Part shown: positions 1-32,000 of the stretch, piece by piece
How positions within the stretch are numbered: position 1 is the first letter of the stretch
How the letters are laid out: each line of letters begins with the position of its first letter
Source of the DNA: Longivirga aurantiaca
GTDB taxonomy: Bacteria; Actinomycetota; Actinomycetes; S36-B12; CAIYMF01
NCBI RefSeq assembly: GCF_042660085.1
Contig: NZ_JBHSTI010000008.1
Location: forward strand, 900,001 to 932,000
Length of the DNA: 32,000 nt
Reading direction: 5' to 3'
Notes under the pieces: model-generated
Told to the model about the DNA's origin: nothing
Databases searched by the model: none
What the model saw: only the letters and a program-made list of their open reading frames with translations
Position numbers and translations under genes: made by a program

Positions 1-580
1 GGCCGCGACGCAGCAGCGACATGGGGTCGAGGTAGTCCTCGCCGTCGCGCAGGCCCCAGTGCAGGCAGGACGGGACCTCTCCGCAGTGGCCGGCGCCCTC
101 GTGCACGCGGCCGATGACCTGGCCGCCGGCGACGGACTCGCCGACGCCGACCTCGGGCGCGACCGGCTCGTACGTCGTGGTGCGTCCGTCCAGGTGCAGC
201 AGCGTGACGACGTCGCGGCCGGCGACCGGGCCCGCGAAGACGACCACGCCGTCGCCCGGCGCCCGCACCGCGTCCCCGGCGAAGGCGAGCAGGTCGACGC
301 CCCGGTGGCCGCTCATCCAGTCGGAGAGAGGCGGGTCGAACGGTGCCGTGACGAGCAGCGGGCCTCGGAGGGGCGGCTGCCAGCCGGGGGCCCCGACGGC
401 CACGGCGGGGGTGTCCGTGGCCGTCGGGGTGTCCGGGGCCGACGGCCGGCTCTGGGCCGTGAGCGGCAGCAGCGTCGGCGGGCCGGCAGCAGGGAGCGGC
501 CCGAGGGCGCTCGTGAGCGCCGTGAGGGCCGAGGCGAGGAGCGAGGCGAGGGGCGCGACGGCGGGTTCGAGGAGGATCAC
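1..580 (-). CDS. M23/LytM-family metallopeptidase, 3' end cut by the window edge
   Basis: Absent from the ORF track because no stop lies inside the window. Manual reverse translation from GTG (580-578) gives [22 protein letters not shown]...[61 protein letters not shown]...[41 protein letters not shown]. This has the HxxxD motif and the C-terminal His motif of M23 peptidases, plus a hydrophobic N-terminus. It is divergent from rpsB. Confidence 0.7.
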
Positions 581-943
581 GTGCCGACCCTCGACCGGGG
601 GCCGGACCGGTCGGTGCCGGCCGACCCCGGGCTGGGGACGACACGCCGGGCGCCCGGCCTGTGGACGGCGTGCCGGGCGGCCGCTCGGGCCTCCGACCTG
701 CGATTTCAGGTCTCGGGGGGTCTGCCCGTAGACTTCCCGCGCAGCCTGCTCCGGTGGGCTGACATCGCACGCCCGCATCCCGGCCCCAGGGTCGGCGGGG
801 CACCCGCGGTCCGGATCCGTCCGGTGGGGTGCGCCCGGCGGGAGTCAGGCGCCCCGGCGACCGTCGGGGCGGACAACCGAGTGGCGCTGCCGCGTCGCGG
901 GCCTGCCCGCGCGCCTCGGCGCCAAAGAAGGAGCGACCCGGCC

Positions 944-1897
944 ATGGCCGTCGTCACCATGAAGCAGCTGCTCGAGAGCGGCGTGCACTTCGGGCACCAG
1001 ACCCGCCGTTGGAACCCGAAGATGAAGCGGTTCATCTTCAACGAGCGCAACGGCATCTACATCATCGACCTGCAGCAGTCGCTGACGTACATCGACCGCG
1101 CCTACGAGTTCGTGCGCGAGACCGTGTCGCACGGCGGCTCGATCATGTTCATCGGCACCAAGCGCCAGGCGCAGGAGCCGGTAGCCCAGCAGGCGACCCG
1201 CGTGGGCATGCCCTACGTCAACCAGCGCTGGCTCGGCGGCATGCTCACCAACTTCTCGACCGTCTTCAAGCGCATCCAGCGCCTGAAGGAGCTCGAGCTC
1301 ATCGACTACGACGACGTCGCCGGCTCCGGTCTCACCAAGAAGGAGCTCCTCGTCCTGCGTCGCGAGAAGGACAAGCTGGAGAAGACCCTCGGCGGCATCC
1401 GCGACATGACGAAGGTCCCCTCCGCGGTGTGGATCGTCGACACCAACAAGGAGCACATCGCCGTCGCCGAGGCCAAGAAGCTCGGCATCCCGGTCGTGGC
1501 GATCCTCGACTCGAACTGCGACCCCGACGTCGTCGACTTCCCGATCCCCGGCAACGACGACGCCATCCGCGCCGTCGCGCTGCTCACCCGCGTGATCGCC
1601 GACGCCGTCGCCGACGGCCTCATGGCCCGCGCCGGCCGTGGCGGTGCCGTGGCTGAGGCTGCGGCCGCCGAGGGCGTCGTCGCCGTCGACGAGCCGCTGG
1701 CCGACTGGGAGACCGCGCTGCTCACGGGCGCCGACGCCGAGGCTGCCGCCCCGGCTGAGGCTGCTGCCGAGGCTCCCGCCGAGGTCGTCGCCGAGGTCGT
1801 CGCCGAGGCTCCGGCCGAGGTTGCCGCCGAGGCTCCCGCCGAGGTTGCTGCCGAGGTCGTGGCCGAGACCACCGAGGCCCCGGCCGAGCAGGCCTGA
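944..1897 (+). CDS. rpsB: 30S ribosomal protein S2 with an Ala/Glu-rich C-terminal extension
   Basis: ATG at 944 is preceded by AAGAAGGAG (925-933). [43 protein letters not shown] is the canonical S2 N-terminus. The 295 codons upstream in tracked ORF 59..1897 are Arg/Gly-rich read-through, not coding. Confidence 0.97.
1735..1891 (+). repeat. Imperfect 12-nt periodic repeat (GCCGAGGYNNNN) encoding the AEXX tail of S2
   Basis: The DNA reads gccgaggctgcc / gccgaggctccc / gccgaggtcgtc / gccgaggttgcc and so on. The protein tail is [55 protein letters not shown]. Confidence 0.8.
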
Positions 1898-1937
1898 CGA
1901 GCGCGCGGCCGACGCCGCGCGCCCCGCACGATCCGGC

Positions 1938-1978
1938 CTGCGGCCTGGGTCCGCCTCACCGGCGGACCCGGGCCGCAG
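1938..1978 (+). terminator. Strong rpsB-tsf intercistronic hairpin (possible attenuator, partial terminator or processing site)
   Basis: The arm ctgcggcctgggtccgcc (1938-1955) pairs with ggcggacccgggccgcag (1961-1978). That is 18 bp with one U-G position and the loop tcacc. A second 9-bp GC hairpin, gcgcgcggc/gccgcgcgc, lies at 1901-1922. There is no U-tract. Confidence 0.45.
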
Positions 1979-2024
1979 CCGTGAGACTCACCGATTCGAC
2001 TTCTCCAGGAAGAGAGAGCCAGTC

Positions 2025-2837
2025 ATGGCTGACGTCACTGCTGCCGACGTGAAGAAGCTCCGCGACCTCACCGGCGCGGGCATGATGGAGTGCAAGAAGG
2101 CGCTCGTCGAGAACGACGGCGACTTCGAGAAGGCCGCCGAGGCCCTGCGCGTGAAGGGTGCGGCCAAGGCCGCCGCCCGCGGCGCCGAGCGCGACGCGAG
2201 CAACGGCCTCGTCGTGACCAAGGACGGCGCCCTCGTCGAGCTCCGTGCCGAGACCGACTTCGTCGCCAAGAACGCCGACTTCCAGGCCCTCGCCGAGAAG
2301 GTCGTCGCCAAGGCCGCCGAGGTCAAGGCCGACAGCACCGAGGTCCTCGCGGCCGCCGAGCTCGACGGCAGGACCGTGGCCGAGGCCATCACCGAGCTCG
2401 CCGCCACGATCGGCGAGAAGCTCGAGCTCGGCCGCGTCGCGTTCCTGGACGGCACCGTCGCGACCTACATGCACAAGCGTGCCGCCGACCTGCCCGCGCA
2501 GGTGGGCGTCCTCGTGGCCTACGAGGGCTCGGAGGAGGCCGCCCGCTCCGCCGCGATGCAGATCGCCGCGATGCGCGCGTCGTACCTCACCCGCGACGAG
2601 GTCCCGGCCGACGTGGTCGAGACCGAGCGCCGCGTGGCCGAGGCCAAGGCCAAGGAGGAGGGCAAGCCCGAGGCTGCGCTCCCGAGGATCATCGAGGGCC
2701 GCGTCAACTCGTACTTCAAGGACAACGTCCTGCTCGAGCAGGAGTCGGTCGTCGAGGCCAAGAAGAGCGTCCAGCAGGTCCTCGACGCCGCCGGCACCTC
2801 GATCAGCCGCTTCGTGCGGTTCGAGATCGGCGCCTGA
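2025..2837 (+). CDS. tsf: Translation elongation factor Ts
   Basis: ATG at 2025. [63 protein letters not shown] matches EF-Ts. It follows rpsB in the conserved order. Confidence 0.97.
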
Positions 2838-2906
2838 CCCTCCTTCACGGTCTGCACTTGGCAGACTGACGCCGGAGAAACCGTAGAGCCGTTGGAGGCC
2901 GCTGTC

Positions 2907-3728
2907 GTGGACGGAACCACTGCCGAAGCAGGATCCACCCCGATGGCGGGCTCCAGCGTCTCCGGAGCCGTGCAGCCGTCGCTCGACGGCACGCTCGACA
3001 CCTGGCCCGGCGTGCCCGAGGGCGGCTACAGCCGCGTGCTGCTCAAGCTCTCGGGCGAGGCGTTCGCCGGCGGTGGCGCGCTCGGCGTCGACCCCGACGT
3101 CGTCCAGGCGATCGCCCGGCAGATCGCGGCCGTGGTACGCAGCGGCACCCAGGTGGCCGTGGTCATCGGCGGCGGCAACTTCTTCCGCGGCGCCCAGCTG
3201 AACGAGCGCGGCATGGACCGCTCCCGCGCCGACTACATGGGCATGCTCGGCACGGTCATGAACTGCCTCGCGCTGCAGGACTTCTGCGACCGCCAGGGCG
3301 TCGAGACCCGCGTGCAGACCTCCATCTCGATGGGCCAGGTCGCCGAGCCGTACGTGCCGCGCCGCGCCATCCGCCACCTCGAGAAGGGCCGCGTCGTCAT
3401 CTTCGGCGCGGGCCTCGGGGCGCCCTACTTCTCCACCGACACCGCTGCCGCGCAGCGGGCGCTCGAGATCGGGTGCGAGGTCGTGCTCATGGCCAAGGGC
3501 GTCGACGGCGTGTACGACGACGACCCGCGCACCAACCCCGACGCGAAGCGCTTCGAGACGCTCACCCATGCGGAGGTGCTCGCCCGCGGACTGAAGGTCG
3601 CCGACGCCACCGCCATCAGCCTGACCCAGGACAACGACCTGCCGATCATCGTGTTCAACCTGCTCGTCGAGGGCAACATCGCCCGCGCCGTGCGGGGTGA
3701 GAGGATCGGCACGCTCGTCGCCAGCTGA
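2907..3728 (+). CDS. pyrH: UMP kinase
   Basis: [16 protein letters not shown]...[13 protein letters not shown]...[17 protein letters not shown] are uridylate kinase motifs. The start is uncertain: TTG 2892, GTG 2907 (GGAGG at 2894-2898, 8-nt spacer, preferred) or ATG 2943. Confidence 0.93.
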
Positions 3729-3779
3729 CCCCAGCGCCCGCGACGACCGCCCAGGAACGAAGACGACGAGGAGCCACCC

Positions 3780-4337
3780 GTGATCGACGAGACCATGCTC
3801 GAGGCCGAGGAGAAGCTGGAGAAGGCCGTCGGGGTCGCGAAGGAGGACTTCGCGGGGATCCGCACGGGCCGTGCCACGGCCAAGATGTTCGACAAGATCA
3901 CCGCCGAGTACTACGGCTCGCAGACGCCGGTCACGCAGATGGCCGGCTTCGCCGTCCCGGAGGCGCGCCTCGTCGTCATCACGCCCTACGACAAGGGCTC
4001 GATGACCGCGATCGAGAAGGCCATCCGCGACTCCGACCTCGGCGTCAACCCCACCAACGACGGCATCGTCATCCGCGTGGCCTTCCCGCAGCTCACCGAG
4101 GAGCGCCGCCGCGACTACATCAAGGTGGCGCGCACCAAGGCAGAGGACGCCCGCATCTCGATGCGCAACATCCGTCGCCACGCCAAGGACACCCTCGACA
4201 AGCTCATGAAGGACGGCGAGGTCGGCGAGGACGAGGTCCGTCGCGCGGAGAAGTCCCTCGACGAGATCACCCACAAGTACGTCGCCCAGATCGACGAGCT
4301 CCTGAAGCACAAGGAGGCCGAGCTGCTCGAGGTCTGA
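3780..4337 (+). CDS. frr: Ribosome recycling factor
   Basis: GTG at 3780 with GAGGAG at 3768-3773. [40 protein letters not shown]...[14 protein letters not shown] is typical RRF. Confidence 0.97.
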
Positions 4338-4360
4338 GACCTCGACCACCTCGACCACCC

Positions 4361-5209
4361 ATGACCGACGCGACCACGTCACCGCAGCCGGCCCCGCACG
4401 GGCGCGCCGGCCGCAACCTGGTCTCCGCGATCGGCATGGGGCTCGTGCTCGGCATCGGCCTGGTGCTGCTGCCGGTGCTCTACCTGCCGTGGCTGTTCGT
4501 CGTCATCGTCTCGGTCGCGATGGCCGTCGCGTCGTGGGAGCTCGCGGGTGCGCTGGAGCAGCGCGGAATCCGGGTCGAGCGAGCTGTGCTGTACGCCGGT
4601 GCGCTCGCGATGCCACTGGTCGCCTACCTGTGGGGCGTGCAGCCCCTCGTCGGCGTCTTCGGGGCCACCGTGCTCCTCGCGATGGGCGCCCGGCTGCTGC
4701 GAGGCCCGGAGGGCTACGTGGCGGACGTCGCCGGGACGGCCCTCGTCGCGGCCTACACCGGCCTCATGGGCGGTCTCGCCGGGCTCGTGCTGGCCTCCAC
4801 GCAGGGCGGCGACCGCGTCATCGTGATCGTCGTGCTGACGATCTGCAGCGACATCGGCGGCTACATCTTCGGGGTGCTGATGGGCCGGCACCCGATGGCG
4901 CCGAAGATCTCCCCGAAGAAGTCCTGGGAGGGCTTCGCGGGGTCGCTCATCTTCCAGGCCGTCGCGGGCGTCCTGCTGTTCGTGTACCTGCTCGAGGCGC
5001 CGTGGTGGCAGGGCCTGGTCACGGGTCTCGTGCTCACGTTCACCGCGACCGCGGGCGACTTCGTCGAGTCGGCCATCAAGCGCGACCTCGGCGTCAAGGA
5101 CATGAGCAACCTGATCCCGGGCCACGGCGGCCTCATGGACCGCCTCGACTCGCTCCTGCCCAACATCTTCGTGGGCTGGCTCCTGCTGCTCGTCTTCCTC
5201 GGCGCCTGA
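4361..5209 (+). CDS. cdsA: Phosphatidate cytidylyltransferase (CDP-diglyceride synthase)
   Basis: Polytopic membrane protein with the CdsA signature SWEGFAGS...[35 protein letters not shown]. It follows frr in the conserved order. Confidence 0.93.
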
Positions 5210-5249
5210 TCGTCCCGCCGTTTCCCCGCACGCCACGCCGCGTGCGACC

Positions 5250-6389
5250 ATGGACGTCGTCATGACCCAGGACCTCGAGACCCCGCGCACGCCGAAGCCG
5301 GGCGAGCTGACGTTCGAGGCGCCGCGCCGAGGCAAGCCGCCGCGCCACCTCGCCGACATGACTGCGGCCGAGCGGCGCGAGGCCGTCACCGCGCTCGGCC
5401 TCCCGGCGTTCCGCGCCGACCAGGTGAGCCGTCACTACTTCTCCCGCCTCTCGGCCGACGCCGAGGGCTGGACCGACATCCCGGCCGCCCAGCGCGCCGA
5501 CATCGCGAAGGTGCTGACACCCACGCTCATGACGCCGGTGCGCGAGATGACCGCGGACGCCGGCACCACGCGCAAGACGCTGTGGCGCCTGCACGACGGC
5601 GCGCTCGTCGAGAGCGTCCTCATGCGCTACACCGACCGCGTCACCATGTGCGTCTCGAGCCAGGCCGGCTGCGGCATGAACTGCCCGTTCTGCGCCACGG
5701 GGCAGGCCGGGCTCACCCGCAACATGAGCACCGCCGAGATCGTCGAGCAGGTCGTCTCGGGCGCCCGCCAGCTCGCTGCCGGCGAGGTGCCCGGCGGCGA
5801 GGGCCGCGTGAGCAACGTCGTCTTCATGGGCATGGGCGAGCCGCTGGCGAACTACAACGCCGTCGTCGGCGCGCTGCACCGGCTCACCGACGACGCCCCC
5901 GCGGGCCTCGGCATGTCGGCGCGCGGCATCACCGTGTCGACCGTAGGACTGGTGCCGCGCATCCAGCAGCTCGCGCAGGAAGGCCTGCCCGTCACGTTGG
6001 CGCTCTCGCTGCACGCACCCGACGATGAGCTGCGCGACACCCTCGTGCCGGTCAACACGCGCTGGAAGGTCGACGAGGTGCTCGCGGCCGCGTGGGACTA
6101 CGCGCGCATCACCAAGCGCCGTGTCTCCATCGAGTACGCGCTCATCAAGGACGTGAACGACCAGGCCTGGCGGGCGGAGCTGCTCGCCAAGCGCCTGCGC
6201 AACAAGCTGGTCCACGTCAACCTGATCCCGCTCAACCCCACGCCGGGGTCGAAGTGGACGGCATCGCGCCCGGAGGACGAGCGCGAGTTCGTCCGGCGGC
6301 TCGAGGCCGGCGGCGTGGCGGTCACCGTGCGCGACACCCGCGGCCGCGAGATCGACGGCGCCTGCGGCCAGCTCGCCGCCGCCGAGTAG
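5250..6389 (+). CDS. rlmN: 23S rRNA/tRNA (adenine-C2)-methyltransferase, radical SAM
   Basis: [19 protein letters not shown] (CxxxCxxC), [11 protein letters not shown], and a C-terminal [11 protein letters not shown] carrying the catalytic Cys. An alternative start is ATG 5262. Confidence 0.93.
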
Positions 6390-6535
6390 CGCGCCTCCGA
6401 CCGCTCGGCGCAGGCGTCCTCGCCCTCGGCGCACGGCCCGGGACACCTCCTGACACGCTGCAGGCACGTCCGCGATGCTGGCCGTGTCTGCCCTGGGCTC
6501 CGGCTGCCCGCGGCGTACGAGGAGGTAGGTCGAGG

Positions 6536-8431
6536 ATGAGCCAGGCTGTCGACACGGGTGCGTACCAGCGCGAGCGCGACCGCAGCATCGAGGACCCGGA
6601 GGGCTTCTGGCGCGACGCCGCCGCTGCGATCGACTGGGACGTCGAGCCGCCGATCGTGCTCGACAGGTCCGATGCGCCGTACTACCGCTGGTTCACCGGC
6701 GGTCGCCTCAACACCTGCTTCAACGCGCTCGACCGGCACGTCCTCGCCGGTCATGGCGAGCGCCTCGCGCTCGTCTACGACAGCCCCGTCACCGGCACGG
6801 CCGACACGTACTCGTACTCGCGCCTGCTCGACGAGGTCGCCACCTTCGCCGGGGTGCTGCGCGGGCTCGGCGTGGAGAAGGGCGACCGCGTCCTGCTCTA
6901 CATGCCGATGGTGCCGGAGGCCGTGATCGCGATGCTCGCGACCGCGCGCCTGGGCGCCGTCCACTCGGTGGTCTTCGGCGGTTTCGCGCCGCACGAGCTC
7001 GCGATCCGCATCGACGACGCGACGCCCAAGGTGGTCGTGTCGGCATCGTGCGGGATCGAGCCGGGTCGTGTCGTCGAGTACAAGCCGATGCTCGACCGCG
7101 CGCTCGAGGCCGCCGACCACACGGTCGACGCCACCGTGATCCTCCAGCGGCCGCAGGCCGTGGCCGAGATGGGGGAGCGCGACCACGACTGGCGCGCGCT
7201 CGCGGCTGCGGCCGAGCCCGCCGGCTGCGTGAGCGTCGAGGCCACCGACCCGCTCTACGTGCTCTACACGTCGGGCACGACCGGCAAGCCCAAGGGCATC
7301 GTGCGCGACAACGGCGGCCACGCCGTCGCGCTCGCCTGGAGCATGCGCAACGTCTACGACATCGGCGCTGGCGACGTGTTCTGGGCCGCCAGCGATGTCG
7401 GCTGGGTCGTCGGCCACTCGTACATCGTCTACGCGCCGCTCATCGCCGGCGCCACGACCGTGGTCTACGAGGGCAAGCCCGTGGGGACACCGGATGCCAG
7501 CGCCTTCTGGCGCGTGATCGCGACGTACGGCGTGAAGGCGCTCTTCACCGCGCCGACGGCGTTCCGCGCGATCAAGAAGGAGGACCCCGACGCGTCGCTG
7601 CGCGCGGGTCACGACCTGTCGTCGCTGCAGACGCTGTTCCTCGCCGGCGAGCGGCTCGACCCGGACACCTACCACTGGGCCAGCGACATCCTCGGCATCC
7701 CGGTGGTCGACAACTGGTGGCAGACCGAGACGGGCTGGCCGATCGCGGCCAACCCGCGCGGCCTCGAGCCGCTGCCGATCAAGCCCGGCTCGCCGAGCGT
7801 GATCATGCCGGGGTACGACGTGCGCGTGCTCGACGAGCGCGGGCTCCCGGTCGAGCCCGGCCAGGAGGGCAACATCTCCATCCGCCTACCGCTGCCGCCC
7901 GGCACGCTGCCGACGCTGTGGAACGACGACAAGCGGTACGTCGACTCCTACCTCGCGGTGTTCAGCGGCTACTACGCGACCGGCGACGGCGGCTACATCG
8001 ACGAGGACGGCTACATCTTCGTGATGGGCCGCACCGACGACGTCATCAACGTCGCAGGGCACCGCCTCTCGACCGGCTCGATGGAGGCGGTCGTCGCCAC
8101 CCACCCGATGGTGGCGGAGTGCGCGGTCATCGGCGTCCACGACCAGCTCAAGGGCCAGATCCCGCGCGCGTTCGTGGTGCTGAAGGCTGGCGCAGACATC
8201 GACCCGAAGCAGCTCGAGAAGGAGATCGTCGCGTCGGTGCGCGACGAGATCGGGCCGGTCGCCGCGTTCAAGAGCGTCGTGATCGTGCCGGGCCTGCCCA
8301 AGACCCGCTCGGGCAAGATCCTGCGCCGCACGATGCGCGGCATCGCCGACGGCCGGCCCGAGGCGCCGCCGTCGACGATCGACGACATCAGCGTGCTCGA
8401 CGTCCTGCGCCCCCTGCTCCAGGGCGACTGA
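6536..8431 (+). CDS. prpE: Propionate--CoA ligase / short-chain acyl-CoA synthetase (AMP-forming)
   Basis: ATG at 6536 after GAGGAGG (6520-6526). Matches remembered PrpE along its whole length: DPEGFWRDAA, YTSGTTGKPKG, ASDVGWVVGHSYIVYAPL, DNWWQTETGWPI, GRTDDVINVAGHRL, LPKTRSGKILRR. The tracked ORF start at 6092 overlaps rlmN and is not real. Confidence 0.85.
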   Translation: MSQAVDTGAYQRERDRSIEDPEGFWRDAAAAIDWDVEPPIVLDRSDAPYYRWFTGGRLNTCFNALDRHVLAGHGERLALVYDSPVTGTADTYSYSRLLDEVATFAGVLRGLGVEKGDRVLLYMPMVPEAVIAMLATARLGAVHSVVFGGFAPHELAIRIDDATPKVVVSASCGIEPGRVVEYKPMLDRALEAADHTVDATVILQRPQAVAEMGERDHDWRALAAAAEPAGCVSVEATDPLYVLYTSGTTGKPKGIVRDNGGHAVALAWSMRNVYDIGAGDVFWAASDVGWVVGHSYIVYAPLIAGATTVVYEGKPVGTPDASAFWRVIATYGVKALFTAPTAFRAIKKEDPDASLRAGHDLSSLQTLFLAGERLDPDTYHWASDILGIPVVDNWWQTETGWPIAANPRGLEPLPIKPGSPSVIMPGYDVRVLDERGLPVEPGQEGNISIRLPLPPGTLPTLWNDDKRYVDSYLAVFSGYYATGDGGYIDEDGYIFVMGRTDDVINVAGHRLSTGSMEAVVATHPMVAECAVIGVHDQLKGQIPRAFVVLKAGADIDPKQLEKEIVASVRDEIGPVAAFKSVVIVPGLPKTRSGKILRRTMRGIADGRPEAPPSTIDDISVLDVLRPLLQGD

Positions 8432-8530
8432 CCCGAGCAGGATCGGAGAAGCGCCGCTGCCATACGCCCTGTGAGACTCGGGCGCGTCGGATCGGTAGGT
8501 TCTGCCCGTCATCTCGCCCCGGAGGTCTCC

Positions 8531-9001
8531 GTGCCGTACGTCGTCGACTTCGTCACCGTCTCGACCGAGGGGCTCGAGTCCTCACCCGTCGCGGAGGCGC
8601 TCGCCGGCCTCCGGGCGAACGAGGCCCGCTACTTCCGGAACAAGTACGACGTCGTGTTCGCGACCGAGAAGGCGACGTCGGCCACGGGCAAGAAGCTCGT
8701 CGCGTACGTCGCGAAGGTGCTGAAGGACGAGCGCGACATCGTGCTCGCGTCCACGCCTCTCGAGGCCACCGAGATGCTCATCGACGGCGTGCGCTGGACC
8801 TATGTGTTCTACGAATCGGGCCTGTCGGTCAACGTGCTCTACACGCTCGAGGACGGCGGCAAGCGCGCCGTGGGCTTCAAGCTCTCCGACGGCATGGAGG
8901 TGCCCGAGGAGCTCGAGACGACGTTCAAGTTCGTGCGCCAGAAGTCCAAGCTCGCCGGCACGATCCGCGGCAGCTACTTCGTCATCAGGGGCGAGTACTG
9001 A
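8531..9001 (+). CDS. Hypothetical protein, no domain recognised
   Basis: GTG at 8531 with GGAGG at 8521-8525 (5-nt spacer). Third-codon-position GC is near 100%, like the flanking host genes, so this is a real gene. The 156-aa product (VPYVVDFVTVSTEGLESSPVAEALAGLRANEARYFRNKYDVVFATEK...) is soluble, Lys/Tyr/Phe-rich, and has no motif I can name. Confidence 0.6.
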   Translation: MPYVVDFVTVSTEGLESSPVAEALAGLRANEARYFRNKYDVVFATEKATSATGKKLVAYVAKVLKDERDIVLASTPLEATEMLIDGVRWTYVFYESGLSVNVLYTLEDGGKRAVGFKLSDGMEVPEELETTFKFVRQKSKLAGTIRGSYFVIRGEY

Positions 9002-9013
9002 GGCATGGCCCCG

Positions 9014-9067
9014 CCGACTTGGTAGTGGTAAGTCGCTGTCGGCTGCGACTTTCCACTACCAAGTCGG
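9014..9067. repeat. 23-bp near-perfect inverted repeat (hairpin) between the orphan gene and the HNH gene
   Basis: ccgacttggtagtggtaagtcgc (9014-9036), loop tgtcggct, then gcgactttccactaccaagtcgg (9045-9067). 22 of 23 positions are complementary. The arms are noticeably AT-richer than the surrounding sequence. Confidence 0.85.
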
Positions 9068-9153
9068 GGTGCGGCCGGAATCGCATGTGGTTGCTGTGGA
9101 TATCGCCTGTCGGTGATCGGCGCGCTGTCGGAGGTGGTGGCCATGATGGGGTC

Positions 9154-10629
9154 ATGTCCCAGGCCACCTCCGTCGATCCGGCGGTGGAGCTCGCGCGCCT
9201 GGTCGCGGGTGCGCGGGGTCTGCTGACGGAGGCGTCGGTGCTGGCCGGTTCGGGTGCGGTCGCGGGTGTCGGTCTGGCGGGTCTGCCGGAGCTGACGGCG
9301 GAGCTGTTCGCGGTCCGCGACGCCGCCCACGCCCTGGGCGTGGTCGCGGTGGACCGTCTGGACGCGTCGGGGGTGCTGGCGTCGGCGGGGTTCGGGTCGA
9401 CGACGGCGTTCCTGACCCAGCGCACCGGCATGGCCCCGGGCAGGGCCGGCTCGGTGGTCTCCGGCGCCCGCACGCTGCGGTCGTACGCCGCGACCCGGGT
9501 CGCGCTGGTCGCCGGCCGGGTCACCCCGGACCTGGCCGCTGCCCTGGTGCGCGGGTCGGAGGCGGCGATCGCGGACAGGACCGCCGACGACCGGGTGGCG
9601 TGGCGGGCGTTCTGCGAGGACTACCTCCTCCCGATCGCCGAGCAGGGCTCGGTGGAGGAGGTCGCGGGCGCTGCCGCGATCTTGAAGGAGATCCTGGACC
9701 CGGAGGCGGCGGCCCGCCGCAAGGAAGAAGCCATGGCCGGCCAGTTCCTGACCGTGACCCGGGTGGGGGACCAGTTCGTCCTCAAGGGTGCCCTGACCCT
9801 GGAGGACGGCGCCGCGCTCAAGGTGCTGCTGGACCGGATGCGCGACGCGAAGTACCGGTCGGGATCCCTGACCCCGGACGAGCAGCCCACCGGCGACGCG
9901 GCCACAGATGAGCGGCGGCGCCGGATCGCGGCCGCGCATCAGGACGCCCTGTCGTTGAAGCACCTCGTGCAGCTGTGGCTGGCCAACGGCATGGTCGGGC
10001 GCGCCCACGGGGTCCGACCGCACGTCACCATCAGCACCAGCGTCGACGACCTCGACGCCGGGTTCCCCGGCGAGATCACCGTCCCCGGGATGTCGTCCCC
10101 GGTGCTGGTCAACGCCGACACCGTGCGCCGGATGCTCTGCGACGCCTCAGTCACCGAGATCGCCACCGCCGGATCCGTCCCGGACCGCCACGCCCACCAC
10201 CACGACGGCATCCCCTGCCACGGACCCGCCCACCGGGGACGACACGGGCACGTCCACGGCGTCGCCGGCTGCGAGCTCGACGCCGAGTCGGCGCGGCTCC
10301 TGCGGCGTCGCCACCACGTCTGGGACGAGGGACGCCGCTACCGCACCGTGCCGCCTCGCCTGCGTCGGGCGCTGGACCTGCGGGACCGGCACTGCGCGTT
10401 CCCCGGCTGCCGGATCGCGGTCGGGTGGTGCGAGGCCCACCACATCACCGAGTGGGAGCACGGCGGCGCCACCGACCTCGACAACCTCACGCTCCTGTGC
10501 GCGAAGCACCACCACGCGGTGCACGAGGGCGGATGGACCATCACGAGGGTTCCCGGGATCGACCCGGGATGCCCGACCTGGCTCGCCGTCGAACCGCCCG
10601 ACCCCGCCCCCGTCCGAACCCGGCCCTGA
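9154..10629 (+). CDS. DUF222 / HNH endonuclease (REP13E12-like family)
   Basis: N-terminal DUF222-like region (LAGLPELTAELFAVRDAAHALGVVAVDRLDASGVLASAGFGSTTAFL). C-terminal HNH region RRALDLRDRHCAFPGCRIAVGWCEAHHITEWEHGGATDLDNLTLLCAKHHHAVHEGGW. Start is ATG 9154, with ATG 9085 as an alternative. Only the last 491 codons of tracked ORF 7048..10629 are real. Confidence 0.88.
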   Translation: MSQATSVDPAVELARLVAGARGLLTEASVLAGSGAVAGVGLAGLPELTAELFAVRDAAHALGVVAVDRLDASGVLASAGFGSTTAFLTQRTGMAPGRAGSVVSGARTLRSYAATRVALVAGRVTPDLAAALVRGSEAAIADRTADDRVAWRAFCEDYLLPIAEQGSVEEVAGAAAILKEILDPEAAARRKEEAMAGQFLTVTRVGDQFVLKGALTLEDGAALKVLLDRMRDAKYRSGSLTPDEQPTGDAATDERRRRIAAAHQDALSLKHLVQLWLANGMVGRAHGVRPHVTISTSVDDLDAGFPGEITVPGMSSPVLVNADTVRRMLCDASVTEIATAGSVPDRHAHHHDGIPCHGPAHRGRHGHVHGVAGCELDAESARLLRRRHHVWDEGRRYRTVPPRLRRALDLRDRHCAFPGCRIAVGWCEAHHITEWEHGGATDLDNLTLLCAKHHHAVHEGGWTITRVPGIDPGCPTWLAVEPPDPAPVRTRP

Positions 10630-10810
10630 AGAGGGGCCGGCCGCACTCGGGACCGATCAGCACCACCGGCAGACCGCACCACCCGACAGGGAGCGGTCCC
10701 ATCGCCATGCCCGGACACTCGCGGCACTGAGCGAGGTGTCCGGCGATATCGCTTGCGGGTCCGAGCCCAACGTCGGCAGGTCACGCTTCGGACCTGGAAG
10801 GGTGGCCCCC

Positions 10811-11464
10811 GTGAGCATCGAGGACGGGCCTGCCGGTCGGGCTCTGACCCCGGAGGCGGAAGGGCTGACCCGGCGTGGTCTACGGCTGGCTCAGTTCACC
10901 GTCACGTACAACGTGATTGAAGGGATCCTGGCCGTTGCCGCCGGCGTCGCGGCGGGTCTGGTGTCGCTGGTCGGGTTCGGCCTGGACTCCGGCATCGAGT
11001 CCATCTCGGCAGTGATCGTCACGGTGCGGCTCAGCGCCCGGCTGCGTAACGGTTCGACCGACGAGGCAATGGAGCGTCGAGCCCTCCGGGGTGTGGCGCT
11101 CACGTTCTTCGTGCTTGCTGCATATGTAGTCATCGTCGGGACCCGTGATCTGTTGACCGGAGAACTGCCGGATCAGTCGCCGGTCGGTATCGCGATCCTG
11201 GTTCTCTCGCTGATCGTCATGCCGTGGCTGGCCTGGGCGAAGACTCGGGTCGGCAAGGCACTGGACGATGATCGGCTGATCCTGGCTGACGCTGCCGAGA
11301 CCAGGGTGTGTGTGTTGCTGAGCGCCTCGACCCTGATCGGGATCGGTCTGTTCACCGTGACGGGGCAAGCCTGGCTGGACCCCGTCGCGGGCTACGTCAT
11401 CGCAGCGTTCGCCGTGCGTGAAGGCATGGAGGCTTGGGAAGGCGAACTCGTCGAGGACGACTGA
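10811..11464 (+). CDS. Short cation-diffusion-facilitator-like membrane protein (transmembrane domain only)
   Basis: About 6 TM segments. The layout LAQFTVTYNVIEGILAVAAGVAAGLVSLVGFGLDSGIESISA and LILADAAETRVCVLLSASTLIG resembles CDF TM1-2 and TM5. There is no C-terminal cytoplasmic domain. Start is GTG 10811 (GGAAGGG upstream) or GTG 10736. About 20% of codons end in A/T, against only a few percent in the neighbouring genes. Confidence 0.6.
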   Translation: MSIEDGPAGRALTPEAEGLTRRGLRLAQFTVTYNVIEGILAVAAGVAAGLVSLVGFGLDSGIESISAVIVTVRLSARLRNGSTDEAMERRALRGVALTFFVLAAYVVIVGTRDLLTGELPDQSPVGIAILVLSLIVMPWLAWAKTRVGKALDDDRLILADAAETRVCVLLSASTLIGIGLFTVTGQAWLDPVAGYVIAAFAVREGMEAWEGELVEDD

Positions 11465-11551
11465 GGCCGGTCTCGGAGCCGTGCCGCGAGCGCTCGGCAG
11501 GGGTCGTCGAGCAGGTGCGGCGGCTGAGCGGCGGCCGCTGGGACCCGGGCG

Positions 11552-12214
11552 TCAGCGGGCGGTGATGGCGGCGGTGACGGCCGCGACGCTGTGGTCGCGG
11601 TGCTCGGCCTGGACGGCGACGGCTGCCTCGGCGTCGCGGCGGGCCACGGCGTCGATGAGGGCGTCGTGCTCGTGGTGCACGCGCTCGCGGTTGGCCTCGC
11701 CGGCGAAGTACACCGAGCGGTAGACGTCGGTCGCGTCCCACAGCTGGCGCAGCGTGCGCACGAGGCGCGGCATGCCGGATGCGTCGAACAGCAGGAAGTG
11801 CAGGCGCCGGTTGGCGGTGGTGATCTCCGCGACGTCGTCCGCGCGGCCGGCGGCGTCGACGTCGGCGGCCGCGGCACGCATGGCCGCGACGAGGCCGTCG
11901 GTCACGTGCAGCGCCGCCGCCCGGATCGCCTCGGCCTCGAGCAGCTCGCGCATGCGGTAGACCTCGACGAGGTCGTCGACCGAGAGCTCGGCGACGACGT
12001 AGCCGCGGTGGGCGGCGTACCCGACCTGGCCCTCGCCCTCGAGCACCTTGAGCGCCTCGCGCAGCGGCACCCGCGACACCCCGAGCCGCTCGGCGAGCGC
12101 CTCCTGCCGGATCGGTGTGCCGGGTGCGAGCTCGCCGGTCACCATCATGCGGCGCAGCTCGGCGAGCACCGCCTCCTGCGCGGTCGGCGGCTTCTCGAAC
12201 GTCGCGGCGCTCAC
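11552..12214 (-). CDS. GntR-family (FadR/FCD subfamily) transcriptional regulator
   Basis: GTG at 12214 overlaps the upstream stop (GTGA). wHTH region AVLAELRRMMVTGELAPGTPIRQEALAERLGVSRVPLREALKVLEGEGQV is followed by an FCD-like helical domain (HHEHDALIDAVARRD). Confidence 0.88.
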   Translation of the reverse strand: MSAATFEKPPTAQEAVLAELRRMMVTGELAPGTPIRQEALAERLGVSRVPLREALKVLEGEGQVGYAAHRGYVVAELSVDDLVEVYRMRELLEAEAIRAAALHVTDGLVAAMRAAAADVDAAGRADDVAEITTANRRLHFLLFDASGMPRLVRTLRQLWDATDVYRSVYFAGEANRERVHHEHDALIDAVARRDAEAAVAVQAEHRDHSVAAVTAAITAR

Positions 12215-13320
12215 GGCGTCGCCCCCGGCATCGACGGCGGGGCGGTGCGGTACGTCGGGGGAGTCGCCGACAGCCGCAGCGGGTTCGCGACCTGCAGCAC
12301 CGGGCTGCCCGGTACGGCGACGACCGGGTCGAGGCCGAGCGAGGTCGCGAGGCTGAACGCCCCCTCGATGTCGTTGATGGGCCCGCACGGCACGCCGGCA
12401 GCGGTGAGGCCGGCGTACCAGTGGTCGGCCCCGTGCGTCCCGAGCGCGACCTCGAGCGCCACGCGGAGCTCGCTGCGGTGGGCGACTCGCGCGGGGTTGG
12501 TCGCGAAGCGCTGGTCGGCGGCGAGGTCGACGTCGAGCACCGAGCAGAGCGCGCGGAACTGGCCGTCGTTGCCCACGGCCAGCACGAGCGGACGGTCGGC
12601 CGTCGCGTAGACGCCGTACGGCGTGATGGACGGGTGGTCGTTTCCGAGGATGCCGGGCACGACGCCGCCGGCGACGTACGCCGACGCCTGGTTGACCAGG
12701 GCCGACAGCAGCGACGACAGCAGGTTGACCTCGACGTGCTGGCCCTGGCCGGTGGCGTCGCGGTGACGCAGCGCGGCGAGGATGCCGTAGACGGCGTGCA
12801 GCCCGGTGATCACGTCGACGAGCGCGACACCCACCTTGGTGGGATGGCCGGCCTCGGGCCCGGTCACCGACATCAGGCCGCCCATGGCCTGCACGAGCAG
12901 GTCGTAGCCGGGCAGCGACGCGCCCTCGCCCGAGCCGAATCCGCTGATCGAGCAGACGATGACGCCGGGGTTCTCGGACGCGAGCGCGGAGTAGCCGAGC
13001 CCCAGCTTGTCCATCGTGCCGGGCTTGAAGTTCTCGACGACGACGTCCGCGCGCAGCGCGAGCTCGCGCGCCTCGGCCATGCCCTCGGGGGAGGACAGGT
13101 CGAGGAACAGCGACTGCTTGTTGCGGTTCACCCCGGCGAAGTACGTCGCCGTGCCGTCCACCGCGTAGGGCGGACCCCAGTGGCGGGTGTCGTCACCCGC
13201 TCCCGGGCGCTCCACCTTCACCACGTCGGCGCCGAGATCGGCGAGCAGCATGGTGGCGTACGGCCCGGCGAGCACCCGCGAGAAGTCCGCGACGACGACG
13301 CCGTCGAGCGCGCCGGTCAT
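12211..13320 (-). CDS. Family III CoA-transferase (CaiB/BaiF; glutarate/succinyl-CoA transferase type)
   Basis: ATG at 13320 overlaps the gcdH stop (ATGA). MTGALDGVVVADFSRVLAGPYATMLLADLGADVVKVERPGAGDDTRHWGPP is the family III N-terminus. Confidence 0.88.
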   Translation of the reverse strand: MTGALDGVVVADFSRVLAGPYATMLLADLGADVVKVERPGAGDDTRHWGPPYAVDGTATYFAGVNRNKQSLFLDLSSPEGMAEARELALRADVVVENFKPGTMDKLGLGYSALASENPGVIVCSISGFGSGEGASLPGYDLLVQAMGGLMSVTGPEAGHPTKVGVALVDVITGLHAVYGILAALRHRDATGQGQHVEVNLLSSLLSALVNQASAYVAGGVVPGILGNDHPSITPYGVYATADRPLVLAVGNDGQFRALCSVLDVDLAADQRFATNPARVAHRSELRVALEVALGTHGADHWYAGLTAAGVPCGPINDIEGAFSLATSLGLDPVVAVPGSPVLQVANPLRLSATPPTYRTAPPSMPGATP

Positions 13321-14495
13321 CCGCGGTACGCGGCGAGACCGGTGAGCGCCTCGCCGACGACCAGGGTGTGCATCTCGTTGGTGCCCTCGTAGGTGAAGAC
13401 CGACTCGAGGTTGTTCATGTGCCGGATGATCGGGTACTCGAGCGTGATGCCGTTGCCGCCGAGGATCGAGCGGCATTCGCGGGCGATGGCGAGGGCCTCG
13501 CGTGCGTTGTTGAGCTTGCCGACGCTGATCTGCTCGGGGCGGATCACGTGCTTGTCCTTGAGCCGGCCGAGGTGCAGAGCGAGCAGGTAGCCCTTGTCGA
13601 GCTCGAGGGCCATGTCGGCGAGCTTCTTCTGGGTGAGCTGGAAGCCGGCGATCGGGCGGTCGAACTGCTCGCGGTCGATCGAGTACGAGATGGCCGTCTC
13701 GAGGCAGTCACGGGCGGCGCCGATCGTGCCGAAGGCGATCCCGAAGCGCGCCTCGTTCAGGCACGAGAGCGGGCCGCGCAGGCCCTTCACATCGGGCAGC
13801 ACCGCGCTGGCCGGAAGGCGGACGTCCTCGAGGATGAGCTCGGCCGTCACCGAGGCGCGCAGCGAGAGCTTCTTGTGGATCTCGCGCGCGGTGAAGCCGG
13901 GAGTGGACGTCGGGACGACGAAGCCACGGATGCCGCCGTCGGTCTGCGCCCACACGACCGCGACGTCGGCCACGGTGCCGTTGGTAATCCACATCTTCGT
14001 GCCGTTGAGCACCCAGTCGTCGCCGTCGCGCTTGGCGGCGGTGCGCATGCCGCTCGGGTTGGAGCCGAAGTCCGGCTCGGTGAGGCCGAAGCAGCCGATC
14101 GCCTCGCCGGCGGCCATGCGGGGGAGCCACTCGGTCTTCTGCTCCTCCGAGCCGAACGCGTGGATCGCGTACATCGCGAGCGACCCCTGCACGCTGACCA
14201 GCGAGCGGATGCCGGAGTCGCCGGCCTCGAGCTCGAGGCAGGCGAGGCCGTACGCCGTGGCGCTCGTGCCGGCGCAGCCGTAGCCCTCGAGGTGCATGCC
14301 CAGCAGGCCGAGCGCACCCATCTCCTGCGCGAGCTCCTTCGCCGGGATCGACCCGGTCTCGAACCAGTCGCCGACCTCGGGCTTGATCCGGTCGTCCACG
14401 TACTGGCGGACGACATCGCGGATCGCCTTCTCCTCGTCGTCGATCAGCGTGTCGAGGTCGAGCAGGGCGAAGGGGTGCTGCGGTGCGGGGGACAC
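13317..14495 (-). CDS. gcdH: Glutaryl-CoA dehydrogenase
   Basis: GTG at 14495 with AGGAG 5 nt upstream. CFGLTEPDFGSNPSGMRT...WVLNGTKMWITNG...KLSLRASVTAELILEDV...LGRLKD...YEGTNEMHTLVVGEALTG closely parallels GCDH as I remember it. The tracked ORF extension to 15032 is not coding. Confidence 0.9.
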   Translation of the reverse strand: MSPAPQHPFALLDLDTLIDDEEKAIRDVVRQYVDDRIKPEVGDWFETGSIPAKELAQEMGALGLLGMHLEGYGCAGTSATAYGLACLELEAGDSGIRSLVSVQGSLAMYAIHAFGSEEQKTEWLPRMAAGEAIGCFGLTEPDFGSNPSGMRTAAKRDGDDWVLNGTKMWITNGTVADVAVVWAQTDGGIRGFVVPTSTPGFTAREIHKKLSLRASVTAELILEDVRLPASAVLPDVKGLRGPLSCLNEARFGIAFGTIGAARDCLETAISYSIDREQFDRPIAGFQLTQKKLADMALELDKGYLLALHLGRLKDKHVIRPEQISVGKLNNAREALAIARECRSILGGNGITLEYPIIRHMNNLESVFTYEGTNEMHTLVVGEALTGLAAYRG

Positions 14496-14540
14496 GGGTG
14501 CTCCTGGGGACGGCGACGGCGTTTCGGAGAACCGTAGCAG

Positions 14541-14552
14541 ATTGGATCCAAT
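14541..14552. promoter_or_regulatory. Perfect 12-bp palindrome ATTGGATCCAAT in the gcdH/DM13 divergent promoter; candidate GntR operator
   Basis: Lies in the only AT-rich stretch (agcagATTGGATCCAATatccagaag) of the 175-bp region between gcdH (start 14495) and the DM13 gene (start 14671). The operon ends with a GntR regulator. Confidence 0.45.
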
Positions 14553-14670
14553 ATCCAGAAGACCCCCCCCTGTCTTCTTACCGGCCGGTGACGACGAGCC
14601 CCGGGCCCTGGCCGCGCGCGGCCGCACAGGGTGTGCTGGACCCGTGACCGAGCCCAGCGACACCACGCCC

Positions 14671-15270
14671 ATGACCGCTCCGCGCCGCGGGTGGTGGCGG
14701 CGGCCCGCCGTCGTCCTCCCCGTGGCGGCGGCCCTGCTCGCCGTGGCCGGCGTGGCGCTCGTGGTGTTCCAGCCGTGGAAGCTGTTCGTCGACGACGTCG
14801 TCGACGAGGCCCTGCCGACCGCCGTGGCGACCGCACCGGCGAGCCCTGCCGCTCCGACACCGTCCGAGTCGGCACCGCAGGCGTCGCCTTCACCGAGCGC
14901 CACCGTTCCCGCAGGCCCGATCGAGACCGCGCGCGGCACGTTCGTGACCCATGAGCACGCGACCACCGGCTCGGTGCGGCTGCTCACCCTCGCGGACGGC
15001 ACCCAGGTGCTGCGGATCGAGGACCTCGACACCTCGAACGGCCCCGACCTGCGCGTGTGGCTGTCCGACCAGCCTGTGCTCGACGGTCCCGACGGGTGGT
15101 TCGTGTTCGACGACGGCGACTATCTCGAGCTCGGGCGGCTCAAGGGCAACGTGGGCGACCAGAACTACGTCGTGCCGCCGGGGACGGACCTCGACTCGCT
15201 CACGAGCGTGAGCATCTGGTGCGCCCGGTTCGCCGTCTCCTTCGGCGCGGCAGCTCTCGAGCCGGCCTGA
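14671..15270 (+). CDS. DM13 domain-containing membrane-anchored/secreted protein
   Basis: N-terminal TM/signal anchor (RRPAVVLPVAAALLAVAGVALVVF), a Pro/Ala/Ser linker, then GTFVTHEHATTGSVRLLTLADGTQVLRIEDLDTSNGPDLRVWLSD...NYVVP, typical of DM13. Start is ATG 14671 or GTG 14644. Confidence 0.7.
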   Translation: MTAPRRGWWRRPAVVLPVAAALLAVAGVALVVFQPWKLFVDDVVDEALPTAVATAPASPAAPTPSESAPQASPSPSATVPAGPIETARGTFVTHEHATTGSVRLLTLADGTQVLRIEDLDTSNGPDLRVWLSDQPVLDGPDGWFVFDDGDYLELGRLKGNVGDQNYVVPPGTDLDSLTSVSIWCARFAVSFGAAALEPA

Positions 15271-15397
15271 CGCCATCGCCGCGCAACGTGCCGATCGCGG
15301 GCGTAGCGTCAGCAGGGCAGGGAGGCTGCGACGTCCCCAGCCGAGCGGGCCGCGCCCGGTGCGAGGGGATGCCCCGAACCGCGGTGAGGAGTGCGTC

Positions 15398-15874
15398 ATG
15401 AAGGCATCGGTGGGAGACCGCATCATCATCGTCCCGCGCACGGTCGGCGGACCTGTGAGGGACGCCCGCGTGGTCGAGGTCAGGAACCCTGACGGCTCGC
15501 CGCCCTACCTCGTCGAGTGGAGCGACTCGGGCCAGCAGGCGCTGTACTTCCCGGGCTCGGACGGGCGGATCGAGCACCTCGAGGACCAGCCCGAGCAGCG
15601 CGACACCGGCGGCTACCACGTGAAGACGTGGCGGGTCACGGTGCACGTGTTCGAGCACGACCCCTCGACGGCGGCGCACGCCGTGCTGATCGCGGACTCG
15701 GGCATCCCGTTGGAGGCCAAGGGATCCGCACGCCGGGCACCGTCGGACCCCGACGTCCCCGAGATCGGCGACGAGGTGGCCGTGGCCCGGGCGCTGCGCG
15801 AGCTCGCGGACTCGCTCATGGCGACGGCGACCAAGGACATGGCCGGCGCCGCGGGCGGCGACCGCGCCTGGTGA
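15398..15874 (+). CDS. DUF1918-like / DUF1876-like two-domain protein
   Basis: ATG at 15398 after GAGGAG. The N-terminus GDRIIIVPRTVGGPVRDARVVEVRNPDGSPPYLVEWSDSGQQALYFPG is DUF1918-like (SH3-like). The C-terminus WRVTVHVFEHDPSTAAHAVLIADSG...PDVPEIGDEVAVARALRELADSL is DUF1876-like. Assignments are from memory of the family consensus. Confidence 0.6.
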   Translation: MKASVGDRIIIVPRTVGGPVRDARVVEVRNPDGSPPYLVEWSDSGQQALYFPGSDGRIEHLEDQPEQRDTGGYHVKTWRVTVHVFEHDPSTAAHAVLIADSGIPLEAKGSARRAPSDPDVPEIGDEVAVARALRELADSLMATATKDMAGAAGGDRAW

Positions 15875-15889
15875 GCGACGGCGTCCCGG

Positions 15890-16453
15890 TCAGCCGCGCG
15901 TCGTGGGGGAGAACCGGTCGCGCAGGCCCTCGACCATGCGCTTGCTCCGGTTCTCGGCGAAGCGGGCCTCGGCCCGGGCCATCTTCTTCGGGCCGTACCA
16001 GCGCCTGGCCCAGAAGGAGGTCGGCTTGGCGAGCCGGATCGCGCCGACGTACGCGAAGAAGGGCACGGGGAGCCCGATGAGCCCGGTGATGGGTTTCCCC
16101 TTGAGCATGCACAGGATGCACAGCCCGATGTGGGTGACGAGGAAGACCATGGTGAAGATGAAGCCCTGCTCCTGCGCCGCCGTGAGGTCGCCGACGGGGG
16201 AGACCCCCACGAGCAGCGCCGCGCCCACGACAATCGCGATGAGCACGGCGTCGATGGACTTCTGACCCTGCTCGGACCAGTAGACGTCCTCGAGGTGCAG
16301 CCATAGCGCGAACTCGTCGAGCGCGAGGGCCGCGCCGATGCCGAACAGCGCACCCAGCACCTCGGCCCACGGCGACTCGGGCCGGTAGCGGAACTCGATC
16401 AGCCCGACGAGGAGCACGAGCAGGATGCCCCACACCTGGTGGTGCACGTGCAC
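15890..16453 (-). CDS. Polytopic integral membrane protein, unknown function
   Basis: About 5 TM helices (VWGILLVLLVGLIEF, VLGALFGIGAALAL, AVLIAIVVGAALLVGV, FIFTMVFLVTHIGLCILCM, LIGLPVPFFAYVGAI) and a basic C-terminal tail. The first canonical start is GTG 16453, but the frame stays open and coding-like upstream (see findings). Confidence 0.65.
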   Translation of the reverse strand: MHVHHQVWGILLVLLVGLIEFRYRPESPWAEVLGALFGIGAALALDEFALWLHLEDVYWSEQGQKSIDAVLIAIVVGAALLVGVSPVGDLTAAQEQGFIFTMVFLVTHIGLCILCMLKGKPITGLIGLPVPFFAYVGAIRLAKPTSFWARRWYGPKKMARAEARFAENRSKRMVEGLRDRFSPTTRG

Positions 16454-16627
16454 CCCGCCGATGTGGATGTCGTTGATGAGCCCCTTCTTCGCCGGCTCGG
16501 CGGTCTCGACGACCGGCGTCGGGTTGGCCGCCTCGGCCGCGTTGCGCGCCCGGATCTTCAGCGTGACGCTGGGCGTGAAACGGGGATGCGCCGAGGGTGA
16601 CCGGGCGTCAGCGGTCCGTGACCGCTG

Positions 16628-17065
16628 TCAGCCGCCGAGCTCGGTCAGCACCTTGGCGATCCTGCGTTCGCGCGTCTCGGCGGTCTTCGCGCCCTCGACC
16701 GAGAGCACATGGCGCTTCTTGTTCGAGTTCGACAGCGCATCGAAGGCCGTCCGGGCAGCGGGGGCCTTCACCAGCGCCGCTGCCAGGTCGTCGGGTACGG
16801 CGACCTCGCGCGTCGAGGTGTCGAGCACCACCTCGACGTCCACGACGTCGCCGGCTGAGACACCTGCGCCCGCGCGGATGGCGGCGCTGACGGGCAGCAG
16901 GAAGCGGCCGCCCATCGACGCGATCGTGCTGGGGTACGAGAAGCCGTTGATGGTGACGGTCACAGCAGGCTTCTTGCCGGAGCCGAGACCCTCGACGACC
17001 TCGGGCGGCACGACGATGCCTGTCGCCGACCTGCCATGCAGGTCGACGGTCGCCTGGAACCTCAT
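16628..17065 (-). CDS. DUF1905 / YdeI-OmpD-associated family protein
   Basis: MRFQATVDLHGRSATGIVVPPEVVEGLGSGKKPAVTVTINGFSYPSTIASMGGRFLLPVSAAIR is a DUF1905 beta-barrel. The C-terminal AFDALSNSNKKRHVLSVEGAKTAETRERRI matches the YdeI-type tail. Confidence 0.7.
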   Translation of the reverse strand: MRFQATVDLHGRSATGIVVPPEVVEGLGSGKKPAVTVTINGFSYPSTIASMGGRFLLPVSAAIRAGAGVSAGDVVDVEVVLDTSTREVAVPDDLAAALVKAPAARTAFDALSNSNKKRHVLSVEGAKTAETRERRIAKVLTELGG

Positions 17066-17105
17066 GACGGCATCCCATCACGGCCGCGCGCGCACGGTTC
17101 GGCGA

Positions 17106-17429
17106 TCACGCGAGCCAGCCGTGCACCGTCCAGGCGATGCCGGCCACCGCGGCGGCGGCGATGACGGCGAGGTAGGCCAGGACGAGGCGGACGTCGCGGA
17201 GATAGCACCGGCTGCGGGTCAGCCCCGCGCGGTGCGCCCGCCAGTAGCCGGCGAGCCCGATGCTCGCGAAGACCAGCACGGCCAGGGGTCCGAAGACCCA
17301 GGCGAGCAGGGCGACCGTCGTGAAGATGCACAGCCGCAGGGGATCGAACGGGGTCGAGGGTCCGGAGGCAGCGAGGCCGGGGTCCCCGGGCAGCGGGCGT
17401 CCCGGGACGCCCGCAGGACTGGTGGTCAT
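17106..17429 (-). CDS. Small (107 aa) three-TM membrane protein, last gene of the fused cassette
   Basis: ATG at 17429 overlaps the radical-SAM stop (ATGA, 17426-17429). MTTSPAGVPGRPLPGDPGLAASGPSTPFDPLRLCIFTTVALLAWVFGPLAVLVFASIGLAGYWRAHRAG...VLAYLAVIAAAAVAGIAWTV. The tracked ORF extension to 17966 is an out-of-frame shadow of the radical-SAM gene. Confidence 0.6.
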   Translation of the reverse strand: MTTSPAGVPGRPLPGDPGLAASGPSTPFDPLRLCIFTTVALLAWVFGPLAVLVFASIGLAGYWRAHRAGLTRSRCYLRDVRLVLAYLAVIAAAAVAGIAWTVHGWLA

Positions 17430-19015
17430 GTCGTCCTCCGTCCGGCCGACAGCGACAGCCGCTGGGCCGAGAGCGCCGGCCACGCCTGGACGGCGCAGAA
17501 CGGGGCGCACTGGTCCCCCTCGTCGCCCCGCGTGCCGACGTGCACGCAGCACTGGGTCAGTCGCTCCTCGATCATCGTGTGGCGGTCCATGAACGGCTTC
17601 ACGGTGATGCGCACGACCCGCTCGCCGAGCATCCGGCGCAGATCCTGCCGTCGCCCGGGGAGACCGGCGGCGGCCGCCATCCTGAGCAGCGAGGAGATCC
17701 CGAGGTCGCACGCCTCGCACACGTCGCGCCAGAGCGCGCCGACGTCGGGGTGGGAGAGGCTGCTCTGCTCGCTGAGCAGGCCGAGCAGCGACTCCTTGAC
17801 GGCCGCCTGGAGCTCCTGGGGGAGCTCGCGGTCGGCGATGCGGTTGGCCACGAGGCCGAGGTGCTCCTTGAGCCGCTCCTCGCCCACCATCGCGACGAGC
17901 GACTTCCACTCGCCACCGTCGGTGCGCAGCAGGTACCCGACGCTGCAGCAGTGCGGGTGCGAGCACGGCAGCGCCGTGAGGTCGTGCCAGGTGACGACGC
18001 CACCCGTCTGGGGCCCGAGCCGGGCGAGGACCCCGGTGTGGGTGAGGCGCTCGGTCGGGTCGACGTCGTGCGACCTGCCCGACCCGAACACCGGCTGGAT
18101 CGAGACGCCGCCGACGAACGGCGTCGCGAGCGCGAGCATCACGACGTCGCCGATCTCGTCGTCGTTCACCCCGAGCGTCGCGGTCATGGTCAGCGTCGTG
18201 AACACCTCGGCCGAGGACAGCCGCTGCAGCGCGAGCCTCTTGATCTGGCGCAGGTCGCCACCCCGGTGGTGGCGCGACGACTCCTCGCGCAGCCCGTCGA
18301 ACTGGAGGTAGACCTCGACGCGCTCCCGGTGCCGCCGGAGCAGCCCGAGCAGGGCGTCGTCGCGGGAGACCTCGACGCCGTTGGTGTTGAGGAGGATGCG
18401 CACGACGTTGCGCGACACGAGCTCGTCGAGCAGGCGCGGCAGCTCCGGGTGCAGCGTGGGCTCGCCCCCGCTGATCATCACGACGTCGAGCCGTCCGTTC
18501 TCACGCGCCAGCCGCTGGTCGACGTTGGCGAGGACGTCCTCGACGGGGACGACGCCGGAGAGCAGGGGCGAGGCGTCGGTGAAGCAGGTCGGGCAGCGGA
18601 GGTTGCAGCCCTCGATGACGTCCTCGAGGAGGATGCACGTGTGCTGCGTCTGCATCTCGCCGAGGCCGCGCAGGTAGGCGCCGGGCACCGCGTCGTAGTT
18701 GCCCGGCGAGTCGGGGACGTGCCACTTCGTGGGCGCCGTCCACTGCTCGAGGTAGGTGAGGATCCCGGGATCCTCGTCGTACAGCGTGCGGACGAACCCG
18801 TGCACGGGGCAGCCGCGCTCGAGCCACACCCGCCCGTCGCGCTCGGCCAGCCAGCCGGAGAGGCGTCGTACCTCCGCCAGCGGCTGGCCGTCCTGCTCGA
18901 CGTGGCAGTGCGGGCAGAACGCGACGACGTAGCGGCGCACGCGGTCGCCGCGCAGCGGCATGCCCTCGCCCCACGTCAGCTGCACGCTCGTGGACGTGCT
19001 GGTGTCGAGAGCCAT
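17426..19015 (-). CDS. Radical SAM enzyme with N-terminal zinc ribbon and Cys-rich C-terminus (MJ0619/Tes-like architecture)
   Basis: ATG at 19015 shares one nucleotide with the upstream stop (TGATG). Motifs: CPHC...CPVH zinc ribbon; CNLRCPTC radical-SAM cluster motif; ISGGEPTL; C-terminal CSHPHCC and CCVHVGTRGDEGDQCAPFC. Confidence 0.85.
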   Translation of the reverse strand: MALDTSTSTSVQLTWGEGMPLRGDRVRRYVVAFCPHCHVEQDGQPLAEVRRLSGWLAERDGRVWLERGCPVHGFVRTLYDEDPGILTYLEQWTAPTKWHVPDSPGNYDAVPGAYLRGLGEMQTQHTCILLEDVIEGCNLRCPTCFTDASPLLSGVVPVEDVLANVDQRLARENGRLDVVMISGGEPTLHPELPRLLDELVSRNVVRILLNTNGVEVSRDDALLGLLRRHRERVEVYLQFDGLREESSRHHRGGDLRQIKRLALQRLSSAEVFTTLTMTATLGVNDDEIGDVVMLALATPFVGGVSIQPVFGSGRSHDVDPTERLTHTGVLARLGPQTGGVVTWHDLTALPCSHPHCCSVGYLLRTDGGEWKSLVAMVGEERLKEHLGLVANRIADRELPQELQAAVKESLLGLLSEQSSLSHPDVGALWRDVCEACDLGISSLLRMAAAAGLPGRRQDLRRMLGERVVRITVKPFMDRHTMIEERLTQCCVHVGTRGDEGDQCAPFCAVQAWPALSAQRLSLSAGRRTT

Positions 19016-19413
19016 CACGCAGTCCCGGCGCTGTTGATGAGCGCGACGCAGACTCCGGCGAACACGATCAGCCCGATGCCGCACCCGATCACGATGCCCA
19101 TCCAGATGCTGCGCGTGCGCACCTCCGTGGCCCGGGCGGTCATGATCCCGGCGATGATCAGCATGGCCGGCACGGCCACGACGGTAAGGCTCGCGAGAGC
19201 TGCGAGCACGGTGGTGATGACCGCGCTCCACGCGACCGTGGCTGTGTCGTAGCGCCGCTCGCCAGGCCCGGCCGAGGGCGCTGGAGGCAGCGGAGGTGCA
19301 GGCGGCGGCGGGGACGCCGCTGCCTCGTCGCCCGCCTCGGACGGCGGCGGCACGGCGGCCTCCTCCGGCGGCCGGTCGTCGTCGGGGCTCGTCGGGATCG
19401 TGGGGTCGCTCAT
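19015..19413 (-). CDS. Small (132 aa) membrane protein with an acidic Pro-rich N-terminus and a Cys-containing C-terminal TM region
   Basis: ATG at 19413 overlaps the Lgt-like stop (ATGA, 19410-19413). MSDPTIPTSPDDDRPPEEAAVPPPSEAGDEAAASPPPPAPPLPPAPSAGPGERRYDTATVAWSAVITTVLAALASLTVVAVPAMLIIAGIMTARATEVRTRSIWMGIVIGCGIGLIVFAGVCVALINSAGTA. Confidence 0.65.
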   Translation of the reverse strand: MSDPTIPTSPDDDRPPEEAAVPPPSEAGDEAAASPPPPAPPLPPAPSAGPGERRYDTATVAWSAVITTVLAALASLTVVAVPAMLIIAGIMTARATEVRTRSIWMGIVIGCGIGLIVFAGVCVALINSAGTA

Positions 19414-20222
19414 GTCGTCTCCCTCGTCGGCACGGTCAGGGTGGGCAGGATCCGGTCGTAGGCGCCCGCCCGCCAGCCGCGGTGAAGGCGGAGGGCGAGC
19501 AGCGGTGAGAGCACCAGGATGAAGACCTGGGATCGGGTGAGGCCGAGGAGGTCCGGCGGGTTGGCCCGCGTGAACTCGACGCCGAAGCGGAACAGGGCGT
19601 ACGCCGCGATGAACAGCACGAAGGTCTCGCCGGGCGCCTCGATGCGGTCGCGGACCGCCCGCAGCGCGAGGAAGGCGAGGACCAGGAAGGCGATCTCGTA
19701 CAGGAACGACGGGTGCATCGGCACCCCGGCGAGGCAGCCCGGGCACTCCGGGATGCTCGCCGCGACGGCCGGGTCGACGGTGATCCCCCAGGGGAGCGAC
19801 GTCGGTCGGCCCGGAGCCTCGGCGAGCAGGCAGCCGATGCGGCCCACGGCCAGGCCGACCGCCACGGCCGGTGCGAAGAGGTCGCCGGTGCGACCGGAGT
19901 AGCCGCCCACCCGTTTGCCGACCAGTGCCCCGACGTAGGCGCCGGTGAGGCCGCCGAGGATGCTGCGCCCGCCCTCGCTCCACGCCCACGCGAGCACGCC
20001 GCCGCCGTCCTGCGTCGCGGCGTCGAGGATGCCGGCGAGGCGCGCTCCGAGCGCGCCTCCGACGACGATGCCGGCCACGACCGGGATGAGCCGCTCGTCC
20101 CACATGCGGCGACGGCGTGTCTCGAGCAGGAAGACGGCCAGGCCCGCGAGGAAGCCGAGGCCGACGAAGAACTCGTGGCTGGGCACGGACAGCCCGCCGA
20201 GAGTGAAGAGCGTAGGGTGCAC
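19410..20222 (-). CDS. Prolipoprotein diacylglyceryl transferase (Lgt) family protein, probable paralog
   Basis: GTG at 20222 preceded by GGGAGGGGGAGG. Lgt-family motifs are present: GLSVPSHEFFVGLGFLAG, GRSILGGLTGAY, LAVGRIGCLLAEAPGRPTSLPWGI, HPSFLYE and FRFGVEFTR. The product is polytopic. Confidence 0.8.
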   Translation of the reverse strand: MHPTLFTLGGLSVPSHEFFVGLGFLAGLAVFLLETRRRRMWDERLIPVVAGIVVGGALGARLAGILDAATQDGGGVLAWAWSEGGRSILGGLTGAYVGALVGKRVGGYSGRTGDLFAPAVAVGLAVGRIGCLLAEAPGRPTSLPWGITVDPAVAASIPECPGCLAGVPMHPSFLYEIAFLVLAFLALRAVRDRIEAPGETFVLFIAAYALFRFGVEFTRANPPDLLGLTRSQVFILVLSPLLALRLHRGWRAGAYDRILPTLTVPTRETT

Positions 20223-20311
20223 GTCCTCCCCCTCCCGCGGGCGTCCCCGGTGCACTACGTCGTACGGTAGCCAAAGGGGCGGCCCGAAGAGCGCCCTCCG
20301 GGTAGGTCGCC

Positions 20312-20842
20312 ATGGTCGTCGTCGGCATCGTCGTCATGATCTGGTGCGCCCTGCGCATCGCCGAGCACGTCCTGTCCGTCCTCGACACGGTCGTCCTGCG
20401 CGAGGAGGGCGCGGTCGAGGCGTGCTCCCGCCAGCACGTGCCCCTGCTGCTGGCCAACCTCGCCGTGCCCGCCCTGGTGCTCGCCGCCTGCTGGCTGGCC
20501 GTGCGCAGGGGGGAGCCGGTCACGGTCGGTCCCGCAACCTGGGCCTGGCTCGCCGTGCTCGTCGTTGCCGAGTGCGTGCACTGGTGGGCCATCGCCACGC
20601 TCGGCCGCCGGTGGACCACGGGGGTGCTGGTGCTGCCCGGAGAGGCGCCGGTGGTCCGAGGGCCCTACCGGTGGCTGCGGCACCCCGGCTACGCCGCCGG
20701 CGTGACGTCAGCCGTGGCGCTGCCCCTCGTGGCAGGAGCCTGGGTCGTGGCGGCACCGGTCGCGGTGATGTTCGCGGTCGTCGTCGTACTGCGCGTGCGG
20801 TGCGAGGACCGCGCCTGGCTCGACGTGGGCGCCGCGGCCTGA
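20312..20842 (+). CDS. ICMT/PEMT-family integral membrane methyltransferase
   Basis: 176 aa, 4-5 TM. VVRGPYRWLRHPGYAAG followed by RCEDRAWL matches the isoprenylcysteine carboxyl / phospholipid methyltransferase core (RHPxY...E). It is divergent from the Lgt-like gene across 89 bp. Confidence 0.75.
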   Translation: MVVVGIVVMIWCALRIAEHVLSVLDTVVLREEGAVEACSRQHVPLLLANLAVPALVLAACWLAVRRGEPVTVGPATWAWLAVLVVAECVHWWAIATLGRRWTTGVLVLPGEAPVVRGPYRWLRHPGYAAGVTSAVALPLVAGAWVVAAPVAVMFAVVVVLRVRCEDRAWLDVGAAA

Positions 20843-20907
20843 CGCTCGGCCTGCGCCGTCCCCGGTCCGTCCCCGCGAGCCCATGCGTCCGTGGGGGTCG
20901 GTGGGGC

Positions 20908-22305
20908 TCAGTGGCCGCCGAGCAGCGGCGCGAGGATCTCGGCGCGGCGTGCGGGCTTCCCGGTGCGTGCCTCGACCCCGTCGGCCGATCCCATCACGCG
21001 CAGGCCGAGGTTGACCCCGAGCCAGCGGAACGGCTCGGGCTCCCAGCGCCGCTGGCGCCGGTTGACCCACGGAAGCCCGGTGCGGTCGGTGGCCTCGCCG
21101 CGCAGCAGGTCGGCGAGCGTGCGACCTGCGAGGTTGCTCGACGCGACGCCGTCCCCGACGTAGCCGCCCGCCGAGCCGAGCCCCGTCGCGGCGTCGAACG
21201 CCACGGTCGGGAACCAGTCGCGCGGGATGCCGAGAGGGCCGCCCCAGCGGTGGGTGACGGCGTGCCCGTGCAGCGACGGGAACAGGTCCCTCAGCACCCG
21301 CCATAGCTCGTCGTACACGCCGGGGTCGCGATCGAACTCCGGCCGGATCGTCGAGCCGAAGTGGTACGGCGCCCCGCGCCCGCCGAAGGCGAAGCGGTCG
21401 TCGGCAGTCCGCTGGCCGTAGATGATCAGATGGCGGTGGTCGTTGAAGGTCTCCCCGCGGCGCAGGCCGATCTCCGACCACAGCTCTGCCGGCAGCGGCT
21501 CGGTGGCCAGCATGAGCGAGTACACGGGTGCGATGTCGCGCTGGTGCCCGGGCAGCTGCGAGGTCCACGCCTCCGTGGCGCGCACGATCCGGCGGGCGGC
21601 GACGTCGCCGCGCTCCGTGCGCACCAGGCCCGGCTCGATCGCGGTTACGCGCGTGTCCTCGTGGATCGTGACACCGAGCCGCTCGACCGCGAGCGCGAGA
21701 CCGCGCACGAGGCGTGCGGGGTGGATCGAGGCGCAGTGAGGGGTGCGCGTGGCGCCGAGCACGTCGGTGGCCGAGAGCAGCTGGTACGTCTCGTCGGGCG
21801 AGAGCAGGCTGAAGTCGTCGGGGCCGAATCCCCACGCCCGCGCGTCCTCGATCTCTGCCTTCGCACGCTCGAGCTGGAGCGGCGTTCGGGCGAGCGTGAT
21901 GACGCCGCCCTTGCGGTAGTGGCAGTCGATGCCCTCGGCAGCCGCGACCCTGCCGACCTCGTCGACCGTGTCGAACATCGCCCGCTGCAGGGCGACTGCG
22001 TCCTCGCGCGACGACTCCGCGGCGACCTTCGACCACGAGGTGGGGAACAGCGCCGAGGCCCAGCCTCCGTTGCGGCCGCTGGCACCGAAGCCGGCCACCT
22101 GGGCCTCGAGCACCACGATGCGCAGGGTCGGATCGGCCTTGGCCAGGTAGTAGGCCGTCCAGAGCCCGGTGTAGCCGCCGCCGACGATCGCGACGTCGGC
22201 CTCGGTGGAGCTGGCGAGGGGTGCGCGCTGCGGGCCGACGAGGTCGTCGGGCAGCGTGTCCCACCAGAGCGAGAGGTCGCGCAGCGCGGCCTGGTCGACG
22301 CTCAC
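20908..22305 (-). CDS. FAD-dependent oxidoreductase (DAO family, gamma-glutamylputrescine-oxidase-like)
   Basis: GTG at 22305 overlaps the upstream stop (GTGA). ADVAIVGGGYTGLWTAYYLA (GxGxxG) ...GFGASGRNGGW. Length about 465 aa. Confidence 0.8.
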   Translation of the reverse strand: MSVDQAALRDLSLWWDTLPDDLVGPQRAPLASSTEADVAIVGGGYTGLWTAYYLAKADPTLRIVVLEAQVAGFGASGRNGGWASALFPTSWSKVAAESSREDAVALQRAMFDTVDEVGRVAAAEGIDCHYRKGGVITLARTPLQLERAKAEIEDARAWGFGPDDFSLLSPDETYQLLSATDVLGATRTPHCASIHPARLVRGLALAVERLGVTIHEDTRVTAIEPGLVRTERGDVAARRIVRATEAWTSQLPGHQRDIAPVYSLMLATEPLPAELWSEIGLRRGETFNDHRHLIIYGQRTADDRFAFGGRGAPYHFGSTIRPEFDRDPGVYDELWRVLRDLFPSLHGHAVTHRWGGPLGIPRDWFPTVAFDAATGLGSAGGYVGDGVASSNLAGRTLADLLRGEATDRTGLPWVNRRQRRWEPEPFRWLGVNLGLRVMGSADGVEARTGKPARRAEILAPLLGGH

Positions 22306-22961
22306 CGGGTCCACGCCTTCACATACTCGGGCACGGGGTACGCCGCGCCGCGCTCGTCCGGACGTGGCTCGCCGAACACTTCGCGGATCGGCACGACGCC
22401 GCCCCACACCGGCCGGTCGACATCCTGCGGGTCGTCGTCCGGGTCGCTTGCGCTGATCTTCACGCTGACCTCGTCGAGGGGCAGCGCAAGCATCAGCGTG
22501 GCGGCGAGCTCCTTCTTCGACGGCTCGCGGATGTCGTCCCACCGGCCGGGCAGCAGGTGGTCGGAGATGATCCGCAGCGCGTCGTCCTTGTCGTCGCCCT
22601 CGAGCACGGTGCACGTGCCCAGCACCATCGCGCCGCGGTAGTGCATCGAGCTCTCGAACGCCGAGCGCGCGAGCACCAGCCCGTCCAGCAGGGTCACGGT
22701 GAAGCAGGTGGGGGAGCCCTCGGCGAGCGCCCGGAACAGGCGCGAGCCGGTCGAGCCGTGGAAGAGCACCCGCTCGCCGTCGCGTGCGTACGCGACGGGC
22801 ACGACGTACGGCTGACCGTCGTCCACGACGGCGACGTGGGCGACCAGGCCCGCGTCGAGCACCGTGTGCAGCACGGAGCGGTCGGTGACGGCCTTCTCCG
22901 GGATGCGGCGCACACGCGTGCGCTCGGTCGAACCGGGTGCCGGCAGGTCGGGCGTGCTCAC
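22302..22961 (-). CDS. Pyridoxamine 5'-phosphate oxidase-like (flavin-binding split-barrel) family protein
   Basis: RTRVRRIPEKAVTDRSVLHTVLDAGLVAHVAVVDDGQPYVVPVAYARDGERVLFHGSTGSR matches the PNPOx-like (Pyridox_ox_2-type) fold consensus as I remember it. Confidence 0.7.
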   Translation of the reverse strand: MSTPDLPAPGSTERTRVRRIPEKAVTDRSVLHTVLDAGLVAHVAVVDDGQPYVVPVAYARDGERVLFHGSTGSRLFRALAEGSPTCFTVTLLDGLVLARSAFESSMHYRGAMVLGTCTVLEGDDKDDALRIISDHLLPGRWDDIREPSKKELAATLMLALPLDEVSVKISASDPDDDPQDVDRPVWGGVVPIREVFGEPRPDERGAAYPVPEYVKAWTR

Positions 22962-22991
22962 GATGGGTCCTCGTTGGCTCGGGCTGGGTGC

Positions 22992-23040
22992 GCCGAAGGG
23001 CCCCGGACCGTGCCGTGATGCACGTCAGGGACCCTTCGGC
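22992..23040 (-). terminator. Intercistronic hairpin between the aminotransferase and PNPOx-like genes
   Basis: gccgaaggg (22992-23000) pairs with cccttcggc (23032-23040), with 3 more GC pairs after a bulge. It sits in the 89-nt gap. There is no U-tract. Confidence 0.3.
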
Positions 23041-23050
23041 GGCAACGGTT

Positions 23051-24448
23051 CTAGAGGATGTTCATGCCCTCGGTGAGGACCTTGCGCAGGATCTGCTCGA
23101 TCTCGTCGAACTCGGGCTGGCCGATGGTCAGCGGCGGCGCGAGCTGGACGACGGGGTCGCCACGGTCGTCGGCACGGCAGTAGAGGCCGGCGTCGAAGAG
23201 CGCCTTGGACAGGAAGCCGCGCAGCAGACGCTCGGCCTCGTCGTCGTTGAACGTCTCCTTGGTGGCCTTGTCCTTGACGAGCTCGATCCCGTAGAAGTAC
23301 CCGGCACCGCGGACGTCGCCGACGATCGGCAGGTCGAGCAGCTTGGACAGCGTGGCCTTGAACGCGGCCTCGTTGTCGCGCACGTGCTGGTTGAGGCCCT
23401 CGCGCTCGAAGACGTCGAGGTTGGCCAGCGCCACCGCGGCCGAGACCGGGTGACCGCCGAAGGTGTAGCCGTGGGCGAAGTACGTCGAGCCGTGCTTGAA
23501 GGGCTCGAACAGGCGGTCGCTCGCGATCATGGCGCCGATGGGCGCGTAGCCGGAGGTCATGCCCTTGGCGCACGTGATGATGTCGGGCGTCACGCCGAAG
23601 CGCGACATCGCGAACATCTCGCCGATGCGGCCGAAGGCGCAGATGGTCTCGTCGGCGACCATCAGCACGTCGTACCGGTCGCAGATCTCGCGCACGCGCT
23701 CGAGGTAGCCGGGGGGCGGCGGGAAGCAGCCGCCCGAGTTCTGCACCGGCTCGAGGAAGACGGCGGCCACGGTGTCGGGGCCCTCGAACTCGATCGCCTC
23801 GGCGATGCGGTCGGCGGCCCAGCGGCCGAACGCCTCGATGTCGTCGCCGTGCTGCTGCGCCCGGTAGAAGTTCGTGTTCGGCACCTTGTGCGTGCCCGGC
23901 ACCAGCGGCTCGAAGTACTTCTTGGCATCCGGGATGCCGGTGATCGACAGCGCACCCTGCGGCGTGCCGTGGTACGCCACGTTGCGGCTGATCACCTTGT
24001 GCTTCATGGGCTTTCCGGTGAGCTTGAAGTACTGCTTCGCGAGCTTCCACGCAGTCTCGACGGCCTCGCCGCCGCCGGTCGTGAAGAACACCCGGTTGAG
24101 GTCGCCGGGGGTGTACTGCACGAGGCGCTCGGCCAGCTCGATCGCGGCCGGGTGGGCGTACGACCACAGCGGGAAGAAGGCGAGCTCGGACATCTGCTTC
24201 TGCGCGGCGGCCGCGAGCTCGGTGCGTCCGTGGCCGGCCTGCACGGTGAAGAGGCCGGCGAGCCCGTCGATGTAGCGGTTGCCCTGGTCGTCCCAGATGT
24301 GGTGGCCCTCGCCGCGGACGATGATCGGGACGTGGCCGCCCTGCTCGTAGACGGAGTGGCGCGTGAAGTGCATCCATAGGTGGTCGCGGGCCTTGTCGGC
24401 CAGCTTGTCGTCGCCAGGCTCGCTCACGTACTGCGGTGACGTGGTCAT
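23051..24448 (-). CDS. Class III (omega) aminotransferase, putrescine/GABA-type
   Basis: ATG at 24448 overlaps the Lrp stop (ATGA). HLWMHFT..., FFTTGGGEAVETAWKLA, VAAVFLEPVQNSGG, DVLMVADETICAFGRIG, and ITCAKGMTSGY carrying the PLP lysine. Confidence 0.88.
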   Translation of the reverse strand: MTTSPQYVSEPGDDKLADKARDHLWMHFTRHSVYEQGGHVPIIVRGEGHHIWDDQGNRYIDGLAGLFTVQAGHGRTELAAAAQKQMSELAFFPLWSYAHPAAIELAERLVQYTPGDLNRVFFTTGGGEAVETAWKLAKQYFKLTGKPMKHKVISRNVAYHGTPQGALSITGIPDAKKYFEPLVPGTHKVPNTNFYRAQQHGDDIEAFGRWAADRIAEAIEFEGPDTVAAVFLEPVQNSGGCFPPPPGYLERVREICDRYDVLMVADETICAFGRIGEMFAMSRFGVTPDIITCAKGMTSGYAPIGAMIASDRLFEPFKHGSTYFAHGYTFGGHPVSAAVALANLDVFEREGLNQHVRDNEAAFKATLSKLLDLPIVGDVRGAGYFYGIELVKDKATKETFNDDEAERLLRGFLSKALFDAGLYCRADDRGDPVVQLAPPLTIGQPEFDEIEQILRKVLTEGMNIL

Positions 24449-24927
24449 CGGGTACCCCAGGTGTAGATCTGCTTGCGGAGCTTCAGGTAGACGAAGGTCT
24501 CCGTGTTTCGCACGCCCGGGATGGCCCGGACGCGGCGGTTGACCACCTCGAGGAGGTGGTCGTCGTCCTCGCACACGACTTCGGCGAGGATGTCGTAGCC
24601 GCCGGCGGTGATGACGAGGTAGTCGACCTCGGTCATCGCGGCCATCGCCTCGGCCACGGCTTCGACGTCCCCGTCGCAGCGGACGCCGAGCATGGCCGCG
24701 CGCGGGAACCCGACCTGCATCGGGTCGGTCACGGCGACGATCTGCATGACACCGGACTCGATGAGCCGCTGGACGCGCTGGCGCACGGCCGCCTCGGAGA
24801 GGCCGACGGCCTTCCCGATGGAGGCGTACGGCCGACGGCCGTCCTCCTGCAACTGCTCGATGATGGCCTTGCTCACGTCGTCCAGGTGGGCGTAGGCCAT
24901 CCGCTCCCGTGTCACCACGTCAGGCAT
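24445..24927 (-). CDS. Lrp/AsnC-family transcriptional regulator
   Basis: LDDVSKAIIEQLQEDGRRPYASIGKAVGLSEAAVRQRVQRLIESGVMQIVAV is the HTH_AsnC region, followed by a RAM/ACT-like domain. Start is ATG 24927 or ATG 24900. Confidence 0.9.
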   Translation of the reverse strand: MPDVVTRERMAYAHLDDVSKAIIEQLQEDGRRPYASIGKAVGLSEAAVRQRVQRLIESGVMQIVAVTDPMQVGFPRAAMLGVRCDGDVEAVAEAMAAMTEVDYLVITAGGYDILAEVVCEDDDHLLEVVNRRVRAIPGVRNTETFVYLKLRKQIYTWGTR

Positions 24928-25153
24928 CGTCCGGGATGCGAGGGGGGCTTGGCAAGCGAATCCGTGGTGAGTTCGGTGTTTTGTTGCGGATTCGGTGGCA
25001 AATCGGGTTCAGACCTGTCGAGAATCGAACCTGACGACTAAGGTGTGCGCAGCCGGGCATGCGACCAGCGACCCCCGGTGACCCCGTACGCACCCGCTCC
25101 GCCAGCATGGCCGGGCAGACCCATCGTCGCCACCGAACCCGAGAGGAAGACCC
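24928..25153. promoter_or_regulatory. Divergent control region between the Lrp operon and the aldehyde dehydrogenase gene
   Basis: 226 bp, locally AT-rich (gttcggtgttttgttgcgg). Inverted repeat cgaatccg (24957-24964) / cggattcg (24987-24994), plus further GAATC/AATCG copies at about 25001 and 25022. Confidence 0.45.
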
Positions 25154-26521
25154 ATGACCGACTACGCCGTCGTGAACCCTGCGACCGGCTCCGTCCTCAA
25201 GGAGTACCCGACGATCGGCGACGCCGATCTCGACAGCGCCGTGGCGCGCGCGCACGCCGCCCGCGGGCCCTGGGGCCGGGACACCACCGTCGCCGAGCGC
25301 GCGGCGGTCATCCGCCGCGTGGCCGAGCTGCACGAGGAGCGCAAGCAGGAGCTCGGCGAGATCATCTCCCGCGAGATGGGCAAGCCCGTGGCCCAGGGCG
25401 TGGGCGAGGTCGAGTTCAGCGCGGCCATCTACGAGTACTACGCCGACAACGCCGAGAAGTTCCTGGCCGACGAGCCGATCGACCTGCTCGCGGGCGAGGG
25501 CACCGCGGTCATCCGCCGCAGCCCCGTGGGCGTGCTGCTCGGGATCATGCCGTGGAACTTCCCCTACTACCAGGTCGCTCGTTTCGCGGGCCCGAACCTC
25601 ATCATCGGCAACACCGTGCTGCTCAAGCACGCGCCGCAGTGCCCCGAGTCGGCCGCCGCGATGGAGCAGATCTTCCGCGACGCCGGCGTGCCCGCCGACG
25701 CGTACATCAACATCTACGCCACCAACGACCAGGTCTCGAAGCTCATCGCCGACCCGCGCGTGCAGGGCATCTCCCTCACCGGCTCGGGCCGCGCCGGTGC
25801 CGCCGTCGCCGAGCAGGCCGGACGTCACTTGAAGAAGGTCGTCCTCGAGCTCGGTGGCAGCGACCCGTTCATCGTGCTCGGCACCGACGACATGGACGCC
25901 ACCGTCGAGGCCGCGACCACCGCGCGCATGGACAACGCCGGCCAGGCCTGCAACGCGGGCAAGCGCTTCATCGTCGTCGAGAACCTCTACGACGAGTTCG
26001 TCGAGAAGTTCACCGCCGCCGTGACCGGCATGCAGTACGGCGACCCGTCCGCCGAGGGCACGGCGTATGGCCCGCTGTCCTCCGCGCTCGCGGCGGACCG
26101 TCTCGAGGAGCAGGTGAAGCAGGCGACCGCCGACGGCGCGGTGCTCACCGGCGGTGCGCGCAACGGCAACTTCGTGCAGGGCGGTGTGCTCACCAACGTG
26201 CTGCCGGGCAACTCGGCGTACGGCCAGGAGCTCTTCGGCCCCATCGCGCAGGTCTACAAGGCCGCCGACGAGGCCGAGGCCGTCCGCCTCGCCAACGACA
26301 CCGAGTACGGCCTCGGCAGCTACGTCTTCACGAACGACTTGGAGCAGGCGCTGCGCGTCGCCGACCAGATCGAGGCCGGCATGGTGTTCGTCAACTGCGT
26401 CGGCGCCGACGGCGTCGAGCTGCCCTTCGGCGGCATCAAGGCCTCGGGCTTCGGTCGCGAGCTCGGCCGGTACGGCATGGAGGAGTTCGTCAACAAGAAG
26501 CTCATCCGCGTCAACGCCTGA
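25154..26521 (+). CDS. gabD: NAD(P)-dependent succinate-semialdehyde / aldehyde dehydrogenase
   Basis: [71 protein letters not shown]. The 455-aa length and overall layout resemble GabD1-type SSADH. Confidence 0.8.
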
Positions 26522-26533
26522 CCCGCATCACGT

Positions 26534-26570
26534 ACGACGGCCCGCACCCCACGGGGGTGCGGGCCGTCGT
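26534..26570. terminator. Bidirectional terminator hairpin between convergent gabD-like and MFS genes
   Basis: Perfect 17-bp stem: acgacggcccgcacccc (26534-26550) / ggggtgcgggccgtcgt (26554-26570), loop acg, followed by tctc. Confidence 0.65.
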
Positions 26571-26587
26571 TCTCGACCGCGCAGGCT

Positions 26588-27823
26588 CTACTGCTCGGCA
26601 GACGGGGAGTGGGCGATGTAGGCGAGCTGGCGCCAGACCAGGGCGAGCGTGATGCCGGCGCCGACGAAGGCGAACCAGAAGGGCGCGGTGAGCCCCCAGG
26701 TCTGGGCGATCGCGCCCCCGAGCAGCTGGCCGAGCACGATGCCGCCGAAGACGCACACGCTGTAGACGCTGCCGACCCGGCCCTGCAGCTCCGTGGGGGT
26801 CGCGCGCTGGCGCACCGTCGTGGAGACCGCCCCCCAGACGAAGGCGTACGCCCCGAACACCACCATGATCGCGATCGCCACTGCGCCGGACGGCGCCAGC
26901 GCGAGGGACAGGTGCGTGACCACCTCGAGCAGCAGGCAGGTGCGCATCACGGTGGCGAGGTCGAACCGCCGTTCGATCCAGTCGTACGAGCCCGTGCTCA
27001 CGAGCCCGCCGACGGCAGCGGCCGAGGTCAGGAGGCCGTAGCCCACGGGGCCCATGCCCAGGTGGTCGAGGGCGTAGAGGACGAGCACCGACCAGGCGGC
27101 ACCCCAGGTGATGTTGAACGCCACGATGACGATCGCGAGGGTGCGGACGGCATCGTGGTGCCAGACCCAGCGCAGGCCCTCGCGGATGTCGCGCAGCACG
27201 TGCGTCTGCTCGTCGCCCCGTACTCCGCCCTTCGGCAGGGCGATGCGCGCGACGAGGACGACGGAGAACGCCACGAGCACGCCCTGCGTCACGAACGGCC
27301 ACGCGATGCCCGCGGCGAACAGGAACGCGCCGACGGGCGGCCCGACGATCTGGTTGGCGACGAGGAAGCTGCCCTGGAAGCGGGCGTTGCCGACGCCGAG
27401 GTCCTCGGGCGCCACGAGCATCGGCAGCAGCGTCTGGGACGACGTGTCGGCGAATACCTCCGCGACGCCCAGGAGCAGCATCGCCCCGAGGACGACTCCG
27501 ACGCTCACGTGCCCCGTGACGATGAACGTCGCGAGCACGGCGAGCACCACCGCGCGGGCGGCGTCCGACACCATCACGAGGCGCTTGCGGTCGACGCGGT
27601 CCGCGATCGCCCCGGCGTACAGGCCGAGGACGAGCCACGGGAACCGCTGCAGCAGGGCGGCGAGCGCGACGAGGAATGCGTTGCTGGTCAGCGAGGCCAC
27701 GAGCAGCGGGCCTGCGGCGAGGGCGACACCGTCGCCGATGTTGCTCGTCCAGGACGAGCCGAGCAGCCAGCGGAACCCCGTGCCCATGCGCGGGGGTGCG
27801 ACACGGTCGAGGAGGCGGCTCAC
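26588..27823 (-). CDS. MFS transporter (EntS/MFS_3-like)
   Basis: 411 aa, about 12 TM. N-terminus FRWLLGSSWTSNIGDGVALAAGPLLV...YAGAIADRVDRKRLM is typical of this MFS subfamily. Confidence 0.82.
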   Translation of the reverse strand: MSRLLDRVAPPRMGTGFRWLLGSSWTSNIGDGVALAAGPLLVASLTSNAFLVALAALLQRFPWLVLGLYAGAIADRVDRKRLVMVSDAARAVVLAVLATFIVTGHVSVGVVLGAMLLLGVAEVFADTSSQTLLPMLVAPEDLGVGNARFQGSFLVANQIVGPPVGAFLFAAGIAWPFVTQGVLVAFSVVLVARIALPKGGVRGDEQTHVLRDIREGLRWVWHHDAVRTLAIVIVAFNITWGAAWSVLVLYALDHLGMGPVGYGLLTSAAAVGGLVSTGSYDWIERRFDLATVMRTCLLLEVVTHLSLALAPSGAVAIAIMVVFGAYAFVWGAVSTTVRQRATPTELQGRVGSVYSVCVFGGIVLGQLLGGAIAQTWGLTAPFWFAFVGAGITLALVWRQLAYIAHSPSAEQ

Positions 27824-27946
27824 GAGAACGGGAGCCTACGGTCGGGCACGTCCGCGAGTCGCATGCGTTCCGGGCGCCTGCCTGACGCGGCGCGCCACCG
27901 TCGTCAAGGTCGTGCGGGTCCGGCGTACCTCTCCTAGCGTTCGCTC

Positions 27947-30124
27947 ATGACCTCGGACGAGCAGCGCACGGTCCACCGCGGATGCAACCTGTGCGAGGCG
28001 AGCTGCGGCCTCACGATCGAGGTGCGGGGGAGCGAGGTGCTCTCGATCCGCGGTGACGCCGACGACCCGATGTCCCAGGGCTACGTCTGCCCCAAGGGCA
28101 TCGCCCTGCAGGACCTGCAGACCGATCCCGACCGGCTGCGGACGCCGGTGCGCCGCCGGGACGACGGGACCTTCGAGCCGATCGGCTGGGACGAGGCGCT
28201 CGACCTCGTGGCTGACGGGCTGACGCGGATCCGCGACCGCGACGGCGGCGAGGCGATCTCGTTCTACCTGGGCAACCCGATCACGCACGGCTGGGCGCCC
28301 GTGACGCTCGTGCCCCTGCTCATGGATGCGCTGGACGTGAAGGCCCGCTACTCGGCCGCCAGCGTCGATCAGCAGCCGCAGCACCTGCTGTCGTACCTGC
28401 TGTACGGGTCACCGCTCCTGCTGCCGGTGCCCGACATCGACCGCACCGACCTGCTGCTCGTCGTCGGCGGCAATCCCGTGGTGTCGAACGGCTCGATCAT
28501 GACCGCGCCCGACATGCGCCGCCGCATCTCCGACCTGCAGGGCCGCGGCGGTCGCGTGGTCGTCGTCGACCCGCGCCGTTCCGAGACGGCCGACGTCGCC
28601 GACGAGCACATCGCCATCCGACCGGGCACCGACGTGTGGCTGCTCGCGGCGATGCTGACGACGCTGCAGGAGGAGGGCCTCGTGCGCCCCGGCCGCGCGT
28701 CCGGCTGGGTGGACGGGCTGCAGCAGGTGCTCGACGCCGTACGCCCCGTGACGGCCGAGCGCGCCGCAGCGGTCACCGGTGTGCCCGCCGAGACGATCCG
28801 GCGGCTGGCGGTCGAGCTCGGCACGGCTCGACGGGCTGCGGTGTACGGCCGCCTCGGTGTCACGCAGTCGGTCTTCGGCACGCCGGCGTACTGGCTCGTG
28901 CACGCCCTCAACATCGCCACCGGCCGCCTCGACGAGGTCGGCGGTGTGATGTTCTCGACGCCGGCGTTCGACCTGCCCGTCATCGGCGCGCGCACGACCG
29001 ACCTCATCGGCTACGACCGCTGGCGCTCGCGGGTGCGCGGCATCCCGGAGTTCTCGGCCGAGCTGCCGGTGGCCACCCTCGCCGACGAGATCCTCACGCC
29101 CGGCACGGGGCAGCTGCGTGCGCTCGTGCTGTACGCCGGCAACCCCGTGCTGTCCGCGCCCGACGGCACGCGGCTCGAGCAGGCGCTGCAGGACCTCGAG
29201 CTCTGCGTCGCCGTCGACTACTACGTGACGGAGTCGACGCGCCACGCCCACGTGATCCTCCCGCCGACCTCGCCGCTCGAGCGCGACGAGTTCGACGTCG
29301 TCTTCCCCGCCGTGAGCGTGCACAACTGGGTGCGCTGGAGCCCGGCGGCCGTCCCCGCGCCGGAGGGGTCGATGTCCGACGCCGACATCCTGCTCGCCCT
29401 GCTCGCGCGCGTCTGGCGTCGTACGCCGAAGACGCGGCGCACTGCCGCGGTGCGCGAGAAGGCGTTCCGCGGGCTCTTCCCGAAGCGGTTCGTCGACCTC
29501 GGGCTGCGCGCCGGTCCGCACGGCGCACGGAAGGGACGCTCGGGCCTCACGCTCGCGAAGGTGATGCGCGCCGAGCACGGCCTCGACCTCGGCCCGCTCG
29601 TGCGGCAGCTGCCCCAGCGGCTCATGACCGAACGGCACCGCATCCCGCTCGCGCACCCCGCCGTGCTGGCGGACTGGCCGCGCGTGCTCGCCGCCCTCGA
29701 GGAGCTCGAGGCCGGGCGTTCGGACGGCCGGGATCTGCTGCTCATCGGTCGACGGCATCTGCGCAGCAACAACTCGTGGATGCACAACAGCGCCCGTCTC
29801 ACCAAGGGCCGCAACCGATTCACGGTGCAGATGCACCCGGACGACGCCGCTGCGCGCGGCCTGGCGGACGGCGACACAGCCGTCATCAGCACCGATGTCG
29901 GCAGCATCGAGGTGCCGGTCGAGGTGACCGACCGCCTGATGCCCGGGGTGGTGAGCGTGCCGCACGGCTACGGCCACGACCGGGCCGGCACCCCGACGGG
30001 CTGGCGGCATGCGTCGTCGCTCGGCGGCGCGAGCGTGAACGACATCACGGACACGCAGCGGATCGACCCGCTGTCGGGCAACGCCGCGGTGCAGGCAGTG
30101 CCCGTGACCGTCTCGCGCGCCTGA
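27947..30124 (+). CDS. Molybdopterin (bis-MGD) oxidoreductase family protein
   Basis: N-terminal 4Fe-4S Mo/W-bisPGD motif CNLCEASCGL...YVCPKG, a molybdopterin-binding core, and a C-terminal beta-barrel (VQMHPDDAAARGLADGDTAVIST..GSIEVPVEVTDRLMPGVVSVPHGYG). The substrate is not inferable. Confidence 0.85.
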   Translation: MTSDEQRTVHRGCNLCEASCGLTIEVRGSEVLSIRGDADDPMSQGYVCPKGIALQDLQTDPDRLRTPVRRRDDGTFEPIGWDEALDLVADGLTRIRDRDGGEAISFYLGNPITHGWAPVTLVPLLMDALDVKARYSAASVDQQPQHLLSYLLYGSPLLLPVPDIDRTDLLLVVGGNPVVSNGSIMTAPDMRRRISDLQGRGGRVVVVDPRRSETADVADEHIAIRPGTDVWLLAAMLTTLQEEGLVRPGRASGWVDGLQQVLDAVRPVTAERAAAVTGVPAETIRRLAVELGTARRAAVYGRLGVTQSVFGTPAYWLVHALNIATGRLDEVGGVMFSTPAFDLPVIGARTTDLIGYDRWRSRVRGIPEFSAELPVATLADEILTPGTGQLRALVLYAGNPVLSAPDGTRLEQALQDLELCVAVDYYVTESTRHAHVILPPTSPLERDEFDVVFPAVSVHNWVRWSPAAVPAPEGSMSDADILLALLARVWRRTPKTRRTAAVREKAFRGLFPKRFVDLGLRAGPHGARKGRSGLTLAKVMRAEHGLDLGPLVRQLPQRLMTERHRIPLAHPAVLADWPRVLAALEELEAGRSDGRDLLLIGRRHLRSNNSWMHNSARLTKGRNRFTVQMHPDDAAARGLADGDTAVISTDVGSIEVPVEVTDRLMPGVVSVPHGYGHDRAGTPTGWRHASSLGGASVNDITDTQRIDPLSGNAAVQAVPVTVSRA

Positions 30125-30898
30125 TCAGACCGCGACGGCGAGGACCGGGGTCGTGGTCGGCGCGGCCGACCCGCCCTCGGGCTCGACCGTGACGCCGACG
30201 CCGGTGGCGCCGGCCAGCTCGCCCTGCAGGACGACGGCGCTGCGCTCGCCCGCCGGTACGAAGCCGGCCGACGTGGCGGCGCCGGAGTCCGAGAGGTACC
30301 AGATCTGGTACGTGCTGCCCGCGGGCGCGGGCGCCATGCCGTCGGTGACCAGCACCGACTTCCCGAGCGAGGCCGACGACACGACGGCCGCGCGACCGCC
30401 GGTCGTGACGCTCGCCGTGGTCGTCGTGGCGTCCGCCGCCGTCAGCACGGCGGTGACCTCGGCAGCCTGAGCCGACACGGAGTCGAGCTGGTTGTCGAGC
30501 TGCACCGCGCGGACGACCGCGCCACCGGCGACGAGCGCGAGAGCGGCGGCGACGCCGACGAGCCACGGCGAGGTACGGCGGGTGCGGCGCTCCCGGGCTG
30601 CGGCCAGGTCGTCGACCGGCGCATCGGTGCGAGCAGCCGGCTCGACCACCGGTGCCTCGCCGACCGGCGGCAGGGGCCGCACCTGCGAGATGCCGGCGAG
30701 CACGGACGACCGCAGCGACGGCGGGGGAGTCTCGGCGACGTCGAGCGCGAGCGCACCAGCGGCCTCGCGCAGCGAGCGGACCTCGTCGCGGCACGAGGCG
30801 CACGACTCGAGGTGCTCCTCGAAGGCAGCCGACTCGGCGGGCTCGAGGGCGTCGAGGGCGTACGCGCCGGACAGCGCGTGGACATCTGCGTTCGTCAT
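30125..30898 (-). CDS. rskA: Anti-sigma-K factor RskA
   Basis: ATG at 30898 overlaps the sigK stop (ATGA). The N-terminal zinc-finger-like anti-sigma domain is LSGAYALDALEPAESAAFEEHLESCASCRDEV. It is followed by a single TM segment (WLVGVAAALALVAGGAVV) and an extracytoplasmic RskA domain (YQIWYL...GVTVEPEGGS). Confidence 0.88.
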   Translation of the reverse strand: MTNADVHALSGAYALDALEPAESAAFEEHLESCASCRDEVRSLREAAGALALDVAETPPPSLRSSVLAGISQVRPLPPVGEAPVVEPAARTDAPVDDLAAARERRTRRTSPWLVGVAAALALVAGGAVVRAVQLDNQLDSVSAQAAEVTAVLTAADATTTTASVTTGGRAAVVSSASLGKSVLVTDGMAPAPAGSTYQIWYLSDSGAATSAGFVPAGERSAVVLQGELAGATGVGVTVEPEGGSAAPTTTPVLAVAV

Positions 30899-31506
30899 GC
30901 CTGCACCCCCAACGTGTCGCGGAGCCGGATCAGCCCGTCCCGCATCCTGGTCTTCACTGTCCCGAGCGGCACCCCGAGGAGGTCCGAGACCTCCCGGTGG
31001 GTGTAGCCGCCGTAGTAGGCCAGCGTGACAGCCTCTCGCTGCACGTCGGTCAGTGTCTCGAGGGCTCGCCGTACGCGGGCCTGCTCGAGCTTCGCCGTGA
31101 CCGCCTCGTCGACGACGTCGTACTCCGGGCCGTCGCCGACGGCGGCGTACCGGCGGTCGCGCTCGTGGGCGCTCTCGGCCGACCGCACCCGGTCGACCGA
31201 ACGGCGGTGCACGATCGTGAGCATCCAGGCCAGCGCCGACCCCCGTGCGGCGTCGAACCGGGCCGACTGCCTCCAGATCTCGAGGTACGCCTCCTGGGCG
31301 ACCTCCTCGGCCTGCGCCGGGTCGCGGACGACCCTGCGCGCGAGCCCGAAGACCTTGCTGCCGGTGAGGTCGTAGAGCTCGGCGAACGCGGCCTCGTCGC
31401 CGCGGCTCGATCTCGTCAGGAGCGAGGCCAGCACGCTGGCGAGCGGGGACGGGTCATCGCCGCCCGACGCATCGGGCGGGTCCGGCACCTCGATCTCCAC
31501 ACGCAC
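30895..31506 (-). CDS. sigK: ECF RNA polymerase sigma factor SigK
   Basis: GDEAAFAELYDLTGSKVFGLARRVVRDPAQAEEVAQEAYLEIWRQSARFDAARGSALAWMLTIVHRRSVDRVR...LAYYGGYTHREVSDLLGVPLGTVKTRMRDGL parallels mycobacterial SigK. The start is uncertain: GTG 31506, GTG 31500, or a GTG further downstream. The tracked ORF to 31977 is a shadow of the PucR gene. Confidence 0.88.
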   Translation of the reverse strand: MRVEIEVPDPPDASGGDDPSPLASVLASLLTRSSRGDEAAFAELYDLTGSKVFGLARRVVRDPAQAEEVAQEAYLEIWRQSARFDAARGSALAWMLTIVHRRSVDRVRSAESAHERDRRYAAVGDGPEYDVVDEAVTAKLEQARVRRALETLTDVQREAVTLAYYGGYTHREVSDLLGVPLGTVKTRMRDGLIRLRDTLGVQA

Positions 31507-31612
31507 AACACTCCCAGACCTCACCTCGTCGCACCTCCGTCCGCCTGCCCGGCTCCGCTCCGTCGCCGGGCGTCGTCGCTCTGTGTTCGGAGCCGGGGGG
31601 CGCGCGGATGGG

Positions 31613-32000
31613 TCAGCGGCGGATCGCGTCGAGCCCGAGCAGGGCGACGTGCAGCGAGAGGCACGACTCCACGGAGTCGAGGTCGACCGCGAGCACCTTC
31701 TCGATCTTGTGCAACCTCTCGTAGAAGCTGGGGCGCGACAGGTGCGCGGCATCCGCTGCCGCGGACTTGTTGCGGCCCGCGTTGAGGTATCCCCGGAGCA
31801 CGCCGACGAGGTCGGTGCCGTGCTGGGCGTCGTGCGCCAGCAGGGGGCCCAGCTCGCGCTCGACGAAGGTCTGCAGCCGGTCGTCGTCGCGCAGCAGGTG
31901 CAGGAGTCCGCGCAGCCGCACGTCGGGGAGGCGGTAGTAGGGCCGCGGGGAGGCGTCGTCGTCGGACGGCGCGGCATCGGCCACCTGCGCGGCCTCGAGG
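31613..32000 (-). CDS. PucR/CdaR-family transcriptional regulator, C-terminal HTH part (5' end outside the window)
   Basis: LVGVLRGYLNAGRNKSAAADAAHLSRPSFYERLHKIEKVLAVDLDSVESCLSLHVALL is the PucR C-terminal HTH domain. The frame is open to the window edge. Confidence 0.8.
   Translation of the reverse strand, partial: LEAAQVADAAPSDDDASPRPYYRLPDVRLRGLLHLLRDDDRLQTFVERELGPLLAHDAQHGTDLVGVLRGYLNAGRNKSAAADAAHLSRPSFYERLHKIEKVLAVDLDSVESCLSLHVALLGLDAIRR

Follow-up and report, generated by a model that had tools for sequence, protein, structure and literature searches.

A conserved operon of an Lgt paralog and a radical-SAM enzyme points to an undescribed lipid or lipoprotein modification

Five genes lie together at positions 17,106-20,842 of the window, by which we mean the whole 32,000-nt stretch analysed (Longivirga aurantiaca contig NZ_JBHSTI010000008.1, 900,001-932,000 of the forward strand). 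Do they form one system, and what would it act on? The sequence-only reading had proposed a pathway that lipidates, radical-modifies and methylates its substrate, by analogy with CaaX processing. All five open reading frames were present where the earlier reading had placed them, with a GC3 of 0.90-0.97 against a window GC of about 72%, and the GC3 of the four minus-strand genes is of the coding type.

The four minus-strand genes encode an Lgt-like protein (19410-20222), a 132-aa Pro-rich membrane protein (19015-19413), a 529-aa radical-SAM enzyme (17426-19015) and a 107-aa membrane protein (17106-17429), the lengths being as first read. They overlap one another. On the minus strand, the Lgt-like stop meets the ATG of the 132-aa protein in ACATGAGC (19410-19413), the 132-aa protein meets the radical-SAM enzyme in GTGATGG (19013-19017), and the radical-SAM stop meets the ATG of the 107-aa protein in ACATGACC (17426-17429); the ATGA, TGATG and ATGA overlaps noted earlier are at these positions. 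The 4-nt overlap of the radical-SAM stop was repeated in about 50 related loci, and that of the Lgt stop with the middle protein in most non-Nonomuraea loci. Because the same overlaps are conserved across related loci, they are not due to chance. The longest Lgt-like ORF begins at 20255. The GTG at 20222 gives 270 aa and is supported as the start because homologs measure 267-271 aa; with this start, the 89-bp gap described between the Lgt-like gene and the divergent ICMT-family gene is correct.

The Lgt-like gene was found directly upstream of the radical-SAM gene, on the same strand, in 81 of 83 actinobacterial loci, the remaining two contigs being truncated. The adjacency was observed in many Mycolicibacterium species other than M. 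smegmatis, and relatives of the radical-SAM enzyme occur in at least 570 species genomes. In Armatimonadota the radical-SAM gene comes first, directly before Lgt and then two small-protein genes (loci L085 and L086, and L092 of Fimbriimonas ginsengisoli). P0355 and P0359, both metagenomic, each join LGT, the Zn ribbon and Radical_SAM, in that order, within one polypeptide, and share an N146C-type GR.GC motif. Distant fused versions adjoin Cys-rich membrane proteins, one with a rhodanese domain. The conserved linkage, overlaps and small-protein motifs across loci uphold the proposal that the four overlapping genes are a conserved functional module. As had been stated, no description of this gene combination was found in the literature searched.

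The Lgt-like protein matched Pfam LGT over its whole length (3e-34), as do the Lgt proteins of E. coli (5AZB/5AZC) and M. smegmatis (MSMEG_3222). Its match to E. coli Lgt 5AZB was 5e-7, and it scored under every NCBIfam lgt equivalog cut-off. Ten of the 13 Lgt motif residues are retained, among them R143 and R239, by which Lgt positions the phosphate of phosphatidylglycerol. G104, D129, G142, R143, G145, E151, G154, H196, Y235, R239, E243 and R246 are kept. This pattern indicates that the paralog retains the phosphate-binding and catalytic core of a phosphatidylglycerol:Cys diacylglyceryl transferase. Its basic C-terminal tail also fits a C-terminus in the cytoplasm, as has been reported for E. 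coli Lgt.

Unlike standard Lgt, the protein of the window carries the substitutions Y26H, H103L and N146C. An alignment of 81 family members showed that Y26H and N146C are fixed (81/81) and that L or I replaces H103 in every one of the 81, and the family has an additional invariant CxxC (ECPGC) that standard Lgt does not share. Standard Lgt also differs in its setting, since the paralog is encoded with a radical-SAM enzyme and sometimes fused to one. In E. coli Lgt, Y26, H103 and N146 are essential; Y26 and N146 are assigned to lipid entry, and H103 to thiol activation or acceptor positioning. The fixed substitutions support the view of the gene as a specialised paralog rather than a standard Lgt. 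With these essential residues changed, the paralog may even be without transferase activity and only bind lipid. M. smegmatis has both Lgt types. Its second Lgt homolog, MSMEG_5408, for which Y26H and N146C were reported, probably represents the paralog family in that species. MSMEG_5408 is non-essential, and the literature has treated it only as a weak or possibly redundant Lgt.

The radical-SAM enzyme matched Pfam Radical_SAM (5e-19) and Zn_ribbon_HMPTM (1e-9). It contains an N-terminal CxxC...CxxH ribbon (C34, C37, C69, H72) and the CxxxCxxC SAM cluster (C137, C141, C144), and C351/H353/H355/C356, C433/C436, C489, C490, H492, C503 and C507 are further conserved. The sole full-length sequence match was M. 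jannaschii GDGT-MAS (7TOL, 9e-31), which misses the 1e-50-type cut-offs of published surveys of Tes homologs. Consistently, 7TOM/7TOL gave the sole full-length fold match in Foldseek (TM 0.59-0.65), the next match covering the core only; SPASM and peptide maturases align with the radical-SAM core alone. With Tes/GDGT-MAS the enzyme shares the radical-SAM core, an N-terminal ribbon of 3 Cys and 1 His that resembles the rubredoxin-like site of Tes, aligned C-terminal FMD...CC.H...PFC motifs and conservation of further Cys/His clusters; the structural alignment gives about 19% identity. The best-scoring curated model was NCBIfam TrsS (NF045646), nearly full length (residues 50-509), at 181 bits and far under the 490-bit cut-off; Tes scored 145 bits (cut-off 450). 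No functional description of TrsS was found; the one paper that names it gives it only in a list. The window enzyme is without selenocysteine, because there is no in-frame stop codon. These comparisons place it in the Tes/GDGT-MAS/TrsS superfamily, as a distant relative of the archaeal tetraether synthase Tes/GDGT-MAS. That lineage modifies lipid tails, which supports the proposed tie of the enzyme to lipids.

There are also differences from Tes. The window-type enzyme is always accompanied by the Lgt paralog and small membrane proteins, and none are described for Tes in the literature examined. In contrast to archaeal Tes, it is found in a bacterial, ester-lipid setting. The genera that carry the cassette are cultivated aerobically. 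Mss of Thermotoga is also a radical-SAM enzyme, with a proposed role in acyl-tail coupling; compared by description only, it may be a functional analogue. Mss is reported to be separate from Tes homologs and, to date, to occur in anaerobes only.

The two small proteins are families with conserved cysteines at the membrane faces. The 132-aa protein had no match in Pfam or among the curated NCBIfam families. Its N-terminal region is acidic and rich in Pro, and it also has hydrophobic segments and a basic loop; the final helix bears the family motif [RK][GS]xxxGxxxG(7-10)[GA]xC (RSIWMGIVIGCGIGLIVFAGVC in the window). The motif is present in 74 of 79 loci, and its near-invariant Cys is located about 20 residues past the basic loop. 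The gene lies between the Lgt and radical-SAM genes, and upstream of Lgt in Nonomuraea. The basic loop and the helix of about 20 residues before the Cys look much like a lipoprotein signal peptide, whereas the residue preceding the Cys in Actinomycetota is usually bulky (F/L/V/I), unlike the canonical lipobox. The Armatimonadota counterparts have unrelated Zn-ribbon N-domains, yet retain the basic loop, the helix and the small-residue-Cys (LGAC, MGAC, IGGC). None of the 416 homologs of the 107-aa protein has a name or a Pfam domain. The protein has its invariant C34 in DPLxLC, where helix 1 begins, and its invariant C75 in S[RK]CxLRD, in a basic loop before helix 2 that is predicted to be cytoplasmic. 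It had been described as a 3-TM protein; the AlphaFold2 model (pLDDT 71; helices 30-46, 48-67 and 74-106, with a kink at G47-P48) gives two long helices instead, 30-67 and 74-106. The two-Cys motif was found in 53 of 81 loci, and distant versions retain both cysteines. The family is missing from 26 loci (Mycobacterium-type and Aldersonia), and therefore it cannot be a universal substrate. With conserved overlaps and invariant cysteines, the small proteins remain plausible substrates or partners, as was suggested. The sequences of their helices are highly conserved (e.g. GLGLGLMIGW), a feature to be expected in structural subunits more than in substrates.

The explanation that we favour, tentatively, is a dedicated membrane complex with two cooperating enzymes at its centre, which would make a diacylglyceryl lipid that is radical-modified and probably cross-linked through its tails, and that likely sits on a cysteine encoded in the cassette. 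We infer that the Lgt paralog would act on a diacylglyceryl lipid and an atypical partner, most likely the invariant Cys at the outer helix end in one of the cassette's own small proteins; the candidates are [GA]xC of the 132-aa family and/or DPLxLC of the 107-aa family. The radical-SAM enzyme would dock at the cytoplasmic face; in the fusions it follows the Lgt C-terminus, the cytoplasmic end in E. coli Lgt. There it may abstract H from an unactivated acyl-chain carbon, and the bond then formed would be C-C, either tail-to-tail or macrocyclic, or perhaps C-S, made as in Tes via an auxiliary-cluster adduct. If the E. coli Lgt topology is kept, the catalytic centre of the paralog would be at the outer leaflet and the radical-SAM enzyme in the cytoplasm, which counts against this explanation, as one substrate would have to reach both.

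The divergent gene at 20312-20842 (plus strand) encodes an ICMT/PEMT-family membrane methyltransferase (Pfam ICMT 2e-19, PEMT 9e-8), in which the reported RHPGY motif was found. A CaaX-like pathway of lipidation, radical modification and carboxyl methylation would include this enzyme; its gene lies 89 bp away, and only the closest relative keeps it beside the cassette (L089; ICMT 71% and radical-SAM enzyme 88% identical). However, tblastn found an ICMT homolog at 0 of the 83 other related loci, and the Pfam-annotated contexts examined, Armatimonadota and fused versions among them, held no ICMT/PEMT gene. The target of ICMT-type enzymes is the carboxylate of a lipidated Cys at the C-terminus, and the conserved cysteines here are not C-terminal. 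The methyltransferase is most likely outside the system, so that the earlier scheme and its CaaX analogy lose their third step. As ICMT does not co-occur, the three-step pathway is largely refuted and has only the faintest probability. That the Lgt-like gene is a second housekeeping Lgt beside an unrelated radical-SAM gene is very improbable too. Two lgt genes occur in about 1300 RefSeq genomes, and the literature view of MSMEG_5408 agrees with redundancy, but this reading is contradicted by the natural Lgt/radical-SAM fusions; the adjacency, kept after rearrangement in another phylum, and the fixed substitutions at three essential residues also argue against it.

Could the product be a free lipid? 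The paralog would then bind and present lipid, or transfer diacylglycerol to another lipid, and the small proteins would be structural, with cysteines for metal or disulfides. Wherever a relative of the radical-SAM enzyme has been characterised, it acts on free lipids: the substrate of Tes is archaetidylglycerol, an analogue of phosphatidylglycerol, and bacterial Tes homologs have been proposed as makers of membrane-spanning lipids. The strongly conserved helices are as expected of subunits, some mycobacteria dispense with the 107-aa protein, and three E. coli Lgt-essential residues are altered. Yet Cys S-alkylation is the sole known Lgt-family chemistry, and a free-lipid product leaves unexplained why the small proteins of two phyla, though unrelated, place a Cys alike, behind a basic loop and a helix. 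Nocardia, Nonomuraea and Mycolicibacterium are not known to contain membrane-spanning or macrocyclic acyl lipids, which also counts against this possible but doubtful reading. Protein or peptide modification without lipid-tail chemistry is unlikely. Here the radical-SAM enzyme would modify the 107-aa protein at its cytoplasmic Cys motif, or else some other protein, for example by a cross-link such as a thioether, and the paralog would only anchor or lipidate that protein. It is favoured by C75, predicted to be near the required location of the radical-SAM enzyme, by the translational coupling of the two genes, by weak NCBIfam matches to peptide maturases such as AlbA and by the Cys-rich neighbours of the distant fusions. 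In contrast, the full-length likeness in sequence and fold is to GDGT-MAS only, and many loci have the enzyme pair but not the 107-aa protein.

In conclusion, the cassette is a conserved yet undescribed operon, which suggests an undescribed lipid or lipoprotein modification.

The cassette lies in a window of about 72% GC, and its four genes are all on the minus strand: the Lgt-like gene (19410-20222, the longest ORF running to 20255; Pfam LGT), the 132-aa gene (19015-19413; without a Pfam family), the 529-aa radical-SAM gene (17426-19015; Pfam Radical_SAM and Zn_ribbon_HMPTM) and the 107-aa gene (17106-17429; also without a Pfam family). An ICMT-family gene (20312-20842; Pfam ICMT/PEMT) is located beside them on the plus strand. 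The Pfam search recovered all of the families named by the sequence-only reading, and the overlaps at the three cassette junctions (ATGA, TGATG and ATGA) are exactly as it gave them. GC3 was 0.90-0.97 in the four cassette genes and the ICMT gene. Scans of the cassette region and the window found no promoter-like, terminator-like or Rfam features.

The neighbours in the window are ordinary and unrelated. They encode a GntR regulator, a CoA-transferase, an acyl-CoA dehydrogenase, DUF1918/Rv2632c-like and DUF1905 proteins, a DAO oxidoreductase, a PNPOx-like protein, an aminotransferase and an AsnC regulator. The two-domain DUF1918 and Rv2632c-like protein is encoded near the cassette (15359-15874, plus strand); its gene also adjoins the cassette in the nearest relative (L089:3611-4084), which indicates local synteny. 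A hydrophobic 187-aa protein with a strong coding signal (GC3 0.97) and no Pfam match is encoded at 15890-16453 on the minus strand.

The Lgt-like protein is a full-length but atypical member of its family. Pfam PF01790 spans it entirely (3.2e-34; residues 14-248 on profile positions 1-229 of 240), but it fails the NCBIfam equivalog test (TIGR00544, 74.7 bits versus a cut-off of 118.9) and is far below the cut-offs of all other NCBIfam lgt models. We aligned 81 family members with E. coli Lgt, whose numbering is used here; the reference sequence agrees with the stretch shown in a structure-database match. The canonical Lgt motif has 13 residues (Y26, H103, G104, G142, R143, G145, N146, E151, G154, Y235, R239, E243 and R246), and the paralog falls short of it with 10 retained. 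Y26 is replaced by His and N146 by Cys in 81/81 members, while H103 is Leu in 78 and Ile in 3. Besides a CxxC that canonical Lgt does not have, the invariant residues are G104, D129, G142, R143, G145, E151, G154, H196, S198, Y201, E202, Y235, R239, E243 and R246.

Canonical Lgt moves diacylglycerol from phosphatidylglycerol onto a lipobox Cys. In the E. coli enzyme, Y26, H103 and N146 are essential. Y26 and N146 have been assigned to phosphatidylglycerol entry and H103 to thiol activation or substrate positioning, while R143 and R239 position the phosphate. H103 varies even among true Lgts, where it can be Tyr, Trp or Phe. The Y26H and N146C pair has also been reported for M. smegmatis MSMEG_5408, a 'second Lgt' whose activity was presumed to be low, the main Lgt of that species being MSMEG_3222. 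As judged from this pair, which both proteins have, the window gene belongs to a specialised paralog type, one already noticed in the literature and not explained there. No canonical second lgt was found within the 32-kb window.

The radical-SAM enzyme is a distant relative of the archaeal tetraether synthase Tes (GDGT-MAS). Its best NCBIfam models are both below threshold: TrsS (NF045646) with 181.1 bits versus a cut-off of 490, and Tes (NF045702) with 145.2 bits versus 450, where residues 32-354 alone align. GDGT-MAS (PDB 7TOL/7TOM) is the sole solved structure matched by sequence (9e-31). In a Foldseek search with an AlphaFold2 model (mean pLDDT 61, pTM 0.69, cluster loops poorly modelled), 7TOM/7TOL were also the sole full-length fold matches (E 6e-22, TM 0.59-0.65); the next matches (E about 1e-5) covered the radical-SAM core only.

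Tes, which couples two lipid tails through their terminal carbons, consists of rubredoxin-like, N-terminal, radical-SAM core and C-terminal domains, and it carries a rubredoxin-like 3Cys+1His site, the radical-SAM CxxxCxxC cluster and two auxiliary [4Fe-4S] clusters. Among 16 homologs of the window enzyme, an N-terminal group (C34-x2-C37...C69-x2-H72), which fits the 3Cys+1His site of Tes, and the CxxxCxxC cluster (C137, C141 and C144) are invariant, as are C127, C351, H353, H355, C356, C433, C436, C489, C490, H492, C503 and C507. The C-terminal FMD...CC.H...PFC segment aligns with Tes; residue by residue, the alignment to 7TOL covers this CC.H...PFC segment only and is not a one-to-one map of ligands. 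The model scores, the structure matches and the residues together place the enzyme within the Tes/TrsS superfamily but outside both curated families. When 1.8 billion cluster representatives were searched, the clade of the enzyme was essentially one 50% cluster, and the next full-length relatives (47% and 41% identity) were also under the Tes and TrsS cut-offs. Two C-terminally extended relatives (P0326 and P0378) were uninformative, their tails being low-complexity or probably frameshifted.

A relative of the radical-SAM enzyme was found in at least 570 species genomes. Its clade, about 70-88% identical, includes Nocardia, Nonomuraea, Microbispora, Mycobacterium/Mycolicibacterium and freshwater actinobacterial MAGs. 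The gene linkage proposed from the sequence held in the gene-neighbourhood analysis: the Lgt paralog is directly upstream on the same strand in 81/83 loci, and in the other two the contig ends there. Clustering of all neighbouring ORFs in the 83 loci found no other broadly conserved gene, and outside the cassette there was lineage-specific synteny only. The 41%-identical clade belongs to Armatimonadota. Metagenomic contigs and the complete Fimbriimonas ginsengisoli genome both show its gene order: radical-SAM, Lgt (again with GR.GC), a Zn-ribbon membrane protein and then a small two-Cys protein.

Fused forms exist as well: the metagenomic proteins P0355 (733 aa) and P0359 (671 aa) each combine LGT, Zn ribbon and Radical_SAM in one chain, and each has the N146C-type motif. 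Their radical-SAM part is located after the Lgt C-terminus; if the paralog is oriented in the membrane as reported for E. coli Lgt, this terminus would be cytoplasmic. That the two genes are adjacent in two phyla, stay paired despite rearrangement and are fused in nature indicates, taken together, that their products function jointly. The module is present in isolates of Nocardia, Nonomuraea and Fimbriimonas ginsengisoli, and M. smegmatis probably carries it, judged from the MSMEG_5408 substitutions.

A 393-aa metagenomic fragment of actinobacterial type (P0257), 68% identical to the window radical-SAM enzyme, also has LGT read through into the Zn ribbon and radical-SAM domains; either a true fusion inside the actinobacterial clade or an artefact of a frameshift could account for it. 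Beside the fused enzymes, on the contigs of P0359 and P0355, there is a family of polytopic membrane proteins (L088:4686-6065 and L087:3-806) with a conserved four-Cys motif, C..LC..C.KHA.V.CGLR, and with an N-terminal rhodanese domain in L088. These neighbours are a hint that sulfur chemistry is involved in distant forms of the module.

Neither small protein, nor any partner of the distant or fused versions, has a family assignment in NCBIfam or Pfam. A match of the 132-aa protein to SepX/GlpR was weak (20 bits versus a cut-off of 150) and is best explained by Pro-rich composition. In the 132-aa family the Pro-rich N-terminus is variable, while the C-terminal helix is conserved with the motif [RK][GS]xxxGxxxG(7-10)[GA]xC (74/79 loci). 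In Nonomuraea the gene is upstream of Lgt, not downstream. The Armatimonadota counterparts have an unrelated Zn-ribbon N-domain and the same order of basic loop, helix, small residues and Cys (LGAC, MGAC or IGGC). The layout is similar to that of a lipoprotein signal peptide followed by its lipobox, as a resemblance only. In one of the Armatimonadota loci, the Lgt and 111-aa genes are separated by an uncalled ORF (L085:5372-5700). Its product is another Zn-ribbon membrane protein, in tandem with the called 111-aa protein and paralogous to it, and the helix of this product ends LFGALGAC.

The 107-aa family has 416 homologs, none of them named, and the invariants D29, P30, L31, L33, C34, T38, W44, G47, P48 ... 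Y62 ... C75, L77, D79 and R81. The window protein itself is 100% identical to a hypothetical protein of Longivirga aurantiaca. In about 50 loci, the start of the gene and the stop of the radical-SAM gene overlap by 4 nt. AlphaFold2 (pLDDT 71) gave a helix at 30-67 kinked at G47-P48, a basic loop and a helix at 74-106; with this model, the positive-inside rule would put C34 on the outer side of the membrane and C75 on the cytoplasmic side. The two-Cys motif occurs in 53/81 loci and is absent only in Mycobacterium-type and Aldersonia loci, besides two loci in which the assembly or the reading frame seems to be faulty. Distant relatives retain both cysteines with similar spacing. For one Nonomuraea locus, the GenBank chromosome gives a two-Cys protein of 63 aa and the Logan assembly one of 105 aa (L001 versus L002), probably owing to a frameshift or assembly difference in one record. 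In several Mycolicibacterium loci without the two-Cys protein (L055, L060, L061, L069, L073, L077 and L081), the next gene lies about 130-180 nt downstream of radical-SAM; its product is an Ala/Pro-rich protein of 370-386 aa that has a hydrophobic, signal-like segment at the N-terminus.

The sequence-only reading had joined the ICMT gene to the cassette in a pathway of lipidation, radical modification and methylation, similar to the CaaX pathway. Our results did not support this scheme. ICMT was found by tblastn in 0/83 loci, and no ICMT/PEMT gene was present in any Pfam-annotated context of the relatives; its divergent position beside Lgt is kept in the nearest relative only, whose radical-SAM enzyme is 88% identical. 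The methyltransferase is thus a lineage-specific neighbour. Moreover, the conserved cysteines are internal and not C-terminal (C34 and C75 inside the 107-aa protein; 6-20 residues from the C-terminus in the 132-aa family), and the cassette has no protease gene. We therefore give the ICMT scheme next to no chance. Two lgt genes occur in about 1300 genomes. Plain Lgt redundancy as an account of the paralog is highly improbable.

The best-supported reading, which we put forward tentatively and a little short of an even chance, is that the cassette encodes a membrane complex. Its variant Lgt would handle a diacylglyceryl lipid, and the Tes-like enzyme, docked to it, would modify an acyl chain by radical C-H activation, so that a C-C or C-S bond is newly formed. 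A Cys encoded within the cassette would most likely receive the lipid. The chief alternative, somewhat unlikely, keeps the same enzyme pair and lets it act on free phospholipid, the small proteins being structural subunits. Modification of a cysteine or peptide without any lipid-tail chemistry we consider improbable. The main difficulty for every model is topology: with the orientation reported for E. coli Lgt, the active site of the paralog would face the outside and the radical-SAM enzyme would be on the inner side, and no model explains how both reach a common substrate.

A bolder reading, to which we give a low but real chance, is that the product is a categorically new covalent protein-lipid conjugate, a membrane-spanning bolaform lipid anchored to protein. 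Here the variant Lgt would put the diacylglyceryl group on an outer-face Cys of a small membrane protein, and the inner-face Tes-like enzyme would then join the end of the acyl chain either to the tail of another lipid or to the Cys that the 107-aa protein has at the inner face. If true, bacteria would in effect have their own version of archaeal tetraether chemistry, with the lipid linked to a protein.

The literature searched returned mentions of Tes, Mss, Lgt and MSMEG_5408, with no link between the Lgt paralog and a Tes-like radical-SAM enzyme and no description of the two small-protein families; MSMEG_5406 appears there only as a zinc-responsive hypothetical protein. The components are known kinds of enzymes, and what is new is their combination, its breadth and the fusions. 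The MSMEG_5408-type copy, which had no assigned role, is now tied to a specific partner enzyme and thereby to a testable function, and the Nocardia, Nonomuraea and Fimbriimonas ginsengisoli isolates make the module accessible to experiment. If the prediction is right, radical modification of lipids in the manner of Tes extends beyond all settings known for it, to Armatimonadota and to Actinomycetota that are widespread in soil, fresh water and the clinic. The result is relevant to the role of bacterial Tes homologs and to the bacterial sources of cross-linked lipids, which are used as geochemical proxies.

Follow-up and report, generated by a model that had tools for sequence, protein, structure and literature searches.

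A radical-SAM enzyme of the tetraether synthase superfamily in a four-gene membrane cassette with an Lgt paralog

What might a radical-SAM enzyme built like the archaeal tetraether synthase be doing in an actinobacterium? The question is raised by a locus of Longivirga aurantiaca (contig NZ_JBHSTI010000008.1, positions 900,001 to 932,000; these 32,000 nucleotides are the window to which all coordinates refer). A preliminary description, made from the letters of the DNA, had assigned one gene of the window to the MJ0619/Tes (tetraether-lipid synthase) family and had placed it in a lipid-enzyme context. The gene is real, since a homolog search returned more than 2,900 relatives, the best 120 of which are 69–88% identical to its product, and it is found in about 556 genomes. 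Its ATG at 19015 shares the sequence TGATG with the stop codon of the upstream gene; the longer open reading frame that begins with the GTG at 19231 is therefore not the gene. Met19 is a possible alternative start. The features of the locus are collected in Table 1.

Table 1. Genes of the cassette and domains of the radical-SAM enzyme (positions in the window)
Feature	Position	Strand	Basis
Lgt paralog (PF01790), first gene of the operon	19410..20255	(-)	Pfam LGT, 118.8 bits
Small membrane protein A, 132 aa	19015..19413	(-)	Overlaps Lgt stop and radical-SAM ATG
Radical-SAM enzyme, GDGT-MAS/Tes/HMPTM superfamily, 529 aa	17426..19015	(-)	ORF translation, Pfam, homologs, Foldseek
Rubredoxin-like N-terminal Zn/Fe ribbon, residues 30-80	18776..18928	(-)	PF23545 match and alignment to 7TOL
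Radical-SAM core, residues 134-293	18137..18616	(-)	PF04055; motif residues invariant
CX3CX2C motif C137/C141/C144	18584-18607	(-)	Within radical-SAM core
SAM-binding GGEPT motif, residues 183-187		(-)	Within radical-SAM core
Auxiliary-cluster domain (C-terminal), residues 351-507	17495..17965	(-)	Cys conservation
Small membrane protein B, 107 aa	17106..17429	(-)	Overlaps radical-SAM stop; tblastn

The translation bears out the motifs from which the family layout had been proposed. A zinc ribbon, C34-P-H-C37 ... C69-P-V-H72, is followed by the core motifs C137-NLR-C141-PT-C144 and G183-GEPTL, and then by two C-terminal cysteine clusters, C351-SHPH-C356-C357 and C489-C490-VHVGTRGDEGDQ-C503-APF-C507; an additional pair, C433-EA-C436, was missing from the earlier list. 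Throughout an alignment of 124 family members, C34, C37, C69, H72, H125, C127, C137, C141 and C144 are invariant, as are C351, H353, C356, C436, C489, C490 and C507, while C433 (123/124), C503 (122/124) and C357 (89/124) are less than invariant. The conservation of the C-terminal clusters, on which the preliminary reading partly depended, thus extends to all of their cysteines save C357. Cys 351, 356, 489, 490 and 507 are widespread across the superfamily, and the same pattern recurs in many relatives whose scores are intermediate between Tes and TrsS. Cys 433 and 436 sit in an insertion and Cys 503 is restricted to the Actinobacteria, and by this conservation comparison the three are clade-specific.

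Both diagnostic domains score above their gathering scores, Zn_ribbon_HMPTM (PF23545; residues 30-80) with 38.1 bits against 27 and Radical_SAM (PF04055) with 69.5 bits against 29.5, and they stand in the order typical of the HMPTM architecture. The only sequence match in the PDB is the GDGT-MAS structure 7TOL/7TOM (E 9e-31), which covers residues 36-356 and 467-509. A Foldseek comparison of the predicted model with 7TOM extends over the full length (E 3.8e-33, TM 0.72/0.76, rmsd 5.2 A, about 550 columns), whereas every other structure matches the radical-SAM core alone, with a TM of 0.33 or less. The AlphaFold model used for this purpose was built from 63 sequences, including Armatimonadota (pLDDT 78.9); it replaced a first model whose 46 sequences were all at least 68% identical and in which the radical-SAM motif was disordered (pLDDT 65.5). 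An independent, poorer model likewise put 7TOM first. The model is of low confidence over a helical sub-domain at about 379-466, with pLDDT falling below 50 at residues 389-445. The profile and structure searches led to no unrelated radical-SAM subfamily and place the protein in the MJ0619/Tes (GDGT-MAS) superfamily, as had been proposed from the layout of its motifs.

The absence of the CX2CX5CX3C spacing of SPASM/twitch domains, which had also been remarked upon, is confirmed: the C-terminal spacings are CX4C(C), CX2C, CC and CX3C, and the SPASM/twitch models of NCBIfam match the core alone (about residues 130-300) with 20-38 bits against cut-offs of 170-850. We therefore rejected the reading of the protein as a SPASM peptide maturase.

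How far does the resemblance to tetraether synthase go? The two proteins share an overall four-domain fold. C34, C37, C69 and H72 align with C9, C12, C33 and H36 of GDGT-MAS, which are ligands there (PMC9433317); the CX3CX2C radical-SAM cluster is present in both, the C-terminal CCxH...PFC is conserved as C489, C490, H492 and C507, and the FMD motif beside the position of Met439 is retained. But identity is only about 21%. In GDGT-MAS the [Fe4S4]N cluster has C73, C77, C80 and a His as ligands; the three Cys align here with Pro, Gly and Glu. In columns 116 and 119, where most distant relatives have Cys and Cys, this protein has Arg and Gly, and the nearby residues that are left are H125 and C127 only. 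The labile Met439 aligns with K473 and C438 with V472, in a segment (residues 467-509 against the C-terminal motif RCCIH..PFC) whose alignment is weak, at 8.8 bits. The additional Cys 433, 436 and 503 are not found in GDGT-MAS/Tes, and they could supply ligands to the C-terminal [Fe4S4] cluster. From MJ0619 the enzyme differs in that Cys 351 and 356, invariant here, are both Ser in the alignment. The equivalog model for Tes/GDGT-MAS (NF045702) gives 145.2 bits against a cut-off of 450, the match being limited to residues 32-354, and three representatives of the clade (P0121, P0122 and P0128) reach 147-192 bits on it. Judged by these scores and residues, the enzyme is not a Tes/GDGT-MAS ortholog; of the proposed Tes identity, superfamily and fold have stood and orthology has not.

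These results bear directly on the idea that the locus encodes a true bacterial synthase of tetraether or membrane-spanning lipids, which would couple the tails of two bulk phospholipids in the manner of Tes/GDGT-MAS or of Mss, the bacterial membrane-spanning lipid synthase of Thermotoga and Clostridia. In its favor are the match of the whole fold and a conserved rubredoxin site, radical-SAM cluster and CCxH..FC motif at the C-terminus, and bacterial Tes homologs have been put forward as brGDGT synthases (PMC8941075). Mss, with which the enzyme would by analogy share a radical-SAM chemistry at the termini of glycerolipid acyl chains, is reported to have the catalytic architecture of Tes (PMC13274423); it is described, however, as no more than remotely related to Tes and as occurring in anaerobes (PMC13159169). 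The carriers of our gene are mostly aerobes, and a bacterial, aerobic host also sets the enzyme apart from Tes. To our knowledge, membrane-spanning or cross-linked glycerolipids of this kind have not been reported in mycobacteria or Nocardia, well studied as these are. With the score on the Tes model so far under its cut-off and the [Fe4S4]N ligands and Met439 missing, and given the obligate partners described below, for which a bulk-lipid synthase would have no need, we consider such a synthase distinctly unlikely.

Another curated family scores somewhat higher. The best NCBIfam match is to TrsS (NF045646), at 181.1 bits, and it reaches through the C-terminal domain (residues 50-509); many homologs, moreover, are annotated by JGI as 7,8-dihydro-6-hydroxymethylpterin dimethyltransferase. 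The protein might accordingly be a TrsS-like or pterin-methylating (HMPTM) enzyme acting on a small molecule, an organometal or a cofactor, its membrane partners being incidental. But the cut-off for TrsS, 490 bits, is far from reached, and TrsS itself is uncharacterised, appearing only in the selenoprotein table of PMC13188914. The authors who solved the structure of GDGT-MAS were unable to corroborate the pterin methylase activity of MJ0619 (PMC9433317). The examined relatives nearest to TrsS/Tes (P0164 and P0203) have a class-I SAM methyltransferase directly after them and no Lgt, and fusions of the present clade to an Lgt paralog favor a membrane or lipid role. On context, fusions and the uncorroborated activity we rejected the pterin methylase, and we regard this whole group of explanations as highly improbable.

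The gene neighborhood is a new result beyond the preliminary description. The Lgt paralog, protein A, the radical-SAM gene and protein B follow one another in this order with overlaps of 1-4 nt: the ATG of protein A (19413-19411) overlaps the Lgt stop codon (ATGA), the stop codon of protein A overlaps the radical-SAM ATG, and the ATG of protein B (17429-17427) overlaps the radical-SAM stop codon (ATGA). Four genes so arranged are, on the evidence of these overlaps, translationally coupled and form one operon; scans for promoters and terminators across it found nothing. In 81 of 83 actinobacterial loci the gene immediately upstream, in the same orientation, is the Lgt paralog. This paralog is likewise adjacent, with 41% identity and in reversed gene order, in Armatimonadota, including the cultured Fimbriimonas ginsengisoli, and with 37-39% identity in two further lineages, and in P0235 and P0239 the Lgt paralog and the radical-SAM enzyme are one fused polypeptide. 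The link to Lgt is specific: in sister clades the partner is a SAM methyltransferase, and Lgt is lacking. Carriers include Nocardia, the Mycolicibacterium fortuitum group, Mycobacterium scrofulaceum and Nonomuraea. The supposed lipid-enzyme context has thus held for the Lgt gene and the small membrane proteins and failed for the neighboring ICMT gene, which is conserved with the cassette in 0/83 loci; together with a DUF1905/OmdA gene and a 187-aa membrane ORF (each conserved in 0-1/83 loci) it was excluded from the system. No paper on the radical-SAM clade or on the cassette was found in the literature. The four genes constitute an undescribed membrane cassette common to many Actinobacteria and Armatimonadota, with obligate Lgt-paralog and small-protein partners that have not been described for Tes; nor has an Lgt partnership or a Cys-bearing small protein been reported for Mss, as far as a comparison of descriptions goes.

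The Lgt paralog is not a canonical prolipoprotein transferase. It scores 74.7 bits on the equivalog model TIGR00544, under the cut-off of 118.9, and is always paired, sometimes fused, with the radical-SAM enzyme, which canonical Lgt is not. Aligned to 5AZB, it retains R143, E151, G154, Y235, R239, E243 and R246 of the E. coli enzyme, with three substitutions: Y26 to His, H103 to Leu and N146 to Cys, the last within the motif GRIGC. Asn146 is essential in E. coli Lgt. It is among the conserved motif residues of the family (10.1101/2025.03.27.645668). All 79 detectable Lgt-paralog neighbors have GRxGC, and 69 of the 79 have a CPGC motif, which lies in the head domain. With the seven residues kept and GRxGC universal, the paralog looks enzymatically competent from its alignment. 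The same two changes, Y26H and N146C, are reported for MSMEG_5408, a second and so far unexplained Lgt homolog in M. smegmatis (10.1101/2025.03.27.645668), and they are the only link between that protein and the cassette. M. smegmatis is not among the best 120 radical-SAM homologs, though M. goodii, M. fortuitum and others are, and the literature found on MSMEG_5405-5411 amounted to a transcriptome table.

The two small proteins match no family of Pfam or NCBIfam. Protein A has a Pro-rich N-terminus, probably cytoplasmic, and hydrophobic segments; Arg residues stand ahead of its final in-to-out helix, which contains an invariant Cys (..FAGVCVALINSAGTA). In most loci an equivalent ORF runs up to the start of the radical-SAM gene, and a strict form of the tail motif, K/R..GxGxG..[GA]W..[AV]G-hydrophobic-C, is present in 72 of the 83. 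The Armatimonadota version has a Zn-ribbon N-terminus and the motif ..ALIGGC... Because, in these 72 loci and in the distant versions, small residues precede the Cys and the helix at whose outer end it sits has K/R before it, protein A fits the role of an acceptor for the Lgt paralog; the residue just before the Cys is mostly bulky (F/L/I/Y), unlike that of a canonical lipobox. Protein B consists of a hydrophobic hairpin between two conserved Cys (DPLRLC ... RSRCYLRD) and one more TM helix, a topology that probably puts both Cys at the cytoplasmic membrane surface. It lies downstream of the radical-SAM gene in 52/83 loci with 48-73% identity (tblastn), its motif is also found in Armatimonadota and in L084, and the same tblastn survey of the 83 loci saw none beside the radical-SAM gene in most Mycobacterium-type loci.

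Proteins of this kind could themselves be the targets of the radical chemistry. The enzyme would then install a thioether or C-C cross-link at a Cys of A or B, or mature a small lipopeptide freed from the C-terminus of A, and the Lgt paralog would do nothing but lipidate. Invariant Cys occur in both proteins, whose genes are translationally coupled to that of the enzyme; Nocardia and the mycobacteria share a conserved stretch behind the Cys in A (C-T-G-[ILV]-N-P-x-[LM]-Y); and the Cys pair of B is predicted to lie on the cytoplasmic side of the membrane, which is also the side of the enzyme. Against these points, the tails of A vary widely among clades, its Cys is predicted to lie at the outer leaflet and so, once the protein is inserted, beyond the reach of a cytoplasmic enzyme, and B is the component not detected in those Mycobacterium-type loci. 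Neither an RRE nor a SPASM/twitch peptide-maturase domain was found in the enzyme by Pfam or NCBIfam, and the archaeal tetraether synthase, the sole characterised enzyme with this fold, acts on lipids (PMC9433317). We judge a protein-directed reaction to be unlikely, if a good deal less so than a cofactor enzyme.

We infer instead a lipid substrate, an acceptor role for protein A and a chemistry to match: most likely, a radical reaction on a glycerolipid tail, coupled with an Lgt-type transfer of lipid to protein A. The radical-SAM enzyme, with its rubredoxin-like N-terminal site, its SAM-cleaving [4Fe-4S] cluster and its Cys-rich C-terminal domain, would be the catalytic subunit, on the cytoplasmic side, of a membrane lipid or lipoprotein system with four components. 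Its presumed partners are an Lgt paralog that keeps the phosphate- and glycerol-binding Arg, Tyr and Glu residues and has a Cys in place of Asn146, a protein A whose helix ends in a lipobox-like [AV]-G-hydrophobic-Cys with what may be the geometry of an Lgt acceptor site, and a protein B with its two Cys probably at the cytoplasmic surface. In the mechanism that we propose, the Lgt paralog would bind a phosphoglycerolipid and pass its diacylglyceryl group on to the Cys in protein A. Together with protein B, it would also hold the radical-SAM enzyme at the membrane. There the enzyme would abstract a hydrogen atom at an unactivated carbon in an acyl chain, either of that lipid or of its donor. 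The C-terminal cluster might then serve to form a new C-C or C-S bond, in the manner of the cluster-sulfur intermediate of GDGT-MAS, an enzyme that binds phospholipids, acts on the termini of lipid tails and couples two inert methyl groups, a reaction that to its authors' knowledge was new in nature (PMC9433317). The [Fe4S4]N ligands and Met439 being absent here, the chemistry may differ from that of GDGT-MAS. Lgt is active at the outer leaflet and a radical-SAM enzyme is necessarily cytoplasmic, which places the two active sites on opposite faces of the membrane. The lack of reported membrane-spanning or cross-linked glycerolipids in mycobacteria and Nocardia, the bulky residue usually found before the Cys of protein A and the failure to detect protein B beside the gene in most Mycobacterium-type loci likewise weigh against this reading. 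To this assignment, in the form just described, we give an even chance of being right.

A bolder and, in our estimation, rather improbable variant is a novel lipid-protein conjugate in which the Lgt paralog lipidates protein A and the radical-SAM enzyme cross-links the acyl tail, so that a covalent anchor would span the bilayer. The diacylglyceryl group would be attached to the invariant Cys of A in the outer leaflet, and its acyl tail would be joined to an inner-leaflet lipid by a C-C bond or to a Cys of protein B by a C-S bond. Were this so, it would be a type of conjugate unknown in any organism, made by Actinobacteria, among them environmental mycobacteria and Nocardia, and by Armatimonadota, and it would also account for the enigmatic second Lgt of M. 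smegmatis.

The cassette points to a previously undescribed lipid or lipoprotein modification. A conserved bacterial clade of this superfamily that is wired, and at times fused, to an Lgt-type transferase and accompanied by Cys-bearing membrane proteins suggests that such a modification awaits discovery in Actinobacteria of clinical and environmental importance. For work on mycobacterial lipoproteins it offers a concrete hypothesis regarding the puzzling, non-canonical “second Lgt” with N146C and Y26H. And for studies of paleoclimate proxies it advises caution, for a bacterial “Tes homolog” is not automatically a brGDGT synthase.

The enzyme is encoded by the third gene of a minus-strand cassette, whose four members overlap at their junctions by ATGA, TGATG and ATGA, in that order, and are translationally coupled. 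Its 529-aa product has more than 2,900 homologs in a word-indexed search, the best 120 at 69-88% identity, so the gene is real; these 120 come from Nocardia, Nonomuraea, Microbispora, Mycobacterium, Pseudonocardiaceae and freshwater Actinomycetota MAGs, and nearly all are annotated just as "radical SAM protein". Among the 83 loci compared for close homologs (80 genome loci and three others), 81 have an Lgt-family gene immediately upstream in the same orientation, both exceptions being contig ends; the Lgt and small-membrane-protein context noted in the preliminary description is genuine. In an Armatimonadota clade (41% identity), to which the cultured Fimbriimonas ginsengisoli belongs, the genes run radical SAM, Lgt, A, B, and in two more lineages (37% and 39%) they run Lgt, small protein(s), radical SAM. 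The link persists through deep divergence and rearrangement, and in two single-chain fusions, P0235 (733 aa) and P0239 (671 aa), LGT, Zn_ribbon_HMPTM and Radical_SAM domains are joined. A Cys-rich polytopic membrane protein adjoins both fusion genes (L093 3-806; L094 4686-6065), with the common motifs ..EC/NACA.NVL.. and RCAA..LC..C.KHA.V.CGLR; in L094 a rhodanese domain is fused to it. This protein may be an extra accessory component in these lineages.

The ICMT-family gene was considered as a lipid-context partner and rejected, being present at 0 of the 83 related loci, and neither the DUF1918/Rv2632c-like nor the DUF1905/OmdA gene is conserved alongside the operon. At 1956-10023 (-), Pfam matches none of several long ORFs, which in DNA of 72% G+C may be shadow ORFs.

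Features of the window, sequence motifs of the radical-SAM enzyme, and related loci
Feature	Location	Strand	Remark
Lgt paralog	20255-19410	-	first of four genes
Small protein A	19413-19015	-	second of four genes
Radical-SAM enzyme	19015-17426	-	third of four genes
Small protein B	17429-17106	-	fourth of four genes
ICMT/PEMT-family membrane methyltransferase	20312-20842	+	divergent from Lgt paralog
DUF1918 + Rv2632c-like protein	15398-15871	+	just downstream of operon
DUF1905 + OmdA (YdeI-like) protein	16628-17065	-	just downstream of operon
Pyridox_ox_2 flavoprotein	22302-22961	-	
Aldehyde dehydrogenase	25154-26521	+	
Molybdopterin oxidoreductase	27947-30124	+	with Fe4S4 domain
Sigma-70 family factor	30895-31977	-	N-terminal extension ~200 aa
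Enzyme, N-terminal motif	C34-PH-C37 ... C69-PV-H72		
Enzyme, radical-SAM cluster motif	C137-NLR-C141-PT-C144		
Enzyme, GGEPTL motif	residues 183-188		
Enzyme, first C-terminal Cys cluster	C351-SHPH-C356-C357		
Enzyme, second C-terminal Cys cluster	C489-C490-VHVGTRGDEGDQ-C503-APF-C507		
Fusion P0235	L093 803-3004		metagenomic lineage differing from that of P0239
Fusion P0239	L094 2684-4699		metagenomic lineage differing from that of P0235
Methyltransferase-paired sister clades (P0164, P0203)	L090 5001-7210, L091, L092 1263-3438		

The MJ0619-family architecture that had been proposed for the enzyme proved correct. Pfam recognizes Zn_ribbon_HMPTM (residues 30-80) and Radical_SAM (134-293), both above gathering score, and the sole PDB sequence match is M. 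jannaschii GDGT-MAS (the tetraether synthase Tes, or MJ0619; 7TOL/7TOM), where residues 36-356 align at E 9e-31 and a second, weak segment (467-509) pairs QCCVH...PFC with RCCIH...PFC. An AlphaFold model (pLDDT 78.9, pTM 0.85), for which sequences from Actinobacteria and Armatimonadota were aligned, matched 7TOM over its full length in Foldseek (E 3.8e-33; TM 0.72/0.76), all other structures matching the radical-SAM core alone (TM <= 0.33); an earlier, poorer model gave the identical ranking. Every motif quoted in the preliminary description is present, the SPASM/twitch spacing CX2CX5CX3C is, as it had said, absent from the 529 residues, and an additional pair that it missed is C433-EA-C436. 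Across 124 aligned family members C34, C37, C69, H72, H125, C127, C137, C141 and C144 in the N-terminal half, and C351, H353, C356, C433, C436, C489, C490, H492, C503 and C507 in the C-terminal half, are invariant or nearly so (C357 is kept in only 72%), so the objection that the C-terminal clusters might lack conservation falls away. As modelled, the enzyme has the GDGT-MAS fold with conserved metal ligands.

In profile searches the enzyme reaches 145 bits with the NCBIfam Tes model (cut-off 450) and 181 with the top family, the radical SAM (seleno)protein TrsS (cut-off 490); neither cut-off was reached by any of the 20 nearest full-length representatives scanned. Among the GDGT-MAS metal ligands listed in PMC9433317, the rubredoxin site C9X2C12X20C33X2H36 is retained, whereas C73, C77 and C80, which with a His bind the N-terminal auxiliary cluster, align with Pro, Gly and Glu, and Lys473 stands opposite Met439, the labile ligand of the C-terminal cluster, in the weak second segment. 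The enzyme is not a Tes ortholog, and we regard a bulk membrane-spanning lipid synthase as improbable. When 54 cluster representatives are aligned with the enzyme, Cys occupies the auxiliary-cluster columns in most distant relatives but not in the window clade; both fusions, unlike the window enzyme, are Cys-rich there. C433 and C436 lie within an insertion also present in Armatimonadota, and C503 is confined to Actinobacteria. Of 1.84 billion cluster representatives, 3,655 are relatives at E up to 0.001, three of the window clade at 67%, 47% and 41% identity being followed by a steep fall to <=39%. On sequence grounds, the HMM scores, ligand losses and this search place the enzyme in a large part of the superfamily that is uncharacterised.

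The Lgt link is specific: in the clades of P0164 and P0203 a class-I SAM methyltransferase gene follows and overlaps the radical-SAM gene, with no Lgt nearby. The pairing with a methyltransferase is possibly a TrsS-type context. A DsbD-like membrane protein lies upstream in L092. For the window enzyme, TrsS-like or pterin chemistry seems very improbable.

Aligned with E. coli Lgt (5AZB), the paralog retains R143, E151, G154, Y235, R239, E243 and R246 and carries Y26 -> His, H103 -> Leu and N146 -> Cys; the enzyme is obligately coupled in the genome, and occasionally fused, to an Lgt paralog that keeps the lipid-binding and catalytic Arg/Tyr/Glu. GRxGC occurs in all 79 Lgt neighbours with a findable motif region, both fusions included. 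The head domain, predicted to be extracytoplasmic, has a thioredoxin-like CPGC at 69 of 79 loci and other CxxC variants in six more; the motif may form a disulfide, act in redox chemistry or bind metal. Precisely the same Y26H and N146C substitutions are reported, in a recent survey of Lgt proteins (10.1101/2025.03.27.645668), for MSMEG_5408 of M. smegmatis, a second Lgt homolog that is unexplained. M. goodii, a close relative of M. smegmatis, has the enzyme, as do M. fortuitum, M. wolinskyi, M. mageritense and M. peregrinum. In M. smegmatis the "hypothetical protein" MSMEG_5406, two genes from MSMEG_5408, is ~9-fold down under TPEN zinc starvation (PMC7174638).

Neither small protein matched a Pfam or NCBIfam family. 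The variable N-terminal domain of protein A, Pro-rich in Actinobacteria and a Zn ribbon elsewhere, precedes TM helices and is probably cytoplasmic by the positive-inside rule. One in-to-out helix has Lys/Arg before it and small residues and an invariant Cys at its end (FAGVC in the window, ALIGGC in Fimbriimonas); the tail K/R..GxGxG..[GA]W..[AV]-G-[FLIYV]-C occurs at 72 of 83 loci, mostly 9-10 residues from the C-terminus. Judged by sequence, this geometry matches a lipoprotein signal peptide whose lipobox is non-canonical, and protein A has the look expected of a dedicated Lgt-type acceptor. Protein B, which has a hydrophobic hairpin between two conserved Cys (LxLC ... [ST][RK]C[WFY]L[RK]) and a Lys/Arg-rich loop, is found downstream at 52 of the 83 loci and was not detected beside the radical-SAM gene in most Mycobacterium-type ones. 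In Nonomuraea fastidiosa (CP170570; L002 9053-9896) its coding sequence is broken across two overlapping frames, by a mistake in the assembly or by a genuine frameshift; on the near-identical contig L003 the gene is intact (105 aa). Dedicated Cys-bearing membrane proteins accompany the enzyme, and A or B could themselves be what it modifies, a protein-directed reading that we consider unlikely.

GDGT-MAS binds phospholipid and activates terminal methyl carbons via a lipid-S(cluster) intermediate (PMC9433317). By analogy with it, the only characterised enzyme of the fold, the substrate here would be a glycerolipid acyl chain. The Lgt paralog would move a diacylglyceryl group onto the Cys of protein A, and the radical-SAM enzyme, docked on the cytoplasmic side of the membrane, would make a C-C or C-S bond at an acyl tail, either that of the donor lipid or that of the product once lipidated. 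The C-terminus of E. coli Lgt faces the cytoplasm, which fits the fusion order of LGT and then radical-SAM domains. We give this general model, transfer to protein A with radical bond formation at the acyl tail, about an even chance, and any particular product much less.

The papers found by full-text search deal with Tes, GDGT-MAS, Mss and bacterial "Tes homologs"; none of them describes the window clade, its Lgt partnership or the fusions. With a threshold of E < 1e-50, Zeng et al. tallied Tes homologs in bacteria and put them forward as brGDGT synthases (PMC8941075). The window clade, far more divergent than these and in another gene context, should not be taken as a brGDGT marker; it represents a known enzyme superfamily within a previously undescribed gene system.

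Follow-up and report, generated by a model that had tools for sequence, protein, structure and literature searches.

In the 32,000-nucleotide stretch of Longivirga aurantiaca DNA analysed here (the window), a short gene is wedged, with overlapping codons, between a paralog of the lipoprotein enzyme Lgt and a radical SAM gene. The acceptor of Lgt is a cysteine thiol that attacks C3 of phosphatidylglycerol (PMC13251419), and an earlier note on this DNA had proposed that the small protein is a dedicated substrate of the neighbouring Lgt paralog, with the cysteine of a lipobox-like IVIGC motif as the lipidation site. The questions raised by this locus are therefore whether the small gene is real, whether it belongs with its neighbours, which of its cysteines matters, and what the protein may do between the two enzymes.

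The small gene and its product

The open reading frame at 19015..19413 (minus strand; 132 aa plus stop) is a genuine gene that is translationally coupled to both neighbours. Its start codon ATG (19413-19411) overlaps the stop TGA of the Lgt-like gene (19412-19410) as ATGA, and its own stop TGA (19017-19015) overlaps the ATG of the radical SAM gene (19015-19013) as TGATG. GC3 in this frame is 0.895 (0.94 in the C-terminal half), syntenic homologs exist, and an identical 132-aa protein is found as a called gene in public collections. The product starts with a disordered, acidic, Pro-rich region (residues 1-56, with 18 Pro, 10 Asp plus Glu, and 3 Lys plus Arg among residues 1-55), which is followed by predicted helices at residues 57-76, 80-94, and 98-130; the AF2 model, built with an alignment of 57 sequences, had a mean pLDDT of 74.7. 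The description in the earlier note was accurate throughout: the length and strand of the product, its acidic, Pro-rich N-terminal half, hydrophobic segment and quoted tail are all present in the translation, the overlaps with the flanking genes can be read from the sequence, and profile matches agree with the naming of the neighbours as Lgt-family and radical SAM genes.

Family searches provided little further information on the small protein. Its sole match in the Pfam and NCBIfam libraries was NF050099 (SepX/GlpR divisome protein), at 20.6 bits against a cut-off of 150, and this identity was rejected because the match is driven by composition and covers the Pro-rich and transmembrane region only. 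For seven homologs, neither Pfam nor NCBIfam yielded a significant match. When the genome was searched for paralogs, the next profile match (E 1e-6) proved to be another kind of Pro-rich membrane protein, which lacks the G-x-C tail. A promoter and terminator scan of positions 15700-20900 returned nothing useful.

Conservation of the locus

A search found 384 relatives of the radical SAM enzyme, of which 80 (66-80% identical) were kept with their loci. Most of these 80 loci carry the Lgt paralog, the radical SAM enzyme, and the Cys-tail protein, with one copy of the small gene per cassette in 66. An equivalent open reading frame lies between the Lgt-like and radical SAM genes in 57 related loci, and in most of the 57 it shares a 4-nt start/stop overlap with the Lgt-like stop. 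In other loci, the small gene has moved and either precedes the Lgt-like gene or follows the radical SAM gene; the linkage thus survives rearrangement. The locus ranges over many orders of Actinomycetota (including Mycolicibacterium porcinum, locus L051), Chloroflexota, Acidobacteriota, and one alphaproteobacterial MAG. Among 41 related genomes, the Lgt-like and radical SAM genes are present together in the same 7, and neither occurs in the other 34.

The small protein evolves fast, with a median pairwise identity of 27%, compared with 54% for the Lgt-like protein and 56% for the other small protein of the cassette, and its homologs range from 83 to 283 aa. The 57 sequences form 32 clusters at 50% identity, with 16 of them in one cluster, mostly from Dactylosporangium, and are thus not independent. 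No natural fusion of the small protein with the Lgt-like protein was seen among the best 120 word-index matches. Longer proteins among 150 representatives resemble frame-shifted or read-through calls, two of which join Lgt-like and radical SAM parts without the Cys-tail segment.

Partner enzymes and other neighbours

The Lgt-family paralog (19410..20222, minus strand) has 270 aa when read from the GTG at 20222, as in the public gene call, while a start at the in-frame GTG at 20255 would extend it to 281 aa. It matches PF01790 (E 3.2e-34; 118.8 bits against a cut-off of 24.9) and aligns to E. coli Lgt (5AZB, E 4.6e-7), and its score of 74.7 bits for the equivalog TIGR00544 is under the cut-off of 118.9; a canonical Lgt (226 bits) is encoded elsewhere in the same genome. 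Six residues of the central cavity are essential in E. coli Lgt, namely Y26, H103, R143, N146, G154, and R239 (PMC13251419). The paralog keeps Arg128 (R143) and Arg212 (R239) and has His16 in place of Y26, Leu89 in place of H103, and Cys131 in place of N146. With three of the six essential residues replaced, diacylglyceryl transfer may be lost or changed. Across 73 sequences of the Lgt-like family, R143, G154, Y235, R239, E243, and R246 are invariant, and so are the substitutions Y26H, H103L, and N146C; such uniformity indicates a changed function rather than decay, and the residue pattern points to an enzyme that has been re-tooled.

On the other side lies a radical SAM enzyme of the Tes/GDGT-MAS/TrsS/HMPTM type (17426..19015, minus strand; 529 aa; PF04055 and PF23545), with a zinc ribbon at the N-terminus and Cys clusters at the C-terminus. 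It scores 181 bits for NF045646 (TrsS; cut-off 490) and 145.2 bits for NF045702 (Tes; cut-off 450), and its closest solved relative is GDGT-MAS (PDB 7TOL, E 8.8e-31), whereas SPASM-type maturase models match the radical SAM core only, at E 1e-8 or worse. The start of a second small membrane protein gene (17106..17429, minus strand; 107 aa) overlaps the radical SAM stop. Its product has tblastn matches in 65 loci (45-78% identity), belongs to no Pfam or NCBIfam family, and contains two cysteines, Cys34 and Cys75, each at least 90% conserved.

Clustering of all open reading frames in the 80 loci retrieved only the radical SAM and Lgt-like genes as widely shared, plus antisense frames, and no Lsp-like or Lnt-like gene was linked among these frames. 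An ICMT/PEMT gene adjoins the cassette in the window and in one further locus (L034); it is absent from the other 78 and was rejected as a member. The cassette is composed of the Lgt paralog, the Cys-tail protein, the Tes-like radical SAM enzyme, and the two-Cys mini-protein, with the small protein as a fixed component, and this composition points to an undescribed protein-lipid modification system.

Which cysteine is conserved

The 132-aa protein contains two candidate cysteines in its last helix. Cys111, within IVIGC (codon at 19081..19083, minus strand), is the one that the earlier note had put forward, and its tetrapeptide V-I-G-C does literally match the relaxed lipobox pattern [LVI][ASTVI][GAS]C. 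Yet, given the composition of the hydrophobic region, such a triplet is expected before about 8% of cysteines, and the match by itself is not significant. The column is also variable: among the 57 homologs, it holds Trp in 32, Cys, Leu, Ala, and Ile in 4 each, and Val or other residues in the rest, and even within the genus 3 of 6 loci have Val, Ala, or Leu. Moreover, Cys111 comes 9th among the 24 residues of a hydrophobic stretch (103-126), which would place it in the middle of the bilayer. The earlier note itself had named non-conserved cysteines as a refuting outcome, and Cys111 fails on that count. It is thus very improbable that the Lgt paralog recognizes Cys111 as a lipobox cysteine, and we infer that the motif is a lineage-specific coincidence. 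More generally, a lipobox-like tetrapeptide in a hydrophobic helix is to be expected by chance, and conservation is needed before one is called in annotation.

Cys122, in G-V-C (codon at 19048..19050, minus strand), behaves very differently. The earlier note had suggested an invariance check on this second cysteine, and the outcome was clear: it is Cys in 57 of 57 homologs in the full alignment (A2), where it is the sole invariant residue besides Met1, and in 65 of 68 in an alignment of the C-terminal region; one exception is a second copy in locus L033 (3669-3980) without the Cys. It is the 20th residue of the hydrophobic stretch and lies 10 residues from the C-terminus. In the 65 homologs, Gly precedes the invariant Cys at -2 in 63, V, L, A, F, or T occupies -1, and 6-19 residues (median 10) follow. 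The loop that leads into the last helix averages 2.7 Lys plus Arg against 0.6 Asp plus Glu, the tail after the Cys averages 0.12 Lys plus Arg, and a median of 20 uncharged residues separates the last charge from the Cys. Cys122 is accordingly predicted to lie near the outer end of the last helix, with the membrane orientation deduced from this charge bias alone.

Neither cysteine makes the protein a conventional prolipoprotein. In place of an N-terminal signal peptide with n- and h-regions, residues 1-56 are acidic, Pro-rich, and unstructured. No conserved lipobox was found, as Cys111 is kept in only 4 of 57 homologs and the Cys122 context fits the pattern in only 1 of 65. The short stretch after the Cys means that such a "lipoprotein" would have no functional mature domain.

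Possible roles of the small protein

Our favoured reading, held tentatively and with a chance somewhat short of even, is that the small protein serves the Lgt paralog as its dedicated thiol acceptor and that the radical SAM enzyme then remodels the lipid. The substrate role suggested in the earlier note is thereby retained in part: a syntenic open reading frame with an invariant Cys next to an Lgt-family gene favours it, while the site moves away from Cys111. Such a protein would need few features: a disordered, Pro-rich head in the cytoplasm, a hairpin of helices, a cytoplasmic loop rich in Arg and Lys, and a last helix ending in G-x-C followed by the short uncharged segment outside the cell. 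The Lgt paralog, in which the phosphatidylglycerol-binding arginines are kept and E. coli positions 26, 103, and 146 are taken by His, Leu, and Cys, would transfer a diacylglyceryl or related lipid group onto the Cys122 thiol where the last helix reaches the outer leaflet. There would be no cleavage of a signal peptide, and the Tes-like radical SAM enzyme would next modify the alkyl chains of the Cys122-bound lipid. Several observations speak against an acceptor: (i) G at -2 with V, L, A, or F at -1 is not a lipobox, (ii) half of the residues essential in E. coli Lgt are replaced in the paralog, (iii) the segment after the Cys is too short for a mature domain, and (iv) the conserved G106 and G120, together with the helix-rich model, also suit a packing subunit.

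A less probable but serious alternative is that the small and two-Cys proteins are membrane scaffolds that keep the radical SAM enzyme, which is soluble, in contact with the Lgt-like enzyme. Both enzymes would then act on free membrane lipids, as the closest solved radical SAM relative (7TOL) does, and Cys122 would never be lipidated, serving instead in packing, a transient disulfide, or a metal contact. Conserved G106, G110, and G120 suggest helix packing, the translational coupling and the usual single copy per cassette would suit a subunit produced in stoichiometric amounts, and invariant cysteines also occur in the second small protein. However, a packing subunit would normally keep additional residues invariant and diverge more slowly than does this short, length-variable protein; an invariant Cys at a fixed depth past a positive loop has the look of an acceptor site; and the Lgt fold is known solely as a transferase onto protein thiols (PMC13251419). 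It is quite improbable that Cys122 is instead acted on by the radical SAM enzyme, either through a thioether from the Cys sulfur to a lipid or peptide carbon (sactipeptide-type) or as a transient carrier thiol, with the Lgt-like enzyme supplying or positioning the lipid. The codon overlap with the radical SAM gene, the weak core similarity to peptide-modifying maturases, and the carbon-sulfur bond intermediate of GDGT-MAS chemistry (PMC13459092) would fit such a role, but the enzyme is nearest to the lipid-tail-coupling Tes/GDGT-MAS and not to the SPASM maturases, the charge-based topology puts Cys122 near the outer face and away from a cytoplasmic enzyme, and where gene order varies, the small gene often adjoins the Lgt-like rather than the radical SAM gene.

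If Cys122 is indeed the acceptor of the Lgt paralog, the cassette would give bacteria a second way to lipidate thiols, independent of a lipobox and coupled to a radical chemistry of lipid tails that is otherwise known from the synthesis of archaeal tetraethers. This would bear on the role of bacterial Tes homologs and on the presence of a second Lgt with Y26H and N146C in many Actinomycetota, Mycolicibacterium among them. A more elaborate version, which we consider unlikely, is that once Cys122 has been S-lipidated by the Lgt paralog, the radical SAM enzyme couples the lipid tail to a second alkyl chain. That chain could lie within the same lipid or come from a lipid of the opposite leaflet, and the outcome would be a macrocyclic or membrane-spanning lipid anchored to a protein. 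If true, bacterial protein lipidation would gain a new class, and both the bacterial Tes homologs and the mycobacterial "second Lgt" would be explained.

Comparison with known systems

In a literature search, no paper was found that connects genes of the Lgt-like and the Tes-like radical SAM type. The second Lgt homolog of Mycolicibacterium smegmatis, MSMEG_5408, has been reported to carry Y26H and N146C (PMC13251419), two of the substitutions that are invariant in the Lgt-like family of the cassette. In the literature, MSMEG_5408 is treated as a low-activity or redundant Lgt and not as part of a separate system, and MSMEG_5406 is mentioned only as a hypothetical protein that responds to zinc.

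Among the closest known systems is the prolipoprotein/Lgt pair (E. coli, PDB 5AZB/5AZC; PF01790), with which the cassette shares an Lgt-family neighbour and, as in the n-region, h-region, and Cys of a lipoprotein signal peptide, an invariant Cys about 20 uncharged residues past a positive stretch. Unlike in prolipoproteins, the hydrophobic segment concerned is the last helix and not an N-terminal signal peptide, the Cys stands in G-x-C with a bulky -1 residue, and the enzyme differs from E. coli Lgt by Y26H, H103L, and N146C. The radical SAM enzyme has the zinc ribbon, the core, and a C-terminal CC...C block in common with GDGT-MAS/Tes (M. jannaschii MJ0619; PDB 7TOL/7TOM). Its bacterial origin and its strict pairing with an Lgt-like enzyme and with Cys mini-proteins have no described counterpart in Tes. 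Finally, a small, fast-evolving open reading frame with one critical Cys next to a radical SAM gene is reminiscent of RiPP precursor and maturase pairs; in contrast to these, the small protein is integral to the membrane, matches of the radical SAM enzyme to SPASM-type models are weak and confined to its core, and the constant partner is an Lgt-like lipid transferase.

The small open reading frame and its two cysteines

The gene at positions 19015-19413 (minus strand) translates to 132 amino acids, as the earlier note had described, and overlaps both of its neighbors: its start ATG and the stop codon of the Lgt-family gene before it share bases (ATGA), as do its own stop and the ATG that opens the radical SAM gene after it (TGATG). 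GC at third positions in this frame is 0.895 overall and 0.94 in the hydrophobic half, and the identical protein is present as a called gene, without a name, in public collections; the Mycolicibacterium version is annotated "hypothetical protein." Translation, third-position GC, and the public gene call thus bear out the predicted gene, including its acidic, Pro-rich head (18 Pro, 10 Asp+Glu, and 3 Lys+Arg in the N-terminal 55 residues). An unrelated 146-aa membrane protein (G000:C8:2162744-2163070 in the host genome; L103 1956-2396) has a similar Pro-rich head and is the sole other match to the small-protein profile in that genome (E 1e-6), without the G-x-C tail, which shows that composition alone yields profile matches for Pro-rich membrane proteins of this kind.

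The hydrophobic half contains Cys111 (in IVIGC), which had been proposed as a lipobox cysteine, and Cys122 (in AGVCV). Given the composition of this segment, ~8% of cysteines are expected to follow a lipobox-fitting triplet by chance; therefore, the match at Cys111 is weak evidence. The suggested comparison of both cysteines, run as a MAFFT alignment of 57 position-defined small proteins, separated them clearly: only Met1 and Cys122 are invariant, with G106 and G120 at least 90% conserved, whereas the Cys111 column is mostly Trp (Trp 32, Cys 4, Leu 4, Ala 4, Ile 4, and others) and already differs within the genus, where three of six loci have Val, Ala, or Leu. These proteins are diverse: clustering them gives 32 groups at 50% identity and 17 at 40%, and their median pairwise identity is 27%, where the Lgt-like protein has 54% and the 107-aa membrane protein of the same loci 56%. 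The idea of a cysteine-bearing partner and the test by conservation were right, the chosen cysteine was wrong, and the lipobox label does not transfer to Cys122, where the pattern fits only 1 of 65 homologs. In short, the observation was confirmed, and its interpretation is partly supported.

An AF2 model built from the 57-sequence alignment leaves residues 1-56 unstructured and predicts helices at 57-76, 80-94, and 98-130, with confidence highest at residues 121-130. Among the 65 homologs, the final hydrophobic stretch is preceded by 12 residues with, on average, 2.7 Lys+Arg versus 0.6 Asp+Glu, and the tail past Cys122 carries 0.12 Lys+Arg. By the positive-inside rule, the last helix would run from inside to outside, so that its outer end would lie a few residues beyond Cys122, with Cys111 in mid-bilayer. 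A median of 20 uncharged residues separates the last charge from Cys122, a median of 10 (range 6-19) follows it, position -2 is Gly in 63/65, and position -1 is Val, Leu, Ala, Phe, or Thr. The small protein offers a single invariant thiol, located at a constant depth in the membrane.

A cassette that persists through rearrangement

The neighborhood named in the earlier note was also identified correctly. The Lgt-family paralog (20222 to 19410, minus strand; PF01790, E 3e-34) scores 74.7 bits against TIGR00544 (cut-off 118.9), and the same contig also encodes a canonical Lgt (226 bits) at another position. The 529-aa radical SAM enzyme, encoded after the small protein on the minus strand, has an HMPTM-type zinc ribbon; its top NCBIfam matches, TrsS (181 bits) and Tes (145 bits), are both far under their cut-offs, and it aligns with the experimental structure of GDGT-MAS (7TOL; E 8.8e-31), C-terminal CC...C block included. 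Its stop is overlapped by the start of a gene for a 107-aa membrane protein (17106-17429, minus strand), in which Cys34 and Cys75 (motifs DPL..C and S.C.L.D.R) are each conserved to at least 90% across 65 loci and which evolves ~2x slower than the Cys-tail protein. The next gene on that strand encodes a DUF1905/OmdA protein.

The radical SAM ortholog (74-80% identity) occurs in 7 of 41 related genomes, and the Lgt paralog occurs in exactly those 7 and in 0 of the other 34. A pattern-based scan in which each species was represented by one genome gave 384 relatives; 80 loci were kept, with radical SAM proteins 66-80% identical. They span many orders of Actinomycetota (Nanopelagicales-type MAGs, Nocardia, Mycolicibacterium porcinum, Dactylosporangium, Janibacter, Humibacillus, and Acidimicrobiia) and extend to Chloroflexota, Dormibacterota, Blastocatellia, and one Kiloniellales MAG. 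The Lgt-like gene lies directly upstream in nearly all loci with sufficient flank and the 107-aa protein gene downstream in 65; beyond the cassette genes, no family is common to more than 15 of the 80 loci.

A small membrane protein is the best-coding ORF between the two enzyme genes in 57 loci, its start overlapping the Lgt-like stop by 4 nt in ~40 of them. When the enzyme genes adjoin each other directly, an ORF sharing this tail immediately precedes the Lgt-like gene (L049, L062, L065, L066, L069, L080, L097, and L099), and in L064, L084, L094, and L096 one lies between the radical SAM and 107-aa genes; these relocated copies were found by motif search and were therefore left out of the invariance count. 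That the linkage outlasts rearrangement argues for a functional tie. Most cassettes in the clade examined have one Cys-tail copy, and a search for fusions that include the small protein gave none that was convincing. The Lgt paralog, the Tes-like radical SAM enzyme, and the Cys-tail and two-Cys membrane proteins thus form a conserved, rearrangement-resistant set.

Several loci have unusual layouts. In L033 (950-3990), ~3 kb including a P450-like ORF (1343-2659) is inserted, separating the Lgt-like gene and its adjoining Cys-tail copy (954-1307), which has the Cys, from an extra copy (3669-3980), which adjoins the radical SAM gene and lacks the Cys. Two Cys-tail ORFs flank the Lgt-like gene in L074 and L100 (Oscillochloris MAGs), and L074 has a tandem FRFQVSG-coding repeat between cassette genes (2578-2803). 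Tandem coding-like repeat units widen the gap that separates the Cys-tail ORF from the Lgt-like stop in L078 (3292-3654) and L067 (3401-3616), both Dactylosporangium.

Upstream of the cassette in the window lies a divergent ICMT/PEMT-family methyltransferase gene (20312-20842, plus strand). The same pairing, at 47% identity, recurs in L034 (285-791, minus strand), whose 4.6-kb contig has no Lgt-like gene. As ICMT enzymes act on lipidated C-terminal cysteines, the repeated pairing is curious; given its absence from the other 78 loci, the gene is probably outside the cassette core.

An altered Lgt active site and the possible fate of Cys122

Six residues are absolutely required in E. coli Lgt (Y26, H103, R143, N146, G154, and R239), of which R143 and R239 place the phosphatidylglycerol phosphate (PMC13251419). 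Mapped through the 5AZB alignment, 73 cassette-linked paralogs keep R143, G154, Y235, R239, E243, and R246 and replace Y26, H103, and N146 by His, Leu, and Cys, each at least 90% conserved. Such uniform substitutions point to an active site that is altered rather than lost. In M. smegmatis, the second Lgt homolog, MSMEG_5408, is reported to combine Y26H and N146C and is described "with presumed low Lgt activity" (PMC13251419). In the window, the Cys and His codons (19830-19832 and 20175-20177, minus strand) both map to the central cavity of E. coli Lgt, where, speculatively, the pair could support a covalent intermediate.

We tentatively propose, as quite possible, that the Lgt paralog would move a phosphatidylglycerol-derived lipid onto Cys122 and that the radical SAM enzyme would then alter the alkyl chains of this lipid, by analogy with GDGT-MAS. 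The small protein may instead be a structural subunit of the conserved set, a less likely but serious alternative, set against a sequence that varies widely around a single invariant thiol. It is improbable that Cys122 is a direct radical SAM target or carrier thiol. The original reading of Cys111 as the lipobox site fits the local motif and, with Cys in 4 of 57 proteins, now seems very improbable.

None of the papers searched ties a Tes-like radical SAM gene to an Lgt-like one; the cassette is an undescribed variant made from known enzyme families, with putative chemistry. For the lipidation and chain modification that we propose, GDGT-MAS, which joins lipid tail carbons via a carbon-sulfur intermediate (PMC13459092), is the model for the second step. 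Although its recognition motif is unlike that of a lipoprotein signal peptide and there is no hint of cleavage, the Cys122 region is similar to such a peptide in layout.
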